Below are positions 1 through 64,000 of a DNA stretch of 64,000 bases, one piece after another. The notes under the pieces are model-generated. The model did no database searches. It saw only the letters and a list, made by a program, of their open reading frames with translations, and was not told where the DNA came from. Where the stretch lies: assembly GCA_964537665.1 (NCBI GenBank), contig CAZIBP010000001.1, forward strand, positions 11,972-75,971, given 5' to 3'. The DNA comes from an uncultured Pseudomonadales bacterium (GTDB lineage Bacteria; Patescibacteriota; Microgenomatia; UBA1400; PJMF01). Positions within the stretch are counted from its first letter, which is position 1, and each line of letters opens with the position of its first letter. The position numbers were made by a program, and so were the translations under genes.

Positions 1-151
1 ACACTAAACCAATAATCAACATTTGCAAAAGAGGATTGAGAATAACCCATAAAAATCCCAACAATGTTCGCTTATAACGAGCTTTAATTTCTTTTTTAGT
101 TAAAAGATAAATAAAATCAAAATAATAGTGCCAATCCAAAGCTTGAGCCAT
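1..151 (-). CDS. ABC-2 type transporter permease (Wzm/TagG-like), N-terminal fragment running off the window edge
   Basis: Reverse-complement of 1..151 reads MAQALDWHYYFDFIYLLTKKEIKARYKRTLLGFLWVILNPLLQMLIIGLV. The (R/K)Y(K/R)xTxLGxxWxxLxPLL motif is typical of polysaccharide/teichoic-acid export ABC-2 permeases. Start ATG is the reverse-complement of 149..151. Confidence 0.5.
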   Translation of the reverse strand, partial: MAQALDWHYYFDFIYLLTKKEIKARYKRTLLGFLWVILNPLLQMLIIGLV

Positions 152-217
152 ACTCGACTAGGAGAATATCACACCTTAATACCCTCTTGCAAAGACAAAT
201 AAAAATATTTATTCTTA

Positions 218-1693
218 ATGTACAGCGCTATTTATTCTTCGTTCATGAACAATAATCCTAGAGATTTTCTACCAGCTAAATACAAAAAAGATCTACAAGA
301 AGAGACTGATGTTGTCACCGATCAAAATTCGACTGATTTAGATGTTAAGCAAGTCAATTCACTCTGGAGTGATTTGGCCAAAGAACCACCAGTTCCCCAA
401 TACAGAAACATCTCCGACACCAACCCAGACAAAGTAGTTAGCCCAGAACTGACCAAAATCGATCAACTTGCTGATATGCAGCAAAACATCGATCAAAATA
501 ATTTGACTGGTCAGAATGGTTTCACCTCAAAAAAGAAAGCTAATTCTAAGTTGGCCGGACTCTTGGTAGTCTTTTTTCTGGTCATTGGTGTCTTTGCCAG
601 CTATATGCTTAGCAGACAAAGTCAAGACAACCGACAACAGGCTTCTGGCGGAGAAAAGCTTTGTCTTGCAGATGATCCTTATTGTGTAAATGGTGAATGC
701 AAACCTGGATATAGCTTTGATGCTAGTGGAAAATGCGCACTTGGTGGTTCACTGGAAAATTGTGACCCAGCTCAGGGTGTTCATGAAATTGACGGCAAAT
801 GTTACCCCAAACAGTGTGAAAAAATTAACGGCATGATCATTTGTTCTGGCAACAGTGGTGGCGATCCATGTACTGAGGAATCTATGGGCGGCGACTGGTG
901 TGATTTACCAAATACCGCTCATCACGAAACATGTGAAGAAGTGGGCATGATTCGCTGTCAATGCGGCCCAAGTTGGTGGGTAATTGGTGATGCTCCTAGC
1001 TGTGACGCTCTTTGTGATGGAGCTGGCATTGAATGTCCCACTTGTAAACCCAGTGAGAAGCCAACCAAACCACCCAAAACCGGAACACCCACACCAACCC
1101 CCACTCCTTTAGCTTGCGGTGAATTTGGCTGCAAAGTTAATAGTGATTGTGGGGCAGGCTTAACTTGTCAGACCGTCAAAGTTGACAATAAAAATAAGAA
1201 AATTTGTGCTTTAGGCTCTAATCAATTGTTCTGTGCCGCCAACCCCACCACCAATAACTGTTGCAAGCCTCAATCTATGCCCGTTTGTTCCACCATCAAA
1301 ATACTCGACAAAGATCGCAATGAGATGACTGGTGACGATGATAAAAAACTCAAAACCGGTGACCAAATCTTCTTCCGTTGTAATGCCACCGGCAATAAAG
1401 ATGTTGACTTCAATTATGAATTTAGAATTTGGGTGCCAGGAAATAATTTCTGGATCAATCTCAGTAGAATCAACGATACTGTTGTAAGAAATATTTCTAA
1501 ACCATTCAAAATTGATGGGGCTGGCCACTACGTAGCTCAAGGACGTATTTGTTGGGGCAACGAATGCCAGGTTTGGGAAAAAGTCACTGGCGCCCCACCC
1601 ACCAACAACCAAAGGATTTCTTGTGTAAGAGATAGCGACTGTGCTGGGAACGAATTCTGCAACAAACAGTACTGTGAAACAAAACCAGATTAA
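218..1693 (+). CDS. Cys-rich membrane-anchored surface protein carrying one copy of an 8-Cys module shared with the next ORF
   Basis: 491-aa ORF with an N-terminal cytosolic stretch and a single TM (LAGLLVVFFLVIGVFASYML), followed by a large Cys-rich ectodomain. It carries a PT-rich linker (KPTKPPKTGTPTPTPTP) and the module ACGEFGCKVNSDCGAGLTCQ...NPTTNNCCKP. Confidence 0.6.
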   Translation: MYSAIYSSFMNNNPRDFLPAKYKKDLQEETDVVTDQNSTDLDVKQVNSLWSDLAKEPPVPQYRNISDTNPDKVVSPELTKIDQLADMQQNIDQNNLTGQNGFTSKKKANSKLAGLLVVFFLVIGVFASYMLSRQSQDNRQQASGGEKLCLADDPYCVNGECKPGYSFDASGKCALGGSLENCDPAQGVHEIDGKCYPKQCEKINGMIICSGNSGGDPCTEESMGGDWCDLPNTAHHETCEEVGMIRCQCGPSWWVIGDAPSCDALCDGAGIECPTCKPSEKPTKPPKTGTPTPTPTPLACGEFGCKVNSDCGAGLTCQTVKVDNKNKKICALGSNQLFCAANPTTNNCCKPQSMPVCSTIKILDKDRNEMTGDDDKKLKTGDQIFFRCNATGNKDVDFNYEFRIWVPGNNFWINLSRINDTVVRNISKPFKIDGAGHYVAQGRICWGNECQVWEKVTGAPPTNNQRISCVRDSDCAGNEFCNKQYCETKPD

Positions 1694-1704
1694 AAGATAG
1701 AAAA

Positions 1705-2871
1705 ATGAATATTAATCAAGATCAAGCACCAGCAAAATACCTTAAATCCAAACAAGGACTTAAGGCTGCCACCAACAAACCAAGTCTTAAAGTACTTGTG
1801 ATGCTGCTTGGTTTGTTAATTTTTATTGGTGGAGCTATTAGCGTTTTCTTGATTAGTCAAAAACAAACTACTGCCCCAGTTGCACCCACCGCACCTCAAT
1901 CTCAACCAGCCGCATACATTCAAAAAACTCAGACTTGTACCCTAGAATTTGATGTGACAAAACCAAGCAAACTAGCCTGTGGCGATCAAAGTTGTGCAAA
2001 CGATGACGATTGTGCCGGAGCCCTAATTTGTGTTGCTGCCAAAGACGGCAAGAAATATTGTGCTAGAGAAGCCTACAAAACCGCTTGTATTGATAGTCCC
2101 ACAAAAAAGAACTGCTGCACTCCTCCAGAACAAGAACTTATCGCTTGCGGAGAAAAAGGTTGCGCTAGCTCTGATGATTGTGAAGAAGGCTTAGTCTGTC
2201 TTGCCACTGGAGATGATGGTGAAAAATATTGTGCCAAAGAAATCTATCAAACTGCCTGTACTGCCAATCCCACAGTTAAAACTTGCTGCGAAGCTCCTGA
2301 AAAAGAACCTCTGGCCTGCGGCGAAAGTGATTGTGCTAAAACCGAAGACTGTAAAGAAGGCTTCGTTTGTATCACAACTTCTGCTGTCGATGACAACAAT
2401 AATCCTGTTAAATACTGTGCTGATGAAAAATACCTTGACGCATGCGTAGCTAATCCTAATGAAAAAAATTGCTGTCAAGCTCCACCCACCACGACTCCCA
2501 CCGATGAACCAACTGTGACTCCAACCGACGAGCCAACTGTAACTCCCACCGATGAACCAACTGTGACTCCAACCGACGAGCCAACTGTAACTCCCACTGC
2601 AACCGTTACTACAGTTATCACCACTGTCGGCTGCAATGACGACTGTAGCGCCAATGCTGACTGTGCCAATATTAGTCACATCTGTTACAACGGACAATGT
2701 CGTCTGGACGTTAATCCGACCGATAGCCAGTGTAAATTACCTAGTGGTGAAACCACTATTGTTCGTCCAGTCAAAGTTCCCACCCAAAGCGGCCCAGCTG
2801 AATGGGTAAACTACATCAAAGCTGGATTGGGTGCACTAGGAGTTGGTGCCTTGCTGCTCCTACTTTTGTAG
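1705..2871 (+). CDS. Cys-rich repeat surface protein with four copies of a ~57-aa 8-Cys module, a PTDEPTVT tandem repeat and a C-terminal hydrophobic tail
   Basis: 388-aa ORF with an N-terminal signal-anchor. Four repeats fit ACGxxxCAxxxDCxxGLxC(x8-12)KYCAxExYxxAC(x3)P(x3)NCCxxP. The PTDEPTVT unit occurs four times. It ends GLGALGVGALLLLLL. Confidence 0.6.
   Translation: MNINQDQAPAKYLKSKQGLKAATNKPSLKVLVMLLGLLIFIGGAISVFLISQKQTTAPVAPTAPQSQPAAYIQKTQTCTLEFDVTKPSKLACGDQSCANDDDCAGALICVAAKDGKKYCAREAYKTACIDSPTKKNCCTPPEQELIACGEKGCASSDDCEEGLVCLATGDDGEKYCAKEIYQTACTANPTVKTCCEAPEKEPLACGESDCAKTEDCKEGFVCITTSAVDDNNNPVKYCADEKYLDACVANPNEKNCCQAPPTTTPTDEPTVTPTDEPTVTPTDEPTVTPTDEPTVTPTATVTTVITTVGCNDDCSANADCANISHICYNGQCRLDVNPTDSQCKLPSGETTIVRPVKVPTQSGPAEWVNYIKAGLGALGVGALLLLLL
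2497..2592. repeat. Coding tandem repeat: four 24-nt units each encoding PTDEPTVT, in two alternating synonymous variants (A-B-A-B)
   Basis: cccaccgatgaaccaactgtgact / ccaaccgacgagccaactgtaact read directly in the sequence. It lies inside the 1705..2871 CDS. Confidence 0.8.
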
Positions 2872-2918
2872 AAATCTGCTAAAATCTATCTCTGGTTAGG
2901 AAATTAGAAAACGCACAA

Positions 2919-2995
2919 GCGTGTGTAGCTCAATTGGTCAGAGCTCCAAGCTTATACCTTGGTGGTTCTAGGTTCGAGTCCTAGCACACGCACCA
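2919..2995 (+). tRNA. tRNA-Ile with anticodon TAT (UAU, reads AUA), CCA encoded
   Basis: Manual cloverleaf fold: 7-bp acceptor GCGTGTG/CACACGC; D-stem GCTC/GAGC; anticodon stem CCAAG/CTTGG with loop CTTATAC (U33, anticodon T34-A35-T36, A37); T-arm CTAGG-TTCGAGT-CCTAG; discriminator A, then CCA. Confidence 0.7.
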
Positions 2996-3026
2996 CAATG
3001 AATTTGCCTTCTGTTAAAATAGAATT

Positions 3027-3446
3027 ATGCTCCGCAAGTTGTTTATCATTGTCATCACCCTGTTTATATTATTTGCTGTATATCAGTTTGCAAAAAAACA
3101 AGGCCTTTTGCCCAACCAAATTTTTTCCCAAATTGAAAATAAAATTCCAGATCAAATCACTTTGCCTTGGCAAAAAAATCAAAAGATTGAAGTTAATCAA
3201 ATTAATTTTAAAAAGGAAGATCTGGAAAAAATTGGTGCCAATGGACTCTCGCAGATTAAAATCCTGAGTCAAAAAGCCAAAGAATCTGGCGAACTAGCAA
3301 AAGATTTTATTGAGGAAGTAGTCAAAGTTGATGAAGACAAAGACAAAAATCTTTCAGAAAAAGCTTTTGAATATGGTAGATATATTTACTGCCAAGAGGT
3401 TGTCAAACAATATGAAGCTAGTGGCTCATCGAGCACTAACTTTTGA
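3027..3446 (+). CDS. Hypothetical small membrane-anchored protein
   Basis: 139-aa ORF with an N-terminal TM (LFIIVITLFILFAVYQF) and a charged C-terminal region. No recognisable motif. Confidence 0.4.
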   Translation: MLRKLFIIVITLFILFAVYQFAKKQGLLPNQIFSQIENKIPDQITLPWQKNQKIEVNQINFKKEDLEKIGANGLSQIKILSQKAKESGELAKDFIEEVVKVDEDKDKNLSEKAFEYGRYIYCQEVVKQYEASGSSSTNF

Positions 3447-3451
3447 AAAAT

Positions 3452-4450
3452 TTAAAATAAATGTTTATCTAAATATTTAGGTCGTTGGCCCACTCCAGAG
3501 GGAATAATTTTTTTGACATAAGACATTTCTTTCAAAACTTGCGCCACTGCAATTTCATATTTGGGCAAAGTTAAAACGTGGACGTTAAAACCAGTATTAA
3601 TGGTAAAATAAACTGGTATACCAGATTTTCTTAATTTTCTAACTGTTTGCATAACCGCAATTGTTCCTGGATAAAGTAATAAAATACTTGGTTGACTAGT
3701 CAATAAAATGCTGTGAAATTCCAAAGCTTCTGCCTCAACCAATTCTCCCAAAGTCTTAAAGTCATTTTGGTAAATAGCTTGTTTAACAGCAAATAACTTA
3801 TTTGCAATTTTGGCTTGACGTGCCAAGAAAAATGGGCTCGTTGCTGCCAATTCATGACCAGTGGTAGAACTCATGTCTTTTTTATCTTCTGAAACGATTG
3901 CCACTAAATCGCGAATTTCAAAATCTTGAGGATCAGCAAAACTCTGGGCATAAGATTGCTCAGAAGTGTCGGCATCCAACCACTCAACAAAACCGCCACA
4001 AACACAGCGACAAGCAGTTCCAGATCCTTTTCTGGCTAGAATTGAAAGTTCTTTTTCTGACAAGTCCAAACCAATGGCCTTACTAGCAGCTAGAGTTAGA
4101 GCAGCAAAACCAGATCCAGAGCTAGAAAGACCAGTACTCTTGGGAAAATTATTCTCCGAAACCACTTTGGCAAAAATAGTCTGACTCACAAGTCCTTTTT
4201 CTTTGGCCAAAGTTCTAATACGATTTAAGTGCTCCACCACGCGTGAAACCTCATCTTCTTCAATTTCACCATTAATTATTAATTCATCTTGAGTTAGATT
4301 TGCTAAAAACTCCACCGTGGTGATGGTATTTAGAGAATTCAAAATCATTGAAATACTACCATTAGCTGGCAAACGCAAAGTGTTATCCTTTTTGCCCCAA
4401 TATTTCACCAAAGCAATATCACTCCCCGCCTGCACCGTAATTTTTTGCAT
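3452..4450 (-). CDS. mvaD: Diphosphomevalonate decarboxylase (GHMP family)
   Basis: N-terminus ...DIALVKYWGKKD..., GLSSSGSGFAALTLAASKA GHMP motif, and ...TACRCVCGGFVEW..., all typical of MVD. Last gene of the mevalonate operon. Confidence 0.8.
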   Translation of the reverse strand: MQKITVQAGSDIALVKYWGKKDNTLRLPANGSISMILNSLNTITTVEFLANLTQDELIINGEIEEDEVSRVVEHLNRIRTLAKEKGLVSQTIFAKVVSENNFPKSTGLSSSGSGFAALTLAASKAIGLDLSEKELSILARKGSGTACRCVCGGFVEWLDADTSEQSYAQSFADPQDFEIRDLVAIVSEDKKDMSSTTGHELAATSPFFLARQAKIANKLFAVKQAIYQNDFKTLGELVEAEALEFHSILLTSQPSILLLYPGTIAVMQTVRKLRKSGIPVYFTINTGFNVHVLTLPKYEIAVAQVLKEMSYVKKIIPSGVGQRPKYLDKHLF

Positions 4451-4454
4451 AAAA

Positions 4455-5447
4455 TTATTTTTCCACTCTCACTCCGGGAGCATTCATTGTTACTTCAATA
4501 ATTTTACCACCGGCTTTTGTAATAGCTGCTGCGACCTTCAGTCTGTCATTGTGTCCCGTCAAAGCCAACATACAATCTCCACCACCAGCTCCCGAAAGCT
4601 TGGCCCCCATTGCTCCAGCAGCTTTACTAGCAACAATTAAATTCTCTAATTCAATGCTACTAACTCGCAACTGACGCAACAAGTTTTGGTTTTGATCCAT
4701 TAATGAACCCAAATGCGTCCAATCTTGAGATTTAAGGCTTCGTTTGGCCTGTTGGACAAGCAAGGTAATTTTTGTAAAAATATCCGTAGTAAAGTCTTGA
4801 TGTTGATTAGCTAAGTTTTGCACCATTCTAACTAAGGTGGCTGTATCAGCTTTTATACCTGTATAGCCAACTAAAAATGGCAAACTTTCCAATTCAATTT
4901 GTTCAATTAATTTATGATTTTTGGTATTTGCATTCAAAGGAGTAAAATAAATCGTTCCTCCCCAAATTGCCGCAGCAATGTCAAAACCAGAAGCCACTCC
5001 TTGCACCTCTAAAACCGTTTTATAGCAGAGCTGAAAGAGCTGATCATTAGTCATTGGCACTTCATAAAATTCACTCAGAGCCTTAGCAAAAGCGACTGTG
5101 CTGGCACTACTAGAACCCAAGCCGTAAGAAGATTTGAATTCGTTTTGACTACAAACGTGAATAGTTTTTTTCTGAGGATATTTTTCCAAAAAAAACTTAT
5201 AACAATTTTCAATAAAACTTACTTCTTTTGGCAAATCCTGATTACCAAGATCTTTAATATTTTTTGAGTAAGCTCGTAAACCAAGATCGGGAGCATCAAG
5301 AACAAAAAGTTCCTCCCCATTTTCTTCAATGGTAATTGATAAGCGACGATCAACAGCCGTTACGATGCAAGGATGACCAAAAACCACACTATGTTCACCA
5401 AAAAGCATAAGTTTGCCTGGTGCTGAAGTTCTAATTACTTTTTTCAT
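4455..5447 (-). CDS. GHMP kinase, mevalonate-kinase-like (mevalonate or phosphomevalonate kinase candidate)
   Basis: N-terminal SAPGKLMLFGEHSVVFG, GLGSSSAS ATP-binding motif, GVASGFD motif. 4-bp overlap with the upstream paralog. Confidence 0.65.
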   Translation of the reverse strand: MKKVIRTSAPGKLMLFGEHSVVFGHPCIVTAVDRRLSITIEENGEELFVLDAPDLGLRAYSKNIKDLGNQDLPKEVSFIENCYKFFLEKYPQKKTIHVCSQNEFKSSYGLGSSSASTVAFAKALSEFYEVPMTNDQLFQLCYKTVLEVQGVASGFDIAAAIWGGTIYFTPLNANTKNHKLIEQIELESLPFLVGYTGIKADTATLVRMVQNLANQHQDFTTDIFTKITLLVQQAKRSLKSQDWTHLGSLMDQNQNLLRQLRVSSIELENLIVASKAAGAMGAKLSGAGGGDCMLALTGHNDRLKVAAAITKAGGKIIEVTMNAPGVRVEK

Positions 5448-6307
5448 ATAATTCCCAATTTAGTTCTTAAAAAAGGCCAACCCCAATTTTGCAATTCTTT
5501 TTCAAAAGTTGGCGCGTCTTCATGAAAAGCTAAAATATAACCAGAACCAGTTGCTACTCCACCAGCTCCAGTAATTTTGCAAAAAGCACCCAGTTGTTGC
5601 AATTTCCTAATAATTTGCCTGGCAACATTTCCCACCACGCCAAGTTCCTCCAAAAAAAGTTGATTCTCATTTAATAAACCAGGATCAAAATGACCATTTT
5701 CTAAATCAATTAACATTTTTTGACTCAAATCGCCAATTTGGTGCAAAATTTTTTGATTTCTTACCTGACTAGCAACTTTTGCCACCATTTCTCCGGTTGA
5801 TTCTTTAGCTGCACCAGAATCGATTAGGAAAAAAACTCGTTTATTAAGCGCAGCTGTGGAGATTCTTGTGAATATGCCCCTTCTGAAGGCAATAAGTCCC
5901 TCATAAACTACAATGCTCGGATCAGCTCCGCTAGATTTACCATGAATAAAATTTTCTGCCTCTAGAACTAGCTTATAAAGTTGGTCCAAATTAAGTGGAT
6001 GATTACAAAAATGAGCTAATTCTTTCAAAACTGCTGCAGCAAAAGCTGCTGAAGAACCTAAGCCTGATTTTTCTTGCAAAGAAGATTCAACTTTTAGACC
6101 AAAAGAAGGCACTTTTTGATCAATTGCTTTGGCAAAAAGAGCAATGAGATGCTGTAGATATAAATCTTGTTGTTGATGATGATTCAAAACACCAACCCTG
6201 ATAGTTGCTTTAACGCCCAAATTTAAACTAGCCAAAATAGCAGTTTGCCCAGCAACAACACTGTGTTCACCAGTTAAAATAACTTTACCAGGTGCAAAAC
6301 TAGACAT
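5444..6307 (-). CDS. Mevalonate kinase (GHMP family)
   Basis: FAPGKVILTGEHSVVAG, GLGSSAAFAAA, and the HGKSSGADPS motif of mevalonate kinases. Confidence 0.7.
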   Translation of the reverse strand: MSSFAPGKVILTGEHSVVAGQTAILASLNLGVKATIRVGVLNHHQQQDLYLQHLIALFAKAIDQKVPSFGLKVESSLQEKSGLGSSAAFAAAVLKELAHFCNHPLNLDQLYKLVLEAENFIHGKSSGADPSIVVYEGLIAFRRGIFTRISTAALNKRVFFLIDSGAAKESTGEMVAKVASQVRNQKILHQIGDLSQKMLIDLENGHFDPGLLNENQLFLEELGVVGNVARQIIRKLQQLGAFCKITGAGGVATGSGYILAFHEDAPTFEKELQNWGWPFLRTKLGII

Positions 6308-6617
6308 GACTCGCCTTCAAGCCGTAGCAGATAACTTCCTGCTGGGCTTCTTTCTTAATTTTGCGCAACACTATTTCCACCTCATCACCAACCATAAATT
6401 CTTGATGAGCGGCTCCCATTAAGGAAATTCTCTCTTTATCTAGTTCTATCAATAAATAAGCATAAGGCAACAATTCCACCTGATCAGTCGCCGCCACTTC
6501 CATCATTGAAACAGCTAGTACTTTGCCTCTTTTACCCAAATATTTTGCCCAATTTTGATTAGATCGCCAATATTCTGTAATTTGCATAAAATCTTTCCAT
6601 CTAAACAAATAAATCAA
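6300..6617 (-). CDS. DUF35-type OB-fold protein, scaffold partner of archaeal thiolase/HMG-CoA synthase
   Basis: 105-aa ORF immediately downstream of the thiolase and HMG-CoA synthase genes. Size and operon position match the archaeal DUF35 component; identity from sequence alone is weak. Confidence 0.55.
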   Translation of the reverse strand: MIYLFRWKDFMQITEYWRSNQNWAKYLGKRGKVLAVSMMEVAATDQVELLPYAYLLIELDKERISLMGAAHQEFMVGDEVEIVLRKIKKEAQQEVICYGLKASHV

Positions 6618-6785
6618 AACTTAGTCCTTTAACAGGAGACCATTTACAGGAGCTGATTAATAAACATAAATAAACAATTATGTTTATAGACAGCGACTGC
6701 AATGAGTGCAGAAGAAGATTGTCAACTTAAACAAGCTAATAATTTTCGTCTAACGTGTCTCATGTTAAAGGACTAAGTTTTGATT
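6612..6785. repeat. 23-bp perfect inverted repeat (aatcaaaacttagtcctttaaca, 6612..6634, and its exact reverse complement, 6763..6785) flanking a 128-bp spacer
   Basis: Read directly. The arms overlap the stop of the thiolase gene and the start of the DUF35 gene. Confidence 0.75.
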
Positions 6786-7888
6786 CCTAATATATTAACC
6801 ACCGCAGTTGCCCCACTTCCACCAACATTGTGCGCGAGTGCTCGCTCAAATTGTCCAGATTCAATTAGGGCAGATAAGAAAGCAATCTGCTTGACACCGG
6901 TAGCTCCAACTGGATGCCCACAAGCTTTTAATCCACCAGATGGATTGATGACTACTTGACCTCCATAACTTGCCTGATGATTAGCAATTGCTGCTGCGGC
7001 TTGACCTTTAGCAAAAAAGCCCAAATCTTCTGCTGCCAAAATTTCTGCAATACTAAAACAATCATGGACCTCAATTGCTTGAATATCTTTTTGACTCAAA
7101 GCAGCCATTTTAAAAGCTTGTTTGGCTGCTTTGGTGGTTGCCGCCAATTGACCTAAATCCTGGCGATCTTGTAATGCTAGGGTGTCCTGACCATGTCCAA
7201 AACCGAGAATTTGCGTTTTGCGTGAAGATTTTTTGCTACTTAAAATCACTGCTGCCACACCATCACTAATTGGGGAGCAATCTAAAAGTCTAAGCGGTGA
7301 AGCCACCAAAGGAGAATTAGAAACTTCTTCCAAAGTGAATTTTTTGTGGAATTGAGCTTTGGGATTACTAAAAGCGTGTAAGTGATTTTTCACAACTACA
7401 CTCGATAATTGTTCGCGACTGGTGCCATAGCGATTCATGTGATAATTAGCCAAGATCGCATAAAGAGCTGGAAAAGTTGAACCATACTCTTTCTCTCGAC
7501 TAGCTGCAGTAGCCAAAATTGCACTAGTCTGACTACCTGCTACATCAGTCATTTTTTCCACCCCCAAAACCAAAACAGTCTGATATAGACCGCTAAGTAG
7601 AGCTTGCTGAGCTGCAATCACTGCCAAACCACCCGAAGCACAAGCTCCCTCAACACGCATTGCAGGAGGAAAATGTTCAAACTGCTCACTAACCAAAGCA
7701 CCTAAATGTCTTTGTTCATTAAAACTACCACCAGCTTTATTAGCGACAAAAATTGCATCAATTTCTTGAGATTTGATTGCTGAATCAGTCAAAACACCAG
7801 AGACTCCCTCCTGAACTAAATCGGTTAAACTTTTTGCCCAAAGTTCTCCAAACTGGCTAATGTAGCTACCAATTACTTTAATGTTCAT
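6773..7888 (-). CDS. Thiolase (acetyl-CoA C-acetyltransferase), archaeal-type short form
   Basis: 371 aa with the active-site region VEGACASGGLAVIAA and a C-terminal GHPVGATG motif typical of the thiolase fold. Overlaps the HMG-CoA synthase gene by 11 nt. Confidence 0.75.
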   Translation of the reverse strand: MNIKVIGSYISQFGELWAKSLTDLVQEGVSGVLTDSAIKSQEIDAIFVANKAGGSFNEQRHLGALVSEQFEHFPPAMRVEGACASGGLAVIAAQQALLSGLYQTVLVLGVEKMTDVAGSQTSAILATAASREKEYGSTFPALYAILANYHMNRYGTSREQLSSVVVKNHLHAFSNPKAQFHKKFTLEEVSNSPLVASPLRLLDCSPISDGVAAVILSSKKSSRKTQILGFGHGQDTLALQDRQDLGQLAATTKAAKQAFKMAALSQKDIQAIEVHDCFSIAEILAAEDLGFFAKGQAAAAIANHQASYGGQVVINPSGGLKACGHPVGATGVKQIAFLSALIESGQFERALAHNVGGSGATAVVNILGIKT

Positions 7889-8963
7889 TCTGATTCCTCA
7901 TCTTTTGATATTCTGCTAAATTAACGTTTTTTAATCCAGCAATCTGCTCAGCAATTAACTTAGTGTATTTTTTTCTCTGCTTGGTCAAGTGCGTAGTAGT
8001 CTCAAAAAGGAAAGCATCAGCTCCAGATCCAGAACCATATGAACAGACCAATATTTTGGCCTTTTCTGGAGCAGTGTCCAAAACAGCGCAAAGAGCCAAT
8101 AGTGAAGCTGCCGCATAAGTATTGCCAATTTCTTTAACAATTAATGAAGGAGCTAATTGTTTAGCGCTAAAACCCAATTGTTGAGCAACTTGTTGTGGAA
8201 ATTTAGCATTAGGAGTGTGAAAAACACAAAAATCTATATCTTGAGTCTGTAAATTGACTTCATTCATTAAGGCTCGAGTTGCCATACTAACATGTTTGAA
8301 ATAAGCTGGTTCACCAGTAAATCTACCAAAATGTTGTGGGTAGGATTCCTTCGGCTTTCGCCAAAAATCTGGAGTGTCTGTGGCAACTGATTTGGTTGCC
8401 AATAATCTAGCTATTAACTGATCACCATTAATATCACTACCAATGATGAAGGCGGCGGCGCCCGCCGCCGCCGTATACTCTAATGCATCTCCTGGACGAG
8501 CCTGAGCAGTATCTGCTCCGATTGCTAGTGTGTTTTTTGCCATCTGGGCTTGCACATAAGCAGCAGCAATTTGTAAAGATTGCGAGCCAGCTTTACAAGC
8601 AAATTGTAAATCCGCCATACTCAAAAAATTATTTAAACCCAATGCTTCTTTAACAACACTGCCTGATGGTTTAACAGCATAAGGATGGCTTTCACTCCCA
8701 ATAAAAAGAGCGCTAATGTTTTCAGCCAAACCATGATTATCTAAGAATCTATTAAGGGCAATTTTGCCAGCATCAGTAGCCAAAGTGATTGTATCTTCAT
8801 CTAAACTAGGGATGGTTTTTGCATAAACACCAAGTGATTTGACTAAATCACCACTCTTGGCTTGGCTCTGAGCAATGATGCTTGTGGCAACTTTTTGCTT
8901 TGGAATGGCTGCTCCGTAAGCAATAATCCCTACCTGATTTTTTTTATTTTCTAGATTTTGCAT
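7878..8963 (-). CDS. Hydroxymethylglutaryl-CoA synthase, archaeal-type short form
   Basis: 361 aa with a condensing-enzyme fold (GSESHPY..., FACKAGSQSL, HTPNAKFP resembling the archaeal HQPNxKF motif). Sits in an operon with thiolase and DUF35. Confidence 0.7.
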   Translation of the reverse strand: MQNLENKKNQVGIIAYGAAIPKQKVATSIIAQSQAKSGDLVKSLGVYAKTIPSLDEDTITLATDAGKIALNRFLDNHGLAENISALFIGSESHPYAVKPSGSVVKEALGLNNFLSMADLQFACKAGSQSLQIAAAYVQAQMAKNTLAIGADTAQARPGDALEYTAAAGAAAFIIGSDINGDQLIARLLATKSVATDTPDFWRKPKESYPQHFGRFTGEPAYFKHVSMATRALMNEVNLQTQDIDFCVFHTPNAKFPQQVAQQLGFSAKQLAPSLIVKEIGNTYAAASLLALCAVLDTAPEKAKILVCSYGSGSGADAFLFETTTHLTKQRKKYTKLIAEQIAGLKNVNLAEYQKMRNQNEH

Positions 8964-8968
8964 TTGAT

Positions 8969-10195
8969 TTACCTCGCTAAATGAGCATGAGCTGCTGCCA
9001 AACTATGATTACTAAGTGCTGCCAAACCAGAAATTTCAGCTGCCAACACTCCCACCGCCAAGATTGCTGCTAACTGGGTAGGACTTAGCGTTTTTTTTGT
9101 TTGGTGGATTAAATTGCGCAGCTCAAATTGGCTAGGTAAACTAGTACCACCACCCACACTCCCAAGTGGCAAATCAGGTAAATTAACAGCTAAATAAAGG
9201 TTTTTCTCACCGGAAGCCGCCAATTCTTCCTCCACAATGGTGCTGCCCTGGCTAGCTTCTGTGACGTGAGCCAAATCTTGACCTGTGGCCAAATAAAAAG
9301 CTGCCGCTACATTGGCAAATTGCATATTATTAGCAAAAGAGCCGGCCAAATTTGAACCAATTAAATTCTTGCTCACATGAGTTTTGAATAAGGTTTGAGA
9401 TTCTGTTTTAAGAGTTTGTTGTAAAACCACTTCATCTAAGAACACTTCTGCCTGAGCTGTATAAGCTCTGCCAAGCAATTGATTGATAAATGAAGCTTTT
9501 TTGTCTGTGCAGACATTACTAGAAATAGCTAACATTTCTATATTTGGATATTTGATCAGAAACTCCTCCCACAGTTTTTGCAAAGCAATTGTAACCATAT
9601 TCATCCCCATAGCTTCACCGCTAAAAAAGCTAAAACGCACATAAACCTGACGACCTCTGACAAAACTTTGTAAACAAAGAAATTGCAAATGAGAGCTGGT
9701 TTTCTCCGTAATCATTTTAATTTGCGAGAGTATTGCTTCTTTTTCAAGATAATCAGCAAAAGCAAAAGCTTGCTCGCCATTTTTAAAGGCAAAAACAGGT
9801 GCTCTGGTAATGCCAAAATTTTTGACAATAACATTTGCTCCGCCAGCTTGATTAATTGCTTTTAGACCCCTATTAACACTGGCTACTAAAGCCCCTTCAC
9901 TGGTGGCTAATGGAACAAAGTATTCTTCAGTTTGACCATGATTAATCCTCAATTTGACCGGACCAGCCAAACCCACTGGCACCGAAACTGCACCGATCAT
10001 ATTTTCACAGTTGTGTTGATTGGCTCGACTCAATTCTGGACTCACTGAAAAAAGATGTTGGCAATCTAGCTTGCGCCATTTTTTTTGCACCTCAGCTTGT
10101 CTTGCCGCAATGGCTTGCAAATCGCTTTGAGTTGATTTTTTTGCTTGAAAGAATGACATTACATATCTAATAGTCGCAAAAAAGAACAAAATCAC
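8969..10195 (-). CDS. HMG-CoA reductase (class I-like catalytic domain)
   Basis: ENMIGAVSVPVGLAGPVKLRINHGQTEEYFVPLATSEGALVASVNRG is a near-canonical HMGR signature. The true start may be an internal Met (MSFFQAKK). Confidence 0.85.
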   Translation of the reverse strand: MILFFFATIRYVMSFFQAKKSTQSDLQAIAARQAEVQKKWRKLDCQHLFSVSPELSRANQHNCENMIGAVSVPVGLAGPVKLRINHGQTEEYFVPLATSEGALVASVNRGLKAINQAGGANVIVKNFGITRAPVFAFKNGEQAFAFADYLEKEAILSQIKMITEKTSSHLQFLCLQSFVRGRQVYVRFSFFSGEAMGMNMVTIALQKLWEEFLIKYPNIEMLAISSNVCTDKKASFINQLLGRAYTAQAEVFLDEVVLQQTLKTESQTLFKTHVSKNLIGSNLAGSFANNMQFANVAAAFYLATGQDLAHVTEASQGSTIVEEELAASGEKNLYLAVNLPDLPLGSVGGGTSLPSQFELRNLIHQTKKTLSPTQLAAILAVGVLAAEISGLAALSNHSLAAAHAHLAR

Positions 10196-10233
10196 GCAAA
10201 ATTACCTCTTGGTGAAGCTGTTACAATGTAGCT

Positions 10234-11298
10234 ATGCTTAAAGAAATTCAGGAAGTTAAAAAAATTATTGACCCCTTTTTACTAGATTTTTTACAAGTAG
10301 AAGAAAAAAAGTTCCAAGATCAAGCCTTAAGTCAAGAGGCCTTCACCAAAATCAGAGAATTTGTTGTCTCTGGCAAAACTGTGCGCGGCGGCTTGTTTTT
10401 ATTGGCTGCCGAGAGCTTCAATCAAAACAAATATCAAAAATATAAAACAGATTTACTATGGCTAGCCGCCGCACTTGAATTGATTCATTCTGCTTTATTG
10501 ATTCACGACGACATAATTGACCAAGATCAAAAAAGGCGAGGTTTGGACTCAATTTGGCACCAATACGAAAAAATTGCTTTGAAAGAACAATATAGCAACC
10601 CAACTAATTTTGGCAAAAGCTTGGCAATTTGTCTTGGCAGCGTTGGTCTGTATTTGGCTAACCTTGCTATAGAAAAAGTTTCGCTTTTACCACATTTGAC
10701 ACAACAACAAATTAGACAACTCATTAACCAAGAGATTATCAAAACTTACTTTGCAGAAATGCTTGATTCTAAAATTACATCACAAAATGAAGTGCCTTCT
10801 CTGGATGAAGTTTTGGAAATGTATTTATTCAAGACTGCACGTTACACTTTCGTTTTACCTCTCCAATTAGCTGGTTTGGCTATTGGAACTGATGCGTCAC
10901 AAATAGAACAACTAATCAAAGTTGGCGAAAAACTTGGTTTAATCTTCCAAATCAAAGATGATCAAATTGGAATTTTTAGCCCTGAAGAGGTATCTGGAAA
11001 AAGCCAAGCTTCAGATATTAGAGAGGGTAAAAAAACTATTTTTTATCTCAATCTAATCAAACAAGCCAATTCTAAAGATAAAAAAATTATTCAAGATAAA
11101 TACGGTCAAAAGCAATTAAGCAAACAAGAAATAGAGCAAATTCAAGGATTTTTTGACCAATATGCAATGAAAGAAACTAATAGTTACTTAAATCAATTGG
11201 TTGAAGAAACCAAAATTTTAATTAAAACAGTTAAGGGTAAAAAAACTACTGATTTACTTGAGAAAATACTATTTTTCAATCTCGATAGAAAATTCTAG
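10234..11298 (+). CDS. Polyprenyl (isoprenyl) diphosphate synthase (GGPP/FPP synthase family)
   Basis: First aspartate-rich motif LLIHDDIIDQD and second motif FQIKDDQIG. Divergent from the mevalonate operon. Confidence 0.8.
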   Translation: MLKEIQEVKKIIDPFLLDFLQVEEKKFQDQALSQEAFTKIREFVVSGKTVRGGLFLLAAESFNQNKYQKYKTDLLWLAAALELIHSALLIHDDIIDQDQKRRGLDSIWHQYEKIALKEQYSNPTNFGKSLAICLGSVGLYLANLAIEKVSLLPHLTQQQIRQLINQEIIKTYFAEMLDSKITSQNEVPSLDEVLEMYLFKTARYTFVLPLQLAGLAIGTDASQIEQLIKVGEKLGLIFQIKDDQIGIFSPEEVSGKSQASDIREGKKTIFYLNLIKQANSKDKKIIQDKYGQKQLSKQEIEQIQGFFDQYAMKETNSYLNQLVEETKILIKTVKGKKTTDLLEKILFFNLDRKF

Positions 11299-12500
11299 CC
11301 TGAAACTTCATCTTTATGATCCTTAATCAAAAGGGTCAAAAGAACTCCAATTGCTGCTGCCACAAATAAGTTTTTCCAAGCAGCAATTAAAAAGTAAAAA
11401 ATTAAAACCACTAAAAGCCAAAAAACAATGGCCGCTAAACTATAAATCATCTCTCGATAAACGAAATAAGACAATGCTTCTTTGCCTTTACCTCTCATAA
11501 TCCAACTGCGATCAAAAAATAACCAATGAAAACTAGCTGTCACTTTATCGATGGCATTGAGAATAGTGATCGACCAAATATTAACAACAAAACCCCGCAA
11601 CAACCAAAAAATAGACAAAAATCCGCCGGAAACAAGGAATTGATTATGTCCTTTATTTTTATCAATAAATGATCCAGCTCCATAACTAATAAATAGCGCC
11701 AAAAATAGAGATAAACTGTAAAAATAACCTACTCCCTCCGTATTGCCTAGTAAAATAAACATGTAAAGCGTCCATAAGCTAATGCTTGCGTCGTTGAAAT
11801 AACGCCCAGAAAAACTAACTGCTAGGCGTCTGAAGCCAGGTTCCTTCAACCAAGTAGCAAATTCTTGTAACGAAACATTGTCTTGTACTTTAACATTGTC
11901 TAGAAGAATTGAAAAAATCACCCCACCAAGAATAATTACCAGACTAATCAAGAACAAAACTTCGTAACCCAAAGTAACAATGATCAGGCCACCAAAAGCT
12001 GGTGCTGTCATGGCTAATAAGTTGAGTAAAAAATTAATTAAACCTAAATTAGTGCCAATTTTCGTCTTGTAACTATTTTTACTTAAAAAATAATGATAAC
12101 TATTCCAAAAAAAATTAATCTGCAAACCATTAATAATTGCTGCACTTAAAACCAAATAAGGATTCTGTTTGGACAAGTAAAGAAACAAGATAAATAAACA
12201 ATAAAATAAATGACCTAGCAAAAAGCCATAGCTAATCCCATGTCTTATCAGAATCTTGGAGATTGGAATAGCAAAAATAAAACAAACTAAATAAGTAAGC
12301 AAGTAAAAAATTGCCACATTAAAAATTCCTTCTTGCAAACCAGATAAACCAAATCGACCCATAAAAGAAAACCTTAAATTAAAAAAATATAAGGGTAAAA
12401 AAAAGATCATTAATTGATTGGCCAGTTCACGAACTAAACGAATTGCGTAAAGATATTGAAGATTTTTCGTTTTCTGAAAAGCAAAGTGAAAAATAGGCAT
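11295..12500 (-). CDS. Polytopic integral membrane protein (possible transporter; family unresolved)
   Basis: 401 aa, hydrophobic throughout, with about 10-12 predicted TM segments. No diagnostic motif. Confidence 0.4.
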   Translation of the reverse strand: MPIFHFAFQKTKNLQYLYAIRLVRELANQLMIFFLPLYFFNLRFSFMGRFGLSGLQEGIFNVAIFYLLTYLVCFIFAIPISKILIRHGISYGFLLGHLFYCLFILFLYLSKQNPYLVLSAAIINGLQINFFWNSYHYFLSKNSYKTKIGTNLGLINFLLNLLAMTAPAFGGLIIVTLGYEVLFLISLVIILGGVIFSILLDNVKVQDNVSLQEFATWLKEPGFRRLAVSFSGRYFNDASISLWTLYMFILLGNTEGVGYFYSLSLFLALFISYGAGSFIDKNKGHNQFLVSGGFLSIFWLLRGFVVNIWSITILNAIDKVTASFHWLFFDRSWIMRGKGKEALSYFVYREMIYSLAAIVFWLLVVLIFYFLIAAWKNLFVAAAIGVLLTLLIKDHKDEVSG

Positions 12501-12503
12501 AGC

Positions 12504-13067
12504 TTAAATAAGATCTACTACCTGTTCCAAGACTTTTCCTAGTTCTTCCTGTTGCGATGGAGACAATTTCATTAACACATAATCGCTTGGGCTCATACTT
12601 CGTTCCCCTTTTCTAGAATCAACACCCAGTCGTAAATGCCAAAAGTTTTTATTTCCTAAGTGTTTATAAATAGAATTTAAGCCATTGTGAACTTTGGGGC
12701 CTTTGCCTTTTTGTAATTTAAATTGACCCAATTCTAAATCTAAGTCATCATGAGCGACAATCAAATGATGACCTTCATCTTCATGTAATAATTCATCGTA
12801 AAAATATGCCAAAAAATCTCTCAAGGTCTGTCCTGAATTATTCATAAAACTCATGGATTTAAATAAACAAACATCCTCAGCTACACCATTTTTGATGATT
12901 TCTGCTTTGACATATTCTGCTTGAAATTTTTTATCAAATTTCAATGTTAGATTAAATTTCTTGGCTAAAAAATCAATCAACATAAAGCCAGCATTATGTC
13001 GAGTTTGAGCGTATTCTTTACCAGGATTACCAAGTCCCATGATTATTTTCATATTTGAACTAGTCAA
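12504..13067 (-). CDS. pth: Peptidyl-tRNA hydrolase
   Basis: MKIIMGLGNPGKEYAQTRHNAGFMLIDFLA is the canonical Pth N-terminus. 187 aa. Confidence 0.85.
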   Translation of the reverse strand: MTSSNMKIIMGLGNPGKEYAQTRHNAGFMLIDFLAKKFNLTLKFDKKFQAEYVKAEIIKNGVAEDVCLFKSMSFMNNSGQTLRDFLAYFYDELLHEDEGHHLIVAHDDLDLELGQFKLQKGKGPKVHNGLNSIYKHLGNKNFWHLRLGVDSRKGERSMSPSDYVLMKLSPSQQEELGKVLEQVVDLI

Positions 13068-13087
13068 AAGTATATAATAGCCAACAA

Positions 13088-14200
13088 ATGAAAACTATTG
13101 GTATCTTCACTAGTGGTTATGGTCACGAAAGCATCGCGCTTGCTATTGCAGACAAAATTAAGCAAAAGGCTGCAGATCGATATCAAGTAAAAGTTTGTTT
13201 TGACCATCGTCACAATTTGAATGCTATTTATAATTCTGTTTATCGTTTTAGTCCTGGATCATTTGGAGCCTCATTCAAAATCATCGCTAATTTAACTAAA
13301 AATAACCAAATTCCTAGAAAACTGATTGAAACAAGCTTTACTTTGGGAGATGGTGGCAAAATTGCTAATTTTATTAAAAAAAATAAAATAGACATTTGTA
13401 TTAGCACTTATTTTATTAGCAATCCTTCTATAGAGGAAGTTATCGCCAAAAACAAACTTCCCTTTCTCAATATCATCACTGATCCAAGAACTATCCAACC
13501 TTTAAATTTGTCCCAAAAAGCAGACGTTAACTTTATTTTTGATCAAGTGAACAATACAAACGGTTTAATAAAAATCAAAAAATCAGGCTGGTTCGTGAGG
13601 AGCGAATTTGAACAAAAATATAGAAAAAATCTAGTGAGAGAGAAACTTAAAATTAATCAAAATCTGACTATTTTGGTGGTTTCTGGCTCAGAAGGGGCTA
13701 ACGCGGTGCTCAAAATTTTGCCAAGTATCATTAATTGCAGTCAAAAAGTCAATTTTATTATCGCTTGTGGTAAAAATAAATTCTTATACAACAATATTCT
13801 AGGTATCAAACAAAGCTTAAAAAAATTTAGCTCCTCTCAAGCAGAAATTATTCCGCTTGCCTACACTAAAAACCTACATCTTTATATGCAGGCTGCTGAT
13901 TTGGTCATTGGCAAAGCTGGACCAAACACTCTTTTTGAAAGTGTTGCTTGTGGAACACCTTTCTTTGCTATTACTCATATACATGGTCAAGAAGATGGTA
14001 ATCTTGATTTGATTAAAGACTACCATCTGGGAATAGTTGAGGAAAATACGCAAAGGGCCAACCAAAAATTAAGTAGATTAATTCAAAATCCACAAAAAAT
14101 CCAAGCATTTAAACAGGATATTCAGAAAATCAAAAAATATAACCAAAATTCAATTAATATTTTACTCAAAACAATAGACAATCTAGGCAATGTGAATTGA
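13088..14200 (+). CDS. Glycosyltransferase, GT28/MGDG-synthase/UgtP-like (diacylglycerol glycosyltransferase candidate)
   Basis: N-terminal GYGHES..A.A region and C-terminal GKAGPNTLFESVACGTPFF...HGQEDGN resemble the MurG/UgtP C-terminal fold. Confidence 0.55.
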   Translation: MKTIGIFTSGYGHESIALAIADKIKQKAADRYQVKVCFDHRHNLNAIYNSVYRFSPGSFGASFKIIANLTKNNQIPRKLIETSFTLGDGGKIANFIKKNKIDICISTYFISNPSIEEVIAKNKLPFLNIITDPRTIQPLNLSQKADVNFIFDQVNNTNGLIKIKKSGWFVRSEFEQKYRKNLVREKLKINQNLTILVVSGSEGANAVLKILPSIINCSQKVNFIIACGKNKFLYNNILGIKQSLKKFSSSQAEIIPLAYTKNLHLYMQAADLVIGKAGPNTLFESVACGTPFFAITHIHGQEDGNLDLIKDYHLGIVEENTQRANQKLSRLIQNPQKIQAFKQDIQKIKKYNQNSINILLKTIDNLGNVN

Positions 14201-16033
14201 CTTTAGCTCTTCGACTGTGGTGGCGTCTTCAAAACTCTTATCATGTCTAATTTTGACCAATCGTGGAAAACGCAAAGCCACTCCAGCGGAGTGAATTGGT
14301 GAAATACTTAATTCGTCAGCTGCAATTTCCAAAACCAAACTGGGATTCAACCAAAAATCTGGAAATAAATTTTTATCAACGTCGTAGATGAGAGGTTTTT
14401 GGTTATTTTTACTTAGATTTTGATCAGCTAAATTCTTCACTTCCCTGAACTGATCATCAGTCAAACCAGTACCAATTTTGGATAAACTCTTAACCACTAA
14501 ATTTCCATCATCATCTCGATCCAAAACTCCAACTAGCAAAGCCCCAATCCCAAAAGCCTGTCTTTTACCTTTGCCAACATAATAACCCAACATCAAACAG
14601 TCAATAGTATCAGAGAGTTTACCTTGACTACCTTCTTCTTCTTTAATTTTCACCCAGCGCCAAGATTTTCTACCAGCTACATATTTGGATTCCTTTTGTT
14701 TCATTACTGCTCCCTCCAAACCAAGTTTAAGCTGCGCTTCATGAAAAGCTTTCAGCTTAATTGGAGAAGAAATGAGCAAATATTCAGTTTTCTTGATAAA
14801 GTCACCGTCGTTCAAGATTTCTGCTAGTTTTTGTTTACGCTGTAGCAGTGTTTTTTCAACCAAAACTTGACTGTTTAGTAAAATCAAATCAAAAGCATAG
14901 AAACAAATAGGTAATTCTGCAGCTTTATCAGAAACACCATGTTTGCGTTTACGTTGAATCGTTTCTTGAAAAGGTAAAAATCCCCCAGTTTTTTTATCAA
15001 TCCCAATAGCCTCTGTGTCTAAAATACAATTCTCAACATCAAGGCAATCAACCACTTTTGCTAATTCTGGAAACATGTGAGTCACATCTTCAAGATTCCT
15101 GGTAAATGCTCTGTAAGGTAAACCACTATCAGCAAAATTACTCTTGTTAATGTGAATTTGCACTCTTAAGCCGTCATATTTTGGCTCTGCCACAACCTCA
15201 GTCATTTTTTCAATAATCTCAGCAGCACTGTTGAGACGCTGACAAAGCACCGGCAAAACCGGAATCCCAATTTCTACTTGATATGTTTTAAGCAATTCTT
15301 CACTACTTAGTTGTTGATGTTCTAATAAATAAGCTGCTGCCAATTTTCCTAAATCAGCTTTTTTGAAAAAGGCTTTTTCCAAATTGGCGCTATCTACTTT
15401 GCTTTGATTTTTGACAAAAGAAAGCGCATCAATCAAAGTCATGGTAGAAAAACCAAGTCGCATTTTGGACAAGATAATTCGGCTAATGTATTTGGCTGAT
15501 AAAGGATCGAGTTGCTGTAATAAACTAGACAACAAGGCAATCTTCTTATCTTGTGAACCAACTCCATTTGTTTGAGCAATTTCGCTTAAAAAGCGATGCA
15601 CTTCGACAACCGATAGTTGTTTAGATTTTTCATGAGCAAAATAAGTTGATAAAGTTTTAGCAAAAAGCTCACCAATATCACCAATTTTTTTGTAAGAAGT
15701 AGTCAATTCTTTTTCAAAAATTGTTTGATTGGGAAATAAATTACCATCAATGTTGGCAAAAAGACTATCAGTCTTGGCCACTGCCACTCCACCAGCTTGA
15801 ACACTGAGGTGAGCCAGAGTCTTGATTAACATTTTTTCAGACATTTGAAATTCAAGAGATAAATACGAAGGAACTAAACTGCCCTGCATTAAATAACTCG
15901 CCAAAACAATCTGCTTGGCTTGCTGATCTTTAATCAAATCTTTAAAAAGTTGGGCCAAAATTTCAGTAATTTTGAGACGAGCAGAAACTGATTCAATCTT
16001 TTGTAGATAAAGAGAAAAGTCACGAAAAAGCAT
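14183..16033 (-). CDS. ATP-dependent DNA ligase (archaeal/eukaryotic Lig type)
   Basis: Motif I EPKYDGLRVQIH (KxDG adenylation lysine), motif III ILDTEAIG, motif IV EGAVMKQKES. 616 aa. Confidence 0.8.
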   Translation of the reverse strand: MLFRDFSLYLQKIESVSARLKITEILAQLFKDLIKDQQAKQIVLASYLMQGSLVPSYLSLEFQMSEKMLIKTLAHLSVQAGGVAVAKTDSLFANIDGNLFPNQTIFEKELTTSYKKIGDIGELFAKTLSTYFAHEKSKQLSVVEVHRFLSEIAQTNGVGSQDKKIALLSSLLQQLDPLSAKYISRIILSKMRLGFSTMTLIDALSFVKNQSKVDSANLEKAFFKKADLGKLAAAYLLEHQQLSSEELLKTYQVEIGIPVLPVLCQRLNSAAEIIEKMTEVVAEPKYDGLRVQIHINKSNFADSGLPYRAFTRNLEDVTHMFPELAKVVDCLDVENCILDTEAIGIDKKTGGFLPFQETIQRKRKHGVSDKAAELPICFYAFDLILLNSQVLVEKTLLQRKQKLAEILNDGDFIKKTEYLLISSPIKLKAFHEAQLKLGLEGAVMKQKESKYVAGRKSWRWVKIKEEEGSQGKLSDTIDCLMLGYYVGKGKRQAFGIGALLVGVLDRDDDGNLVVKSLSKIGTGLTDDQFREVKNLADQNLSKNNQKPLIYDVDKNLFPDFWLNPSLVLEIAADELSISPIHSAGVALRFPRLVKIRHDKSFEDATTVEELKSIHIA

Positions 16034-16051
16034 GAGTCTATTCTAACAGTT

Positions 16052-17140
16052 TTAACTTAGCAAAGTGTAACTAACGCCTTTAGTAACACCATGTTTTTGT
16101 ACTACCCCTTTGGCAATTAAGTCTTTTAAGTCTCTTAAAATTGTGTCAACTGAAACGTTTGGCAAAGCTTTTTGCGCATCGTCTGAAGTCATTTGACCTT
16201 GATTCTGCAAAACCTCCAGGAGAATAATTTGTCTCTCTGATAAAGCCACTTGTTGACCCAACTCCCTTTGAATTTTAAGATCTTGAGAAAGCTTAAGCAC
16301 TTTTTGTTTCACTTTGTCTATTTCCAAAGCCAAACCATAAGTAAAATATTCCAGAAAATAAGTTAAGTCTTTATTGTCACTTTGTTGGACTGACAGAAGT
16401 GCTTGATAGTAAGCTTCCACATCACTGTCGAAATATTCTTCAAGGGAAAAGAAGCGTTTAAAATCATAACCAGCATCATAAAGCACTAATGTAGCAAAAG
16501 CCCTTGCCACTCGCCCATTACCTTCAACAAAAGGATGAATATATACTAGGTGATAATGAGTAATGGCAGCCTTAAAAATTGGATGAATCTCTTGAGCAGC
16601 TGAACTGTTTAGCCACAGAAAAAAATCCTCAATTAAAAACGGAATCTCCACAGAAACTGGCGGTCGGAAAACCACAGCACCATTAGCTGCACCCCTTACA
16701 ATAACTTGTTTTTCACGAAAAGTAGCTACTTGCTCATCAGATAACAACTTTTGCATTGTTAATTTATGTAAAACAAAAAGAGTCTCTAAATTTAATTCCG
16801 CTTTCTTACCAAAAGGACGTTGATCGATCCAGGCTATAACATTGCGGTAGTTAATCACTTCCTGGATATCTCTGTCTCTGGCAATAATGCCGGTTTGATC
16901 AACTACAACTTGAGGATTACTAGTATTCTTAAGCTGAATCACTTTACTAGCTTGATCAACAGTTAACTCATTTCCTTCAATATGAGTACCAAAATGAACA
17001 CTTCTAGTCATAGCTTCATCACGAAATTTAGCCTCCCAAGAAGGAACAAGAGCTGAATGGTCAATTAGGGCTTTGGCAGATTCAATTGAAGAAATGTAAG
17101 TGAGCAGATGATTGGTGATTTCAAACTTGGGCTGATACAT
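16052..17140 (-). CDS. Fic family protein (AMPylation/filamentation domain) with a possible C-terminal winged-helix
   Basis: Canonical Fic motif HPFVEGNGRVARAF. 362 aa. Confidence 0.85.
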   Translation of the reverse strand: MYQPKFEITNHLLTYISSIESAKALIDHSALVPSWEAKFRDEAMTRSVHFGTHIEGNELTVDQASKVIQLKNTSNPQVVVDQTGIIARDRDIQEVINYRNVIAWIDQRPFGKKAELNLETLFVLHKLTMQKLLSDEQVATFREKQVIVRGAANGAVVFRPPVSVEIPFLIEDFFLWLNSSAAQEIHPIFKAAITHYHLVYIHPFVEGNGRVARAFATLVLYDAGYDFKRFFSLEEYFDSDVEAYYQALLSVQQSDNKDLTYFLEYFTYGLALEIDKVKQKVLKLSQDLKIQRELGQQVALSERQIILLEVLQNQGQMTSDDAQKALPNVSVDTILRDLKDLIAKGVVQKHGVTKGVSYTLLS

Positions 17141-17150
17141 TTAGACCAAT

Positions 17151-17166
17151 TTTAAACTAGTTTAAA
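17151..17166. promoter_or_regulatory. Perfect 16-nt palindrome TTTAAACTAGTTTAAA 11 nt upstream of the Fic start codon, in the divergent Fic/nnr promoter region (candidate operator)
   Basis: Read directly; the sequence equals its own reverse complement. Confidence 0.3.
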
Positions 17167-17249
17167 CGATTTGGAAAGATTCTTGCAAAAAATACAATAA
17201 TTCACTATTTGTGCTGTCAATAAAACAAGAATCAGTTAAAATCTAAACC

Positions 17250-18065
17250 ATGAGCACCATCTCTTCTCATCAACTTAAAAGCTCACTGCAAAAACTTTAT
17301 TTACCAAAAACTAGCTCCCATAAAGGACAAAACGGTAAATTACTGATTATTGGTGGGAGCAAATTATTTCACGCAGCAAGCAAATGGAGTCTGGACATTG
17401 CCAGCAAAATAGTTGACATGGTCTTCTACTCTTCAGTGCCAAGTAATAATAAATTAATTAGAGAAGCTAAAGAAAATTTTTGGTCTGGAATAGTGATTGA
17501 ACGCAGACAAATTAAAAATTACATTGACGAAGCAGATACAATTCTGATTGGACCAGGAATGGACAGGTCGTTTTACACACAAAAACTGGTTAATAATTTG
17601 CTTAGAAAATATCCCAACAAAAAATGGGTTATCGATGCTGGAGCACTACAAATGCTTGACACTAAATTGCTTAACAAACAACATGTGATCACTCCTCATC
17701 ACCAAGAAATGGCCCTATTAGCTCAAAAAGATGAGTTGTTTGATGAAAACAATTATCAGGCAAATTGTTATTGTTTATTAAAAGGACCAACTGACAAGAT
17801 CTTTGCACCAAAACAAAAACAGGCTATTGAAGTTACTGGAGGTAACGCCGGATTAACTAAAGGAGGTACTGGTGATGTTTTGGCTGGACTATTAGCTGCT
17901 CTTTATTGCAAAAATGAAGCTCTAGACAGTTGTTTAGTTGCTAGTTTTGTCAATAAAAAAGCTGGAGAAGAACTTTATCAAAATCAGGGAATTTACTACA
18001 ACAGCAACGATTTGCTAAAAATGATCCCTCAAGTTCTGTGGAGATTACAAAACAATCAAATTTAA
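17250..18065 (+). CDS. ADP-dependent NAD(P)H-hydrate dehydratase (YjeF C-terminal / Nnr2-like carbohydrate-kinase fold)
   Basis: GKLLIIGGS...AASKWSLD... and GGNAGLTKGGTGDVLAGLLAAL match the YjeF_C signature. Confidence 0.7.
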   Translation: MSTISSHQLKSSLQKLYLPKTSSHKGQNGKLLIIGGSKLFHAASKWSLDIASKIVDMVFYSSVPSNNKLIREAKENFWSGIVIERRQIKNYIDEADTILIGPGMDRSFYTQKLVNNLLRKYPNKKWVIDAGALQMLDTKLLNKQHVITPHHQEMALLAQKDELFDENNYQANCYCLLKGPTDKIFAPKQKQAIEVTGGNAGLTKGGTGDVLAGLLAALYCKNEALDSCLVASFVNKKAGEELYQNQGIYYNSNDLLKMIPQVLWRLQNNQI

Positions 18066-19139
18066 ATTTGGAATTTGAACCTTCAGATCTGCTAAAACGT
18101 CAGCATCAGCTGTGGTTAAAATAGTTTGATAATTATCTAGCAAACCAAGCACCATATCCTTACTGTTCTCGTCCAACTCTGACAAAATATCGTCCAAAAG
18201 TAAAACTGGCTGATAACCTATTTTATCAGTCAAAAACTGTAATTCGGCTATTTTCAGCCACAACACTCCCAATCTTTGTTGACCCCTTGAACCATAAGCC
18301 AACAGGCTTAAATCGTTGATACCTTTTCGTTCTTCTGAAAATTTAAGCGAGAAATCATCCTTATGCGGACCAATTAGACTGTGACCCAATATAATTTCTT
18401 TGTCCAAATGTTCAAGTAATCTTTTTTGAGAAATCAAAGAAGGTTCATACAAAATATTTAGTTCAAATGGGAAAACAACTTCCCTAATAAAATGAATCAG
18501 CTTGGCCCGCTGTGCTTGTAAAATTTCACCAGTGCGAATTAGGTTGAGATTCCAGAAATTTAAAACCTCTCTATTTTCTTGACCTTCGCTCACTTTTTGC
18601 AACAAGCGATTTCTTCGTTTCAGGGTCTGCTCATATCTGCTCAAAGCCACTCTGTATTCATCAGAAACCATTGATAATGCTCCGTCTAGAAAACTACGAC
18701 GACGAGCTGGAGAACCTTCCACCAACCGCAAATCCTCTGGTCTAAAAACTACTGCCTTAAAAAACTCTAAAAAATCTTTTTTTCTACGTCTAATATCATT
18801 GACAGAAAATAAGCGATATTGAGTTCTTTTGCCTTGAACCACCCCTCTGGTCAACATTGCTTCTAGTTTTAACTCTTCGTTGCTTTCGTCATCCTTTACG
18901 TCTATGGAGTTATCTAAATCAATTAGGCCTTGAACTCGCCCTAAATCTGCTTCCAAACGAATCATTTCTTCAACTTTACCTGCTCTAAAACTATCCGCAC
19001 TTGCCAACAGATAGATCGCTTCAATGATTGATGTTTTGCCAATTCCATTAGCACCAAAAATCAAATTAGTCTTAGTAAAATTAAAGCTTGTTAAAGTAAA
19101 ATTACGAAAATTTTGGAGAGCTAGAGATTTAATCAACAT
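18045..19139 (-). CDS. recF: DNA replication and repair protein RecF
   Basis: N-terminus MLIKSLALQNFRNF...FGANGIGKTSIIEAIY (Walker A) and C-terminal LLLDDILSELD signature. 364 aa. Confidence 0.85.
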   Translation of the reverse strand: MLIKSLALQNFRNFTLTSFNFTKTNLIFGANGIGKTSIIEAIYLLASADSFRAGKVEEMIRLEADLGRVQGLIDLDNSIDVKDDESNEELKLEAMLTRGVVQGKRTQYRLFSVNDIRRRKKDFLEFFKAVVFRPEDLRLVEGSPARRRSFLDGALSMVSDEYRVALSRYEQTLKRRNRLLQKVSEGQENREVLNFWNLNLIRTGEILQAQRAKLIHFIREVVFPFELNILYEPSLISQKRLLEHLDKEIILGHSLIGPHKDDFSLKFSEERKGINDLSLLAYGSRGQQRLGVLWLKIAELQFLTDKIGYQPVLLLDDILSELDENSKDMVLGLLDNYQTILTTADADVLADLKVQIPNLNLIVL

Positions 19140-19142
19140 AAG

Positions 19143-19478
19143 CTAAGACTGAAGCTTGCTAAAAGCTCTGTTAAAACGAAACCAAAGATAAAAAAGAACT
19201 AATTGCCAATAAAAGCAAAAAAACAAAACTGTTTGATAAAAAAATCTAAACCAAAAAACCAAGTTATAAATTGATGTTATTAAACTAATTTCAAGTAATA
19301 AATCAAATCCTAAAACAATTAAGATCGGATAAAATATAAAAGGTAATAAAACTTTATTTTTAACCAAAAGTTGCATGCTGCGATACGGATGTAATAAAAG
19401 ACCAAGTAAAAGCTGACCGCTAGAATAAATTAGCGATTCCAAAATCAATAAAAATTTGTTTTGTTTGTTACCAAACAT
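19143..19478 (-). CDS. Hypothetical small membrane protein
   Basis: 111-aa ORF with 3 hydrophobic segments. Downstream of the sigma/anti-sigma-like pair. Confidence 0.3.
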   Translation of the reverse strand: MFGNKQNKFLLILESLIYSSGQLLLGLLLHPYRSMQLLVKNKVLLPFIFYPILIVLGFDLLLEISLITSIYNLVFWFRFFYQTVLFFCFYWQLVLFYLWFRFNRAFSKLQS

Positions 19479-19665
19479 AGTTAATAAGATTCATGATTAA
19501 AGCGGACAAAATAGCTAAAATTAAGAGGGACTGCCAAAGATGATTAGCCACAAAGTTAGCTAAATCGCTCAACTGATCTGGAACAAATTTGTCTTGTACC
19601 AAAAAGCTTTGTTCTTTGGCGGTATTTTTTAATAGCTTTAAAAAATTATCATCAATCATTTTCAC
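19468..19665 (-). CDS. Small C-terminally membrane-anchored protein, candidate anti-sigma factor
   Basis: 65 aa, overlaps the sigma factor stop. Soluble N-terminus plus C-terminal TM (LLILAILSALIMNLINYVW). Assignment is by position only. Confidence 0.3.
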   Translation of the reverse strand: MKMIDDNFLKLLKNTAKEQSFLVQDKFVPDQLSDLANFVANHLWQSLLILAILSALIMNLINYVW

Positions 19666-20218
19666 ATTCTAGTTTGAGCCATAAAGCCTTAAATTCTTTC
19701 CTGGCGCGAAACAGATCTGATTCAACTGATTTAATTGTTACATTCATTTCCAAAGCAATATCTTTGACTTTTTGGCAATCAACATATTTTTTAAGCAATA
19801 GCTCGCGATTTTTTTTGACCATTCTTTTTAACACTAGCGTTACTAATTCTGCAGAAGAAGCTGCATCTTTGTAATTTTGCTCGAACAAAAAGTCACTAAG
19901 AGGAATGGTTTGAATAAACTTCTTGGCGTACTGTTTGCGATAGTAATCAGCCACTTCATGACGCATCACGCTTTGCATCCAGGTCAATAAAGAAGATTTC
20001 CCCTTAAATAGATTTAATGTTTGTAAACAACTAATAAAAGTTTCCTGGACAATTTCAGCAGCAACACTCTGATTGGGTACTTTACTTAGAGCAATTTTTC
20101 TAAGTTGTGGGCGATACTTTTTAAACCAATATTCAACTGCCAACTCGTTGCCATTTTTCAGAGCTTCAATGAGCACTTCTTCCTGATTGAAACCAACAAA
20201 ACGAGTTAAATCTTGCAT
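19652..20218 (-). CDS. RNA polymerase sigma factor, sigma-70 ECF-type
   Basis: 188 aa. Region-2-like segment (...YRPQLRKIALSKV...ETFISCLQ) and region-4 HTH (VKDIALEMNVTIKSVESDLFRARKEFK). Confidence 0.7.
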   Translation of the reverse strand: MQDLTRFVGFNQEEVLIEALKNGNELAVEYWFKKYRPQLRKIALSKVPNQSVAAEIVQETFISCLQTLNLFKGKSSLLTWMQSVMRHEVADYYRKQYAKKFIQTIPLSDFLFEQNYKDAASSAELVTLVLKRMVKKNRELLLKKYVDCQKVKDIALEMNVTIKSVESDLFRARKEFKALWLKLECEND

Positions 20219-20301
20219 ATTATCTACATTGCTATTTTACACCAGATAACCATTTTAAAAACACTGCGGCTTTTATTTCGATATGAGTCTAGTTATAATA
20301 A

Positions 20302-20760
20302 TTGAAGATGAAACGTATTTTTTTCTTAGTTAGTCTTGTGTTATTTTTGCTTAGTTTAGGTTCTTCTATCCTAAGAACTGGTCAAGTTTATGCAGTAGAT
20401 GATGAAGGCGAAGGTGGTGGAAACGGAGGAGGCGGAGTGGAACTACAAAACCTAGAAACTGTAGGTATTCCCATCGGCAACAAATTGGTTCTAAAAAATG
20501 GCTCAGCAGTACAAGATGTTTTTAACAGCACTGATGATATGGTTAATTTAATCGTTAAAGTGCTTTTCGTCGGAGCAGGCTTTGTGTTATTTTTTATGAT
20601 TGTGGGAGCTGGTTTTGCTATGATTAAAGGAAGTGGAGACGACAAAAATAAGGCCAAAACCACCATGACTTCTGCTTTGGTTGGTTTTGTAATTATGTTT
20701 TCTGCTTATTGGATCGTGCAAATTATCCAGTTAATTACCGGTATTAATATGAATTTTTAA
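20302..20760 (+). CDS. TrbC/VirB2-like pilin paralog 1 (signal peptide, Gly-rich segment, TM-loop-TM core)
   Basis: Signal peptide, GEGGGNGGGG, and core FAMIKGSGDDKNKAKTTMTSALVGFVIMFSAYWIVQII matching the consensus shared by all seven paralogs. Confidence 0.6.
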   Translation: MKMKRIFFLVSLVLFLLSLGSSILRTGQVYAVDDEGEGGGNGGGGVELQNLETVGIPIGNKLVLKNGSAVQDVFNSTDDMVNLIVKVLFVGAGFVLFFMIVGAGFAMIKGSGDDKNKAKTTMTSALVGFVIMFSAYWIVQIIQLITGINMNF

Positions 20761-20805
20761 ACAAATGCACAAAATAGTTTATAATCAAAGATAGAAAAGA
20801 CAGAA

Positions 20806-21234
20806 ATGAAAAGAATTATCTTTAGCCTAATTTTTACCGTCTCCATGCTACTGCTTAACAATCAACTAGCAACGGCTCAAAGTGTCTTTGGCCCAATTGA
20901 AGCTCCAGCTGGAGTAGCTGAATTTAATAGCAAAGCTGGTGCAGGAGCCAATAACATCGGACTTTTAATCTTTGTTTCCAACATGATTAAAGTTATCACA
21001 ATTGTAGCCGGCATTTGGGTGCTATTTAATTTTGTTATTGCTGGCTTCACTTACATCACCGCCAATGGTGATAGCAGCGCTTACGCCAAGATTGGTGAAA
21101 AATTATCATTTAGTGTTTCTGGTTTGGTTTTGATTGTTGCTTCCTACACGATTGCCGGAATTATTAGTTTAATCGTTTTTGGCGATGCCACTTTCATTAT
21201 TAATCCAGATATACCAACAGCAATAGGACCATAA
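20806..21234 (+). CDS. TrbC/VirB2-like pilin paralog 2
   Basis: Signal peptide plus core FTYITANGDSSAYAKIGEKLSFSVSGLVLIVASYTIAG. Confidence 0.55.
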   Translation: MKRIIFSLIFTVSMLLLNNQLATAQSVFGPIEAPAGVAEFNSKAGAGANNIGLLIFVSNMIKVITIVAGIWVLFNFVIAGFTYITANGDSSAYAKIGEKLSFSVSGLVLIVASYTIAGIISLIVFGDATFIINPDIPTAIGP

Positions 21235-21235
21235 T

Positions 21236-21589
21236 ATGGCAGGAATTGGATCAATTGAACCGATTACAGAAGCAAGAGCACCAGAGTCGCTGGATGAAGT
21301 TGGTTTGACCACATCTCTGGAAACTTATGTTAGTGACATTATTGGCTTGATCACCGCACTTGCAGCTCTATTCTTTATTGTTTATTCATTCCTGGCAGCT
21401 TTTGAATGGGTCACTGCAGGTGGCGATAGTGGCAAAGTGGAAAAAGCCAAAAACAGATTTATTTGGGGTACTCTAGGATTAATCTTAATTGTAGCTAGTT
21501 ACTCAATTATTGGCTTAATTGGCAGCTTGGTAGGTATTCCTATTTTGAGTCCAGGCGAGCTAATTAAAACTCTAAACCCAGCAAATTAA
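21236..21589 (+). CDS. TrbC/VirB2-like pilin paralog 3
   Basis: Core FEWVTAGGDSGKVEKAKNRFIWGTLGLILIVASYSIIG. 2-nt spacing from the previous gene. Confidence 0.6.
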   Translation: MAGIGSIEPITEARAPESLDEVGLTTSLETYVSDIIGLITALAALFFIVYSFLAAFEWVTAGGDSGKVEKAKNRFIWGTLGLILIVASYSIIGLIGSLVGIPILSPGELIKTLNPAN

Positions 21590-21591
21590 TT

Positions 21592-22095
21592 ATGAAACTC
21601 AAATTAAACAAGCAAATCGTTTTAACTACCTTAGCTTCTCTGGTGATTTTCCTAACTTTAGCTGCCAATTCACAAGCCGCCATCACCAATCCAGTCATTG
21701 GTGATTTAGGTACTAGTGAGGGTGTGGAAGATGGCAGCAAATTTGTTAGTTATGCTGTTTACCTGTGGAAAGTAAGTATCAATTTGGGTGCATTGGCGGT
21801 AATTGCTTTTTTTCTGTGGGGAGCATTTGAATGGATTACTGCTGGATCAGATAGTAAAAAAACAGAAACTGCTCGCAGCAGAATGACCAACGCCGTAATT
21901 GGCTTAATTATTTTGGTTTCCTCATTTACTATCTTGAGTTTTGTTAGCAAAATTTTCTTCGGTGAAAATTTTGATTTGCTAAAATTAACTTTTCCCACCC
22001 AACTTGAGGAAGGAAGCTCTAGTTTAAACTCCAGTTTAAATACCAATGGAACTAATGCGACACCAACTACTCCAGCCTTAGGAACTAATCCTTAA
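21592..22095 (+). CDS. TrbC/VirB2-like pilin paralog 4 (with C-terminal Ser/Thr/Asn-rich tail)
   Basis: Core FEWITAGSDSKKTETARSRMTNAVIGLIILVSSFTI. Confidence 0.6.
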   Translation: MKLKLNKQIVLTTLASLVIFLTLAANSQAAITNPVIGDLGTSEGVEDGSKFVSYAVYLWKVSINLGALAVIAFFLWGAFEWITAGSDSKKTETARSRMTNAVIGLIILVSSFTILSFVSKIFFGENFDLLKLTFPTQLEEGSSSLNSSLNTNGTNATPTTPALGTNP

Positions 22096-22103
22096 TAAAT
22101 AAT

Positions 22104-22442
22104 ATGTCAAAACAACTCGCTATTACTTTAGATATTGCCGGAGAAGCCAACACTCAAGGCATACAAGGTGCTCAATATCATTCTAATAGCGATGGCGGCT
22201 TCGGAATTTTCTTTGGTAACATCATCAGTGCCGCCATGACCATTGCTGCTATTTTGGTTTTGGCTTTTTTGGTGCTAGGAGCAATTGAATGGATCACCTC
22301 TGCTGGAGATAAAAGCAAAATGGAGAGTGCTAGAAATAAAATTAGCAATGCCATCATTGGTCTAATCATCTTATCCGCCACTACAGCAGTTTTCTTGTTG
22401 TTGGAACAATTTTTAGGAATAGATGTTTTGACTTTTAATTAA
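22104..22442 (+). CDS. TrbC/VirB2-like pilin paralog 5
   Basis: Core IEWITSAGDKSKMESARNKISNAIIGLIILSATTAVF. Confidence 0.6.
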   Translation: MSKQLAITLDIAGEANTQGIQGAQYHSNSDGGFGIFFGNIISAAMTIAAILVLAFLVLGAIEWITSAGDKSKMESARNKISNAIIGLIILSATTAVFLLLEQFLGIDVLTFN

Positions 22443-22486
22443 AATTTGACTAAACTTGATATAATATATAAATAAGGAGTTATCAT

Positions 22487-22891
22487 ATGAAATCATTGAA
22501 GAAATTTGTCTTAGCTAGCGGAACCGCTCTAAGTGGCTTAGTTGCCAGCGCAAGTTCTGTCTTAGCAGCAGTAAATATCGAGAGAATTGATACTGGTAAA
22601 GGCTATGCCACTAATTTTGGTACTATGTTTAGTTCTATGCTAAACGTGGTGATGTTAATCGCTGCTCTCTTAGTCTTTGCTTACATGATTTGGGGCGGCA
22701 TCGAATGGATCACTTCAGGTGGAGATAAAAGTAAAGCAGAAAGTGCTAGAAACAAACTCACTGCTGCTATTATTGGTTTGGTAATTATTGCTGCTTCATA
22801 CGCCGTAGTGACACTAATCGTTCAATTCTTGGGCTTTAGTGACTTCAATGACGTCTTTACTAATGTCGGAGATATCAATAATCCTCGATAA
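22487..22891 (+). CDS. TrbC/VirB2-like pilin paralog 6
   Basis: Signal peptide plus core IEWITSGGDKSKAESARNKLTAAIIGLVIIAASYAVV. Confidence 0.6.
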   Translation: MKSLKKFVLASGTALSGLVASASSVLAAVNIERIDTGKGYATNFGTMFSSMLNVVMLIAALLVFAYMIWGGIEWITSGGDKSKAESARNKLTAAIIGLVIIAASYAVVTLIVQFLGFSDFNDVFTNVGDINNPR

Positions 22892-22910
22892 TTTTTTTAC
22901 AACTTTTAAA

Positions 22911-22937
22911 AACCCGCTTGAAAAGGCGGGTTTTTTT
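22911..22937 (+). terminator. Rho-independent terminator after pilin paralog 6
   Basis: aacccgc-ttgaaaag-gcgggtt hairpin followed by ttttttt. Confidence 0.6.
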
Positions 22938-23030
22938 GCGCCCGGAATTTATTGATGGTGGGTCCGAAGTGGAAACGAAGGACGAGATGGTTTTGATTTT
23001 GAGGTAAAAAGGTTATAATCTAGAAAACAA

Positions 23031-23393
23031 ATGCAAATCATCAAGCAAGCTTACGCACAAACTCAAGAGTGGACAAGTATTAGTCCTGGCTGCGTTAATG
23101 CTGAAGTCGCCACTATACAAGGTTTTGGTTGTCTTTTAGCCAATGTTTTATCGGTGGCGCTAACCCTACTTGGAATTGTGGGTTTTGTGATGATTATTTA
23201 TGCCGCCTTTAACATGATGGTGATGGGTGGCAACAGCCAAGCTACTGAAAAATCAAAAAACACCATCACCTTTGCCGTAATTGGCATTATCCTCGCTCTT
23301 TCTTCTTTCATCATTATCAATCTAATTGCAGATTTCACCGGCGTAAGTACCATTAAAGACTTTTCTATTCCGGGATCAGGTAAAAATTGGTAA
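23031..23393 (+). CDS. TrbC/VirB2-like pilin paralog 7 (more divergent)
   Basis: Core MMVMGGNSQATEKSKNTITFAVIGIILALSSFIIIN. Own promoter-like aggttataat upstream. Confidence 0.5.
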   Translation: MQIIKQAYAQTQEWTSISPGCVNAEVATIQGFGCLLANVLSVALTLLGIVGFVMIIYAAFNMMVMGGNSQATEKSKNTITFAVIGIILALSSFIIINLIADFTGVSTIKDFSIPGSGKNW

Positions 23394-23402
23394 GATAAAA
23401 AA

Positions 23403-24080
23403 TTATTTACCAAACCTTCTCTGTCTACTTGCATAATCTTCCAAAGCTTTATTAAATTCAGCTTCATCAAAATCAGGCATCAAAACATCGGTGAAATATA
23501 ATTCAGAGTAAACTGACTGCCAAGTGAGAAAACCAGATAGGCGCTTTTCTCCACCCGGTCTAATCAATAAGTCTGGATCTGGCAGATCAACCAACTTCTT
23601 AGTATCTAAGAATTTTTCAAAGTTAGCTCCACCCTGCCTAACAGCCCGAATCAATTCATCTCGCCCACCATAATTTAGGGCAAAAGTAACAGTTAATTCT
23701 TGATTTTTCTCTGTTTCATTGAGCCAAAAATTCACCCCATCTTGGATGTCTTTTGGGAAACGACTTAAATTACCAATGATTGCCACCCTGACACCTTTTT
23801 TGTGAAGTCTCTCTGCGCTAGTAGCGAAAGTTTCTCTAAAAAGATCCATAATTCCAGAGACTTCTTCTTCTGGTCTTTGCCAATTTTCCGTACTAAAAGC
23901 CCACAAGGTTAAATATTTTATACCCTTTAAAATACAGAAGTCTGCCAAGCGCTCAATCATTTCTTCTGCCACTTTGCGATGACCCTTAATAATTGCTAAA
24001 CCATTTCGTCTGGCCCAACGACGATTACCATCCATGATGATGGCAACATGTGTTGGAATTGTGTTCTGAGTTTTTGCCAT
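23403..24080 (-). CDS. uppS: Undecaprenyl diphosphate synthase (isoprenyl transferase)
   Basis: HVAIIMDGNRRWARRNGL and ...ERLHKKGVRVAIIGN... are canonical for cis-prenyltransferase. 225 aa. Confidence 0.9.
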   Translation of the reverse strand: MAKTQNTIPTHVAIIMDGNRRWARRNGLAIIKGHRKVAEEMIERLADFCILKGIKYLTLWAFSTENWQRPEEEVSGIMDLFRETFATSAERLHKKGVRVAIIGNLSRFPKDIQDGVNFWLNETEKNQELTVTFALNYGGRDELIRAVRQGGANFEKFLDTKKLVDLPDPDLLIRPGGEKRLSGFLTWQSVYSELYFTDVLMPDFDEAEFNKALEDYASRQRRFGK

Positions 24081-24089
24081 TTTTTACCA

Positions 24090-24662
24090 TTAATTTAATA
24101 ATAATTGGTCAATTTTCTTGACAATCTCCACGTTGTCTAGAAACAAATTAAACCATGTAGTAAGCTTACGTTCTCCCACTTTTTTGTCCTTAACCATCAT
24201 CCAATCTAGCCAAACAAAATTTAAAACCTCTTGTGGATTGGGGGTTATTTTTAATTGTAAAAATTGCTTTTCGTCTAAAACAGTCACAAATAGATGATCA
24301 ATCTCATTTTCTGAGAAACCATCACCGCAAGCTACTTGATAATCAAAAACCATAATCTTATCTAATGACCAGTTATCTAACCAGTTAATTCCCAATTCTT
24401 CAAAGAGACGTCTTTTCAGACAAGATTGATGATTTTCACCTGGAACAAGGTTGGCACATAAGGTATTAGCCCATTGTAAACTGCCCACAATTTTTTCACG
24501 ACTTCGTTGTTGTAATAAAATTTCAAAAGCACCGTCACTTTTTTGGTGAAACAAAAATAAAGACACAGCCTGGTGTTTTTGGCCATTGCCGCGATGAGCA
24601 GTTAGAAGATCAGTTTGGCCAATTATCTCGTCTTGATCATTAACTAAGTTTACTTGTCGCAT
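24090..24662 (-). CDS. idi: Isopentenyl-diphosphate delta-isomerase, type 1 (Nudix-like)
   Basis: HQAVSLFLF, LLQQRSREKIVGSLQWANTLC, RRLFEELGI match IDI-1 signature blocks (HRAFSVFLFN / QRS..K..PG.W.N.C / RRL.EELGI). Confidence 0.7.
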   Translation of the reverse strand: MRQVNLVNDQDEIIGQTDLLTAHRGNGQKHQAVSLFLFHQKSDGAFEILLQQRSREKIVGSLQWANTLCANLVPGENHQSCLKRRLFEELGINWLDNWSLDKIMVFDYQVACGDGFSENEIDHLFVTVLDEKQFLQLKITPNPQEVLNFVWLDWMMVKDKKVGERKLTTWFNLFLDNVEIVKKIDQLLLN

Positions 24663-24736
24663 ATTTAGGAAGCTATTCTACTATGAGTCTATGGCTAATG
24701 TTATAATTAATCTCATCTACAAGGCAAAAAATAAAA

Positions 24737-26980
24737 ATGTTAAATTCACAATATCAAGCTAAAGACCACGAAGACCAAATTTATAAATTGTGGTTAACTC
24801 ATGATTGCTTTAATCCAGACAGCGAAATCAATCAGAATCTAAGACAACAAACACAAAACAATCGAGAAAAATTTTCAATCATTATGCCACCACCAAATGC
24901 AAATGATCCTCTGCATGTGGGACATGCTATGTTCGTGACTCTTGAGGATATCATGATTCGTTTTGCCCGCATGCAAGGCAAGGATACAGTTTGGATTCCA
25001 GGCACTGATCATGCCGGCATTGAAACTCAATTTGTATTTGAAAAAAAACTCAAAAAAGCTGGTCAAAGTCGTTTTAATTTTGATCGCGAAAGCCTTTTTC
25101 AAATGATTTGGGATTATGTTAATGAAAATTCTGCTATTGCTGTCGCACAAATTAAAAAACTTGGAGCAAGTGCTGACTGGAGTCGCTACAAGTTTACCCT
25201 CGATCAAGATATTGTTAAATCAGTGATTGAAACTTTTGTCCAAATGAACAAAGACAACTTGGTTTATCGCGCCAATCGTCTAGTCAATTTTTGTCCCAAA
25301 TGTGGCACCGCCTTTAGCAATCTTGAGGTGGATCATCAAGAACAAGAGACTGCTCTTTATTATATTAAATATGGCCCCTTTGTTTTGGCAACCACCAGAC
25401 CAGAAACAAAATTTGGTGACACTGGCTTGGCAGTTCATCCCACAGACAAACGCTATCAACAATATATTGGTCAGGAAGTTGAGGTTGAAGGCTTAAATGG
25501 TAAATTTAAACTCAAGGTTATTGCCGATGAATTTGTTGATAAAGAGTTTGGCACTGGAGTAGTAAAAATTACTCCTTATCACGATTTTAATGACTTTGCA
25601 GCTTGGCAAAGACATAAAGATGAATTACCAGAGCCAATTCAAGTAATTGACTTTGAAGGTCGTTTGACAGCCGTTGCTGGCAAATATGCTCATTTAAAAG
25701 TTGCTATTGCTAGAGAACAAATCGTTAAAGACTTAGCCCAAAAAGGTTTGTTAGTTAAAGTAGAAAAAAATTATCACAATAATCTTAGTGTCTGTTATCG
25801 TTGTAACAACCCAATCGAACCTCTACCTCTTCCTCAGTTTTACATTAAAGTTAAAACTCTTACTCAGACAGTCTTAGAAAAACTAGATAAAAAAGAAATC
25901 AAAATTCATGGAGCTGGTCACGACAAAATTCTACGTCATTGGCTTGAAACTCTGGAAGATTGGAATATTAGCCGTCAAATCGTTTGGGGAATTCGCCTGC
26001 CAGTTTGGTATAAAATTAGTGAAAATGAAGATGCTCAAATTACCTTCATCAATCAAGATAAAGAGCGTATTTCTGGAGAACTAATAACCCTATTAAAACA
26101 ATTCTCAATTGCAGAAATTAGAAAAGGTTTACAAAATATTAATCCTCGTATTACTGCCCCATATCTAGTCAGTCAAGAAAATCCTGGTGAAGAATATCTA
26201 CAAGAAACCGACACTTTTGACACTTGGTTTTCTTCCAGCCAATGGCCAGTAGTAACTCTGATGAACAACCAATCAGGTGACTTTGAAAGATTCTACCCCA
26301 CTAGCACTATGGAAACTTCTTATGATATCTTGATGTTTTGGGTAATGAGAATGCTGATGATGGGCATCTATAAAACTGGACAAACTCCTTTTAAAAATGT
26401 TTATCTACATGGACTCATTAGAGACGCTAAAGGCCAGAAGATGAGTAAGAGTAAGGGCAACGTAGTCAATCCAATGGAAATCAGTGAAAAATACGGCACA
26501 GACGCCCTCAGAATGGCTCTTGTCATCCGCTCCTCAGCTGGTTTAGACAAATCAGTTAGTGAAGGTGATTTCAAAGCCATGCGCAATTTTAGTAACAAAC
26601 TGTGGAATGCTAGTCGCTTTATTCTGATGAGCAAAACAGCAAAGGAAAATAAAACAAGTTCAAGTTGCTCTGGCGATGAGGATTTTACAAAAAAGCTACA
26701 AACAATTACTAAGGATGTGAGCAAAAACTTAACATCACTAAAACTGGGAATTGCAGCCGACACTCTTTATAATGAATTTTGGCACTGGTTCTGTGATCAA
26801 TGTATAGAAGAATCAAAAAAAGGATTGATAAATCAAGATTTAATGTTTGATGGTTTACTCACATTTTTAAAACTACTCCACCCCTTCATCCCATTTGTCA
26901 CCGAAAGTATTTGGCAGGAGTTGGTGAAGCAAAATTTAGTCAAGGAAAAAGTTTTGATTAGTAGTACTTGGCCAAATTAA
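24737..26980 (+). CDS. valS: Valyl-tRNA synthetase (short form lacking the long C-terminal coiled-coil)
   Basis: PPPNANDPLHVGHAM (HIGH), WIPGTDHAGIETQ, KMSKSKGNVV (KMSKS). 747 aa. Confidence 0.8.
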   Translation: MLNSQYQAKDHEDQIYKLWLTHDCFNPDSEINQNLRQQTQNNREKFSIIMPPPNANDPLHVGHAMFVTLEDIMIRFARMQGKDTVWIPGTDHAGIETQFVFEKKLKKAGQSRFNFDRESLFQMIWDYVNENSAIAVAQIKKLGASADWSRYKFTLDQDIVKSVIETFVQMNKDNLVYRANRLVNFCPKCGTAFSNLEVDHQEQETALYYIKYGPFVLATTRPETKFGDTGLAVHPTDKRYQQYIGQEVEVEGLNGKFKLKVIADEFVDKEFGTGVVKITPYHDFNDFAAWQRHKDELPEPIQVIDFEGRLTAVAGKYAHLKVAIAREQIVKDLAQKGLLVKVEKNYHNNLSVCYRCNNPIEPLPLPQFYIKVKTLTQTVLEKLDKKEIKIHGAGHDKILRHWLETLEDWNISRQIVWGIRLPVWYKISENEDAQITFINQDKERISGELITLLKQFSIAEIRKGLQNINPRITAPYLVSQENPGEEYLQETDTFDTWFSSSQWPVVTLMNNQSGDFERFYPTSTMETSYDILMFWVMRMLMMGIYKTGQTPFKNVYLHGLIRDAKGQKMSKSKGNVVNPMEISEKYGTDALRMALVIRSSAGLDKSVSEGDFKAMRNFSNKLWNASRFILMSKTAKENKTSSSCSGDEDFTKKLQTITKDVSKNLTSLKLGIAADTLYNEFWHWFCDQCIEESKKGLINQDLMFDGLLTFLKLLHPFIPFVTESIWQELVKQNLVKEKVLISSTWPN

Positions 26981-27438
26981 GTTATAATTTTTCTGTGCTA
27001 ACTAACTTATTTTTTTATTTAAGACTAGCAGGCTTATGTTTACGATTAATCTCTAATTTAGTAGTCTTTACCCTACTCTTTGTTTTTGCCAAATTAAATC
27101 AGCAAAAACTTCTAAATATTATTTTAATTTTATTTATTATCTTGGTTTGGCTAAGTAATATTTTTCTATTCAGACAGAAAAATACCGCGCAAATTATTGT
27201 TGAAAAAGCTTACCTTGAGGAAATGAGTCAACAAAATAATTTTAAGACACAACAATTCTTACTAAATAAAACAGAACTAAATGAAAAAATATTAAATCAA
27301 GAAAAATTAGTTAATCAAGGAATTAAAAACCTTCAACTTTTTCTCAACTTGGCAAATCTACATTCAATTTCAAAAAATCAAGCATCAGTAAAAAAATATC
27401 TGGAGCAAGCTATTTTGATTAATCCTGAAATCAGGTAA
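26968..27438 (+). CDS. Hypothetical membrane protein
   Basis: 156 aa, 2-3 TM segments, then a Gln/Asn/Lys-rich helical region. Confidence 0.3.
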   Translation: MAKLSYNFSVLTNLFFYLRLAGLCLRLISNLVVFTLLFVFAKLNQQKLLNIILILFIILVWLSNIFLFRQKNTAQIIVEKAYLEEMSQQNNFKTQQFLLNKTELNEKILNQEKLVNQGIKNLQLFLNLANLHSISKNQASVKKYLEQAILINPEIR

Positions 27439-27443
27439 CTTGG

Positions 27444-28106
27444 TTAAGCCTTATCAGAAACTTCTTCGGTGGTTAGATCTGCCTTTTTCTCACCAATGAG
27501 TTCTGGCTCAACAATTTCTGTACTAACTTCTTCCTCAACCTCTTCAGCTTTTTCTTGAACTAAAGCAATTACAAGCTCATTAGCTTGTTCTTCTTCGGCT
27601 AATACTAAAGTAACTTTACTTGAATCAAATTCTAAATTAGCTAGAGTAAATTGATCGCCAATTGCTTTAAATTGACTCTGATCAATAATAAATTTTTCTG
27701 GCAAGTCTGTTGGTAAAGCTTCTACTTCAACACTATCCTTAACTAAAACTAGAACTCCGTTATCCACATTTAATTCACCACTTATCTCAACAGAAATTTC
27801 AGCCTTGATCTTTTGAGTTAAGTTAATTTTTCGAAAAACCACGTGGAGAACATTTTTTCCATAGACATCATACTGAACCTCATCAATCAAGACTGGGAAC
27901 TCACTCTTTTCGCCTTCAACTTGTAAATAAATAATTGCATTGTCACTTAAATTACGAGTTAATTTGAGGAAAGTAAGATTGTTTACTTCCAAAGATAAAG
28001 AATCTTTGCCAGATTGATACATGTTGGCGGGAATAATTCCAGCACGGCGTAATTGATTGTTTTTTTTAGCTTGTCGTTTTGCGACTTTTAGTGTGTTTTT
28101 TTCCAT
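27444..28106 (-). CDS. rplY: 50S ribosomal protein L25 / general stress protein Ctc
   Basis: N-terminus LKVAKRQAKKNNQLRRAGIIPANMY... plus acidic C-terminal tail. 220 aa. Confidence 0.75.
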   Translation of the reverse strand: MEKNTLKVAKRQAKKNNQLRRAGIIPANMYQSGKDSLSLEVNNLTFLKLTRNLSDNAIIYLQVEGEKSEFPVLIDEVQYDVYGKNVLHVVFRKINLTQKIKAEISVEISGELNVDNGVLVLVKDSVEVEALPTDLPEKFIIDQSQFKAIGDQFTLANLEFDSSKVTLVLAEEEQANELVIALVQEKAEEVEEEVSTEIVEPELIGEKKADLTTEEVSDKA

Positions 28107-28299
28107 ACGAAGCGTTTATTTTAACATAAAAGTTATTTTCTTAAAAGCCACATATAAATTAGCAGTTTAAATATTTTTTTATTAACAAACTAGATCAAAC
28201 TAAAAAGAGTTAATTAAAAATAAAAATTTAAAAAAAGGTTGATGGACAAATAAAATCTAAGTAAACCAAAATAAAGCACGTGGAAAAAAATAATTAATT

Positions 28300-31149
28300 T
28301 CAATTATTAAATTTAATGGCAAATAAGAAGTGATCTTGATTATTGTTTTTAAATCTAATAATTTTATCTTGATAAACAGCTTGAGGAGCAATTAACTGGG
28401 GTTTTAGTTTTTCATCAAAAACAATATTGTAATTAGTTTCTTTAGCAAAAATGCCAGCTTGTTTTTGATCAAAAAAGACATATGAAAATGGCAATTCCAT
28501 TTGATTCGTTACTAAATAAGTAATGGTTAACTCAAGCTTACTCTGCTTGGGTATTAAAAAAGGAACAATTATTTCTTTGGCAAAATCCCCTTCTTTGATC
28601 GTAACTTTTTGCAGGTCTAGCTGACGGCCATTAATTTCAACTTTCTCCAAGTTTGCCTGATTATTTAGATAAAACTTGAGATAACTACGATAAAAACCAG
28701 CTTCGTTATTTTCTCCTCTAGAGAGGTTTTCGTAAATAATTTTACGTTTGTGACGAATAAATTCTTGACTAATTCCAATATTATGTTCGATTGTTTCTCT
28801 GAGATAGGCGTTACTTTTATTTAAGCCAATGTTATTCTCTACTTGAAAAAAGTAGTCCAATAAACAATTTTCTTGTTTGAATTCAGCCGGACAAACTGGC
28901 TTGATTATTTGACCGCTCCAAGAATTAATTTCAAGAATCCGTTCTAAATCAGGATTACTACTTTCCAAGAAAATTTCTCTTTGGTTTAAATGCTTAAGCC
29001 ACAAATCACCAACAAACAAAAATTGTTCTGCATTTAATTTTAATAGGTTCTCAAGTAGATAATCAGCTTGGTTTTTTATTTCCAAATGATTATTATTAAA
29101 AATTCTATATAACTCATCAATTGTTTTAGTATTTAAAGCAATAACTAAATCAATTTTTAGACCAGTCGCCTGTTCAATAAACCACTTAGTTTCATGGCTT
29201 GTTTTGAAAAAATCTGCCCACCAATTACTATCTCGTAAATGAAATGTCTTCTGGTTTAAAAATTCAGCAATCTCTGAATCAGAGTCTTTATGACCATAAA
29301 CTCTGGCGTCTAATTCATCGACATTAAAAGTTTGTTTATCAACTAGTACTGCCTGATCAAAACTCAAGATAATTGCTTGGGTTAATAATCCTCCAGTAGC
29401 CCTCAATTCATTACTATCTTGGATCAAAATTAAAAAATTAACCCTACCAGATTGTAAAATAAAATCTTTAAATACTTCAATAAATCTTCTTAATTGCAAA
29501 AAGTTTTTGAGTTCTTCTCTACTTTGATCGAGAGCTTTTTGCCAAATATTCTTTTCGGTTTCTTCATATAAATCTAAATTTAGTGAACTTAAATAAGCGT
29601 TAAATGCCTTTTGAGCTTCAATTTTTTGATCTAACACTGGCAATAAATCATTGTAAAAATAACTCATTTCTGCACCACCAGTAAAAGTTTTTAGATATAA
29701 ATTATAGATTAGTTGATTGCTTTTAGCCTTATTTTTAAAAAGAGATAATAAAGAATCATTTAAAGTCTTGATGTCATGTGCTTGAGTTAAGGATTCTTCC
29801 AAAAGAATCTTTTGATATTGCTGAAGTTGAAATACAAATAGCTTATATATTCCTGATTTATCAATCTTTTCAATGTTTTGACCTTCATTTTTGACCGAGT
29901 TTAAAAGTTGTTTTTGTAATTCTTTTTGACTCAAGTTAAAAAGAAGCAGGAGAGTGAGAAGAATTAAACCAACACTAAAACCAAACACTCCTAAGTAAAA
30001 AAGGATTTTACGCTTTTTACTTTTTAAAATAATTTTTTTACCTTCATCTAGATTTTTTTCCTGACGCAAAATTTTTTCTTGATTTCTTTGAGTGGAGAAG
30101 AGTTGTTCAATTTTATTAAGCAATTCAAAACTAAAATTTGCCTCCTTAGCCGTTTGATTTAACTTTTTTTGGGCTTGTTTAAACAAAACTGGGGATTGAT
30201 GCAAAACTGATAAATGATTAATGTTTTTAACTATCTTTGGTTTGAGGCTTTTTTGTTTTTTTTCTAAAAATTCCATCGCTAAAGCTTTTTTTAATTCCAG
30301 TTCTGATGGGGCAATTTCCGCTATCTCTTGGTTAAATTTATTAATTTCTCTAATTCTTTGATCCAACAGATTCTCAATTTTAACTTTTTTATTACTAACC
30401 AAACTAAATTCTTCAAAAAGCTGTTCTTTTTTTTCTTCAGCAAGCAACTTGATTACCGAAAGTTTTTTTTGAAAATACTGTTCATATAAATAGAGGATAT
30501 CTTTAACTATTTTTTCAGAAGAAATTGCCTGGCCATTAATTATATATTTAGCCAAGCTATGAGGTTTAATTAAATAACTTTTAATTAACTGAAAGAAGCT
30601 TTTTTCATCTTGAAAATAAAACTTAGATTGAGGATCGAATAGATAGCCTTGTTTAATTGCGGAAAAAAGCAAGAGTAGAGGATAGTTAATATTTTTATTA
30701 TTCTCAATGAGAAGATCTTTGGCTAAAAAAACCAAAGATTGACTGAAGTGATTAAAAAAATCATTTAAAAAAGTTAAATGATCATTTAGATAAGATTGAT
30801 ACTTCAAATTAAAATCGTCTAATATTTCTAAAGAAGTACTAACAGTTGAAATCAAAACAATTGGAATCATCTCTGTTTGTTTTTGGTTTAAATGATCAAA
30901 AAAGGCAAAAACTCTTTGATAAACTTCAGTTGAAACAGAATTAAACCCATAAATGAAAATTATTTTATGAACTCTTTTTTGCTGAAGATCAACTTTTTCT
31001 TGATCTAAAAAAAAATCTTGATCAAGGTTGATTAATTTAACTCGAAAAGAATTATCCTCTAATGTATTTACAACCAGATTGGTTAGAGCTAAATTTAACT
31101 CAGAAACCACCAAAACAATCGGCGAATCATCTTCCAATTGATAAAGCAT
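28300..31149 (-). CDS. Large membrane-associated hypothetical protein (DUF4012-like)
   Basis: 949 aa, internal TM (YLGVFGFSVGLILLTLLLLF), and a C-terminal region with LRATGGLLTQAIILSFD... reminiscent of DUF4012 proteins. Confidence 0.4.
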   Translation of the reverse strand: MLYQLEDDSPIVLVVSELNLALTNLVVNTLEDNSFRVKLINLDQDFFLDQEKVDLQQKRVHKIIFIYGFNSVSTEVYQRVFAFFDHLNQKQTEMIPIVLISTVSTSLEILDDFNLKYQSYLNDHLTFLNDFFNHFSQSLVFLAKDLLIENNKNINYPLLLLFSAIKQGYLFDPQSKFYFQDEKSFFQLIKSYLIKPHSLAKYIINGQAISSEKIVKDILYLYEQYFQKKLSVIKLLAEEKKEQLFEEFSLVSNKKVKIENLLDQRIREINKFNQEIAEIAPSELELKKALAMEFLEKKQKSLKPKIVKNINHLSVLHQSPVLFKQAQKKLNQTAKEANFSFELLNKIEQLFSTQRNQEKILRQEKNLDEGKKIILKSKKRKILFYLGVFGFSVGLILLTLLLLFNLSQKELQKQLLNSVKNEGQNIEKIDKSGIYKLFVFQLQQYQKILLEESLTQAHDIKTLNDSLLSLFKNKAKSNQLIYNLYLKTFTGGAEMSYFYNDLLPVLDQKIEAQKAFNAYLSSLNLDLYEETEKNIWQKALDQSREELKNFLQLRRFIEVFKDFILQSGRVNFLILIQDSNELRATGGLLTQAIILSFDQAVLVDKQTFNVDELDARVYGHKDSDSEIAEFLNQKTFHLRDSNWWADFFKTSHETKWFIEQATGLKIDLVIALNTKTIDELYRIFNNNHLEIKNQADYLLENLLKLNAEQFLFVGDLWLKHLNQREIFLESSNPDLERILEINSWSGQIIKPVCPAEFKQENCLLDYFFQVENNIGLNKSNAYLRETIEHNIGISQEFIRHKRKIIYENLSRGENNEAGFYRSYLKFYLNNQANLEKVEINGRQLDLQKVTIKEGDFAKEIIVPFLIPKQSKLELTITYLVTNQMELPFSYVFFDQKQAGIFAKETNYNIVFDEKLKPQLIAPQAVYQDKIIRFKNNNQDHFLFAIKFNN

Positions 31150-31178
31150 TTAAATCATTTTAGAACAAAATTAAAGCT

Positions 31179-31601
31179 TTAGACATCGTGCATGTCCATC
31201 GCTTGATTGGCTAATAAATCAGCTGTCTGATTTTGTGATCTTGGAATATGAACAATCTCGTAGGAACAATGGGGGAGAAGATCTAAGATTTGCCAATTTT
31301 TCAATGCTAGTTCTCTTAATCTAATCTCTTTAATTTGCCAATTTTTATTCATTTGTTCCACCACTAATTTAGAGTCAAGTTTAAAAATAATTTTAGTAGG
31401 ATTTTTTAGATAATTCTGTAAATACTTTAAAGCTAAATTGAGAGCTAAATATTCAGCTTCATTATTAGTTTTTATGCCAAGAGATTGATATCCTCGATAA
31501 ATTTCTTGGTTTTCTGCATCAATTATATAAATTCCTGCTCCAGCAACACCTGGATTTCCTCTTGATCCACCATCAGTAAAAACAGTTATTTTTTCTTGCA
31601 T
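31179..31601 (-). CDS. rnhA: Ribonuclease HI
   Basis: ITVFTDGGSRGNPGVAGAGIYI...NNEAEYLALNLAL...HIPRSQNQTADLLAN. 140 aa. Confidence 0.85.
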   Translation of the reverse strand: MQEKITVFTDGGSRGNPGVAGAGIYIIDAENQEIYRGYQSLGIKTNNEAEYLALNLALKYLQNYLKNPTKIIFKLDSKLVVEQMNKNWQIKEIRLRELALKNWQILDLLPHCSYEIVHIPRSQNQTADLLANQAMDMHDV

Positions 31602-31635
31602 AATTCCAGATTTATTAACGCAAACTCTGGTAGAA

Positions 31636-32094
31636 TTAAGATTCTTTTAATCTAATAATCAAAACCCGCTCTTCAGCTCTGTCTTCAGAAACACTTTCCA
31701 ACTTGGATAATTCAGTCATTTCCGCTAAAGCACTATGAATAAGATAGCGCTCATAAGAATTAAGATCATGAATTTCGGCCGGTTCACCGGTTTGCAAAAC
31801 TCTATGAGCTATTCCTATCGCTTTTTCTTTGAGTCGAGCTTCTAGTTCGGCACGATAATTATTTATATCAAGCATTATTCTTTTGTCTAAAAATTCATCT
31901 TTAAAAGAAAGTTTGGTCAGTAGTTCAATCGCCTCTAGAGTTTCACCATGATTGCCAATTAAAAGAGCAGCGTCATCTGAAGAAACAGTAATCGAAATTT
32001 TTAATCGATTCTCTAATTCTTCCAAAAGAATTTCAAAATCTTCTTCTACTCCGAGATGTTTAATTAATTTTTCTAGATATTCTTGTATTTTCAT
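31636..32094 (-). CDS. jag: Jag-like KH/R3H RNA-binding protein (YidC-associated)
   Basis: 152 aa directly downstream of yidC, with an R3H-like C-terminus (...YERYLIHSAL...). Confidence 0.55.
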   Translation of the reverse strand: MKIQEYLEKLIKHLGVEEDFEILLEELENRLKISITVSSDDAALLIGNHGETLEAIELLTKLSFKDEFLDKRIMLDINNYRAELEARLKEKAIGIAHRVLQTGEPAEIHDLNSYERYLIHSALAEMTELSKLESVSEDRAEERVLIIRLKES

Positions 32095-32096
32095 TT

Positions 32097-33050
32097 TTAC
32101 TTTCTATTTTTTTTGTTTTTCTTTGGTTTTGTCGCACGCTTGTTTTTAGGTTTAATTGGATTGCTATTACCGTCTAAATTTTTTAATACCCCAACTAATG
32201 ATTGATTATCAGTGTTTTTTTGAAAAAGGCTTTTTTTCTTCAGATGAATCTTCTTCGGAATTAAAGTTAGAGTTTTATTTGAAGAAATATTAATATATTT
32301 GCCTTTCATTGGCCCAAAATTAGCAATATACCTATTCCAATAAGTGGCTAATCCGCCCAAACCTGAAACAAAATATTGAGTAATAATTGTAATAATTGTT
32401 CCCACAACCCAATAAAGAGCTAAACCTGAAGGTAGCTTTAAAGCGATAAACGTGGTCATAATCGGCATGAGAAAAATCATTTGCTGCTGCATGGTTGCCG
32501 CCATTTCAGCAATATCCTCTTCTTTTTTATTAGCTTCTTGGACAGTTTTAATTTTTGAATTATTATCAATTACGTCTCTGGTTTGAGCAGCTGGAGAAAT
32601 CATCAATGACAATAAAAACTGAGTTAAACCAGCAATGACTGGTAAAACATAAGTAGGATCATGTTGAGCCAAATTAAGCCATAAAAAATTAAGATTGGAA
32701 AAAGTTGGATCATCAAAAAGACGAATAATGCTCTGATATAAAACAATTAAAATAAAAAGTTGTAAAAGCTGAGGTAAACAGCCGGCTAGAGGATTGATAT
32801 TATAACTTTTATAAAGTTGAGCTTGAGCTAAAGCTAAAGCTTGTTTATCATTTTTATGTTTTTCTTTAAGTTTTTTTAACTCTGGTTGAAGCTCTTGAAT
32901 TTTTTTACTGGATTTAATACTAGGCAGCGTGAGAGGTAATAAAACTGATCGAATCAAAATGGTAAAAACAATAATGGTTACTCCAAGATTACTAAAAATT
33001 GAATCTAAAAAAACCAAAATTGTTGAAAAAAAATTAATAAAAAAATTCAT
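32097..33050 (-). CDS. yidC: Membrane protein insertase YidC (short monoderm form)
   Basis: ...MIFLMPIMTTFIALKLPSGLALYWVVGTIITIITQYF... conserved YidC C-terminal TM core, with a basic C-terminal tail. 317 aa. Confidence 0.8.
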   Translation of the reverse strand: MNFFINFFSTILVFLDSIFSNLGVTIIVFTILIRSVLLPLTLPSIKSSKKIQELQPELKKLKEKHKNDKQALALAQAQLYKSYNINPLAGCLPQLLQLFILIVLYQSIIRLFDDPTFSNLNFLWLNLAQHDPTYVLPVIAGLTQFLLSLMISPAAQTRDVIDNNSKIKTVQEANKKEEDIAEMAATMQQQMIFLMPIMTTFIALKLPSGLALYWVVGTIITIITQYFVSGLGGLATYWNRYIANFGPMKGKYINISSNKTLTLIPKKIHLKKKSLFQKNTDNQSLVGVLKNLDGNSNPIKPKNKRATKPKKNKKNRK

Positions 33051-33057
33051 TTAATTC

Positions 33058-33249
33058 CTAAAAAAGATGATGACAATTAATACTTCGCCAAAAACCTTGT
33101 AATAACCCGACAATTGTACCATTTTTTTTAATTTGTATAAGAGTGTAGTGACTACAACTAAGATTCTTTTGACAAGTAAAAGAAAAACCAAATAAGGAAA
33201 ATAAAAGATTATGTTTGAAAGTGGCTAGAAACTTATAAATTTTTAGCAT
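33058..33249 (-). CDS. yidD: Membrane protein insertion efficiency factor YidD-like
   Basis: 63 aa with a Cys/His-containing motif (C..LSCSHY...G...G...INCHH), located between rnpA and yidC as in the canonical operon. Confidence 0.5.
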   Translation of the reverse strand: MLKIYKFLATFKHNLLFSLFGFSFTCQKNLSCSHYTLIQIKKNGTIVGLLQGFWRSINCHHLF

Positions 33250-33601
33250 TTTTTATTATTTGGTCTAATAAGATAAAAAAATCGTGCTTTAGTTTTTCTT
33301 TGTCTTCAATAAATTTTCTTTTTAAAACAATTGCTAGATCTATTTTTTTATTTAAAAGATTATCGTTCTCATTTTTATTTTTCTCTATCAAAAAAGAAAA
33401 CATTAAACGTTTATAAAAATTCCTTTTTGCTGCTTTATTTATCGCTGCTTTGGGAGATATACAAGTAACTTTTAGATAATCTTTATTGTTGCGAAAATAA
33501 GCCAAAAAATATCTTGAGGATAAAAATAAAGATCTATCTCGATTAAAAATCAAAGCATTATCTCTTAAAGAGAGATTGAAACGATATTTTTTGGCTAACA
33601 T
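33233..33601 (-). CDS. rnpA: Ribonuclease P protein component
   Basis: 122 aa, basic. MLAKKYRFNLSLRDN...AAINKAAKRNFYKRLMF resembles RnpA. Immediately downstream of rpmH. Confidence 0.7.
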   Translation of the reverse strand: MLAKKYRFNLSLRDNALIFNRDRSLFLSSRYFLAYFRNNKDYLKVTCISPKAAINKAAKRNFYKRLMFSFLIEKNKNENDNLLNKKIDLAIVLKRKFIEDKEKLKHDFFILLDQIIKNAKNL

Positions 33602-33620
33602 TTATTTAAATATTCTAGAT

Positions 33621-33767
33621 TTACCAATGTTTGGCAACAGCTAGTTTTTTGCGACCTTTAGCTCGACGTCTTTTAATGACAATCTGACCAGTTAAAGTCT
33701 GCATTCTCTTTAAGAATCCGTGCATGCGCATTCTTTTTTTCTTTTTTGGGTTCCATGTTCTTTTCAT
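33621..33767 (-). CDS. rpmH: 50S ribosomal protein L34 (missing from the supplied ORF track because it is under 60 aa)
   Basis: Reverse-complement translation [48 protein letters not shown] (48 aa) is canonical L34. Start is the reverse-complement of 33765..33767; stop TAA at 33621..33623. Confidence 0.9.
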
Positions 33768-33782
33768 AAGTTAGAGATTATA

Positions 33783-34889
33783 TCATGTAACTCTAAAAGG
33801 CATAGCGATATAAAAATAATCCGCTCTTTTTTTATCCTTAAAAATCGCTGGTTTTAGGCTTTCATTCATTCCAAAAACCAAAATCTCTGGCTTAACCGCA
33901 TTGATAAAATCAATTAAATAATTAACATTAAAAGCAATTTCTCCACTTTCGCCAGATGGATTATTAATTTCAATCTCTCCAGTATATTCTCCAAAAGATG
34001 GAGAAAATGAGTTAATTTTCATTTTATCTTTATCTAAAGTGATTTTAACAATATTTGAAACTTCTCTTGAAAAAATTGCTGCTCTTTTAAGTTGAATTAA
34101 AAATTCCTCACTTTCAAACTCTATCATGAGAGAGAAATTTGGAGGAATGATTTTCTCATATGGAGGATAATCTCCTTCAATTAGTCGCACGTACATTTCC
34201 ACATTACTTAATTTAAATAGCAATTGTTTTAATTCGTCTGAAACTAAAATTTCTACTAAAAGAGCCTCTGTTTGATGAGCAATTCGATAAAGTTCCTCGA
34301 GAGCTTTGGCTGGAATTAGAATTGTTTTTTCTTGATTCGAATTAATCTCGCTTAGAAAAAGATTGCTTAAACGAAAACCATCTGTTGCCACTACCTCTAA
34401 ACCAGTTTGCTTAAATTTCAATAATAAAGCTGTTAAGACTGGACGGCTTTGATCTATACCTGCACAAAAAGTAACTAAATTCTTAATTTTTTCCAAGTTT
34501 GGCAAACTTAAATGAAAAGAATCTCCTACAACTTGTGGAAAATTTGGAAATTCATCACTTTTCTGACAAGACAATTTACTCACTGTTTTATTTTGAGTAA
34601 TAATCAGAGAATTTTCCTTTAATTCTAATTTAACTTTACCTGTTTCTAAGGAATTAATTAGACTTTTGAATAATTCACCATTTACAATTAAATCTCCCTC
34701 TTCCTCTGTTTCTACTATTAGTTCTGTTTTAATACCTAGATATAAATCAGTAGCTGATAAAGTTAGAATATTTTCTTTCACTCGCAAAAGAATCGAAGAC
34801 AAAATAGTTATTTGTGGTTTACTGGGAATTACTTTCTGTAAATAATTTAGCGAGTTTTTTAGATTTTCTTGTAAAACACTTAATTTCAT
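33783..34889 (-). CDS. dnaN: DNA polymerase III beta sliding clamp
   Basis: MKLSVLQENLKNSLNYLQKVIPSKPQITILSSILL... typical DnaN N-terminus. 368 aa, three-domain size. Confidence 0.85.
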   Translation of the reverse strand: MKLSVLQENLKNSLNYLQKVIPSKPQITILSSILLRVKENILTLSATDLYLGIKTELIVETEEEGDLIVNGELFKSLINSLETGKVKLELKENSLIITQNKTVSKLSCQKSDEFPNFPQVVGDSFHLSLPNLEKIKNLVTFCAGIDQSRPVLTALLLKFKQTGLEVVATDGFRLSNLFLSEINSNQEKTILIPAKALEELYRIAHQTEALLVEILVSDELKQLLFKLSNVEMYVRLIEGDYPPYEKIIPPNFSLMIEFESEEFLIQLKRAAIFSREVSNIVKITLDKDKMKINSFSPSFGEYTGEIEINNPSGESGEIAFNVNYLIDFINAVKPEILVFGMNESLKPAIFKDKKRADYFYIAMPFRVT

Positions 34890-35117
34890 ATTTCTTTTTA
34901 TTTAATTATATATTTTTAGTAGTTGTAGTAGTAGTCTCTGTGTGTAAGTTAATATTCTGTCGACTTCGATCTGGTATTTCATTAATAATGACTGCGTAAA
35001 AACGATCTTATTTTGTTGATTATTTTGTTAATTATGGTGAATTTCTGTCTAAAAATAAATAAAGTTTTTCACAGTCCTATAAAGTTCTTAGTTTTTTGTT
35101 AACAAGCTTTTCACTTC

Positions 35118-35149
35118 TTTTCCACCATTTTTTCCACAATTGTGGAAAA
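35118..35149. promoter_or_regulatory. Cluster of DnaA-box-like sites (TTTTCCACC, and TTTTCCACA/TGTGGAAAA as a head-to-head palindrome) in the dnaA-dnaN intergenic region; candidate oriC element
   Basis: ttttccacc at 35118..35126; ttttccaca at 35130..35138; tgtggaaaa at 35141..35149. One mismatch from the TTATCCACA consensus. An AT-rich intergenic region of about 300 bp surrounds it. Another TTTTCCACA lies at 36842..36850, upstream of dnaA. Confidence 0.5.
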
Positions 35150-35196
35150 AGTAATTGATAATTTGTTTAAAAAACATAAATAGATTGCTATATAGG

Positions 35197-36753
35197 TCAA
35201 TTTGAGATAGCAATTAAGGACATTTTCATAGCAGAAACATCCTGTTGAATGTTTTGATTTAGAATTAAATCTTGCTCAATCTTTTTAACCGCATGAATTA
35301 CACTGCTATGATCTCTTCCAGCAAACCATTGGCCGATTTCTTCAAGAGGAATTTGTAATTCATTGCGTAATAAATACATTGCAATATGTCTAGCCTTAAC
35401 TAGTTCTTTACTGCGCCTTTTTCCTCTAACAGCACTTTGTTTAATTCGATAATGATTAGCGACGGTTTTAATAATATCTTGAGGTTTAGCTTTAATGAAT
35501 TTTTGTTGGTTTTGCTTTATTTCAGATTGTAGAATCTTATCAATTAATTCAACATTTAAGCTTAAATTTTGCAACTCCACAGCTGATCTGATCTTTTTAA
35601 TAATTCCTTCAATCCTTCGAGCACTGTCTACTTGACTAGCAATTTTTTGTGCTAGTTCAATTGGAACATCTAATTTATTAGTTTGTGCTTTTAATAATAA
35701 AATTGCCGTTCTTAGTTCAAAAGTAGGTTGTTGGATATCAATCATTAAGCCAGCCTCAAAACGAGATCTCAAGCGGTCTTCTAAGAGGCTTATTTCTTGT
35801 GGAGGGCGATCTGAAGTTAGAATAATTTGTGAGTTAATTGCAGTTAAAGCATTAAAGGTGTGAAAAAATTCTTCCTGAACTGCGGTTTTGCCAGCGATAA
35901 ACTGAATATCATCAAGGAGGAGTAGATTTGTCTTGCGATATTTGTTTTTCAATTGAAGGGTATTATGACTTTTAATTGCTCTTACAATTTCATTAGTAAA
36001 TTGCTCACCAGAAGCATAAATAATCTCTGCGTCAGGATTCTTTTGTAATAAATGGTGGGCCACAGCATGAATTAAATGTGTTTTTCCCACTCCAACACCT
36101 CCATATAAGAAAAGGGGATTATAGCTAATACCAGGATTATTGGCGACAGCGGTGGCAGCAGCATGAGCCATTTCGTTGCTAGATGAAACAGCAAAGCTCT
36201 CAAAGGTGTAATCTTGACGCAAACCAATTTGTTGGGCTCTAACCTTTAATCTATCAAAAGTGTTGCTGCTGATATTGGCTTGAGAAAAAAGTTCTTCAAC
36301 AGTTGGAGAAGATCTAACACTTTCCCTAATAGAAAAACCCTTGTTATCTATTAAATTACTTCTGAATTGATCATAGTTTTGTTGATTAATTTCTTTTTTA
36401 GAGTCGTTGTTAATCGGTTCTTGATTTTCAATTTTTATTTGACCGGTTTTTTTGTCTAGATTTTGTTTTAGGTCGGTTACAATAAATTCGATCTCTAATG
36501 GTTTGTTAATATATTTTTCTAAAGCGGTTTTAATTTGAGAATATAAATTTGTTCGCAGGTTGGTGACATGAAATGCGGTCATACAACTAATTGTTGCAAC
36601 AGCTTTTTGATTATCTTCAATCTTAATTGAAGTGAGAGGGCTAGGAACGATCCAGGTATTAAAAAATGCAGGGCTAAGGCTGGCTTCCAAATCTAGTTTT
36701 GTCATTTGCCAAACCTGCTTAATTGTTTCAGCATCATAGACCTGCTCTGACAT
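35197..36753 (-). CDS. dnaA: Chromosomal replication initiator protein DnaA
   Basis: Walker A GGVGVGKTHLIHAV, sensor/box VII regions, and C-terminal DNA-binding domain (...KELVKARHIAMYL...). 518 aa. Confidence 0.9.
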   Translation of the reverse strand: MSEQVYDAETIKQVWQMTKLDLEASLSPAFFNTWIVPSPLTSIKIEDNQKAVATISCMTAFHVTNLRTNLYSQIKTALEKYINKPLEIEFIVTDLKQNLDKKTGQIKIENQEPINNDSKKEINQQNYDQFRSNLIDNKGFSIRESVRSSPTVEELFSQANISSNTFDRLKVRAQQIGLRQDYTFESFAVSSSNEMAHAAATAVANNPGISYNPLFLYGGVGVGKTHLIHAVAHHLLQKNPDAEIIYASGEQFTNEIVRAIKSHNTLQLKNKYRKTNLLLLDDIQFIAGKTAVQEEFFHTFNALTAINSQIILTSDRPPQEISLLEDRLRSRFEAGLMIDIQQPTFELRTAILLLKAQTNKLDVPIELAQKIASQVDSARRIEGIIKKIRSAVELQNLSLNVELIDKILQSEIKQNQQKFIKAKPQDIIKTVANHYRIKQSAVRGKRRSKELVKARHIAMYLLRNELQIPLEEIGQWFAGRDHSSVIHAVKKIEQDLILNQNIQQDVSAMKMSLIAISN

Positions 36754-36883
36754 TTTTTGTCTTTCTTTTGAAATAAAACTAACTGGGGCAGTTGTTCTTC
36801 TTAACTAAACCAAAAAAAATACTGCTTACTTATACACAAAGTTTTCCACAAAAAACAAGAGGCAGTTTTGTAATTTAGTTAAT

Positions 36884-39091
36884 TTATTTTGGTGGTTGAT
36901 AGTCGTTTATACTATAAATCCCGTGTTGATCTGGTTTAACTTCTTTTGAAGTTGCTAATTTTTCTTTTTGATCTGTTTCTTCAAAAACTGTTTTGATTTT
37001 ATAATCATTATCTCTATTATCCAATTCTTGGTCTGGATTAAAAGTAAGACGATCGGTTTTTAGGGCAGTTTCTGCATTTTGTTTAGCATTCTTAAGTGGA
37101 TCTTGATTGAGATCAATTTCTTTATTTTCCCATCTGGAAGCTAATTGTTCAGTATCTTTTTTGGTATTTTTAAAGTCGGTGTTATTAATTAATCGTTGTT
37201 TGCGCAGCTCTCTACTTTTTTTATATTCTTCATAGCTGGCTGTTCTTGGCTTTGAGGCAGCATTTAAAGCTTGATTAATTTCTTTATCATCTTTTTTACG
37301 TAGGATCTCTTCTGGATTAGTTGTAATGACACTGTGTTCTTGGGGTGAAGCAATCACTCTTAAGGCGACATGATTCTGACCAGCGAAGAAAATTCCTTCT
37401 CCCACATCTGAGGAGACTAATAATTGACGTTCACCCTCAGATAAATAAAAAGTTTGAGTGAGAATTGGCACTGAAGCAGTCGACTGCTTCATTAAAAATT
37501 GAATGGAAGCATTAGACACAATTGCTTTGCCATAGTCATTGTGGAGAAAGTCTTCTACGTCTTGAGTAATTGTGGTGATACCAAGATAATATTTGCGCGC
37601 TCTTTTAACCATTGAGTAAACAAAGGCAGCACTATCAGGATGCATCATAAAATACCAAGCCTCATCAATTACCAAGATACGTCTTTTAAGATTTTTCTTA
37701 ACTCTTGTCCAAATAAAATCCAAGATGACATACATGGCAATTGGGCGAAGTGATTCTTCCATTTCCTTGACCGAAAAAACAGTAAATTGAGAATGAATGT
37801 CAATATTGGAAGCTTGATCAAAAATTCCGCGAAAAGAGCCAGTGATAAATTTTTCTAAACGAGCAGCAATATCATCACTTTCATCTTGTTCCATACCAAT
37901 TAGAGCCTTATAGAGGTCTTCCATTAATGGTGGAGTATTTTTTTGGGTAGCTGGATCTGGAGTAATTCCTTTAGCTTTATAGGCAGCAATAATTGAACGA
38001 TCAAGTAAAGCTTCTTGTTGTGGGGTCATTTCACCCAGCATAACCTTGAGAAGTCCATGAATAGAGAGTATTTTTTGTCCCAATTCGTTTTCTCCCTCTT
38101 CATAAATGTTGGACAAATCAAAGGGATTAATTTTAGCCTCTGAGCCAAAAGTAAAATTAATGTATTCTCCACCAACCATTTTGCATAATTCTTCATACTC
38201 ATGTTCTGGGTCAAGTACAATGACTTCAGCATCAAACATCAGCTGTCGCAGAACTTCTAGCTTAACAGTATATGATTTGCCAGCACCAGATTTGGCAAAA
38301 ATTACCATATTGGCGTTTTCCATTTTGAAGCGATCAAAGATAACTAGAGAGTCATTATGTTCGTTGATGCCATAAACAATGCCGGTTTCCATAGTTAATT
38401 CGGAAGAGGTGAAAGGAAAAGTGGTAGCTAGGGAAGTGGTGTCCATATTTCTAGTCACAGAAAGACGATCGACACCCATTGGTAAGGTGGTTTTAAAACC
38501 CTCATCCATTTGTAGGGCAGATTTTTTGGAAACAATCATTAAGGCGCCTAAAGTGCTTTGGATGCTTTTGGTGATTTTATCTAACATTTCCTTGCTATCA
38601 GCTCGAACCGTCACATATAAGCCAAATTGAAAAAATCTTTCAGAACCGGCAGCTAACTGCTCTCGCATCGTTCTTGCGTCACTTAATTTGATTTCTGTAT
38701 TAATGTTGCTAATTTTTCCAGATCTAATATCGGAAGTAATTTCAGCTTCCATTTCTGTAATTTTGCGCTTTAGATTATCGAGAATATCGCCGGTATCTGA
38801 TGGAAAAACAAACATCGAAATATTGGCTTGTTGAGGGTAGTTGATGAGTGGTGAAAGCCAGTTGGCTGGGACAGCACGAGGATAGCCAGCAATAAATAAA
38901 GTGCGAGTGTAGGTGGAGTTAATTTTTTGGTAAGTGAAATCGACCTCAATTGCTTCTGGAGCAATAATATCTTGAATCGTTACTAAACCACGAGAAAATT
39001 CGCTTAGTTTCTCTTGAGTATATTGTTCAACATTGATTTTATTTTGATCAGTTGAAGTGATGGTTTTTTTCTTAGCAAAAAGATTAAGCAT
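36884..39091 (-). CDS. VirB4/TrbE/PrgJ-like type IV secretion ATPase
   Basis: Walker A VIFAKSGAGKSYTV, Walker B RRILVIDEAWYFM. 735 aa with the domain order of VirB4-family ATPases. Confidence 0.7.
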   Translation of the reverse strand: MLNLFAKKKTITSTDQNKINVEQYTQEKLSEFSRGLVTIQDIIAPEAIEVDFTYQKINSTYTRTLFIAGYPRAVPANWLSPLINYPQQANISMFVFPSDTGDILDNLKRKITEMEAEITSDIRSGKISNINTEIKLSDARTMREQLAAGSERFFQFGLYVTVRADSKEMLDKITKSIQSTLGALMIVSKKSALQMDEGFKTTLPMGVDRLSVTRNMDTTSLATTFPFTSSELTMETGIVYGINEHNDSLVIFDRFKMENANMVIFAKSGAGKSYTVKLEVLRQLMFDAEVIVLDPEHEYEELCKMVGGEYINFTFGSEAKINPFDLSNIYEEGENELGQKILSIHGLLKVMLGEMTPQQEALLDRSIIAAYKAKGITPDPATQKNTPPLMEDLYKALIGMEQDESDDIAARLEKFITGSFRGIFDQASNIDIHSQFTVFSVKEMEESLRPIAMYVILDFIWTRVKKNLKRRILVIDEAWYFMMHPDSAAFVYSMVKRARKYYLGITTITQDVEDFLHNDYGKAIVSNASIQFLMKQSTASVPILTQTFYLSEGERQLLVSSDVGEGIFFAGQNHVALRVIASPQEHSVITTNPEEILRKKDDKEINQALNAASKPRTASYEEYKKSRELRKQRLINNTDFKNTKKDTEQLASRWENKEIDLNQDPLKNAKQNAETALKTDRLTFNPDQELDNRDNDYKIKTVFEETDQKEKLATSKEVKPDQHGIYSINDYQPPK

Positions 39092-39092
39092 A

Positions 39093-40466
39093 TTATGCTT
39101 GGGTTTTTATTGTTTGATCCGATGGTAATTCTTGATTTAAAATTGGTTCTTGAGCTTGTTCTTCAAATTTATTTTGTAAAGGGGTGATATCCTCCCCAAA
39201 TCCTTCTACTAAGTTGCTGTCAGTCGAATTATCAATTGTTAGATTATTATTAGTGGTGTTGACAGAATTAGCGCTAAGTAAGTTTGGATCTAAATTTAAA
39301 TCAAGCTCTGGCGACTGACTATTAACTACCGGATTTTCTTGATTTGGAAGTTCTGGTGGAACTGATATTGGTGACGAAATAGGTTCCGGAATAGCATTAA
39401 CTGGTTCAGGTACAGTATTTATTGGCGTTGTTTCAATAATTGGCGGCATGTCTATTTCACTAGTGATTTCATTAGCTGTTGCCGCTTTTGCTAGATTTTC
39501 AATTTGAGGGTTGTCTGTTGTGTTGTTTAAATTTGGTTCTGGATAAATAACTGTTTGGGTCGGTTCGTTACTTAAAATCTCTTCAGCACTAGGATTGGTG
39601 GTGATCGGTGAAGACAATTCTGGTTGGTTAATATCTTGCGTAGCTGTAGTAATATTTTCGCTAGCGGCTATGAGAGTATCTTCATTATTTGAAATCGGGC
39701 TGGCAGCGGGGGTTGCTGTTATTTGATCTTGAATTAGAGGGCTTTGTTGGTTGCTTGTTTGATTATTTAGTTGCATAAATTTTCCTCCAAAACTGGCCCT
39801 GACTAGGGGAGTTGTATAATTTTCGCTGCTACTGATTTCTTGTCCTTCAGCAGCTTCAGGATTGTAATTGATATAGAAATTTTGAATAATCTCTTGAGTG
39901 GTTAATTGTCTGGTAAAAAGTCCCAAACGGTTAAATTGAGCAGTTAAATGATCTCGACGTGGCTCCAAAATGTTGGTGGCTTTTTCCAGCAAAATACTTT
40001 TTTCAACACTAGTAATGTCAAAGGCAGTTTTGCCAGGTAAAACTCCAGATGGAGTAATTAATCCCATTTCTCCAGGACTAGCCGGAACAATAATATAGAA
40101 TCTTTTTTGCAAAACATTTCTTTCTTTGATTAGAGTTGCCACGAAATCTCGATATTGTTTAATTAAAGTTGCTTTGCGATCTGAACTAGCTTTCTGGACT
40201 TGCTCTTCGAGAAGTCTTAAATATTTAGTAGCATCTTTAGTTTGAGACTGAATATTAATTTGAATTGGGTAGTTGAGAGAATTAAGCAGCGAACCATAGG
40301 TAAAAATTACGGCATCCTGTTCTTGCTCAGCCAATAAACTAAAATTCATTGTGCCAATTTGTAGAATAACTGAAGCGGTACCGTCTTTTAACAGAACCAT
40401 GTCATTGACGATGTCATAGACATCAAGAAATTCTTGCGTGGTGGAACTAATCACTTTATCGCTCAT
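39093..40466 (-). CDS. Hypothetical protein with a long Pro/Asn/Thr/Ser-rich low-complexity C-terminus, between the PrgI-like and VirB4-like genes
   Basis: 457 aa. N-terminal ~230 aa globular, C-terminal half low-complexity (PxxP-rich, ...PEPVNAIPEPISSPISVPPELP...). 1-nt gap to the VirB4-like gene. Confidence 0.4.
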   Translation of the reverse strand: MSDKVISSTTQEFLDVYDIVNDMVLLKDGTASVILQIGTMNFSLLAEQEQDAVIFTYGSLLNSLNYPIQINIQSQTKDATKYLRLLEEQVQKASSDRKATLIKQYRDFVATLIKERNVLQKRFYIIVPASPGEMGLITPSGVLPGKTAFDITSVEKSILLEKATNILEPRRDHLTAQFNRLGLFTRQLTTQEIIQNFYINYNPEAAEGQEISSSENYTTPLVRASFGGKFMQLNNQTSNQQSPLIQDQITATPAASPISNNEDTLIAASENITTATQDINQPELSSPITTNPSAEEILSNEPTQTVIYPEPNLNNTTDNPQIENLAKAATANEITSEIDMPPIIETTPINTVPEPVNAIPEPISSPISVPPELPNQENPVVNSQSPELDLNLDPNLLSANSVNTTNNNLTIDNSTDSNLVEGFGEDITPLQNKFEEQAQEPILNQELPSDQTIKTQA

Positions 40467-40475
40467 GAACTGATT

Positions 40476-41345
40476 CTAGTTTACTAAATTTTGAGGCTTG
40501 ATTACAAGGGGACCTAGTATTTCACCCTTTAATTCTATTTGCGAGCTTGGATATTTGTATTCATTTTTTTCTACCAAGACAAAATAAATTCCATTACTGA
40601 GAGGTTTATTGACCTGAAAATTACCAGCTTCATCGCTTTTCATTATTCTCAAGCTCTGACCTTTCTGATCCTTAATTTCCACAATGGCGTTGACAACAGC
40701 TATGCCGTGTTGATCTAAAACCAAGCCAAAAACTTGATTGGGCAGATGATCGCCATTAGTGATAAAAGTTTGAGGGGTGTTTAATTTTCTAACTCTGGTT
40801 TGTAAACTGGGTTTTTCTTGTTTTTTTAATTCAATTTCAACATCTGTTGACCTGACCTGAACCTTGTCATATTCGCCTAAAATATTACTAATTTTTTGAT
40901 TTTCTTGCAGGTCAAATTGATCAACTCTCTCATCAGAGGGGATGCTTTTTAGATATTCAAAAATTCTTTGTTTGCGTGCGGGGTTTAAATTAACATCTGG
41001 AGCAAAAAAATCACTTTGTGTGCTGCTAATCTTATAATTAAAAAGATCAGGAATTTTGTTGGCTTTTTTCCAGAAAAACTTAGTTGGTTTATAGATGTTT
41101 TTAAAGAAAGTCTTAATCCAATGATCAAGCGGTCTTTCTTCAATTGGCACAAAAGCCACCATTGCCCCAAAACCAACAGTAATAAAAACTAAAGGCCATT
41201 TGATAATTCCGATTAAGTTGGTCTTAAAAATTGCGAAAGCAATTACCACTGCCACAGCAATCTCGGCAAATTGTTTGAGAGTCATGCTACCTATAAGGTG
41301 AAACTTATAGTTGGTGATGTCTTGAGGAATAGGATGTTGTTTCAT
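40476..41345 (-). CDS. PrgI/VirB3-like two-TM membrane protein fused to a C-terminal carboxypeptidase-regulatory-like (Ig-like) domain
   Basis: The N-terminal ~90 aa has two TMs (FAEIAVAVVIAFAIF / WPLVFITVGFGAMVAFVPI) and sits immediately before the VirB4-like gene, as PrgI does. The C-terminus GLVLDQHGIAVVNAIVEIKDQKGQSLRIMKSDEAGNFQ resembles the CarboxypepD_reg fold. Confidence 0.45.
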   Translation of the reverse strand: MKQHPIPQDITNYKFHLIGSMTLKQFAEIAVAVVIAFAIFKTNLIGIIKWPLVFITVGFGAMVAFVPIEERPLDHWIKTFFKNIYKPTKFFWKKANKIPDLFNYKISSTQSDFFAPDVNLNPARKQRIFEYLKSIPSDERVDQFDLQENQKISNILGEYDKVQVRSTDVEIELKKQEKPSLQTRVRKLNTPQTFITNGDHLPNQVFGLVLDQHGIAVVNAIVEIKDQKGQSLRIMKSDEAGNFQVNKPLSNGIYFVLVEKNEYKYPSSQIELKGEILGPLVIKPQNLVN

Positions 41346-41405
41346 CTTTTAATACTTGTTTCCTAATTAGTTTAGCAGGTTTCACTAATTTCTTGTCAAA
41401 GCAAA

Positions 41406-42401
41406 CTATTTTTCTAAAGCAGTGTTAACTGCTGGAGTAATAATTTGAGCTTGAATGTTGATGCCAGCGGCGTTAGTTAATTTTGCTTGAAACTTATAAA
41501 ATGGATAGACAATTTTTAAACTCTCATCAAGACGATAATCGACTGAAACATCGTACAAATCAGCCTCATTAATCCAATTTAAATCAATCACCTCAACCAA
41601 CTGGCTTTTGGCATCAATGATGGAAGCTTTACCATTTTTAATATTTCTAACCGCTTGATCAAGGCTAATGGTTGGCAAATCTTTAATTGGTGCAAAATTG
41701 TAGAAAAAATCTTTAAAAACCACTCTTTCTACTTGATAGTTGTTGTTAATCTTGCAAAAAAATGGGTAGCTGTTCTCATTTTGATAAAACACAGGATAAC
41801 CGTCCAATTGGTAGCTAAGTGGTACTTGGATGTAGTTGGCTCGAGCTAATTCTGTTTCTGTTTGTTCTGATCTGCCGCTTAAAAAAACCAGATGATCTTT
41901 TTGTGCAATTAAAATTAAATTAACACTATATTTTGAATAAAAATTAAGACAGCTCTTAATTGCTTCGCTTGGAATCATTTGAACTTGATTTGTGGCCTGA
42001 CTGGTATCAAGATCAAAAGCATAGCGGTTTTCATAGGTGTTTTTATTTAAAATGTAAGCTCCTTTTGCCCAATAATTTTCCAGTGAGCCAACATTTTCAA
42101 GCTTATACTCATCGATCATTTTTTGTGCTAATTCACTGGATAAATCTAGAGTTCCGTTAATTTTGTAGATCTTCATTTTTTCTGGTAATGAAATTTCTTC
42201 ACCAGAAAAAGAGATTTTTTTGAAAGTGCTTTTACTTTGATCATAGTTATTAACCACAAAGTCAGTTTGAATAACTTTTTCTTGTTGTGGAGTAATAATG
42301 GTTAAAATGGCGGAAATAAGTAGAGCAAATACGACAAAAACAACTAAAAGAGGAATAACTTTTATTTCTTTTTTAACTTTATTTTTTTGGCTTTGATTCA
42401 T
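41406..42401 (-). CDS. Bitopic membrane-anchored extracytoplasmic protein (possible VirB8/PrgL-like component; no motif support)
   Basis: 331 aa with a single N-terminal TM (VIPLLVVFVVFALLISAILTIITP). The remainder is predicted extracellular. Confidence 0.35.
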   Translation of the reverse strand: MNQSQKNKVKKEIKVIPLLVVFVVFALLISAILTIITPQQEKVIQTDFVVNNYDQSKSTFKKISFSGEEISLPEKMKIYKINGTLDLSSELAQKMIDEYKLENVGSLENYWAKGAYILNKNTYENRYAFDLDTSQATNQVQMIPSEAIKSCLNFYSKYSVNLILIAQKDHLVFLSGRSEQTETELARANYIQVPLSYQLDGYPVFYQNENSYPFFCKINNNYQVERVVFKDFFYNFAPIKDLPTISLDQAVRNIKNGKASIIDAKSQLVEVIDLNWINEADLYDVSVDYRLDESLKIVYPFYKFQAKLTNAAGINIQAQIITPAVNTALEK

Positions 42402-42404
42402 ATT

Positions 42405-45400
42405 TTATTCATAACAAGTGGTGACGTTGTCGCCATTTTTGGGGGGATAGTTCCCATTATCTGCTTCAGGTACCAGAGTTTCAAGAATGGAAAAATTTCT
42501 AGAACTTGGACTGTAAAAAGCTCCATTAAAATCTACTTCATAATGAAGATGTTTGCCGGTTGAATTGCCGCGATTACCCATTAGACCGATAGCAAAGCCC
42601 TCGTCAACATTCATACATGAATTAGGTTGGCTGAGTTGAGAATTGGCTGATTCAAAGTGCGCAAAAAGTAATTTGCGACTGGTACCATTATCATCAAAAG
42701 TGAGAATAAAATAACAACCATAACCAGTGTCACTACACTTAATAAAACAGAGACTGCCAGGAAAAGTGGTATAAACCATACGAACAACATCATCGGGTCC
42801 ATCACTATCGGTAATATCGTAAGCATCAGCGTAACCTCCAGATTCTGGAGGACGATGTGAAGCATCATCATCAGGAATACCCTGTCCAAAAGGCAATTGA
42901 CTAATGTTACCAGTGGTTGGCCAGCAGCCAGCTCCAGCACTACACTCACCCAGACAAACTCTGGCCGCAGTAATGACATTATCAGTGCCAGACATGTAAG
43001 AGTTTTGGTAATAAAAATTAACTTCGATAGTGTTAAGAATGGCAGTGTGGTTGTAGTCGGAACTTAGATTGTCTAAAGTGTAAGTGAAAGTTAGGCTGCT
43101 GCCTGCCTCAATAATAATATTTTCACTACTACCAGATGGAATTGGTGTGGTGGGATTGGGATTGCCCACGCCTAGTGTGGGGGTTGTTGTGGGACTAAGA
43201 GAAGTATTGCTCAGTCCTCCTTGCTGACCAATAATTCCCTTGAAGTATTCAAAGTCTAAAACCTTTTCCGTTGGAATATTGGGTGGAGATTGACCTGCGT
43301 CTTCCCACGCCTTTTTACTTTGTTTAAATTTAATAGTGTCTTCAATGTTGGTGATTTGCAGCGAAAAATCTTCCTTGGGCTTGATAGTGACGGTGTATTC
43401 AATGGAGACGGGAAAAGATGGATTTTCACATTTAGTGCCATTGCTTTCTGGGCTAGGGCAACCGCTTTTAATCACGGCTGTTTTACTAATTTCGGCATAT
43501 TTGGAAGTTTTTTCAACACTATTGATGCCGGCAGCATTTGGATCATTGAAAGGGAAGTCGGTCAAAAAAGCTGAATTTAAACTAGTTTGATAAACATACA
43601 TAAAAATGGTGCTAGCCCCAACGGTGGCAATTACAGCTTGACCGGCAGTAATCATCGCTCCAGAAGAAATACCACTAGTCAGAGTTTTAAGGCCCTGTGC
43701 TGCTTGGGTGGTAGCGACTTGGTTTTGAGTAGCTTGTGCTGTTAGTCCCTGCTTGCCAAAACCACCAATTCCTTCGCTGATCTGATTAATTGCTTTACCT
43801 CCACCAGTGAAAAAATCCTTAATTCCACCCCAAGCGTTACGCAAAAAAATTGCCGCAGGAGCCAAGATCAGTAATAATGGCAACATGGAGCCAAGCGCCG
43901 CCAAAATTCCCAAACCAAGCAACCAAGGCCAATTTTTCTTGATAAATTCAAGAACTTTTTCCAGGCCCATTTCTATTAGTTTTTCTTTGAGTTGTTTGAC
44001 AAGTGGAACTGCTGCTTCAGCAGCTCGCAGAGCTTCTCCCCAGCCACCAGCCGCATCAAGAGCTAGATAAAGCCCTTCACTTAGGGCTTTGGTGGCTAGT
44101 TTTTTGCTCTGCTGACCCAGAGCACTGTCCATAAAATCAGTGCTCTGATAATTACTATTTGAGGCAAAAGCTTGCTGAGCCCAACCATCTCCATTCTGAT
44201 AAAAGGCATTGTTTCTAGCAAAGTTGGTGGCGCGCTCAAAAATACTAGTCCCAAGCGTTTCATTAGCTTGGAGCATATAGAAATCCATGGGATTAATTTG
44301 AGGAAGGACTTGGGTTTGGAAAATTTGGATACTATATTCTTGAATAGTATAGCCAGGCAAATAAAAATCAAAATATACTTTGAGAGTTTTTTGCTGCTCT
44401 GCTTCGCTCATCTTGGCCAATTGTTCTTCTAGGTTTTTTTTGATGAGGTCTTGTTGTTGGCCAATAAATTGGTTGACTTCAGCTCCATCCACTTTGGCAT
44501 TAGCTGAGCCAGCTAATTTTTCTGCAATTTCTCTGCCGCCATAAGTGAGATTGAGAGTGCCTAAATTGCGTAATTGAGCAATTTTTTGAGGATTTTTGCT
44601 AATTTCTTTAAGTAATTGTTGGGCTTCTTCCGGAGTGTATTTTTCTTGGGCAAATTCTTGGCGAATTTCACTAGCCCAGATAATCCTTTTTCTTTTCCAG
44701 TAAAAAATAATTAAGTTGGCTAACTCTTCTCGATGATTATTAAACTCAGAACGTTCGATGCTAGTGCCAAAAATATTAACAAATCTGTTGTAATCAAAGT
44801 TTTTTGGATCAGGAATCAGGTATTCTGGAGGCAAACCTTGTTGAATGAAGACTTCGATCAAAGGTCGAACGTTATCGGTGATTAATTTAATTTTAAAATT
44901 ATCTTGATTACCAATAATTTGGCGAATTTTCTCTCCAAAAATTTGTTCCAGTCGTCCTTCATCTTGGACAATATTTAATTCTGATTCGATTTTCCTAGCA
45001 AAGTCTTGATTACTTTGACCTTCATCTTGTTTTTGCTGCAGAATTGCTTGGGCCTGAGCAGTGTTAGTGGAGTTTTCCTTGTCATTTTTGATGCGAGGAC
45101 TAAGTTTGTCGTTTGTGAGTTTTTCTTTTTCGTTGGCTTTAATTTTCGCTGCTGCCTTTTGACCATCTTTGGCAATTTCGCGAACGCTATCATTAAGCAA
45201 CTTAAGACCATGAACATCCATAAGCAAGCCGAGTGCGGCTTGATTGCTAAAATTAATACGCTTAGATTGCTCTCTAATTAAACTGTCCAAAGAGAATTGA
45301 CCGCTTAGAAGTAGGTTTTCCACCTGTAAAAAAGCTCGATCCATTAGTTGACGTCGCACATCAAGGGGTAGCTGATCAAAAGTAACCTGAGTACCCGGTG

Positions 45401-46235
45401 GCAAGCCAATTTTGGCTAGAGAAGCCTCATTAAAATATCTATTAAGAGCTTGATTGATGGTGATGATGGAGAGTGATTGGAGGTAAAGTCGAGACTGAGG
45501 ATCAAGCTCTGAGATTTTAATGGGGGTTGTGTCAGTGTTAGGCTCTTGAGTTTTTTTTGGCTCGCGACTTTGACTGGATTCAGCTTCGCCACCACCTCTC
45601 TCTGTTTCTTGAGGCTTTTTTTGACCTGGAAAAAGTCCAGCCAGGCCTAGTCCGCCAGTACTAGTGGAGGTGACACTTGGCGTTGTTTCCGCAATTTCCT
45701 CCTCAATTTTTTCTTCTGGAGCAATACTTGGTGCCAAGATTAAATAAATTAATTTAATGCGTTCAACAATCCTTCTCGAATAATCTATGTACTCAATTCT
45801 TTGTAGGTCTTCAATGCTAACCTTATCACCTGCTGGTTCCACACCCACTAATTTAAAAGTGCTTTCCAGTCGGTCTAATTCTTGTCTTTGAGTTGAGCTG
45901 ATGGAAATGTTGTTGCTACTTAAAGAAGTGCGGATTTGTTCAACAAAATTAACCAAGTCAGACAAAAACAAAAAAGGCACTTTGCCTCTGGGTGGGGCAA
46001 TACCATTTAAAATGTCAGCAGCAGTGCTAAGATCAAATTCGCCGCCATAACTAAAGCCTTCAATCGCAAAATCACCTTTGACTTTTTTGTCTCCTGCTGC
46101 TTCAGCATAAAAATTGCTAATCCAGCCAGCACTTCTCTGGAGAATTTCACGAATTTGAGCGGCACTGAGACTCTCAACGCCGGCTAGTTTCTTCAGTTCG
46201 ATTCGAGTTTTTTGATTAATTGCTTCTGCTGCCAT
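42405..46235 (-). CDS. Giant membrane protein with a C-terminal M23 (LytM-type) metallopeptidase domain; candidate cell-wall hydrolase of the T4SS-like apparatus
   Basis: 1276 aa. Central TM cluster (NWPWLLGLGILAALGSMLPLLLILAPAAIFL; AMITAGQAVIATVGASTIFMYVY). C-terminal KLLFAHFES ... GNRGNSTGKHLHYEV matches the M23 blocks (xLYAHLS / GSTGxSTGPHLHFE). Confidence 0.65.
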   Translation of the reverse strand: MAAEAINQKTRIELKKLAGVESLSAAQIREILQRSAGWISNFYAEAAGDKKVKGDFAIEGFSYGGEFDLSTAADILNGIAPPRGKVPFLFLSDLVNFVEQIRTSLSSNNISISSTQRQELDRLESTFKLVGVEPAGDKVSIEDLQRIEYIDYSRRIVERIKLIYLILAPSIAPEEKIEEEIAETTPSVTSTSTGGLGLAGLFPGQKKPQETERGGGEAESSQSREPKKTQEPNTDTTPIKISELDPQSRLYLQSLSIITINQALNRYFNEASLAKIGLPPGTQVTFDQLPLDVRRQLMDRAFLQVENLLLSGQFSLDSLIREQSKRINFSNQAALGLLMDVHGLKLLNDSVREIAKDGQKAAAKIKANEKEKLTNDKLSPRIKNDKENSTNTAQAQAILQQKQDEGQSNQDFARKIESELNIVQDEGRLEQIFGEKIRQIIGNQDNFKIKLITDNVRPLIEVFIQQGLPPEYLIPDPKNFDYNRFVNIFGTSIERSEFNNHREELANLIIFYWKRKRIIWASEIRQEFAQEKYTPEEAQQLLKEISKNPQKIAQLRNLGTLNLTYGGREIAEKLAGSANAKVDGAEVNQFIGQQQDLIKKNLEEQLAKMSEAEQQKTLKVYFDFYLPGYTIQEYSIQIFQTQVLPQINPMDFYMLQANETLGTSIFERATNFARNNAFYQNGDGWAQQAFASNSNYQSTDFMDSALGQQSKKLATKALSEGLYLALDAAGGWGEALRAAEAAVPLVKQLKEKLIEMGLEKVLEFIKKNWPWLLGLGILAALGSMLPLLLILAPAAIFLRNAWGGIKDFFTGGGKAINQISEGIGGFGKQGLTAQATQNQVATTQAAQGLKTLTSGISSGAMITAGQAVIATVGASTIFMYVYQTSLNSAFLTDFPFNDPNAAGINSVEKTSKYAEISKTAVIKSGCPSPESNGTKCENPSFPVSIEYTVTIKPKEDFSLQITNIEDTIKFKQSKKAWEDAGQSPPNIPTEKVLDFEYFKGIIGQQGGLSNTSLSPTTTPTLGVGNPNPTTPIPSGSSENIIIEAGSSLTFTYTLDNLSSDYNHTAILNTIEVNFYYQNSYMSGTDNVITAARVCLGECSAGAGCWPTTGNISQLPFGQGIPDDDASHRPPESGGYADAYDITDSDGPDDVVRMVYTTFPGSLCFIKCSDTGYGCYFILTFDDNGTSRKLLFAHFESANSQLSQPNSCMNVDEGFAIGLMGNRGNSTGKHLHYEVDFNGAFYSPSSRNFSILETLVPEADNGNYPPKNGDNVTTCYE

Positions 46236-46297
46236 CCATTTTTATTATAACTGGCGGCCAATTAGCTTGAAAGAGTGGGAATAAAATACTGCAGAAA

Positions 46298-49126
46298 TTG
46301 GTTCTTTTAGATCAAAAATGGTATAATAACAGTGTATCTAAAGATAGAAGACTTATGATTAAACCAGGTCAAGAAAATCCAGTTGAAAATGAACAAGGCT
46401 TTGAAACTGCTGATAGTTGGATTGCCAGAAAAGAAGAAGAACTCCAAGAATTAATTATCGAGATAGAAACACAACTGAGCTTAGACGGAATTAGTAAAGG
46501 TCAAAAACACAATAAAGATAAGGAAATAGAGTTAACTTTTAATGCTGGAGCAAAAGCAATCATTTTAGAATTGGAAAAAAGAAAAAGAAAAGCTCCAGTA
46601 GATGTTCCAAAGTATGAAGCTTTCAGGTTAAGTATTTTTACTTTAAGAGAAAAGTTTTTTAAGGATTGGGGAGTGGCTGTTGATAAAAATGAAGAGGTTT
46701 TGAATGTTGGTAAAATGACTCTTCGTGAAGTTGCCGACTATGTCTTAGAAAAAGAACTTGTTTTTTGGACTGGTGAACATGATGGCTGGACAGATGAGAA
46801 TGACCGAAGAGTAGTCGATGCTTTGGTCCAAAGATTATGGAAAGACAAAGACAAGATTTCTGGATTGACCAAAGATGCTATACCTGGAGAGAAAAGAACT
46901 GATGGCTCACCACATTACTTTGCAGATTTAGACGTCAGAGAGATAGTCAGTGATTTACAGATATTAGGTTTATTTGGGATTCTGAATGAAAAAGGTGCTG
47001 AAAGAAAAGATGACGGCGTAGCAGAAGGTAGGATAACTCAACTAGAATCTGCAATGGCTACTTTGCAAATTTCCAAAGAAAGGCTTAATGAAACTACCCT
47101 AGCTCACCCTAGAACTGGTTTGGTGCTATACGAGATGCTAAGAAGAATGAAAGATCAGCCAGCTTTGAGGGATGGTAAGACGCCGGTTTTAAACGAAGGA
47201 AAATTGCCACCTGGTTTTGGAAGAGCTCCGGTTAACGATAGAATAGTTCAGAGAGGAAGTACGAAGATTGTCTTATATGGAGATAGATATAAAGAAAGTT
47301 TTGACGAATCTGGAAACGTGACTAGTCGTGAAGTTGTTGAATATACTCCTCTGGAAGCTGGAGATACGCTAATTATAGATTATTCCCAAACAACCGATGG
47401 TTTTGTTAGAAAAGCCTTGCCAGACAGAGTTGTTGAGAGAAATGGAATGGATGTTTTGTTAGTGGGAGACAGACTAAATAAAATAGTGAATAAGGATGGA
47501 AAAGAGATTGGTGCAAGATGGTATGATCCAGATCAAGCTCTTCCAACTGATACTAATTTGTATCAATTTGATCCTAGATTTTCTTACGAAACTTTAGCCA
47601 GTGACACTGGTAAGGATACTTTAAAGAAGTATGCAGCACACCTTTTATCTTTGATAGAGGAGCAAAGATTGGAAGAAAAAGATGCTAAAGATCAAAGTAG
47701 AGTTTTAGATTGGTCAAAAATTCACTTTAAAGAATTAATTGGTTTTAAATTTCCAGATCCAAGTGATGAAAAATTTGGTAAGGGAGATATTAGAAGATTA
47801 GAAATGTATGCTAGATACTTATTTTTTTGTTTTCCTTTCCTTACTAATATCTTAGCTATTAGACAAGAGAGAACACAGACTCCTTCTCATGGTTTTAACA
47901 ATAAGGACATTCCTTTTGTTTGGATTTTTAACATGCTTGGATTTATTTCTCATAAATCACAAAGATATGCAAACTCAGACAATGCTTACTACTACATGCT
48001 TAAGTTTTTTAAACCACTAAGAGAGGGAGCATATGGTGCTGGAGGTGAAGCGAGAAGATTAAATGCGGTGAGAGATTTGATTATTAAATACGATAAAGTT
48101 TTTAGTGATGATCAGGATAATGTTTCAGTTATCCCCAATATGCCCTATGGCTCATCAGTTTTTCACACAGCGCTCAGCATGTTGTCTTTGGCTCCTGGTG
48201 ATACCTCTGCTTTGAGCGGTAGAGCTGAGTTATATGATGGGACTATCCTAGATGGAACACCAGACAAGCCTGTTTTTCTTAGTTTAGGTGGAGTAAGAGC
48301 TCCAAAAAGAAAAGAGCCATATAATTTTAGTTTGCTTTACACTTCAATTAGAGCTTGGGATACTCTCACAACAGGTTCTTTACAATCCTTGCCTGGAAAT
48401 TTAACAATCGCTTCTATTGCTGAGGGTGGTGGAAAGGATAAATCTTTTATATCTCAGAAATATGGAGACAACGTTGGTCAGGCCAAGATGAGTGACACGA
48501 GAACAAGAGAAAAGGATAAGATTCCGAGCCTCAAGGAATTTAATCATTTGAAATTAGCTGCTAATTTAATTTGGGATACTGTACAAAGAATTTTCAGAGA
48601 ATACCCGGCAAATAGTATTGAGGCAAGAATTAAACTTTACGAAGAGCTTGAAAAAGGTTTTAGACATACTGCTGAGGTTGGTGGTTTATCTGCTGGTGAT
48701 TCAGCTGAAGTTCTAACTTGGGTTTTGGATAAAATGTCCAAACCAGATAGAGACGGCAAATTATATGGTAAAGGAGTTGGTGGATTTGCCGGCATGAACC
48801 CTTGTTTGGCATATAGAGAGGCAACAATTGATGGTAAGAGGGGTAAAGAAGTTTTTGAATATGTTGAGGCTCTTTGGAACTACAAACACTCTGATGCTGA
48901 AGGAAAGGTTACTAAACCATTTCCTTTCAAACTAGTTGCCGGAACCAGTGGTACTGGTTATGTTGCTATAAACAAACAATTTGTGAAGCATGCTTTTGAT
49001 CCCGATCCAGAAATAGAAGAATATAAAGGTATGCTTTATGGTTATAAGATGGAAAAGGGCGAAAAGAAAAAAGCAAGATTGCCAGAGCCTATTGCTAGAA
49101 TTAACCTAGATAAGCACGAAGACTAA
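46298..49126 (+). CDS. Large (942 aa) soluble hypothetical protein, opposite strand, embedded in the T4SS-like cluster
   Basis: No TM, no nucleotide-binding or known catalytic motif recognisable by eye. Divergently transcribed from the M23 giant gene across a 62-bp gap. Confidence 0.5.
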   Translation: MVLLDQKWYNNSVSKDRRLMIKPGQENPVENEQGFETADSWIARKEEELQELIIEIETQLSLDGISKGQKHNKDKEIELTFNAGAKAIILELEKRKRKAPVDVPKYEAFRLSIFTLREKFFKDWGVAVDKNEEVLNVGKMTLREVADYVLEKELVFWTGEHDGWTDENDRRVVDALVQRLWKDKDKISGLTKDAIPGEKRTDGSPHYFADLDVREIVSDLQILGLFGILNEKGAERKDDGVAEGRITQLESAMATLQISKERLNETTLAHPRTGLVLYEMLRRMKDQPALRDGKTPVLNEGKLPPGFGRAPVNDRIVQRGSTKIVLYGDRYKESFDESGNVTSREVVEYTPLEAGDTLIIDYSQTTDGFVRKALPDRVVERNGMDVLLVGDRLNKIVNKDGKEIGARWYDPDQALPTDTNLYQFDPRFSYETLASDTGKDTLKKYAAHLLSLIEEQRLEEKDAKDQSRVLDWSKIHFKELIGFKFPDPSDEKFGKGDIRRLEMYARYLFFCFPFLTNILAIRQERTQTPSHGFNNKDIPFVWIFNMLGFISHKSQRYANSDNAYYYMLKFFKPLREGAYGAGGEARRLNAVRDLIIKYDKVFSDDQDNVSVIPNMPYGSSVFHTALSMLSLAPGDTSALSGRAELYDGTILDGTPDKPVFLSLGGVRAPKRKEPYNFSLLYTSIRAWDTLTTGSLQSLPGNLTIASIAEGGGKDKSFISQKYGDNVGQAKMSDTRTREKDKIPSLKEFNHLKLAANLIWDTVQRIFREYPANSIEARIKLYEELEKGFRHTAEVGGLSAGDSAEVLTWVLDKMSKPDRDGKLYGKGVGGFAGMNPCLAYREATIDGKRGKEVFEYVEALWNYKHSDAEGKVTKPFPFKLVAGTSGTGYVAINKQFVKHAFDPDPEIEEYKGMLYGYKMEKGEKKKARLPEPIARINLDKHED

Positions 49127-49192
49127 ATCCTCGACTAAATTTGTGTAAAGAAAATCTATCCTACTTTGATTTGTTTAGAAAGAACGTGCGAT

Positions 49193-50866
49193 TTATTTTT
49201 TGCTTTTATTGAAATAGTCGCCCATCATGGTAGTGAGATCTTCTGGATCAAAAGCTCTTCCCTCAGCGATTCTATCTAGTTGTATTCTGACCTTCTTGCC
49301 AGATTCAAAACCTTTTTGTAATCCACCTGCCCCATTTTCCATGCCTCTTGTTTTGCTTCCAGTGACACCACCAAAGGCAATTGGAGTTTCATCATCACCA
49401 GTTCTAGAATATCCTTGCCAACCAGCCTTGACGGCTTTCAGTAAGCTTTCATCTGGGTTATCTTTTCTAAATGCTGCTCCAGCTCTTACTCCACCATAAG
49501 CACCTTGTAATCCAGCACCAATTAGAGGAGCAGTGATTGTGCCTTCTTTAATTCTACCCATTGCATCTTTAGCCAACTGTCCAAAAATACCTTCGTCTAC
49601 GCCCATAGCTTTTTTGACTTGCTGCATAATTTCTGGAATAACTAACAAGACACCAATGCCAAGAATGACCGGAACAATGGCGCCTTGTCCTTGACCCATT
49701 AAAAATGGCGGCATAAAACCACCACCAAAAGAAGCATCCAAAGCTTGGCCGGTACCCTGCATGCTGCGAATTGGTGCAGTTAACATGCGTTGCACTAGGA
49801 CACAAAGTAAGACTACTGGCCAAAGGATTAAGTTGCCGACAAGATCTTTGATCCATTTACCAAAAACATTTTTACCTGGAAAAGCTCCAAGCATCAAAAT
49901 AATTGGCGAAAAAATAATTTGGATCAAAACTGCCACGTAAGTTTTGACCAACTCAAAAAATACCTTAAAAGTGGCGAAAAGAATGGCAATGCCAATAATG
50001 ACCGTGCCAAGTAAACTAGACATCCAAGCTAAAGCTTCACCCACAAAACCAATATTTAGCGCATCTTCCATGAATTGTTCGATCGCGTTCTGGGTGGTAC
50101 CAGTGGTGCCCTTAAACATTAAGCCCACTAGGCCAAAAATATTACGAGTGACGATATCTGGACCTTCAGTGAAAAAGCCAGCCAACATGTACATCACCAC
50201 ATACATCAGATCAATCATAAAGCCAGCAATGGCGTAGGAAAAAGTAACTGCCAGCATAGCGATGATAATATTGGGAATGGCTTGCTGAGCAGTGATGGCG
50301 GCTTGGCCAACTTTGGTTCTAAACATGATCATAAAACCAATGACCAAGAAGGCGACTACAAAAAATAGATAAGCGAGATTGCGAAAAGCTTTCCAGGTTT
50401 CTAAGATTGGATCGAGGGCTGAAAAACCTAAGCCTTGAGCTTGTGCCTCTGGGATAATTTTCGCCGATTTCATCACATCTGCCACATAAGAGCGAGCACT
50501 GGCTGGTGGGGTGTAAAGAGCTACGATGCCTTTGTTTACATCCCCAAGCACTCCATAACCGATCTGTTTCTCTAGGGCTTTTCTCTCACTAGTGGTCATG
50601 CTACCGTCATTAGGAATGGCGGCCATACCGATGGCGTGCAGGTTGATATTGGTGAAAGTGTTGGACAAACTCTCGGCATCAAACTTTTCTTTGTCGGCAT
50701 TTTTGCTGGAAAAAGCAGTCACACTTTTATCAGTTGACTCATTGGTGAAAATGCCAGCTAGCCAATCAAGAATTCCGACTGCTCGCGCAGGTTTAACTGA
50801 CGTCAAAAAACAAGCCAAAACCAAAGACAAAATCAACAATAGGCGAGAAGTTTTCTGCTGTATCAT
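49193..50866 (-). CDS. VirB6/TrbL/PrgH-like polytopic membrane protein (inferred)
   Basis: 557 aa. Signal peptide, then at least 6 long hydrophobic segments (e.g. ALAWMSSLLGTVIIGIAILFATFKVFFELVKTYVAVLIQIIFSPIILMLGAF) and a Gly-rich C-terminal tail; architecture typical of VirB6-family proteins. Confidence 0.45.
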   Translation of the reverse strand: MIQQKTSRLLLILSLVLACFLTSVKPARAVGILDWLAGIFTNESTDKSVTAFSSKNADKEKFDAESLSNTFTNINLHAIGMAAIPNDGSMTTSERKALEKQIGYGVLGDVNKGIVALYTPPASARSYVADVMKSAKIIPEAQAQGLGFSALDPILETWKAFRNLAYLFFVVAFLVIGFMIMFRTKVGQAAITAQQAIPNIIIAMLAVTFSYAIAGFMIDLMYVVMYMLAGFFTEGPDIVTRNIFGLVGLMFKGTTGTTQNAIEQFMEDALNIGFVGEALAWMSSLLGTVIIGIAILFATFKVFFELVKTYVAVLIQIIFSPIILMLGAFPGKNVFGKWIKDLVGNLILWPVVLLCVLVQRMLTAPIRSMQGTGQALDASFGGGFMPPFLMGQGQGAIVPVILGIGVLLVIPEIMQQVKKAMGVDEGIFGQLAKDAMGRIKEGTITAPLIGAGLQGAYGGVRAGAAFRKDNPDESLLKAVKAGWQGYSRTGDDETPIAFGGVTGSKTRGMENGAGGLQKGFESGKKVRIQLDRIAEGRAFDPEDLTTMMGDYFNKSKK

Positions 50867-50963
50867 AAGACAAGTATATTTTAGAATAAGTAAGGAGAAC
50901 TTGCAAAAGAAAAATTAAGCTCAGTCTTGACAAGTTTCTTTAAAACATTTAAAACAATCATAA

Positions 50964-51788
50964 ATGATCGATCATGCACAAACTGATAAATTCAGGGACA
51001 TTCTAGAGCTTAGCAAAAATACACTGTTGATTTTTAAGGAGAGTAAAGATCTTGATTTATTTCTTGCCAGTTATTGTTTATTTTCCTTTCTAGTGAGAGA
51101 AAAAGAAATTCGTCTTTTAACTCCCAAATTTAAACTAAAACTTCCCAAGTCATTAACAGATTTAATCGACCTTAAAAAGATTGAGACAGAACTGGGTAAA
51201 GAAAATTTATTGATTAGTTTTCCTTACCTTGAAGAGCAAGTCGACAAAGTTTCTTACTATATTGGTGAACACGATCAGCGTTTTTATCTCACTATCAAAC
51301 CAAAAAGTGGTGTAGCGGCAATTGATAGTTCTAAAGTGGAATTTTCTTATGCCGGAACCCAAGCTGATTTGTTAATTCTATGTGGAGTGGAGGATTTGGA
51401 AAAATTGGAACAGCTCTATTTTGCTTATGAGGATTTGTATAAAACCAATAATAATCATGTGGTGACCCTCAATCACTTTATTCCAGATTTTGGCACTCTC
51501 AACTTAGATATTTCAGGAGCTAGTTCTTATTGTGAGGCGGTTTACTATTTGCTCAAAGATTTGGGAGAAGATAAACAAGATTTTTTGGCCAAAAGTGATT
51601 TACCAACCTTACTACTTTATGGGATTGAATATAGTAGTCGTGGTTTACAATCTATGGACACCACAGCGAGCACTTTCCTCAGCGTGGCAGAATTACTAAA
51701 GCTTGGTGCTACTCGGCTTTTTAAATTAGATTTGCCAGCAAACGTAAAAACTATTGGGCAGCAGCCCCAGATTCATTCAATAAAATAG
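50964..51788 (+). CDS. Hypothetical protein (possibly a degenerate DHH/NrnA-like fold)
   Basis: 274 aa, soluble. Weak resemblance to DHH phosphoesterases, but the DHH catalytic residues are not evident. Confidence 0.3.
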   Translation: MIDHAQTDKFRDILELSKNTLLIFKESKDLDLFLASYCLFSFLVREKEIRLLTPKFKLKLPKSLTDLIDLKKIETELGKENLLISFPYLEEQVDKVSYYIGEHDQRFYLTIKPKSGVAAIDSSKVEFSYAGTQADLLILCGVEDLEKLEQLYFAYEDLYKTNNNHVVTLNHFIPDFGTLNLDISGASSYCEAVYYLLKDLGEDKQDFLAKSDLPTLLLYGIEYSSRGLQSMDTTASTFLSVAELLKLGATRLFKLDLPANVKTIGQQPQIHSIK

Positions 51789-54678
51789 CGGTGGTGATTG
51801 AGCCTGGTCGATTATATTCAGGATATTTATTGCCGTTACTTAAACTCTGACACATGTTTGATCCAGCGTAGCAATAGGAAGCAGCATCGGTCAGCAATTG
51901 TTCTTTGTAAGCGTCGTCAAAGCCATATTCAGCTTGTGATTGATCGAGGCTTTTTCTTAATTCTTGCATGGCAAAATCAGTTGGTTCGCTAGTGCAGTTA
52001 AATTCCACATAGTCCAGACAATAGATTAGATCCATGTCGCTGTGACGTTCGTCAATCCAGCCAAGCGGGTGAGGATGATCCTCAGCGGTAAATTGAGCCT
52101 CACATTTACCTCCATCACGCCATCTGGTATCTCTGAGTTCGCCTTCTTTATCTGTGCTACAGTTCATATTGCCTGGTCCGTTGTAAGCACCAATGGCTTC
52201 AGTTAAATCTTCATAGGGAATATTTTCTTTATTGAAGGACCCTGGCCAGAAACTCAAAAGATGTTCCATGGCAGTTTTGGCATCTTCTTTGAGCGAACCA
52301 CCTCTGAGAGCATTGCCATCCCAGACAGAACCATTTGGATCTAGGCCAGCTTCTGTCCAGTGGATGCCGGCCACCACCTCACAAGGAATGCCGGTTTCTT
52401 CTTCTGCATATTCATAGGCTTCGATTAGTTCGTCGGTAATCTTGGGAGCAATGTCTGCGGTAAACATGTCTTTGGCGTACTGAGGGATTCCGCTGGTAGG
52501 TGGTAAACCGGTGACATTTTTGAAAGCTTCTCCTTTACAGAAACTTTGGTCTTGCTTGCCTTCTGGATCACCGCTACAGCGACCCAGAAACATGTCTTCG
52601 ACTCTTTGACAAGAAACAATGTAGTCGTAAGTTTGACTGAAAGTATTGCGTAGTTTTTGCTGAATTTTGCGCACCATAAAGCCTAGTCCAAAGTCAGGAA
52701 TTAGCAGCTCACCTTTACTCGAGCTTTCTTCTTTGCTGGCTGTATCACTAAAGCCAAAACCAAAGGCGTATTTGGTACATTCCTCAACGATTTCGCCATC
52801 TTCATTTTCAACTTCAGTACATTCATCTAGTGGATGAATTTCATCGGCGGCACTGATGCCAAAATTAACATCTTTGATAGTGTAGTACTTGGGAATCGCC
52901 CCTTGTTTGCTGGTGCCATCGTCATTGGTCATGTCCTCAATAATGTTGGTTCTAACTAGTTCGAAGAAATCCTCTTCATTCCAAAAAATACTCAAGGCTT
53001 TATTAACGTCTTTAACATTTTCACCAATTGGCAAAACTAAATAAGCATTAACAATCATGGGTGGATCAAGTGGAGGAGGGTCTTCATCAATGACCAATTT
53101 CCACTCAAAATCATTCACATGTAGCGAATATAGCTCATCAACAATTGCTTTGTTCATTTGTTCTCTATAGCTATATTCTTTCATTTCTTTTGCAGCAGGG
53201 GTAAAAAGGTCGCCAGCTCTTTCCCAATTTAAATCTTCTTGATTAAAAACAAACTCAATCCCGCTAGCAGTGGCTTGTCTTTCGTTCAAATTAAGGTTAA
53301 AGCTAGACATGTCAATTTCTTCTCCAGTTTCAGTGCTGGTGTTTTCTATCACTCTAAGAGTGTCGTTGCGACAGGTTATAGACGTTCCATTGATGATGCT
53401 GATCAGCGTTCTTTCTAGTGGCTTCAGACATTTTGGATAGGGACAACCGATGACTGGTTTGGTGGGAGCTAAGGCTGATTGATAAAGCAACTCTCGTTTA
53501 TCAGCTTGATCTTTGAGGTCTTTGTCATTTTGTTCTTTGGGTTGTATGACCATCTTTGTCAATTCCAAAGTGTCGATATTACCAGCAATTCTAGATTTGT
53601 TGGTGCCAAAATCAGGAATTTTGAAGGCAATAAAAGTGGGAGCCTCCACTTGGGAATCTACTTGTGGATCTGCTTGGAGAAAGTAAAACTTGTCTCCTTC
53701 ATCGTATTTGCCTGGATCTTGAGTGGGAACTAAAACCAAAAATGCCAAGCGATATAAAGTATCAAAATCAATGCCAATGCGATTAACTCCCTCTCTTAGT
53801 TTGGCAATCTGATCTAGATCAACGTCGGGTGGAGCATAACTGGTATTACTAACACTACTGTCTCCACCAGTGATGTCAAGGCAAACCTGTTGATAAAGCT
53901 GATCGTCTGCAAGCTCTGGTCTAATTGCTTGAAACCAATCCAGCAGTTCAACTAGATTAAAATTAACGTCCACCACGTGTTCGGTTGATTTAAGATCTTT
54001 AATTTCAGCATCAGTCACAACTCTACTGCTACCTTCTTCGTCAACAGCAATTTTGAACTCGTACTTTTTGTCGATGGTGCATTCATCAGTCACTTCGTCA
54101 CAAATTTGTTTAGCAGCTAAAAGATTTTGAGCTTTAGCCAGACATTGTTGATAGGAGGACAGAACTCTTTTGCTAACCCCAGCAGAATTTAACATGTAAC
54201 TGTCATGAAGGGTTTGATAGTTGGCTCCAAACATGCCCTCTAGTGAACTGTTTTTAATTGTTTCTTCTTTATTTTCCAAACCACGGAACATGGGAATTCT
54301 AGCTTTACTTAAATCAGTGACGTAGGGCGCAATGCCACTAAAAACAGTTGGATTGAGGCCATTGTAGAAACTTTCTTCTGGGGGAATGCTGTCACTAAAA
54401 AATTTGTTGATATCTCCCAGTAATTTTTTATCAATTGCCCACTGCATGGCAGCACAATGTGCCTCATATCCTTGATCTTTAATCATGGTGGGCAAAAGAT
54501 CTTCCCAACCATAACTGTTACCGTCTGGCAGAAACATTGGCATCAGGGTGAACTGATTAACTACATCGCTAGTTGCGGTGTCACTGCTTTGAGCTTTGAC
54601 TTCTAGCTTTGTGGAAATTAGCAATAAAGCAGAACAGAACACACCCACAATCGCTTTTTTTGAAAATCGAGTAAACAC
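51751..54678 (-). CDS. Large (975 aa) secreted hypothetical protein
   Basis: N-terminal signal peptide (AIVGVFCSALLLISTKLEVKAQS). Many Cys, acidic. C-terminal region ...GIPCEVVAGIHWTEAGLDPNGSVWDGNALRGG... of unknown family. Confidence 0.5.
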   Translation of the reverse strand: MFTRFSKKAIVGVFCSALLLISTKLEVKAQSSDTATSDVVNQFTLMPMFLPDGNSYGWEDLLPTMIKDQGYEAHCAAMQWAIDKKLLGDINKFFSDSIPPEESFYNGLNPTVFSGIAPYVTDLSKARIPMFRGLENKEETIKNSSLEGMFGANYQTLHDSYMLNSAGVSKRVLSSYQQCLAKAQNLLAAKQICDEVTDECTIDKKYEFKIAVDEEGSSRVVTDAEIKDLKSTEHVVDVNFNLVELLDWFQAIRPELADDQLYQQVCLDITGGDSSVSNTSYAPPDVDLDQIAKLREGVNRIGIDFDTLYRLAFLVLVPTQDPGKYDEGDKFYFLQADPQVDSQVEAPTFIAFKIPDFGTNKSRIAGNIDTLELTKMVIQPKEQNDKDLKDQADKRELLYQSALAPTKPVIGCPYPKCLKPLERTLISIINGTSITCRNDTLRVIENTSTETGEEIDMSSFNLNLNERQATASGIEFVFNQEDLNWERAGDLFTPAAKEMKEYSYREQMNKAIVDELYSLHVNDFEWKLVIDEDPPPLDPPMIVNAYLVLPIGENVKDVNKALSIFWNEEDFFELVRTNIIEDMTNDDGTSKQGAIPKYYTIKDVNFGISAADEIHPLDECTEVENEDGEIVEECTKYAFGFGFSDTASKEESSSKGELLIPDFGLGFMVRKIQQKLRNTFSQTYDYIVSCQRVEDMFLGRCSGDPEGKQDQSFCKGEAFKNVTGLPPTSGIPQYAKDMFTADIAPKITDELIEAYEYAEEETGIPCEVVAGIHWTEAGLDPNGSVWDGNALRGGSLKEDAKTAMEHLLSFWPGSFNKENIPYEDLTEAIGAYNGPGNMNCSTDKEGELRDTRWRDGGKCEAQFTAEDHPHPLGWIDERHSDMDLIYCLDYVEFNCTSEPTDFAMQELRKSLDQSQAEYGFDDAYKEQLLTDAASYCYAGSNMCQSLSNGNKYPEYNRPGSITTAILLNESGAAAQ

Positions 54679-54705
54679 GAGTTAATTATACTAATAATCA
54701 GTAGA

Positions 54706-64000: not shown

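Follow-up and report, generated by a model that had tools for sequence, protein, structure and literature searches.

Mevalonate pathway genes in the Candidate Phyla Radiation (CPR) were described by Hoshino and Gaucher in 2018, with MVK, PMVK and DPMD listed (PMC6107057). In archaea, a complex of thiolase, HMG-CoA synthase and a DUF35 protein, encoded by three adjacent genes, was reported in the same year, as cited in PMC6996347, and zinc is bound by every DUF35 protein whose structure has been characterised (PMC6996347). A functional operon from Paracoccus zeaxanthinifaciens, mvaA-idi-hcs-mvk-pmk-mvd, took the place of the MEP pathway in Rhodobacter (PMC7264872); an alternative route known from Chloroflexi and haloarchaea consists of mevalonate kinase (MVK), phosphomevalonate decarboxylase (PMD) and isopentenyl phosphate kinase (IPK) (PMC3857490).

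We analysed 64 kb of the present genome (the window) together with the ±10 kb around each related locus. Seven minus-strand mevalonate genes were observed at 3452-10195, at exactly the coordinates given in the preliminary description, in the order HMG-CoA reductase, HMG-CoA synthase, thiolase, DUF35, kinase A, kinase B and decarboxylase. About 20 CPR loci have the same order, and the nearest of the related loci (L001-L007) belong to Pacebacteria-like MAGs with proteins 54-87% identical and an unchanged gene order. The host is a Pacebacteria-like member of the CPR with a small genome, and the seven-gene mevalonate operon in this CPR bacterium is real; what is shown here is the identity of the genes, their homology, the lineages they belong to and how they co-occur. 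The operon type was already described in 2018 (Hoshino and Gaucher), and three minor variants of it are found here. The Microgenomates/Pacebacteria clusters, as the main text of PMC6107057 presents them, share both the host group and the linkage to a prenyl diphosphate synthase. Unlike in those clusters, idi and uppS are not adjacent here but 13 kb off, and the neighbour is a trans-prenyl synthase.

The HMG-CoA reductase (8969..10195, minus strand) is a class I (NADPH type) enzyme comprising the soluble catalytic domain only, with 321 bits to PF00368 and 316 bits to TIGR00533, the latter under its cut-off of 442. Its longest reading frame starts at a GTG (10195), with an alternative ATG 12 codons downstream (MSFFQ...), and orthologues occupy the identical operon position in L002-L013. 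The short HMG-CoA synthase (7878..8963, minus strand) passed two archaeal equivalogs, NF003274 (404 bits, cut-off 244) and TIGR00748, HMG_CoA_syn_Arc (361 bits, cut-off 353), and scored only 113 bits with the bacterial model TIGR01835. The acetoacetyl-CoA thiolase (6773..7888, minus strand) is likewise archaeal-type (SCP-x-like), with 419.1 bits to NF004720 against a cut-off of 420, 374 bits to the archaeal NF053570 (AcCoTHIOL_METTL), additional matches to PF22691 and PF00108, and the Cys (GACASGG), HDCF and GHP motifs. Family profiles thus bear out the archaeal thiolase/HMG-CoA synthase/DUF35 trio that had been proposed, and the archaeal complex cited in PMC6996347 is encoded by three neighbouring genes from these families.

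The third member of the trio (6300..6587, minus strand) is a DUF35 scaffold homologue without a zinc ribbon, retaining the OB domain only, preceded by an N-terminal helix. It had been introduced as a 105-aa DUF35-like OB-fold protein, of which the family stands and the length does not: the reading frame spans 6300-6617, but the start is most likely the ATG at 6587, predicting 95 aa, because an identical database protein (P0241, 95 aa) and the orthologues agree on it. The following gene begins before this one ends, its start overlapping the stop codon. The single sequence gave a sub-threshold match to PF01796 (E=6e-4) and one to PDB chain 6ESQ_E (E=0.007), while a profile (A2) built from 26 orthologues, 18 of which match PF01796, found the Methanothermococcus (M. 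thermolithotrophicus) DUF35 chain 6ESQ_E at E=8e-17. An AF2 model (pLDDT 75.8) searched with Foldseek returned the 6ESQ DUF35 chains as best, followed by the DUF35 subunits of 7PXP/7PYT and 6OK1. By both profile and model, therefore, the DUF35 of the archaeal complex is the closest, and the two proteins share the N-terminal helix and a C-terminal I-x-Y-G-x-K strand. In contrast to the zinc-binding proteins of known structure, the rubredoxin-like ribbon (~31 residues) is deleted here and in 25 of the 26 CPR orthologues, zf-ChsH2 being kept only in L046. This deletion was unseen in the preliminary description, and the main text of PMC6107057 mentions neither a DUF35 gene nor the loss of its zinc ribbon.

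A further feature unseen earlier is a palindromic, MITE-like insertion of 154 nt (6622..6775, no strand assigned), which lies inside the operon and is no part of the pathway. It fills the spacer between thiolase and DUF35, carries 13-bp terminal inverted repeats with TA on both flanks, and supplies the thiolase stop codon with its end. The predicted RNA fold has an energy of -60.1 kcal/mol (z=-7.3). No second copy was found within the 64-kb window, and the element is not present in the closest relatives, whose thiolase-DUF35 spacers measure 0-60 nt; another copy with 90% identity was observed in L081, in an unrelated context.

The two GHMP kinases, kinase A (287 aa; 5444..6307) and kinase B (330 aa; 4455..5447), both on the minus strand, carry the MVK-type N-terminus APGK..GEH, and these motifs agree with curated HMMs on the MVK-like character noted earlier. 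The lack of an ERG8-type phosphomevalonate kinase (PMK) was also borne out, with neither kinase passing any curated PMK cut-off (ERG8-type or Gram-positive-type). In the HMM assignment proposed for the kinases, kinase B alone passed the MVK cut-off of TIGR00549 (200 bits against 163, with kinase A at 147.6), and its scores with the PMK models were 128 bits (TIGR01220) and 104 bits (Arch_PMK). The TIGR00549 result is a point in favour of a reversed assignment, in which kinase B would be the MVK and the divergent kinase A a novel MVK-derived PMK, as are the best PDB sequence and fold matches of kinase B, which are archaeal MVKs (E 1e-36 and 3e-25), and the archaeal MVKs of L039 and L071, for which kinase B was the top BLAST match. 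We consider this reversal unlikely. Kinase A evolves fast and carries 4-5 inserted residues in the glycine loop of motif 3 (GAGGVATGSG), and its best PDB matches are MVKs. The phylogeny that had been proposed was carried out for the kinases as a distance tree (289 columns, few canonical references), and the neighbour-joining split between kinase A with M. mazei and other canonical MVKs and kinase B with the GEY-type PMKs was recovered in 175 of 200 bootstraps; kinase B grouped with MVKs in only 6.

Motif 3 gave a similar division. At its diagnostic position, all 81 sequences of kinase A and MVKs have Gly, and 60 of the 61 from kinase B and PMKs have Asp; kinase B reads GAGGGD, and Listeria Lin0012 (3K17) likewise has GSGGGD. 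This Asp, common to kinase B and PMKs, argues against reversed roles. Canonical GEY-type PMKs matched kinase B at E 1e-19 to 1e-21 and kinase A at 2e-6, and in hhalign they scored 302-321 with the kinase B family as opposed to 231-265 with that of kinase A. Two further observations count against the assignment of kinase B as PMK, namely its GEH in place of the PMK-type GEY motif and the roughly equal distance of canonical MVK profiles from both families.

Co-occurrence among CPR loci also bears on the question. Where the archaeal thiolase/DUF35 genes lie beside kinase A, kinase B is present at 23 loci, all of them without an IPK within ±10 kb, and six carry kinase A with neither kinase B nor IPK. 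Four other CPR loci (L016, L026, L033, L044) combine kinase A, the decarboxylase and an IPK without kinase B, and their IPK is bona fide (NF040647, 187-189 bits, cut-off 120). Kinase A is the sole GHMP kinase of these IPK-type operons and of those with only the early half, so kinase A would represent the common MVK step and kinase B the one that alternates with IPK. With the roles reversed, such operons would have no MVK, and the sole kinase of L044, which falls in the kinase A clade, passed the MVK cut-off at 180 bits. Proteobacterial and spirochaete operons contain the same two MVK-like kinase lineages in the order mvk-pmk-mvd, and kinase B sits at the pmk position; there too, neither kinase passes the curated MVK or PMK cut-offs. 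Unlike the present locus, these operons have a bacterial-type HMG-CoA synthase and no dedicated thiolase or DUF35 gene. Judged from these comparisons, the 287-aa kinase A is most likely the MVK and the 330-aa kinase B the PMK. The preliminary description had left two alternatives, PMK activity in one MVK paralog or a variant route; the evidence favours the first. Since the kinase tree, motif 3, synteny and IPK co-occurrence separate the kinases into MVK and PMK lineages, its suggestion of a missing step was not upheld. The main text of PMC6107057 does not mention this exclusivity of PMK-lineage kinase and IPK.

The last gene of the operon (3452..4450, minus strand) encodes a mevalonate 5-diphosphate decarboxylase-like enzyme that passed TIGR01240 (252 bits, cut-off 171) and remained far under the cut-off of the PMD model NF040704 (188 bits, cut-off 475). 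Its best PDB match is the Anaerolinea thermophila PMD 6N0X (260 bits; best MDD, 200 bits), with which it shares His196 and Arg27 (S. epidermidis numbering); in 6N0Z, an engineered variant, Met replaces His196 (PMC3857490, PMC9254496). This likeness could suggest a phosphomevalonate decarboxylase as in Chloroflexi, with kinase B as a GHMP-fold isopentenyl phosphate kinase in place of the amino-acid-kinase-fold IPK, a replacement that fits the exclusivity of kinase B and IPK as well as a route switch does, and CPR are now placed near Chloroflexota (PMC11052028). We regard such a route as very unlikely. Signature columns read across 60 homologues show Lys21 kept here, and Lys or Arg at position 21, the beta-phosphate-binding site (PMC3857490), in every kinase-B-linked CPR decarboxylase; this ligand is absent from PMDs, with Asn in that of Anaerolinea, and of the four CPR enzymes encoded next to IPK, a minority arrangement that resembles the Chloroflexi route, two have Gln. 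His196 also occurs in IPK-linked and many other CPR enzymes and looks like a lineage trait. In Proteobacteria and Spirochaetes, kinase-B-type enzymes pair with canonical MDDs (Lys21, Arg193, Met196, Asp283), from which the present enzyme differs at the last three positions, and the Paracoccus operon, compared here by its matching gene order, works as a classical pathway. The Chloroflexi route differs further in that the window has a second GHMP kinase, of PMK lineage, and no IPK.

The decarboxylase has Asn for the catalytic Asp283, which was likewise unseen in the preliminary description and is not mentioned in the main text of PMC6107057. Asp283 is reported as a residue common to all DMD, PMD and MBD enzymes, its replacement by Thr or Val makes DMD a 3-kinase, and D309N abolished the activity of P. 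torridus MBD (PMC9254496). The enzyme might accordingly be only a 3-kinase or inactive, leaving the operon alone without a source of IPP, a reading we find highly improbable: S. solfataricus DMD with the corresponding change, D281N, is still active as a decarboxylase (PMC9254496), and all remaining ATP- and substrate-binding positions are kept. The Asn is moreover conserved across the clade: about 20 orthologues share it, it persists down to 48% identity, and the operons around it are otherwise intact and syntenic, which argues for function.

Three further isoprenoid genes noted earlier were confirmed by profile matches at the same positions. A trans-polyprenyl diphosphate synthase (10234..11298, plus strand; PF00348, 160 bits) is divergent from the operon, as in L002, L003, L006 and L007. 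The uppS gene (23403..24080, minus strand) encodes a cis-prenyltransferase, undecaprenyl diphosphate synthase (PF01255, 238 bits; TIGR00055, 233 bits, cut-off 110), and in many related operons immediately follows the decarboxylase gene. The type-1 IPP isomerase gene idi (24090..24662, minus strand; Nudix fold, PF00293), whose homologues lie directly upstream of the reductase in L008-L013, had as its only NCBIfam matches NF002995 (100 bits, cut-off 127) and TIGR02150 (73 bits, cut-off 106). The reported absence of IPK held for the 64-kb window, where the best E among tblastn matches to three CPR IPK probes was 0.7; an IPK or a further PMK could lie elsewhere in the genome.

What each enzyme acts on, whether the proteins form a complex and how the cell uses the products are inferred from these data. 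The mevalonate pathway is probably complete and ordinary, and the PMK that seemed missing is most likely the second of two look-alike kinases. We consider it likely that the operon encodes the complete classical, diphosphomevalonate-route pathway. Acetyl-CoA would be converted to HMG-CoA by the thiolase and HMG-CoA synthase of archaeal type, which the ribbon-less DUF35 OB-fold subunit probably tethers to each other in the manner of the archaeal channelling complex, and the class I reductase would reduce HMG-CoA to mevalonate. Kinase A would then act as MVK and kinase B as PMK, of the MVK-like lineage also found in proteobacterial and spirochaete mvk-pmk-mvd operons, and the decarboxylase would yield IPP from mevalonate diphosphate despite its Asn. 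Elsewhere in the window, the isomerase, trans-prenyl synthase and UppS would carry IPP on to polyprenyl carriers.

The seven minus-strand ORFs of the mevalonate operon (3452-10195) were confirmed in the placement first proposed for them, and the early enzymes were assigned using Pfam and NCBIfam models. The HMG-CoA reductase was class I (PF00368, 321 bits). The HMG-CoA synthase was of the archaeal (short) type, passing both NF003274 (404 bits, cut-off 244) and TIGR00748 (361 bits, cut-off 353) and scoring just 113 bits with the bacterial model. The thiolase was archaeal/SCP-x-like, borderline with NF004720 (419.1 bits, cut-off 420) and matching the M. thermolithotrophicus-type model AcCoTHIOL_METTL at 374 bits; its translation contained the catalytic Cys and His motifs GACASGG, HDCF and GHP named in PMC12960953. 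Together with the profile of the DUF35 family and the position of the DUF35 gene adjoining the thiolase and synthase genes, these matches bore out the archaeal-type trio of the preliminary description. A scan of the operon for promoters and terminators gave no signal above chance.

The small ORF was a DUF35-like OB-fold protein as claimed, though shorter than the 105 aa first reported, since the start at ATG 6587, giving 95 aa, agrees with an identical database protein (P0241) and with all orthologues. As a single sequence it matched PF01796 below threshold (E=6e-4) and the 'Pfam DUF35' chain of PDB 6ESQ/6ET9 marginally (E=0.007). A profile built from orthologues gathered from 25 related operons (26 members) matched chain 6ESQ_E at E=8e-17, covering the N-terminal helix and the C-terminal I-x-Y-G-x-K strand, and 18 of the 26 members individually reached PF01796. 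Foldseek with the AlphaFold model (pLDDT 75.8) returned first the DUF35 chains of the archaeal thiolase/HMG-CoA synthase complex (6ESQ), followed by the DUF35 subunits of benzoylsuccinyl-CoA thiolase and the ChsH2 aldolase. The rubredoxin-like four-Cys zinc ribbon was cleanly deleted from the protein, which has a single Cys and, in alignment, lacks 31 residues relative to the orthologue at locus L046, the only one retaining the four cysteines and PF12172. As every DUF35 protein of solved structure binds zinc (PMC6996347), the protein of the window represents a structurally variant scaffold. The DUF35 and kinase A genes overlap by 8 nt (6300-6307, ATGTCTAG), and in two protein clusters (P0072 and P0073) a DUF35 OB domain was fused to the N-terminus of a kinase A homologue. 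The fusion and the overlap hint that the mevalonate kinase (MVK) may be physically coupled to the thiolase/HMG-CoA synthase/DUF35 assembly.

We considered the 185-nt thiolase-DUF35 spacer as a degraded zinc ribbon and rejected this, as the spacer was found to be a palindromic insertion. The inserted element (154 nt, 6622-6775, inside the operon) had 13-bp perfect terminal inverted repeats with TA on both sides and a predicted RNA fold of -60.1 kcal/mol (z=-7.3). It was absent from the closest relatives, whose spacers measured 0-60 nt, and compared with them the thiolase C-terminus was unaltered. A second copy with 90% identity and sharp boundaries was observed on one metagenome contig (L081, 948-1101), directly after an nrdR-like gene and in a context otherwise unrelated to the window. 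The element is probably a MITE-like small mobile element, and it behaves like one that lands at gene ends.

The preliminary description had noted two MVK-like kinases and no obvious phosphomevalonate kinase (PMK), and both observations held by motif and by curated model. Kinase A (5444-6307, 287 aa) and kinase B (4455-5447, 330 aa) each carried APGK...GEH. Kinase B passed the MVK equivalog TIGR00549 at 200 bits, and kinase A fell just below it (147.6 bits, cut-off 163.05); a member of the kinase A clade from a related locus, L044, scored 180.5 bits. Kinase B was below the PMK cut-offs of TIGR01220 (128/165.7 bits), TIGR01219 (28/377) and NF040957 (104/500), and kinase A likewise reached none. 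The N-terminal motif of kinase B was GKLMLFGEH, not the PMK-type G-K-L-x-x-x-G-E-Y, the GEY motif being found in the canonical PMKs of loci L069 and L075 and in Listeria Lin0012. In kinase A, K8, E14/H15, GLGSSAA and D129 were invariant within the family; the roles of the catalytic Lys, His and Asp residues of GHMP kinases are described in PMC6283576. The MVK active-site residues Lys, His, Ser and Asp (PMC6283576) were dropped as a discriminator, as both kinases have them. The two families are large, and pipelines label each of them 'mevalonate kinase'.

Phylogeny and a single motif separated the two kinases. In a neighbour-joining tree, kinase A grouped with the M. mazei MVK and other canonical MVKs, and kinase B with the canonical GEY-type PMKs, a split recovered in 175/200 bootstraps (alternative pairings, 6/200). 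The residue that follows the glycine loop in motif 3 was Asp in 60 of the 61 sequences of the kinase B and PMK group and Gly in all 81 of the kinase A and MVK group. Kinase B itself read G-A-G-G-G-D at this motif, with D291 invariant, and Lin0012 had the motif-3 Asp too; the glycine loop of kinase A carried a 4-5 residue insertion. Canonical PMKs matched kinase B with E-values of 1e-19 to 1e-21, but kinase A at 2e-6 or not at all, and in profile-profile comparison (hhalign) the kinase B family was nearest to the canonical PMKs. Other results spoke against this separation: canonical MVK profiles were about equidistant from both families, and the top PDB matches of kinase B by sequence and fold were archaeal MVKs. 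In a fold search with its model, MVKs scored much like a PMK-like protein. On our reading, kinase B belongs to the PMK lineage as a branch that evolves slowly and is MVK-like, in keeping with the published proposal of an origin of PMK from a duplicated MVK (PMC9254496; PMC6107057).

To place the kinases in their operon context, all operon genes were mapped onto 80 loci from species-representative genomes. Kinase A always followed the thiolase-DUF35 genes. Both kinases were present at 23 loci, none of which had an isopentenyl phosphate kinase (IPK). Four CPR loci (L016, 4548-7270; L026, 3-2792; L033, 8187-10778; L044, 9986-12727) instead combined kinase A, as sole GHMP kinase, and a decarboxylase with a bona fide IPK (NF040647, 187-189 bits, cut-off 120), without kinase B. 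These IPK-type operons probably run a phosphomevalonate-decarboxylase route. At six further CPR loci (L022, L023, L024, L028, L036 and L049, around position 10000) kinase A stood alone, the operon ending after it in the order HMG-CoA reductase, synthase, thiolase, DUF35 and MVK. Downstream of it lay genes for UppS, a trans-prenyl synthase, Fic, RhuM, DNA ligase or pilins; a check of the vicinity for another downstream route showed genes for Fic, RhuM, DNA ligase, PAP2 and pilins. The later steps must lie elsewhere or be absent.

Since every mevalonate route using this decarboxylase family needs an MVK, the constant kinase, A, would be the MVK, and the one alternating with IPK would be the enzyme of the second phosphorylation. 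The window order kinase A, kinase B, decarboxylase also matches mvk-pmk-mvd. Proteobacterial, spirochaete and other operons carry the same two kinase lineages in this order, also below curated cut-offs, and in Paracoccus zeaxanthinifaciens an operon of mvk-pmk-mvd organisation is a functional complete pathway (PMC7264872). We infer from related Rhodobacteraceae loci (L063, L066, L080) that the Paracoccus kinases would belong to lineages A and B. Five independent lines (co-occurrence, tree, motif 3, PMK similarity and synteny) thus separate kinase A from kinase B. The suggestion that a step is missing or a variant route is used was not sustained, and kinase B most likely supplies the 'missing PMK'. 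In CPR, Proteobacteria and Spirochaetes alike, the two kinases are mislabelled 'mevalonate kinase' by curated HMMs, and the MVK and PMK lineages are told apart by one motif-3 residue, Gly or Asp.

The decarboxylase (3452-4450) passed TIGR01240 (251.8 bits, cut-off 171.35) and fell below the phosphomevalonate decarboxylase (PMD) model NF040704 (188 bits, cut-off 475). Its top PDB match was 6N0X of Anaerolinea thermophila, a characterised PMD (PMC9254496), at 260 bits; the E. faecalis diphosphomevalonate decarboxylase (MDD) scored 200 bits. We weighed a reading in which the decarboxylase acts on mevalonate 5-phosphate and kinase B serves as an isopentenyl phosphate kinase of the GHMP fold. Affinity to the Chloroflexi PMD speaks for it, as do His196, Arg27 and the Asn that replaces the 'universal' catalytic Asp (S. 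epidermidis numbering), and it would account for the lack of any locus with both kinase B and IPK; if true, CPR bacteria with this operon would run an 'archaeal-order' route in which IPK has been non-homologously replaced. His196 and Arg27 are common to the Anaerolinea enzyme and the decarboxylase, but they also occur throughout CPR and look like lineage traits. Consistent with this affinity, CPR is, according to a 2024 study (PMC11052028), now placed beside Chloroflexota.

The engineered residues of the Anaerolinea enzyme were inferred from the sequence difference between 6N0X and its variant 6N0Z, which replaces Asn with Lys in KYWG(N/K) and His with Met in the S-T-x-G-(H/M) loop; these two positions are evidently specificity residues. 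In the decarboxylase of the window the positions compared were Tyr18, Lys21, Arg27, Ser139, Thr141, Arg144, Ser192, Thr193 and His196. All the beta-phosphate ligands reported by Dellas et al. (Tyr18, Lys21, Ser139, Ser141, Ser192; PMC3857490, Table 4) were matched, Thr141 being a conservative replacement of Ser141. Lys21 is the MDD state; position 21 was Lys or Arg in all kinase-B-linked CPR decarboxylases, Gln in two of the four IPK-linked ones, and Asn in Anaerolinea. Neither mark of a PMD, a non-basic residue 21 and an IPK partner, was found, as the residue is Lys and no IPK was detected within the 64-kb window, where mid-sized ORFs were scanned by Pfam and an archaeal IPK probe and CPR IPK probes were run (phmmer, tblastn), in agreement with the preliminary description. 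The residue pattern favours a diphosphate substrate, and we regard the reading with a decarboxylase acting on the monophosphate and kinase B as isopentenyl phosphate kinase as very improbable.

Catalytic Asp283 was replaced by Asn in the decarboxylase and in about 20 orthologues, although this Asp has been called conserved in all DMD (MDD), PMD and mevalonate bisphosphate decarboxylase (MBD) enzymes (PMC9254496). The corresponding D281N substitution left the S. solfataricus DMD active, whereas D309N abolished the activity of the P. torridus MBD (PMC9254496). The conservation of Asn in intact operons argues that the Asn283 enzyme works.

Family matches also upheld the remaining isoprenoid genes: the divergent neighbour of the operon encoded a trans-polyprenyl synthase, uppS was confirmed, and idi was best matched to type-1 isomerases. 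With gene identities, lineage assignments and co-occurrence directly observed, we consider a classical (diphosphate) mevalonate route likely. Thiolase and HMG-CoA synthase would form HMG-CoA, probably bridged by the zinc-less DUF35 protein, and the reductase would yield mevalonate. Kinase A and then kinase B would add two phosphates, the decarboxylase would produce IPP, and Idi, the trans-prenyl synthase and UppS would supply polyprenyl carriers.

Several other features of the window were also observed. A tRNA-Ile with anticodon TAT (UAU) was called by ARAGORN at 2919-2995 and confirmed as a tRNA by Rfam. The AUA codon is read in most bacteria by a lysidine-modified CAU tRNA, and a UAU tRNA-Ile would be uncommon. 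A predicted surface protein of 388 aa (1705-2871) had an N-terminal membrane anchor, four cysteine-rich modules (C-G-x-x-x-C-x-x-x-x-D-C-x-x-G-x-x-C) and a PTDEPTVT repeat run. Type-IV-secretion pilin-like and PrgI-like genes were located at 23031-23393, 40476-41345 and 54706-56306; an Mbov_0395-family pilin-like conjugal transfer protein gene adjoined uppS, and the same pilin genes lay beside the mevalonate genes at locus L036. The valyl-tRNA synthetase ORF (24737-27438, 747 aa) matched only positions 2-696 of the 860 in its model and was overlapped at its end by a 156-aa ORF, so that a split or a C-terminal truncation of the gene is possible.

The closest relatives, Pacebacteria and Patescibacteria MAGs, share the operon, and their proteins are 54-87% identical to those of the window. 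Together with base composition and the T4SS-pilin-like and PrgI genes, they identify the source as a CPR bacterium that is Pacebacteria-like. In the survey by Hoshino & Gaucher 2018 (PMC6107057), CPR mevalonate genes are linked to prenyl synthase genes and IPK is present in some lineages. The operon is a further member of the kind covered by that survey, arranged in the way already published as the norm for CPR. The zinc-less DUF35, the Asn283 clade, the Gly/Asp motif-3 discriminator and the mutual exclusion of kinase B and IPK were not found in the literature examined; these are minor variants and not a new system. The mislabelled kinases with motif 3, the kinase-IPK alternation, the ribbon-less DUF35 and the Asn283 clade would merit a brief note for specialists. 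Within a single radiation, the PMK-lineage kinase and IPK serve as alternatives, documenting switching between diphosphate and monophosphate decarboxylation orders. For a CPR bacterium with a reduced genome, the operon provides IPP of its own for lipid carriers of the undecaprenyl type, which bears on the autonomy of such episymbionts.

Follow-up and report, generated by a model that had tools for sequence, protein, structure and literature searches.

Patescibacteria have minimal, tightly packed genomes, and gene regulation in them is almost unknown. What, then, is a perfect 23-bp inverted repeat with 128 bp between its arms doing inside the mevalonate operon of such a bacterium, at the junction of a thiolase gene and a gene for a DUF35-like protein? 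The repeat lies in a contig stretch of 64,000 nucleotides (the window), and the homologues of the window's thiolase carry the names Pacebacteria or Patescibacteria, which makes the host a member of the CPR. An earlier note on this DNA had offered three possible roles for it, namely an RNase III-type processing site, a barrier to translational coupling, or the footprint of a miniature inverted-repeat element inserted between the two genes.

As a structure, the repeat is what it was first taken for. The left arm (6612-6634) and the right arm (6763-6785), its exact reverse complement, form by far the strongest inverted repeat of the 64 kb at spacings of up to 400 bp, and the arms can be extended inward to 40 nt with 85% complementarity. 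The arm 23-mer has no further match in the window at up to three mismatches and had none in 100 dinucleotide-preserving shuffles, which bears out the view that chance is a very unlikely origin; with the same element present in independent assemblies (the window and the contigs L001, L002 and L003), an assembly artefact is ruled out as well. The positions of the arms, of the module between them and of the genes on either side are collected in Table 1.

Table 1. Features of the mevalonate operon and of the element within it, in positions of the window.
Feature	Position	Strand	Basis or remarks
HMG-CoA reductase	8969-10195	minus	
HMG-CoA synthase	7878-8963	minus	
Thiolase (acetoacetyl-CoA thiolase-like)	6773-7888	minus	Pfam Thiolase_N and Thiolase_C_1
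Right arm	6763-6785	.	on the minus strand: last base of a Gly codon, Ile-Lys-Thr, TAG
Interior module, 128 bp	6635-6762	+	core-sense is the window's + strand, antisense to the operon
Near-invariant core block	6682-6719	+	GTTTATAGACAGCGACTGCAATGAGTGCAGAAGAAGAT; alignments of junction-1 and junction-2 copies
Left arm, DUF35 side	6612-6634	.	AATCAAAACTTAGTCCTTTAACA; perfect 23-bp inverted repeat
Tail between left arm and DUF35 ATG, 24 nt	6588-6611	minus	reads TATTTGTTTAGATGGAAAGATTTT
DUF35-like OB-fold protein, 95 aa	6300-6587	minus	PF01796, below curated cutoff; homologues; gene caller
Two GHMP kinases	5444-6307 and 4455-5447	minus	
Diphosphomevalonate decarboxylase	3452-4450	minus	

Folding the region, as had been proposed, gave structures far more stable than those of its shuffles on both strands (z = -9.75 for the minus and -11.0 for the plus strand). 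On the minus strand, which is the sense strand of the operon, the predicted fold has an energy of -71.9 kcal/mol and contains the anticipated 23-bp stem around the intercistronic region, extending to 29 bp with one mismatch. This stem is the starting point for one explanation of the element, in which it would be an mRNA hairpin acting in cis whatever the orientation of the interior: function would reside in the arm stem, with the interior as a passenger, and the hairpin would serve as an RNase III processing site, as a barrier that uncouples translation, or as a barrier to 3′-exonucleases that stabilises the upstream HMGR-HMGS-thiolase segment of the message. The predicted stem is long enough for RNase III, whose substrates are double-stranded RNAs of at least some two helical turns; within the 64-kb window, no rnc gene was noted. 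No terminator-like site suggestive of an intrinsic terminator was found on either strand between 6450 and 6950. The sequence UUUAUUUGUUU does follow the arm stem, but the stem encloses 128 nt, as against the short hairpin of a terminator.

The two gene ends relate to the repeat in different ways. The claimed overlap with the end of the thiolase gene is real, since the TAG at 6773-6775 and the codons ATC AAA ACT lie inside the right arm. The claimed overlap with the start of the DUF35 gene holds only for a mechanical TTG start of the open reading frame at 6615-6617: because all of the DUF35 homologue clusters (36/36) begin MQITEYW or MNITEYW, and because the gene caller agrees, the start is placed at the ATG at 6585-6587, 25 nt outside the left arm. 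The intercistronic gap in the window is thus 185 nt, and the tail that separates the left arm from this ATG carries the only SD-like motif, GGAAAG (6593-6598 on the + strand). The thiolase C-terminus that results, ...ILGIKT*, is found in only two of the 70 closest thiolase clusters. Elsewhere in the window's genome, nearly all genes abut or overlap.

Orthologous operons gathered through homologues of the thiolase and of the DUF35 protein allow two junctions to be compared, that between the thiolase and DUF35 (junction 1) and that between DUF35 and the mevalonate kinase (junction 2). Empty sites at junction 1 are of two kinds: the genes overlap by TAATG in L004 and by ATGA in L006 and L007, or the thiolase stop and the DUF35 start lie 0-4 nt apart (L009, L012 and L013). 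Filled sites at the identical position occur in the window, in an independent Logan contig (L001), in a 320-kb MAG contig (L002) and in an ENA contig (L003). Because the thiolase and DUF35 genes overlap in relatives, this alignment of loci shows the window element to be an insertion between two cistrons. As judged from the same alignment, the insertion breaks the stop/start coupling of the two genes: it replaced the last thiolase codons, the element now providing the stop codon, and it left before DUF35 the tail of about 24-25 nt with its SD-like GGAAAG. The window's tail is missing from the empty sites, and tails that resemble it are found in L002, L003 and L015 and also, as the 30-nt spacer, in L008. 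At junction 2 the window's DUF35 gene overlaps the start of the mevalonate kinase, and that junction is therefore empty in the window.

Operon comparison and copy number had been put forward as a way to tell a single insertion from a conserved regulator or a multi-copy MITE, and the outcome is a third one. Some relatives are without the spacer and others have the same element at the same site, and beyond this there is a diverged relative of the element nearby, a paralogous copy at the next junction, and an interior that occurs in both orientations. Of the proposal of a MITE footprint, what stands is the insertion between the genes; an inert footprint of a single insertion and a multi-copy MITE both fall away, the interior being conserved, the arms variable and a second copy absent from the window.

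The search for additional copies, suggested as the check for a MITE, was negative in the same sense. No second copy was found in the window by the 23-mer with up to three mismatches, by blastn-short, by an nhmmer profile of the family, by the 15-nt arm core or by a covariance model, so that the remaining 58 kb are without any copy of the family; a match at 56093 was rejected as a second copy, lying as it does inside an open reading frame and without a hairpin. Across 185,579 GTDB species-representative genomes, the exact 23-mer occurs only at the orthologous locus of L002. Neither the arm 21-mer nor a gapped pattern of the two arms occurs in JGI metagenome contigs or in IMG/VR, two core-block patterns have no match in IMG/VR, and distant blastn against phage and plasmid collections returned no match. 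No open reading frame of at least 110 aa in the 64-kb window has a Pfam domain of a recombinase, an integrase or a transposase. MITEs such as the Correia elements of Neisseria, the ERIC elements of enterobacteria and the REP/BIME elements are multi-copy, dispersed and defined by conserved termini. In the window there is one copy in 64 kb, by all search methods, which rules out a high-copy MITE, and in place of conserved terminal inverted repeats matching an autonomous IS with its transposase, the arms are the most variable part of the element. On these comparisons the element is neither a decaying footprint nor a multi-copy MITE.

Within the operon loci sampled and the window, the copies found so far appear to make up an undescribed family that is present only at two mevalonate-operon junctions in a clade of Patescibacteria; all compared loci are this operon, and the sampling is therefore biased. 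The family has nine full-length copies and several hairpin copies from which the interior is deleted. Its elements are about 150-175 bp long, with interiors of 122-128 bp between inverted-repeat arms of 18-23 bp. Diverged full-length copies at junction 1 (L005, L010 and L011) are inserted a few bases further downstream than the window's, past the old stop codon, and their arms are different ones, such as the 18-bp perfect TTTGTATCTTAGTCAGTC. Full-length copies at junction 2 (L012, L013 and L014) have 22-bp arms, GAGAAAATAAGTTCTTTGACAT. In L002 and L003, junction 2 holds an interior-deleted "mini" hairpin whose arm core is identical to that of the same genome's junction-1 copy, the left-arm core AACTTAGTCCTTTAA being common to all four arms in these two contigs. 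Minis occupy both junctions in L015 and L016, that at junction 1 lying at the window-type site with 23-bp perfect arms. A junction-2 arm supplies the end of the DUF35 protein, which reads ...ERT*, ...EKT* or ...EKISSLT* in several of the 36 clusters. At most two copies were seen per carrier genome, both in the same operon. The element is distributed patchily across the thiolase tree, and it is dispensable, as its loss, or the loss of its interior, from several lineages shows. Direct repeats beside the copies are short or imperfect: GGAA at the window-type site, AAATAATG / AAATTATG in L005, and AAAGGCA / AAAGGAA beside the junction-2 copy of L002, with an extra 6-32 nt on one side of copies beside short direct repeats. 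A shared homology of the tail or leader segments between the site types was considered and set aside, as these segments are too AT-rich and too short to decide.

Much of this would be expected of a selfish palindromic element of the MITE, REP, ERIC or Correia type that inserts repeatedly at operon junctions and affects the operon only as a side effect. The insertion is clear, as close relatives show clean empty sites and the distribution is patchy; the family occupies at least two junctions and two positions at junction 1, with short flanking direct repeats in some copies; miniature derivatives keep the same termini; the arms give upstream genes their stop codons, as palindromic repeats at gene ends do; and at a third junction, L013 has a different insert that is also flanked by inverted repeats. 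Like the Correia, ERIC and REP/BIME elements as described, the family falls in a size class of about 100-170 bp, has long terminal complementarity, sits at transcribed intergenic sites within operons, is polymorphic for presence and absence, has internally deleted short forms, and is expected to form mRNA hairpins open to processing or to transcript stabilisation. It differs from them in that one or two copies were seen per genome, all in one operon, in its variable termini and conserved interior, and in the want of a convincing target-site duplication, the candidate duplications being short and imperfect. Palindromic elements of Rickettsia insert in frame within open reading frames and are dispersed in many genes. 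Like these, the present element is tolerated in or at the ends of coding sequences of a reduced genome and adds residues to them (IKT* to the thiolase, and ERT*, EKT* or EKISSLT* to DUF35), and unlike them it lies at the cistron junctions of one operon, where it replaces stop/start overlaps. A selfish origin of this kind is a serious rival, one that we hold to be somewhat unlikely. It has to contend with the single copy in 64 kb even under the covariance model, with a 23-mer that is confined to the orthologous locus among GTDB representatives, with arm patterns that are lacking from the JGI and IMG/VR sets, with an element that has no match in the phage and plasmid collections, with a window that has no transposase, and with the way in which the copies have been conserved.

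The three pairs of copies that share a site make this last point. Interior identity is 0.91 between the window and L002, 0.91 between L005 and L010, and 0.85-0.89 between L012 and L013, and identity at the four-fold degenerate sites of the thiolase gene in the same pairs is 0.43, 0.39 and 0.36, respectively, with 0.30 expected at saturation. The comparison shows an interior that is evidently under strong purifying selection and far more conserved than neutral sites of its hosts. The arms, by contrast, differ strongly between copies and yet stay complementary within each copy. Variable arms around a conserved interior are the reverse of what is seen in a MITE defined by its terminal inverted repeats, and copies that cluster by site and are 85-91% identical, despite saturated silent sites, are not what an immobile selfish copy would leave. 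Conservation is greatest in a near-invariant block, with the family consensus GTTTATAAACAGCGACTTCACTGAGTGAGAAGAAGAT (as a search string, ACAGCGACTKCANTGAGYG); this 37-nt core, which can also be written GTTTATARACAGCGACTKCA.TGAGYG.AGAAGAAGAT, is kept across copies with strongly differing arms. Since the flanks adjoining the element have diverged no less than the genes as a whole, a recent transfer of a larger tract is unlikely, and with three independent same-site pairs that show excess conservation, recent recombinational transfer of the filled allele was rejected as the cause of the high conservation. A coding role for the interior was likewise rejected: small open reading frames do cross the element, but their frames are not conserved and the core has 1-nt indels. 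Frames of 38 aa and 46 aa called in L005 and L010 start at the old TAATG, and as protein bait they returned two clusters only.

The same conservation weighs against the orientation-independent mRNA hairpin introduced above. Several features of the family do fit it, in that long complementary arms are found in every copy despite the change in arm sequence, hairpin-only copies persist at both junctions in several lineages, and the element is always intercistronic, with an SD-like motif kept downstream. What a passenger interior leaves unexplained is the conservation of interior sequence and of a fold on one strand, and in particular the conservation of copies that are antisense to the operon, such as those of the window and L002. 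We regard the hairpin, taken as the whole explanation, as improbable.

The fold in question emerged when eight interiors were aligned in a common "core-sense" orientation, that of the window's + strand. The consensus is a three-way junction in which the arm stem is prolonged inward and meets two branch helices; in the window, the prolongation is predicted to pair GAGAC (6636-6640) with GTCTC (6757-6761), and the branch helices are predicted at about 6645-6701 and about 6703-6752. Over the 43 consensus pairs, 94.3% of the cells are paired, as against 87.9% in column shuffles (0/500), and nine pairs have changed on both sides (1/500 shuffles); controls in which the consensus pairing was slid gave 34-44%. 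With respect to strand, the core-sense strand has a consensus energy of -28.0 kcal/mol, as against -19.4 for its complement, G.U cells outnumber A.C cells by 21 to 7 on the core-sense strand, the single-sequence minimum free energy is lower on that strand in five of six copies, and the differences between same-site copies are mainly in unpaired columns or preserve pairing, with all three one-sided changes (3/3) giving G.U on the core-sense strand only; these comparisons of strands are of modest strength and in part biased, the core-sense strand being the one on which the structure was predicted. Taken together, the models show a predicted three-way-junction fold that is kept on one particular strand, with compensatory changes. 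Rfam 15 gave noise only, well below gathering scores, for the window and four other copies, so that known RNA families, ribozymes and riboswitches in Rfam are without a match, and neither a hammerhead-like CUGA motif nor integron attC-like R boxes fitted when checked by eye.

A fold that is conserved on one strand whatever its orientation to the operon, together with an invariant 37-nt block, could be explained if the interior were a small structured RNA made independently from its own promoter, or a folded single-stranded DNA, in which case orientation to the operon would be irrelevant; an RNA with no match in Rfam would be a new one. We consider this explanation quite improbable. Promoter-like matches in the interior do not exceed background, L012 is the only copy with a flagged terminator-like hairpin and U tract, and no convincing conserved promoter or terminator was found in the interior or beside the module. 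A transcript begun inside the element would lack its closing helix, which the arms form, and the interior is dispensable in the hairpin-only lineages.

The strand preference of the fold makes the orientation of each copy easy to read. A covariance model built on the fold (R1) gives every copy 120-147 bits on its better strand and no more than 34 bits on the opposite one; for the window the scores are 130.6 bits on the + strand and 23 bits on the - strand. Read in this way, L005, L010, L011 and L012 have the module in sense to the operon, and the window, L001, L002, L003, L013 and L014 have it in antisense. The window's own site is known in the antisense state only (window, L001, L002 and L003), and at junction 2 both states are present, with R1 on the + strand in L012 and on the - strand in L013 and L014. 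The pair L012 and L013 is the most telling. In direct orientation, their arms are 91-100% identical and their flanks 72-85%; their interiors, both of 122 bp, are 61% identical when compared directly and 85% identical after reverse complementing. With arms and flanks unchanged and the interior matching as its reverse complement, the segment has therefore been inverted in place, and the alignments show the interior, between lineages, in both orientations within unchanged arms and flanks.

Orientation agrees within each pair of assemblies from the same lineage (window and L001, L002 and L003, L013 and L014), and there is therefore no sign of frequent or programmed flipping. The variation of arm sequences between sites and lineages is also awkward for a single sequence-specific recombinase. 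Further points against an inverton are that the window's open reading frames of at least 110 aa yielded no recombinase domain, that the interior has no convincing conserved promoter or terminator, and that the element is dispensable. A selfish element could show the same two-orientation pattern, either because its interior flips by accidental recombination of the arms, as in rare RecA- or replication-mediated inversion between 22-23-bp repeats, or because the interior is a cassette that inserts, in one direction or the other, into the loop of a hairpin already in place.

The reading that we prefer, with a probability of roughly 0.4, takes the element for an inverton-like module that can be inverted and that acts in cis on the expression of the operon. 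The arms would be sites of DNA inversion, and the element would act as a small inverton inside a transcribed operon. Its orientation would set which of the two, the folded core-sense module or its complement, is present in the polycistronic mRNA between the thiolase and the distal genes (DUF35, the kinases and the decarboxylase), and this would alter termination, processing or stability of the message at that point. In either orientation, the arm stem of 23-29 bp in the mRNA would uncouple the thiolase from DUF35, which would then be translated from the SD-like GGAAAG in the tail. An inverton of this kind would explain why the interior is conserved even while antisense and why both orientations are found at one site, and, since recombination would keep the arms matched, it would account for their near-perfect complementarity. 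Inversion between lineages is observed in the alignments; that it takes place at the arms, and hence that there is a switch function, is what we infer from them. A more ambitious version, in which inversion is a programmed and reversible switch and the segment encodes a new structured RNA, the three-way junction with its invariant 37-nt core, acting on the operon transcript in one orientation only, seems to us rather doubtful.

Two invertible segments of Clostridioides difficile are the closest systems for comparison. The flagellar switch (flgB, Cdi4) is a segment of 154 bp with 21-bp inverted repeats (PMC5386303), and the cwpV switch, which acts through a terminator, has 195 bp and 21-bp inverted repeats (PMC2784873); both are inverted by the recombinase RecV, and mixed orientations within cultures have been demonstrated (PMC5386303, PMC2784873). 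The flagellar switch was first recognised in silico, as a segment that aligned between genomes only after reverse complementing (PMC5386303), and this is the signature now seen between L012 and L013. The element resembles the two switches further in its small segment (122-128 bp here, 154 and 195 bp there), in the length of its inverted repeats (18-23 bp and about 21 bp, respectively) and in its location inside a transcribed region, downstream of the promoter, where in the C. difficile cases a segment without promoter or open reading frame exerts its control on the transcript, through a terminator or Rho. It differs in that inversion is seen here in sequence comparison between lineages and in having no sequence similarity to either switch. 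Those segments lie in the 5′ leaders of operons for surface structures, whereas the present one is placed between two cistrons in a core operon for isoprenoid precursors, where it provides a stop codon, and it has a covarying three-way-junction fold.

Surveys of the PhaseFinder type identify invertons by reads supporting both orientations, mostly in gut Bacteroidota and Firmicutes (10.1101/2023.03.11.532203; PMC11892184). As in the surveyed invertons, a segment flanked by inverted repeats differs here in orientation between genomes, and its siting within an operon has precedent among in-operon and in-gene cases; unlike theirs, its orientation was called from assemblies of different lineages. 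Overall, the element resembles an inverton or a palindromic intercistronic repeat, a likeness that stops short of proof that it belongs to either kind. A full-text search of PMC Creative Commons papers and bioRxiv found no paper on MITEs, invertons or phase variation in Patescibacteria or the CPR.

At this locus, strong selection has preserved 185 nt of inserted non-coding DNA within the operon for isoprenoid precursors, compounds that the cell requires for its undecaprenyl carrier lipid and, through that lipid, for its envelope. Should the module be an inversion switch, these episymbionts would hedge their bets on a core metabolic pathway, and a new structured RNA would be added to those known; if the switch is a programmed one, the candidate phyla radiation would have its first described device for phase variation, and the target would be core lipid-carrier metabolism and not a surface structure. 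If the element is instead a domesticated palindromic repeat, it would show cleanly how a mobile hairpin can be retained for intercistronic regulation. Four kinds of natural allele, "empty", "hairpin-only", "sense" and "antisense", are already at hand for comparison, and either reading provides a concrete hypothesis that is open to public reads, together with a covariance model for scanning CPR genomes.

Interior-deleted hairpin copies of the element family, here called minis, occur in the orthologous mevalonate operon of relatives, at the loci L002, L003 and, twice, L015; their arms measure 17-23 bp and their loops 10-16 nt. Each of the four loops retains, as either AAGACACGTTA or AAGACAGCTTA, the initial 10-13 nt of the interior when this is read in the antisense orientation (core-sense strand opposite to the operon). 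This suggests a recurrent deletion end-point or else a discrete short form.

L002 (CAZWWE010000001.1) is labelled 'uncultured Pseudomonadales bacterium'. This label looks wrong, since its operon is 60-85% identical at the protein level to that of the window (60% for mevalonate kinase and 77-85% for the three remaining genes), and relatives of that operon bear the names Pacebacteria or Patescibacteria.

Coordinates of the features
Feature	Locus	Position	Remark
Mini	L002	5228-5287	
Mini	L003	1712-1758	
Mini	L015	920-975	
Mini	L015	1281-1334	
DUF35 ending ...AEKIYV/A	L009	3840-3920	
DUF35 ending ...AEKIYV/A	clusters P0134-P0136, P0145, P0146, P0151		
dnaN	window	33783-34889	minus strand
dnaA	window	35197-36753	minus strand
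tRNA-Ile, anticodon TAT	window	2919-2995	just downstream of operon region
Paralogous T4SS-pilin-like gene arrays, plus VirB4/TraG-like ATPase and PrgI-like genes	window	20302-22891 and 54706-56306; 36884-41345	

Elsewhere in the window, the dnaN-dnaA region (33783-36753), about 28 kb from the element with the 23-bp repeat, is likely the replication-origin region, and its 308-bp intergenic spacer holds a TTTTCCAC-type palindrome at 35118-35161. A perfect inverted repeat of 17 nt, with arms 90 nt apart (58130-58146 and 58237-58253), has as one arm the anticodon-arm region of a tRNA-Arg(GCG) gene (58203-58272, minus strand) and as the other its inverted copy, in the spacer after the ORF at 56382-58085. 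A tRNA-Ile with anticodon TAT, uncommon in bacteria, is also encoded, and several large ORFs (e.g., 46298-49126, 49193-50866 and 51751-54678) gave no Pfam match.

At another of the relatives' loci, L013, an inverted-repeat-flanked insert different from the element family occupies the HMGS/thiolase junction (1223-1388); its 26-nt arms, 85% complementary, enclose 114 nt, it is G+C-richer and folds with z = -4.1, and the thiolase ATG lies within its right arm. R1, the covariance model of the element family's interior, did not match this insert, and thus a third junction of the mevalonate operon houses an analogous but unrelated-looking element.

In a subset of lineages DUF35 ends in ...AEKIYV/A, the usual ...xHV ending being two codons shorter. 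The DNA of the extended end (GAAAAAATTTATGTCTAG) is similar to the left flank plus tail (the short segment beyond the arm) of alleles in which junction 2, DUF35/kinase, is filled; it may be either an excision footprint or the pre-insertion target.

Follow-up and report, generated by a model that had tools for sequence, protein, structure and literature searches.

A conserved tandem array of seven T4SS_pilin-family genes in the replication-origin region of a Microgenomatia-type Patescibacterium

The window analysed here, the whole stretch of 64,000 nucleotides, comes from the replication-origin region of a Patescibacteria chromosome of Microgenomatia type, with a monoderm-type T4SS adjoining dnaA. 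At positions 20302-23393 lies an array of seven plus-strand ORFs of 112-167 aa (pil1-pil7), whose coordinates, sizes and family matches agree with the preliminary description of seven small same-strand ORFs with a common core. Each ORF is kept in about 80 other genomes, and we therefore regard all seven as real genes. The array comprises the following features:

20308..20760, plus strand: pil1; signal peptide (VYA/VD); PF18895 E 2e-6; first array position in relatives
20806..21234, plus strand: pil2; signal peptide; conserved C-terminal motif FGDATFI.NP; orthologue group with its own consensus
21236..21589, plus strand: pil3; without signal peptide; PF18895 E 1e-9; TrbC E 0.026
21592..22095, plus strand: pil4; signal peptide; PF18895 E 3e-8; Ser/Thr/Asn/Pro-rich C-terminal tail
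22104..22442, plus strand: pil5; without signal peptide; PF18895 E 5e-7
22487..22891, plus strand: pil6; signal peptide; strong Shine-Dalgarno AAGGAG; PF18895 E 5e-8
22908..22937, plus strand: intrinsic terminator directly 3' of pil6; hairpin followed by T7
23014..23019, plus strand: -10 box TATAAT about 11 nt 5' of the pil7 ATG, which looks leaderless
23031..23393, plus strand: pil7; PF18895 25.2 bits; conserved AQT..W; two conserved Cys in the ectodomain

The longest ORF of pil1 starts from a TTG at 20302 (20302-20760), and the ATG at 20308 (150 aa), as annotated on an identical public contig, is the more likely start. Genes 1-6 are tightly packed with gaps of 1-45 nt, close to the 2-50 nt reported earlier for the whole array, but 139 nt precede gene 7. 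All seven proteins match the Pfam family PF18895 (T4SS_pilin) with E values of 1e-9 to 4e-4, as do 131 of the 141 sampled family members at E <= 0.01, bearing out their designation as pilin-family paralogues. The gathering score of 26.6 bits is exceeded by five of the seven and by two fusion proteins encoded elsewhere in the window; pil2 (20.8 bits) and pil7 (25.2 bits) fall just under it, yet their orthologue groups belong to the PF18895 family. The array proteins share 24-46% pairwise identity across the hairpin core and contain the (E/T)W(I/V)T(S/A)GGD loop. Alignment and hydropathy analysis revealed the PF18895 architecture of two hydrophobic helices connected by a short charged loop, and in the AF2 model of pil6 the helices span residues 41-76 and 81-114, with the hairpin at a pLDDT of about 90. 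A signal peptide, previously attributed to all seven proteins, was recognisable as a signal-peptide-like N-terminus only in pil1, pil2, pil4 and pil6. In the present genome pil3, pil5 and pil7 are without one; such a segment occurs in 4 of 76 type 3 and 6 of 65 type 5 orthologues, and the pil7 leader, of 9 residues only here, is long in distant orthologues.

Analysis of the relationship to TrbC/VirB2 separated two parts of the earlier assignment as TrbC/VirB2-like pilins: membership of the T4SS_pilin family held, while direct homology to PF04956 stayed below threshold. Against the PF04956 cut-off of 27.9 bits, the best scores in the window were 20.6 (the fusion protein fusA) and 15.2 (pil3), and only 9 of the 141 family members matched at E <= 0.01, comparable to the noise seen with generic TM families. 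Comparison by hhalign with eight virB2/trbC genes from MPF_T plasmids gave E values of 0.0015 (probability 16%), 0.009 (4.5%) and 0.21, with the alignments in register over helix 1, loop and helix 2 at these low probabilities (4-16%). A PDB profile search returned no match. Among NCBIfam models, NF045849, the Mbov_0395 family pilin-like conjugal transfer protein, was the top match for eight of the nine hairpin proteins. The alignments extend along nearly all 80 profile positions (E 4e-7 to 6e-3), with scores of 16-30 bits that all lie under the 40-bit equivalog cut-off.

VirB3- and VirB4-type genes (VirB4, TrsD-like, PrgI) lie in the same chromosome region as the array, and the relevant part of the window contains the following features:

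36884..46235, minus strand: T4SS core adjoining dnaA (Pfam; dnaA and dnaN identified)
36884-39091, minus strand: VirB4 ATPase; NCBIfam conju_CD1110, 390.9 bits against a cut-off of 325
39093-40466, minus strand: TrsD-like, weak TrsD match
40476-41345, minus strand: PrgI/VirB3-like (Pfam)
41406-42401, minus strand: 1-TM protein, part of the T4SS core
42405-46235, minus strand: M23 peptidoglycan hydrolase of 1276 aa (Pfam)
49193..50866, minus strand: 557-aa protein with 7 TM segments (hydropathy), possibly a VirB6-like channel subunit
51751..54678, minus strand: sec975, a 975-aa Cys-rich secreted protein, co-operonic with fusB and fusA
54706-55437, minus strand: fusA, 243 aa; signal peptide, Cys-rich ectodomain, C-terminal pilin hairpin
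55434-56306, minus strand: fusB, 290 aa; signal peptide, Cys-rich ectodomain, C-terminal pilin hairpin

Pfam scanning of the window ORFs identified neither a relaxase nor a coupling protein, and no VirB5 was seen. The reuse of the pilin module as a C-terminal fusion in the two proteins at 54706..56306 was confirmed by PF18895 matches of both fusB (E 1e-7) and fusA (E 1e-8), whose Cys-rich ectodomains span 140-190 aa. Comparison with relatives revealed the order fusB-fusA-pil1..7-sec975, after which come a DHH homologue and, at several loci, the 7-TM gene; the DHH and 7-TM genes follow the sec975 homologue in the same order as in the window. The fusB/fusA orthologues lie directly upstream of pil1 in about 10 relatives, and sec975 homologues directly downstream of pil7 in about 18. 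The contiguity of fusB-fusA-pil1..7-sec975 in distant relatives probably represents the ancestral layout, and it substantiates the link between the array and the T4SS-like cluster that had been proposed before. In the present genome 13.5 kb separate the array from virB4, and 31 kb lie between it and the fusion genes; both distances count against the explanation preferred below.

The secreted protein bears on a reading in which the hairpins have no part in secretion, being holin-like or immunity-type two-TM proteins that work with a cell-wall hydrolase, so that the name T4SS_pilin would be a misnomer. Such a reading could draw on VirB2 homology not being statistically demonstrable and on the large secreted protein that follows the array in relatives, one distant homologue of which (P0173) has a lysozyme-like SLT_3 domain where the window protein has its C-terminal domain. 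For sec975 itself the lysozyme-like assignment failed, and Pfam, PDB and fold searches gave no known domain. Holin and bacteriocin-immunity families, named in the preliminary description as examples of what would speak against a pilin, were absent from the Pfam matches of all 141 members, and no other two-TM family competed. The array is surrounded by housekeeping and T4SS genes, without phage context, and its counterparts in relatives adjoin part of the T4SS gene neighbourhood found in the window. Co-occurrence of pilin arrays with VirB4 has been published across 1,948 assemblies, and NCBIfam consistently matches the hairpins best to a conjugative-element protein. We consider this reading highly improbable.

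Comparison of the array across about 80 species-level relatives (labelled Microgenomatus, Pacebacteria and Woesebacteria) revealed that it is colinear from type 1 to type 7 with 1:1 orthology, and that the modal copy number is seven. The orthology matrix is diagonal-dominant, with 37-77% identity on the diagonal versus approximately 25-35% off it, and the divergence of the array is about equal to that of the neighbouring housekeeping genes RecF, UppS, LeuRS and L25. Each type has its own conserved N-/C-terminal ectodomain motifs, such as the mature N-terminus A/ITNPV.G.LG in the consensus of the pil4 orthologue group. The sole Saccharibacteria-labelled locus recovered (L077, 2.3 kb) encodes four hairpins that all best resemble type 6, so Saccharibacteria arrays may not be 1:1 with the present one. 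Judged from these sequence comparisons, the seven pil genes form an old, fixed set of individually conserved paralogues whose order is set across many species.

The preliminary description had offered two explanations for this multiplicity, antigenic or functional diversification of a surface filament by amplification and a mixed-subunit pilus. Antigenic diversification would make the array a reservoir of interchangeable major pilins for antigenic or host-range variation, as proposed for the VirB2 paralogues of Bartonella and Anaplasma and suggested for Patescibacteria (PMC12102498). The low identity between paralogues (24-46%), the variable exposed N-/C-terminal segments and the extra type 2 and type 6 copies in some relatives would fit it, whereas the slow, housekeeping-like divergence of a fixed 1:1 set argues against antigenic variation. 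Conservation of order, of modal copy number and of motifs within each type points the same way, as do the very unequal translation signals of the seven genes, and no repeats or recombination cassettes were seen for the array. A variable VirB2 family of the Bartonella/Anaplasma type was accordingly rejected and the reservoir reading appears very unlikely; the evidence favours the alternative of a mixed-subunit structure whose members are functionally specialised.

Analysis of the expression signals distinguished pil6 from the other array genes. It is the only one with a strong Shine-Dalgarno in the window, and a Shine-Dalgarno of at least 5 nt is present in 59 of 76 type 6 orthologues (78%), compared with 0-11% in the other types. 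The intergenic gaps on both sides of pil6 are larger, and the strong terminator noted earlier at 22911..22937 was found directly after the gene, with the stem CCCGCTT/AGGCGGG at 22913-22930 and T7 at 22931-22937. In 43 of 78 relatives a hairpin with a T-run occupies the pil6-pil7 junction, its stem differing in sequence between them. With orthologue identities of 58-72%, pil6 is among the best conserved of the seven; it and pil7 (57-73%) rank highest. These translation and transcription signals make pil6 the likely major subunit. The promoter ascribed to the seventh gene has a perfect TATAAT but, read by eye, a poor -35 TTGATT at a 15-nt spacer, and went uncalled in a consensus scan because of that -35. 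Another TATAAT, at 20293-20298, lies about 9 nt 5' of the pil1 ATG, which also looks leaderless.

Divergent from the array is a minus-strand module (19143..20218) with the following genes:

19652-20218, minus strand: ECF sigma factor; Sigma70_r2/r4_2/ECF matches
19468-19665, minus strand: small membrane ORF, 1 TM
19143-19478, minus strand: small membrane ORF, 3 TM

The two membrane ORFs are possibly an anti-sigma or sensor pair. Among 54 long loci, 43 keep the module next to the array, and it stays there even after the flanking RecF, UppS and LeuRS genes have been lost; the remaining 11 gave no sigma match, and locus L005 has none near the array. The sequence upstream of pil1 showed no ECF-type promoter motif, and it is the linkage that suggests the module may regulate the array.

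We propose, with a probability of roughly 0.62, that the array serves the chromosomal monoderm-type T4SS of this Microgenomatia-class Patescibacterium as its conserved operon of structural subunits, in the following way. Each hairpin would enter the cytoplasmic membrane so that the short basic loop GGDKSKxExARNK faces inwards and the two termini face outwards; four would do so via cleavable Sec signal peptides and three via N-tail insertion, probably with YidC. A VirB4-powered machine would then assemble them into a heteromeric tube or filament running through the wall towards the host cell. In this assembly, pil6 would be the abundant major subunit, as suggested by an RBS that is both strong and conserved, by a separate intergenic spacer and by a terminator limiting read-through. 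The others, pil1-5, pil7 and the two Cys-rich fusion pilins, would be low-abundance specialised subunits for initiation, tip or adhesion, by analogy with minor pilins in type IV pili and in T2SS pseudopili or with the VirB5 of the T-pilus. Expression may be adjusted by the adjacent ECF sigma module. In a stricter version, the seven hairpins and two fusion pilins would each be indispensable to a single ordered heteromeric T4SS filament or conduit and could not replace one another, with pil6 as shaft, the others as base, tip or adhesin and sec975 as a dedicated accessory; we put this forward tentatively, as less likely than not.

Whether the array proteins form a pilus is the point on which another T4SS reading differs, namely that the hairpins assemble into a ring or channel, embedded in the membrane or spanning the wall, as a short c-ring- or stalk-like conduit of defined stoichiometry. 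Natural fusions with 2-16 tandem hairpins per polypeptide, including a protein that joins pil5-like and pil6-like hairpins (P0177), support hairpins acting side by side; covalent linkage suits assembly in the membrane, and polyproteins of up to 16 hairpins suit a ring at least as well as a long pilus, although their linkers would lie outside and helical packing is still compatible with them. Gram-positive-type T4SSs are generally without pili (PMC12102498; PMC10633639), no filament has been reported in the literature for any Patescibacterial T4SS, and all seven proteins are very hydrophobic, three of them without a signal peptide. The ectodomain motifs of each type, the fused Cys-rich ectodomains and the major-subunit signature, however, resemble a decorated filament, and we regard the ring or channel as rather unlikely. 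That the array proteins form a pilus is a presumption that comes with the name of the family.

The T4SS is essential in the sole genetically tractable Patescibacterium, where its role has been described as completely unknown (PMC11665869), and its string of pilin-like genes is what distinguishes it from other Gram-positive-type systems. If the paralogues are fixed, ordered and slow, with a single highly expressed member, the question is no longer one of variation for evading immunity or the host, but of how a multi-subunit organelle is built. pil6 would be the target for labelling and structure, and the Cys-rich fusion pilins and sec975 would be candidate host-contact factors. Should the ordered heteromeric reading be true, the first VirB2-type structure with multiple subunits would be at hand, and with it the organelle by which Microgenomatia-type epibionts engage their hosts.

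Tandem arrays of 2-11 VirB2-like pilin genes have been published for Patescibacteria, being especially abundant in Microgenomatia, for which VirB4 near dnaA is also a published arrangement (PMC12102498, Quinonero-Coronel et al. 2025), and a pilin series in the SEML1_0006-0019 region of Ca. Southlakia epibionticum is essential (PMC10633639, Wang et al. 2023; PMC12857230). The literature thus already has tandem pilin arrays from CPR genomes, and the present one adds a further instance; what is added here is the fixed set, the likely major subunit, the probable ancestral layout and the regulator linkage. Like the published arrays, which are defined by at least two divergent tandem PF18895/VirB2-like genes in a genome with a Patescibacteria-clade VirB4, it consists of tandem PF18895 genes of about 25% mutual identity (seven here, at 24-46%) and accompanies an MPF_FATA-like VirB4 near dnaA, assigned by profile match; unlike them, it stands apart from virB4, with the origin genes in between. 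The published reading leans to versatility or antigenic variation, whereas the present set of seven types is fixed, colinear and slow, with one probable major subunit.

In common with TrbC/VirB2 proteins (PF04956; A. tumefaciens VirB2, F TraA, RP4 TrbC), the hairpins are small, have two hydrophobic helices and a short charged loop, carry a long leader in some members, have a predicted termini-out topology and are associated with VirB3-/VirB4-type genes. They differ in the lack of a significant sequence match, in the monoderm host, in having nine hairpin genes rather than a single one, in the three hairpins without a signal peptide and in the missing VirB5. The pilin of the archaeal Ced/Ted pili from Aeropyrum pernix (PDB 8dfu) gave a non-significant E of 1.8 at 12-13% identity. 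The Mycoplasma ICE Mbov_0395 family (NF045849) shares the monoderm setting and the MPF_FATA-type VirB4, and the window VirB4 also matches the Mycoplasma ICE VirB4 model, but the present hairpins score below the equivalog cut-off; the mycoplasma ICE proteins CDS13 and CDS15 have been described as VirB3-like (review PMC12857230). Type IV pili and T2SS pseudopili, although unrelated in fold and assembly machine, provide a functional analogy, in which an abundant subunit is encoded together with conserved, non-interchangeable low-abundance paralogues and a terminator follows the major-subunit gene.

Analysis of positions 20302–23393 (forward strand) bore out the preliminary description of seven small paralogous ORFs on one strand with a conserved core, as judged by ORF calls, family matches and alignment. 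The genes, here named pil1–pil7, encode proteins of 152, 142, 117, 167, 112, 134 and 120 aa that share a hydrophobic helix, a loop of the form (E/T)W(I/V)T(S/A)GGD..K..(A/S)(R/K), and a second helix, with pairwise identities of 24–46%. All seven match PF18895 (T4SS_pilin; E values from 1e-9 to 4e-4), five above the gathering score and two just below it, and the same module ends two larger proteins, confirming the C-terminal fusions previously noted. Membership of the pilin hairpins in PF18895 is solid. A public contig carries the array in identical form, and gene calling there puts the start of gene 1 at the ATG at 20308. The features discussed here are as follows.

20302–23393, forward strand: array of seven T4SS_pilin genes, pil1–pil7
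22913–22937: terminator after pil6, CCCGCTT-GAAA-AGGCGGG followed by T7
22963–22984, forward strand: 22-nt motif TCCGAAGTGGA(A/G)ACGAAGGACG, located after the pil6 terminator and ahead of the pil7 promoter
51751–54678, minus strand: sec975, a 975-aa Cys-rich secreted protein
54706–55437, minus strand: fusA, larger protein with a C-terminal pilin hairpin
55434–56306, minus strand: fusB, larger protein with a C-terminal pilin hairpin

The strong terminator described after the sixth gene is genuine. Three details needed correction: a signal-peptide-like N-terminus is present in genes 1, 2, 4 and 6 and not in genes 3, 5 and 7; the spacing of 2–50 nt given for the whole array fails before gene 7, where the gap is 139 nt; and the third, the gene 7 promoter, is described below. 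Overall, the original observation was confirmed, and its interpretation was supported in part.

To compare the array with its relatives, we used first four syntenic loci and then 80 species-representative loci. The blastp matrix revealed strict positional orthology: each gene shares 37–77% identity with its positional counterpart at other loci, against just 25–35% or so with any other paralogue. The gene order 1-2-3-4-5-6-7 is kept across the 80 loci, the modal number of paralogues is seven (38 loci), and the larger arrays arise from extra copies of types 2 and 6. The divergence of pil orthologues equals that of the neighbouring RecF, UppS, LeuRS and L25, and every type carries its own conserved ectodomain motifs, among them A|ITNPV.G.LG in type 4, AQT..W..C..VATIQG..C in type 7 and a C-terminal FGDATFI.NP in type 2. 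This pattern of orthology, rate and motifs indicates that the seven proteins are probably non-interchangeable parts; the suggestion that amplification reflects antigenic diversification was rejected because one-to-one positional orthology, conserved order and housekeeping-like divergence oppose it. In the complete 853-kb genome CP011212.1 (locus L021) the seven-gene array recurs together with its flanks; amino-acid identity is about 80%, and the GC of the locus is 35%. Its record is titled 'candidate division TM6 bacterium GW2011_GWF2_28_16', and dozens of evidently Patescibacterial MAGs (many of L014–L093) are titled 'uncultured Pseudomonadales'; the record titles of these relatives look unreliable.

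Comparison of the seven types further pointed to pil6 as the probable major subunit. In the window, the strong Shine-Dalgarno sequence AAGGAG is present only before pil6, and among the relatives a Shine-Dalgarno match of at least 5 nt precedes 59 of 76 type-6 genes (78%), versus 0–11% for the other six types. The gaps flanking type 6 are the largest of the array, with medians of 83 nt before and 76 nt after it versus 2–18 nt elsewhere, and in 43 of 78 loci type 6 is followed by a hairpin with a T-run. The terminator stems differ in sequence from locus to locus, which suggests that selection acts on the structure. In addition, pil6 is among the most conserved paralogues; its homologues are labelled Pacebacteria, Woesebacteria or Microgenomatus.

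A divergent ECF sigma gene accompanies the array in 43 of 54 long loci, even where all other context is gone, and two small membrane ORFs do so in 41 and 27 of the 54. Since a search upstream of pil1 found no ECF-type promoter, only a conserved TATAAT near the ATG, it is synteny that suggests regulation of the array by the sigma module. The TATAAT stands 9–12 nt ahead of the ATG of pil1 and also of pil7, taking the form TTTATAATAATTnnnATG in relatives. In the window, both pil1 and pil7 have a perfect TATAAT 9–11 nt upstream of the ATG (20293–20310 and 23014–23033, element and start codon) and no Shine-Dalgarno sequence, suggesting that their mRNAs may be leaderless. The separate promoter proposed for gene 7 has a perfect −10 element (23014–23019) and a poor −35, and a consensus scan did not call it. 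The divergent sigma gene has a TAAAAT near its own start (20219–20260). The 22-nt motif has one copy in the window; by chance, zero matches are expected. It recurs once in a related genome (L002, 3835–3856) in a different intergenic region, that between sigma and pil1.

The window represents the region of the replication origin in a small low-GC chromosome, with dnaA, dnaN, rnpA, yidC and jag at 31.6–36.8 kb. A GC content of 28–30% across 28000–36000 and a cumulative GC-skew minimum at about 34–36 kb, by dnaN and dnaA, are consistent with a replication origin. A monoderm-type T4SS directly adjoins dnaA on the other side from the GC-skew minimum region, a layout as described for Microgenomatia (Quinonero-Coronel et al. 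2025, PMC12102498). The cluster beside dnaA and further genes of the window are listed below.

T4SS cluster: VirB4 (NCBIfam conju_CD1110, 390.9 bits against a cut-off of 325)
T4SS cluster: TrsD-like protein
T4SS cluster: PrgI/VirB3-like protein
T4SS cluster: M23 peptidoglycan hydrolase, 1276 aa
2919–2995, forward strand: tRNA-Ile with anticodon TAT (UAU); the usual bacterial solution for AUA codons is a CAU/lysidine tRNA
14183–16033, minus strand: ATP-dependent DNA ligase of archaeal/eukaryotic type, 616 aa, with all three domains DNA_ligase_A_N/M/C, here on a bacterial chromosome
16052–17140, minus strand: fusion of a Fic/DOC domain and a DeoR-type HTH, adjoining carbohydrate-kinase and RecF genes in relatives too
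28300–31149, minus strand: DUF4012 membrane protein, 949 aa, downstream of L25 in all close relatives

The link between the array and the T4SS-like cluster, first proposed from the common module, is tied much more firmly by the synteny of relatives, in loci that end short of virB4. Orthologues of fusB and fusA lie directly upstream of pil1 in about 10 more distant relatives, and a sec975 homologue lies directly downstream of pil7 in about 18, followed by the same DHH-like gene as in the window and, in several loci, by the same 7-TM gene. Therefore, the operon fusB-fusA-sec975 (56306 to 51751, minus strand) represents the ancestral operon, from which pil1–7 moved to a second site.

The sec975 gene is syntenic with pilin genes in many genomes. 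Its 53 homologues have no Pfam domain except the distant P0173, which carries a C-terminal lysozyme-like SLT_3. The C-terminal domain of sec975 (residues ~710–974) is well folded in the model (pLDDT ~90); in P0173 it is replaced by SLT_3, and the two do not align. Foldseek, Pfam and PDB searches, including PDB searches with the protein family and with the C-terminal domain, returned nothing significant, and a VirB1-like lysozyme role for sec975, prompted by P0173, is at this stage an unproven lead. By eye only, the family consensus motif TGIPCEVVAGIHWTEGG resembles the active-site region of lytic transglycosylases.

Searched with a family profile, 1.84 billion representative proteins yielded 86,472 cluster representatives at E ≤ 1e-3, many of which carry 2–16 hairpins per polypeptide (P0175 is a further example).

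P0174: 552 aa, six T4SS_pilin hairpins
P0206: 1775 aa, sixteen T4SS_pilin hairpins
P0177: a pil5-like hairpin joined to a pil6-like hairpin

As Rosetta-stone evidence, these fusions indicate that different hairpins probably work side by side; no description of these 'polypilins' was found in the literature examined on these systems. In total, nine PF18895 hairpin proteins are encoded. Seven belong to one ordered operon of ancient origin, one bears major-subunit expression signals, and synteny connects all nine to a VirB4-type machine. We infer that the hairpins would enter the membrane so that the basic loop faces the cytoplasm and the two termini lie outside, by a Sec-dependent route for four and an N-tail/YidC-type route for three. 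The T4SS would then extract them and build a heteromeric tube or filament whose shaft would be pil6 and in which the other paralogues and the Cys-rich fusion pilins may be specialised base, tip or adhesin subunits. The main rival, a membrane-embedded or wall-spanning ring instead of a long pilus, is favoured by the multi-hairpin polyproteins, but both the decorating ectodomains and the signature of a major subunit argue against such a ring. For an epibiotic lifestyle, the heteromeric tube or filament could provide contact or exchange with the host. The view thus moves from variable amplified pilins to a fixed multi-subunit set with one major subunit, a testable refinement and no new category.

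The TrbC/VirB2-like label originally given to the array was also examined. PF04956 never exceeded its cut-off (best, 20.6 bits) and matched only 9 of 141 members at E ≤ 0.01, a frequency not above that of generic TM families. Alignment by hhalign with eight authentic virB2/trbC genes of MPF_T plasmids, collected by tblastn with A. tumefaciens VirB2, was in register, with E values of only 0.0015, 0.009 and 0.21 at 0.3–16% probability. When the family alignment was run as a profile against PDB sequences, nothing relevant came up, and fold searches with the pil6 model gave only non-significant or non-specific helical-hairpin matches. Direct homology of the hairpins to TrbC/VirB2 is therefore not solid. 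A holin or immunity reading, named beforehand as the outcome that would refute the pilin interpretation, was also rejected, as no holin or immunity family occurred among the matches of the 141 members.

Besides PF18895, the best curated family is the Mycoplasma-ICE 'Mbov_0395 family pilin-like conjugal transfer protein' (NF045849), which is more consistent than the VirB2 signal: it is the top NCBIfam match for eight of nine hairpin proteins over nearly the full profile, below the equivalog cut-off. This match agrees with the MPF_FATA affinity reported in the literature for Patescibacterial VirB4. VirB2-like proteins have been treated as absent from MPF_FATA systems, and VirB2 versatility was suggested to possibly aid adaptation to different host strains (PMC12102498). 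The sub-threshold NF045849 link is a hint that small hairpin subunits can be a native part of monoderm T4SSs, and it may bear on the origin of Patescibacterial pilins. In Southlakia epibionticum, the essential T4SS has been reported to include a series of predicted pilins (Wang et al. 2023, PMC10633639); the tandem pilin array is thus a kind already published, and recently so, to which the window adds one more member.

Follow-up and report, generated by a model that had tools for sequence, protein, structure and literature searches.

A T4SS-associated membrane protein with a C-terminal M23 domain as a candidate VirB1/PrgK functional analogue in Pacebacteria-type CPR bacteria

Our analysis of a 64-kb stretch of DNA (the window) indicated, with a probability that we put at roughly 0.55, that its 1276-aa membrane protein is a peptidoglycan endopeptidase subunit of a chromosomal, oriC-proximal, MPF-FATA-like T4SS in Pacebacteria-type CPR bacteria and a functional analogue of VirB1/PrgK. 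The protein is most likely built as a zinc wall-cutting enzyme outside the cell, tethered to a large intracellular domain without recognisable relatives.

The gene and its T4SS cluster

The ORF runs from ATG to TAA on the minus strand, with exactly the bounds given by the reading of the sequence alone (the sequence-only reading), and is a genuine gene of an ultrasmall Patescibacteria/CPR bacterium. Homology searches recovered 35 full-length homologues (37-65% identity) and, with a profile, further distant ones; the full-length relatives, about 40, came exclusively from Pacebacteria-type CPR genomes. One family member is already labelled 'M23 family metallopeptidase' at NCBI. The ORF and its neighbours are as follows.

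36884..39091, minus strand: VirB4-like T4SS ATPase (NCBIfam CD1110 family, 390.9 bits)
39093..40466, minus strand: TraC-like/TrsD-like 457-aa protein, the N-terminal VirB4-type module as an ORF of its own
40476..41345, minus strand: PrgI/VirB3-like protein fused to a CarboxypepD_reg (Ig-like) domain
41406..42401, minus strand: 331-aa bitopic protein with one N-terminal TM, syntenic partner downstream of the 1276-aa gene
42405..46235, minus strand: the 1276-aa gene itself, complete with its TAA stop, coding for the T4SS-cluster membrane protein whose C-terminus is an M23 peptidase
49193..50866, minus strand: polytopic 557-aa membrane protein, syntenic, the better VirB6 candidate of the cluster
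54706..56306, minus strand: two genes for VirB2-like T4SS pilins whose N-terminal extensions are Cys-rich

As in the VirB1-like class, the gene lies inside a T4SS cluster together with virB4. The pilin genes are located upstream, and the genes for PrgI/VirB3, the TraC-like/TrsD protein and VirB4 follow downstream on the same strand; the complete order (pilins, polytopic protein, 1276-aa gene, ~330-aa bitopic protein, PrgI/VirB3, TraC-like, VirB4, dnaA) was constant in every related locus with enough flank, down to 26% identity. Only 3 nt separate the gene from the next one, which encodes the 331-aa protein, a possible VirB8/PrgL-like component, indicating tight operon packing. The association with the secretion apparatus that the sequence-only reading had suggested is thereby borne out. 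Many core genes are found in the region near dnaA. Considered as a VirB6/PrgH-like channel subunit, the 1276-aa protein was rejected for having too few TM segments, the cluster containing the separate 557-aa polytopic protein: proteins of that kind have at least five TM helices and match a VirB6, TrbL or PrgH profile, whereas 2-3 hydrophobic segments and no match to these profiles were found here.

A housekeeping endopeptidase of the MepM/ShyA kind, serving wall remodelling or cell division and merely encoded beside T4SS genes near oriC, would fit the richness of the dnaA region in core genes, the many M23 enzymes that act as growth or division endopeptidases and the best Foldseek match of the M23 domain, which was ShyA. 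We regard this explanation as highly improbable, given that adjacency and operon packing with the T4SS genes were invariant across all loci, that the N-terminal module occurred in a profile search solely in this architecture and solely in genomes of the Pacebacteria-type clade, and that cytoplasmic modules of 768 aa are not known from housekeeping endopeptidases.

The M23 domain and its catalytic-type residues

The extracellular part proposed for the endopeptidase comprises a spacer, the peptidase domain and a tail.

42951..43496, minus strand: spacer of residues 914-1095, an Ig/ApaG-like beta-sandwich in which C926 and C936 are invariant
42501..42950, minus strand: residues 1096-1245, Cys-rich M23 metallopeptidase domain
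42855-42857, minus strand: invariant H1127
42825-42827, minus strand: invariant D1137
42816-42818, minus strand: invariant D1140
42657-42659, minus strand: invariant H1193
42549-42551, minus strand: invariant H1229
42543-42545, minus strand: invariant H1231
42405..42500, minus strand: conserved tail of residues 1246-1276 and the stop codon (SILETLVPE...VTTCYE), in which C1274 is invariant

The C-terminal 180 residues have an M23 fold: the AlphaFold model (pLDDT 80-94 across the domain) matched ShyA, Csd1/Csd2, EnpA, lysostaphin and LytM in Foldseek with a probability of 1.00, and the PDB profile matches of the domain were exclusively M23 chains. Pfam Peptidase_M23 (PF01551) was recognised on residues 1154-1239 at a marginal 29.6 bits against a cutoff of 28.7 (E 7.8e-07), with 28.9-45.5 bits in distant family members. 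The M23/LytM blocks that had first pointed to this assignment are present as described, FAHFE at residues 1191-1195 and GNRGNSTGKHLHYEV at 1220-1234. Near residues 1017-1035, the preceding beta-sandwich is interrupted by a Pro/Thr-rich insert that was modelled at low confidence.

The sequence-only reading had called for both the HxxxD and HxH motifs of M23 in a profile alignment, and the second of these held: the HxH motif (H1229-L-H1231) and the central catalytic His (H1193) were invariant, and the profile cutoff was passed. The canonical contiguous HxxxD was absent, with Ala four positions before D1140, and went unmatched because the Pfam alignment begins at profile position 16. It is replaced by an invariant H1127-x9-D1137-x2-D1140, or H-x(9-12)-D-[AS]-[YF]-D across the family, although the loop bearing H1127 was modelled at low confidence (pLDDT <50 on both sides). 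None of these His and Asp residues varied among 35 sequences, and P0040-P0043 also have them, so that all catalytic-type residues are conserved in ~39 sequences, down to 34% identity. Because H1127/D1137/D1140, H1193 and H1229-x-H1231 are invariant, the domain is probably catalytic rather than a pseudo-peptidase; the loss of catalytic residues that would have spoken against the proposal was not seen, the five catalytic-type residues being invariant, though the HxxxD is non-canonical.

The absence of HxxxD and the marginal Pfam score are also what a structural T4SS subunit might show, that is, a scaffold replacing VirB8, VirB10 or an extended VirB6, whose non-catalytic M23 domain would serve solely to bind peptidoglycan or to regulate a different hydrolase, like PrgK-LytM, EnvC, NlpD and DipM. 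The LytM domain of PrgK is catalytically dead and regulatory, VirB6 and VirB8 homologues have been reported as scarce or undetected in Microgenomatia, and the highest conservation of the 1276-aa protein, in its last TM helix and juxtamembrane segment, suggests protein-protein contacts. However, degenerate LytM domains lose metal and catalytic residues, whereas H1127, D1137, D1140, H1193, H1229 and H1231 are all retained; a Cys/His/Asp peptidase signature is retained in the domain that distant orthologs have in place of M23; no wall hydrolase other than the M23 protein was found in the conserved gene block; and a separate VirB6 candidate exists in the 557-aa polytopic protein. A purely structural role is therefore doubtful, and an active endopeptidase is the preferred reading.

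In such an enzyme, Zn would be held by H1127, D1137 or D1140, and H1231, with H1193 and H1229 as the catalytic histidines, in what may be an M23A (LasA-type) site with a long His-Asp spacer. In the M23A enzyme BLP, the catalytic set is His22/Asp36/His82/His121/His123, and disulfides are needed (PMC8715609). The spacer of 9-12 residues across our family is of the long M23A type, H1127...D1137-A-Y-D1140 being comparable with H23...D36-A-S-Y-D40 in LasA. In BLASTP against LasA (E 9e-07, 140 columns), with a LasA sequence identical to 3it5_A at 182/182 positions, H1127 fell opposite the Zn ligand His23, the first-motif residues of LasA being His23/Asp36. LasA and beta-lytic protease share with the M23 domain an N-terminal QLP[WF], HLH[FY] and then NGAF; like them, the domain would be disulfide-stabilised and act outside the cytoplasm. 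Most Cys positions differ, however, and LasA and BLP are small enzymes that Proteobacteria make in pre-pro form and secrete, whereas the present domain is the membrane-tethered C-terminus of a 1276-aa protein that has neither signal peptide nor pro-peptide.

The domain core scored at least as well against M23B enzymes (ShyA/MepM, Csd1-3, NMB0315, LytM and lysostaphin), which have the same fold, HxH motif and central catalytic His and were its best sequence and Foldseek matches. Phmmer ranked M23B chains above 3it5, and hhalign gave a probability of 91.9 against lysostaphin (M23B), albeit over only 80 columns, all after the lysostaphin HxxxD, vs 70.9 against LasA over 128 columns that include the N-terminal QLPF/QLPW motif. 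M23B enzymes carry the contiguous HxxxD that our family lacks, and none of them is known to be attached to a large cytoplasmic module or to be encoded in a T4SS operon.

Membrane topology

The hydrophobic region that the sequence-only reading had described as 2-3 TM helices after about 750 soluble residues was found at residues 769-803 and 859-886, after 768 aa.

43827..43931, minus strand: hydrophobic stretch of residues 769-803, with Pro in the middle and Lys/Arg on both flanks, modelled as a helical hairpin (or a re-entrant/kinked helix)
43662..43826, minus strand: residues 804-858, Gly/Gln-rich disordered loop with 3-6 Lys/Arg, predicted to be cytoplasmic
43578..43661, minus strand: residues 859-886, conserved TM helix (AMxTAGQAVxATVG), predicted to lead the chain outward
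43497..43577, minus strand: residues 887-913, juxtamembrane segment NSAFLTxFP...VEKTSKY (71% mean pairwise identity)

The first cluster spans 30-35 hydrophobic residues in two predicted helices with a break at P786; the helix at 859-886 is less hydrophobic and highly conserved. The juxtamembrane segment is the most conserved part of the protein and is retained even in the C39-type orthologs P0044 and P0045. The Cys-rich region noted earlier was confirmed, all 10 Cys of the protein falling within residues 926-1276, and family-wide counts were 9 in the N-terminal part, 0 in the TM region and 376 in the C-terminal part. Soluble proteins in the window averaged 0.62% Cys, compared with 2.85% in residues 926-1276 and 2-8% in Cys-rich exported proteins. 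Lys/Arg flank the hairpin and fill the loop 804-858, and the stretch after the last TM helix (TM3) has 0-1 Lys/Arg and 3-5 Asp/Glu. Because of this Cys distribution and these flanking charges, an N-in/C-out topology with an extracytoplasmic M23 domain is favoured over the cytoplasmic placement that would have undercut the endopeptidase proposal. A cytoplasmic M23 domain would result if the chain crossed the membrane just twice, once at residues 769-803 and once at 859-886; P0044 has only ~21 residues in its first hydrophobic stretch, too few for a hairpin. In the favoured arrangement, the 768-aa N-terminal module would remain in the cytoplasm, the hairpin and the TM helix would form the membrane anchor, and the juxtamembrane segment, beta-sandwich spacer and disulfide-stabilised M23 domain would lie outside the membrane.

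The N-terminal module and the exchange of the peptidase

Neither a hydrophobic segment nor a signal peptide was found in the N-terminal 768 aa, which comprise the following.

45717..46235, minus strand: residues 1-173, N-terminal alpha/beta domain, predicted to be cytoplasmic, possibly GAF-like
45522..45716, minus strand: residues 174-238, acidic, Ser/Thr/Gly-rich disordered linker (pLDDT <50; mean pairwise identity 18%)
43932..45521, minus strand: residues 239-768, large all-alpha module, predicted to be cytoplasmic, without known relatives

Structure prediction, proposed earlier for this region, yielded modelled alpha/beta and all-alpha regions and no fold relatives; sequence relatives of the 768-aa module were likewise sought and not found. 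Its most conserved motifs lie within residues 239-768 (LSIITINQAL..YF, TFDQLPL.VRQQLMDRAF, IQQGLPPEYL and FYWKRKRAIW).

The N-terminal module is present in the distant orthologs P0044 and P0045, as are the NSAFLTxFP segment and the TM helix, and P0044 occupied the same syntenic slot. The C-terminus of both carries an ACGPTS...GH[YF]YI...[YW]DP domain instead of M23, scoring 19.1 and 18.0 bits against the full Peptidase_C39_2 profile, under the 24-bit cutoff. The extracellular peptidase behaves as a swappable cartridge on a conserved chassis: M23, or a C39-like cysteine peptidase in distant positional orthologs.

Such exchange between lineages could follow differing host wall chemistries, as would be anticipated if the M23 domain were displayed at, or released into, the epibiont-host junction as a weapon or conduit opener, cutting host peptidoglycan so that the T4SS or pilus reaches the host membrane or the host is lysed and fed on. 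The first-motif segment resembles M23A enzymes (LasA and beta-lytic protease), which are secreted, bacteriolytic and disulfide-stabilised, and epibiotic growth depends on the CPR T4SSs, which have no relaxase and no coupling protein. In the same loci, best-segment identity was 26-66% in the N-terminal half and 32-44% in the C-terminal half vs 83-93% in VirB4, the low identity of both halves being as expected of surface-exposed, host-facing proteins. However, the extracellular domains are not the fastest-evolving parts (mean identity 62% for the beta-sandwich and 54% for the M23 domain vs 47-56% in the N-terminal module), neither a pro-peptide nor a cleavage site was evident, and the domain is covalently tied to the producer's membrane via a short conserved segment and one beta-sandwich domain. 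PrgK, the analogue that has been studied experimentally, acts on the wall of the donor itself (PMC11323569). A host-directed function, which the sequence-only reading had raised as an alternative, appears the less likely of the two, although the observations are compatible with either wall as substrate. As a T4SS endopeptidase acting on its producer, the protein would cut peptide cross-links locally in the cell's own wall, allowing the channel and pilus to pass, and its cytoplasmic module may dock the enzyme to the ATPase complex or regulate it through that complex.

Comparison with known systems

TraG (pIP501), TcpG (pCW3) and CwlT (ICEBs1) fill the same slot, that of a membrane-associated hydrolase encoded with VirB4, VirB6 and VirB3 homologues. 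They combine an SLT, glucosaminidase or muramidase domain with CHAP or NlpC/P60 and are not known to have an M23 domain or a large cytoplasmic module. Searches of Pfam and NCBIfam with E up to 1 matched no SLT, lysozyme, CHAP, NlpC/P60, VirB1, TrsG or CD419 model in the 1276-aa protein, which is therefore a VirB1 analogue and not a homologue.

PrgK of E. faecalis pCF10 has an intracellular N-domain, a TM helix, a degenerate LytM (M23) domain and then MUR and CHAP domains; the T4SS does not function without it, and it binds the bitopic VirB8-like PrgL, through which it is targeted to the machine (PMC11323569). The genes of both PrgK ('DELTA class', VirB1-like) and the 1276-aa protein lie in an MPF-FATA-type T4SS operon, near those for PrgI and VirB4 (PrgJ in pCF10). 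The two differ in that the LytM domain of PrgK is regulatory and lacks HxxxD, HxH and metal, catalysis coming from the muramidase domain and CHAP, whereas M23 is the sole hydrolase domain of our protein and keeps all catalytic-type residues. Its cytoplasmic module is three times larger (768 vs ~253 aa), it has 2-3 hydrophobic segments vs one TM, and sequence homology between the two proteins was not detected.

Within the CPR, Ca. Southlakia epibionticum ML1 (Saccharimonadia) has SEML1_0007, a gene of 3342 nt for an 1113-aa protein annotated as hypothetical, which directly adjoins virB4 in an oriC-proximal T4SS cluster. SEML1_0007 scored as essential in Tn-seq and ends in a Zn-peptidase fold (ECOD Hedgehog/DD-peptidase, residues 951-1105), with AFDB structural neighbours that include a 'Peptidase M23 domain-containing protein' (TM 0.61). 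Its peptidase is M15-like and not M23, its gene lies downstream of virB4 whereas ours lies upstream of PrgI, Southlakia has an additional lysozyme/Cys-peptidase protein (SEML1_0006), and the N-terminal profile search of our family returned no SEML1_0007-type sequence relatives. VirB1 homologues with extra Peptidase_M23 domains have also been reported in Patescibacteria (PMC12102498). Together with the PrgK LytM domain (PMC11323569) and the SEML1_0007 Zn-peptidase, these precedents speak against the sequence-only reading's suggestion that an M23 enzyme in this role would be a distinct solution: the 1276-aa protein is a lineage-specific form of a known type of T4SS wall hydrolase, and its principle is not new.

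Protein family and gene neighbourhood

The 1276-aa ORF named in the sequence-only reading was recovered in the ORF listing of the window with exactly matching coordinates (42405..46235, minus strand, ATG start). There is no doubt that the gene is genuine: among 5.8 billion clustered proteins, 35 more relatives of full length (1223-1319 aa) were found at 37-65% identity. NCBI names one of them 'M23 family metallopeptidase [Patescibacteria group bacterium]', and others are labelled Candidatus Pacebacteria. The main features described for the protein were also borne out: the M23/LytM blocks are present (FAHFE at residues 1191-1195, GNRGNSTGKHLHYEV at 1220-1234), the C-terminal part is Cys-rich (10/10 cysteines past residue 926), and a central hydrophobic cluster, consisting only of residues 769-803 and a weaker segment at 859-881/886, follows 768 residues in which neither a hydrophobic stretch nor a signal peptide was found. 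A Pfam match to EI24/CysZ at residues 757-793 (16.5 bits against a 32-bit cutoff) was dismissed as transmembrane (TM)-helix noise.

GC content in the window is low (about 29-42%), the segment comes from around the replication origin of a CPR chromosome, and the gene lies in a type IV secretion system (T4SS) cluster.

Genes of the T4SS cluster
36884..39091, minus: VirB4 ATPase, 735 aa (NCBIfam CD1110 family, 390.9 bits); dnaA, dnaN, rnpA and yidC lie beyond it, in that order
39093..40466, minus: TraC-like/TrsD-like protein, 457 aa, after the PrgI/VirB3-like gene
40476..41345, minus: PrgI/VirB3-like and CarboxypepD_reg fusion, downstream of p331
41406..42401, minus: p331, bitopic protein, 331 aa, starting 3 nt past the stop of the M23 gene
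42405..46235, minus: M23-bearing protein, 1276 aa
46298..49126, plus: p942, soluble protein, 942 aa, upstream and divergent
49193..50866, minus: p557, polytopic protein, 557 aa, upstream
51751..54678, minus: exported protein, 975 aa, 21 Cys, upstream
54706..55437 and 55434..56306, minus: two VirB2-like T4SS pilins, upstream

The gene order was identical in 16 loci, 12 species-representative genomes among them, a count that takes in only related loci with enough flank, and it was retained at identities of the M23 protein down to 26%. The cluster agrees with what has been published on the T4SS of Patescibacteria, which is MPF-FATA-like, located near dnaA, devoid of a relaxase and equipped with VirB2-like pilin arrays, with VirB6 described as 'scarce' in Microgenomatia and most VirB1 homologues unlinked to virB4 (PMC12102498). 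The M23 protein was considered as the missing VirB6 and rejected, because its hydrophobic segments number only 2-3 and the cluster encodes another, polytopic and syntenic protein, p557. With about 7-8 hydrophobic segments and no Pfam match, p557 is itself a VirB6 candidate, VirB6 being scarce in Microgenomatia according to profile surveys. For p331 as a possible VirB8/PrgL, PDB sequence searches were empty up to E 10 and Pfam gave nothing meaningful, and a scan for operon promoters and terminators performed at chance level.

The VirB4 function appears to be divided over two ORFs (39093..40466 and 36884..39091). In mycoplasma-type VirB4 models, the 457-aa ORF corresponds to the N-terminal part, and the 735-aa ATPase starts 1 nt past it, a split common to all related loci. 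The CarboxypepD_reg part of the PrgI/VirB3-like fusion is C-terminal and Ig-like, and the same fusion occurs in the related locus L004. In both pilins the pilin domain is C-terminal and is preceded by a long N-terminal extension rich in Cys (12 and 10 Cys). The syntenic p942, which has no Pfam or NCBIfam match, evolves very fast: its identity is 24-57% in loci where that of VirB4 is 83-93%.

An AT-rich stretch (28-30% GC) extends over about 28000..36900, and the cumulative GC skew reaches its minimum near dnaN and dnaA (about 34-36 kb). By these two signs oriC likely directly adjoins the T4SS operon, in which case transcription of the operon, like that of dnaA, would run toward the origin. A 949-aa protein (28300..31149, minus) with DUF4012 (53.8 bits), an N-terminal anchor and an internal TM segment is encoded between the genes for ribosomal protein L25 and an RNase H-like protein. 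At the other end of the window, the adjacent ORFs 218..1693 and 1705..2871 (both plus; 491 and 388 aa) encode 33 and 31 Cys (6.7% and 8.0%) and carry hydrophobic segments, so their products are probably exported. ARAGORN identified a tRNA-Ile with anticodon TAT (UAU) at 2919..2995 (plus), which is unusual because most bacteria read AUA with a lysidine-modified CAU tRNA.

C-terminal fold and putative active site

The Pfam match to Peptidase_M23 on residues 1154-1239 is real though marginal (E 7.8e-07; 29.6 bits, cutoff 28.7). The alignment begins at profile position 16, past the HxxxD motif. The family profile matched M23 chains exclusively in the PDB. An AlphaFold model of residues 740-1276, built from the family alignment, was confident from about residue 909 on. 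It shows a beta-sandwich (about 914-1095) that is interrupted by a disordered Pro/Thr insert, and after it a domain rich in beta structure. Foldseek against the PDB returned ShyA, Csd1/Csd2, EnpA, lysostaphin, LytM and a phage pre-ejectosome M23 protein with probability 1.00, and only weak Ig/ApaG/arrestin-like matches for the beta-sandwich.

In the 35-sequence alignment, H1127, D1137, D1140, H1193, H1229 and H1231 were invariant, together with eight cysteines, and four more distant M23-bearing members (P0040-P0043) retain the same six His/Asp residues; a contiguous canonical HxxxD, by contrast, was absent from the protein, which has Ala four positions before D1140. The first-ligand motif of the family is instead H-x(9-12)-D-[AS]-[YF]-D, an arrangement that is that of subfamily M23A. 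In beta-lytic protease, the catalytic residues are His22, Asp36, His82, His121 and His123, and intramolecular disulfides are required (PMC8715609). BLASTP of residues 1095-1276 against LasA (182/182 identical to 3it5_A) aligned 140 columns at E 9e-07 with H1127 opposite His23, and hhalign of the family domain with LasA covered 128 columns (probability 71%, E 3.7e-05), running from a shared QLPF/QLPW motif to HLH[YF]..NGAF. The hhalign match to M23B lysostaphin had a probability of 92% but only 80 columns, starting past the lysostaphin HxxxD. In our reading, these alignments point to a generic M23 core combined with an M23A-type first-ligand segment. The domain is probably an active enzyme, with either D1137 or D1140 as a putative ligand; the loop around H1127 was modelled with pLDDT below 50. 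A purely structural, non-catalytic scaffold role is quite improbable, because the catalytic set is invariant. A word-indexed search for the Cys-rich M23 module outside this architecture returned only three short-contig fragments and so says nothing about its wider occurrence.

Membrane topology

AlphaFold resolved residues 769-803 into two helices broken at P786 and placed a third helix at 859-886. Throughout the family, Lys/Arg flank the first hydrophobic stretch on both sides and also occur in a 51-72-residue Gly-rich loop, whereas the 27 residues past the third helix contain 0-1 Lys/Arg and 3-5 Asp/Glu. This charge pattern fits an N-terminus inside, a hairpin, a cytoplasmic loop, a third TM helix and a C-terminus outside. 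Cysteines are extremely unevenly distributed, with 9 in the N-terminal parts, 0 in the TM regions and 376 in the C-terminal parts of the family; the protein itself has none in residues 1-925 and 2.85% in 926-1276. Soluble proteins of the window average 0.62% Cys, and all window proteins above 2% have an N-terminal or internal hydrophobic segment. Charges and cysteines together indicate that the M23 domain is likely extracytoplasmic. The sequence-only reading had left 2-3 TM helices open, and a two-TM reading would place the domain inside the cell; moreover, the first hydrophobic stretch of the distant relative P0044 is too short for a hairpin.

An orphan module and apparently exchangeable peptidase domains

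The N-terminal part, for which a structure had been called for, was modelled in three pieces: residues 1-173 form a confident alpha/beta domain, the acidic linker at 174-238 is disordered, and the large module that follows (about 240-660) is all-alpha, with pLDDT about 80. The N-terminal part had no meaningful Pfam match, no PDB sequence match, no Walker A motif and no Foldseek match better than E 1.2. An exhaustive search of 1.84 billion representative proteins with its profile gave only 18 matches, the full-length ones all 1096-1319 aa. The module occurs only in this architecture and, by record labels, only in Pacebacteria-type CPR genomes. Five genome records with this cluster (L006-L009, L012) are labelled 'uncultured Pseudomonadales bacterium' or 'candidate division TM6 bacterium'; on records carrying a CPR-specific cluster, these labels are evidently taxonomic mislabels. 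Given the invariant synteny with T4SS genes and this restricted distribution, a housekeeping role is highly improbable.

The two most distant profile matches, P0044 (1096 aa, L004:10001-13291) and P0045 (1117 aa), align over the whole N-terminal module, the AMxTAGQAV helix and the juxtamembrane segment NSAFLTxFP, the best-conserved part of the family (71% mean identity). In place of the sandwich and M23 domains, both carry a C-terminal domain of about 170 residues with the motifs ACGPTS...GH[YF]YI...[YW]DP, which is probably C39-like, as judged from sub-threshold Pfam matches only (Peptidase_C39_2, full profile: E 0.002 and 0.0045, 19.1 and 18.0 bits, cutoff 24). The runner-up Pfam families were papain-like too, and the P0044 C-terminus had no significant match among PDB sequences. 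The P0044 gene occupies the same syntenic slot. This is a lineage that retains the chassis (cytoplasmic module, hairpin/TM helix and juxtamembrane segment) and swaps one extracellular peptidase fold for another, from which we argue that extracellular peptidase chemistry is the selected function.

Proposed role and significance

We consider it somewhat better than even (roughly 0.55) that the protein is a T4SS-docked M23 endopeptidase that opens the producer's own wall. The enzyme, anchored in the membrane and stabilised by disulfides, would open the wall locally for passage of the channel or pilus, and the cytoplasmic module would anchor or regulate it. Action on the host wall at the epibiont-host junction would accord with the M23A-like features, the exchange of peptidases between lineages and the essential yet unexplained role of the CPR T4SS; the covalent membrane tether of the domain and the precedent of PrgK, the wall hydrolase of the pCF10 T4SS, make it rather unlikely. 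A more elaborate version is rather doubtful: the chassis, in which the 768-aa module of unknown fold, the hairpin/TM helix and the NSAFLTxFP segment would link cytoplasm to outside, may be a so far overlooked core subunit of the T4SS in Pacebacteria/Microgenomatia, a system without coupling protein, relaxase or recognisable VirB6/VirB8. It would couple the VirB4/TraC ATPase state, or a ligand at a GAF-like domain, to exchangeable peptidases (M23, C39-like, possibly M15-like in Saccharimonadia) that would gate the epibiotic connection by breaching the wall of the host and not that of the producer.

Much of bacterial diversity belongs to CPR/Patescibacteria. To our knowledge, the CPR T4SS, as in Southlakia, is the only T4SS essential for its owner's growth, and we know of no account of its cargo or of how it crosses two cell envelopes. 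As a predicted hydrolase, the family would fill the wall-hydrolase slot in one Microgenomates-type clade, and its modular design, a conserved cytoplasmic/TM chassis with interchangeable peptidases, offers concrete experimental targets; the family would be of interest mainly to T4SS and CPR specialists. Should the enzyme prove host-directed, the way in which epibionts open their hosts could be approached directly at the molecular level; if an own-wall enzyme, it would be an ordinary VirB1 analogue, unusually built.

Comparison with known systems

Wall hydrolases in CPR T4SS clusters were already known, and the family is auto-annotated as M23. New here are the definition of the family and its fixed cluster position, the putative M23A-type active-site variant, the proposed topology, the orphan and presumably cytoplasmic 768-aa module, and the M23/C39-like exchange, its C39 part sub-threshold.

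PrgK has an intracellular N-terminal domain and a TM helix (254-274), followed by LytM, muramidase and CHAP domains; its LytM domain, without HxxxD, HxH and metal, is a regulator (PMC11323569). The premise that M23 is foreign to the role of a T4SS wall hydrolase is thus only half right, because PrgK carries a LytM domain; what sets the present protein apart is that M23 is its sole hydrolase domain and apparently catalysis-competent. PrgK also binds the bitopic VirB8-like PrgL (PMC11323569). Some VirB1 homologues reported from other Patescibacteria carry Peptidase_M23 domains in addition, and virB4-adjacent 'peptidase and lysozyme homologues' are essential in Southlakia (PMC12102498). The Southlakia supplements list, uncommented, a similar giant peptidase, SEML1_0007 of Ca. 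Southlakia epibionticum ML1 (3342 nt, 1113 aa), which adjoins the VirB4 gene SEML1_0008 and is of class ES in Tn-seq. Its residues 951-1105 fall into ECOD Hedgehog/DD-peptidase, and M15B- and M23-domain proteins are among its neighbours in AFDB (TM 0.61-0.63). SEML1_0007 is a close architectural analogue of our protein in another CPR class.
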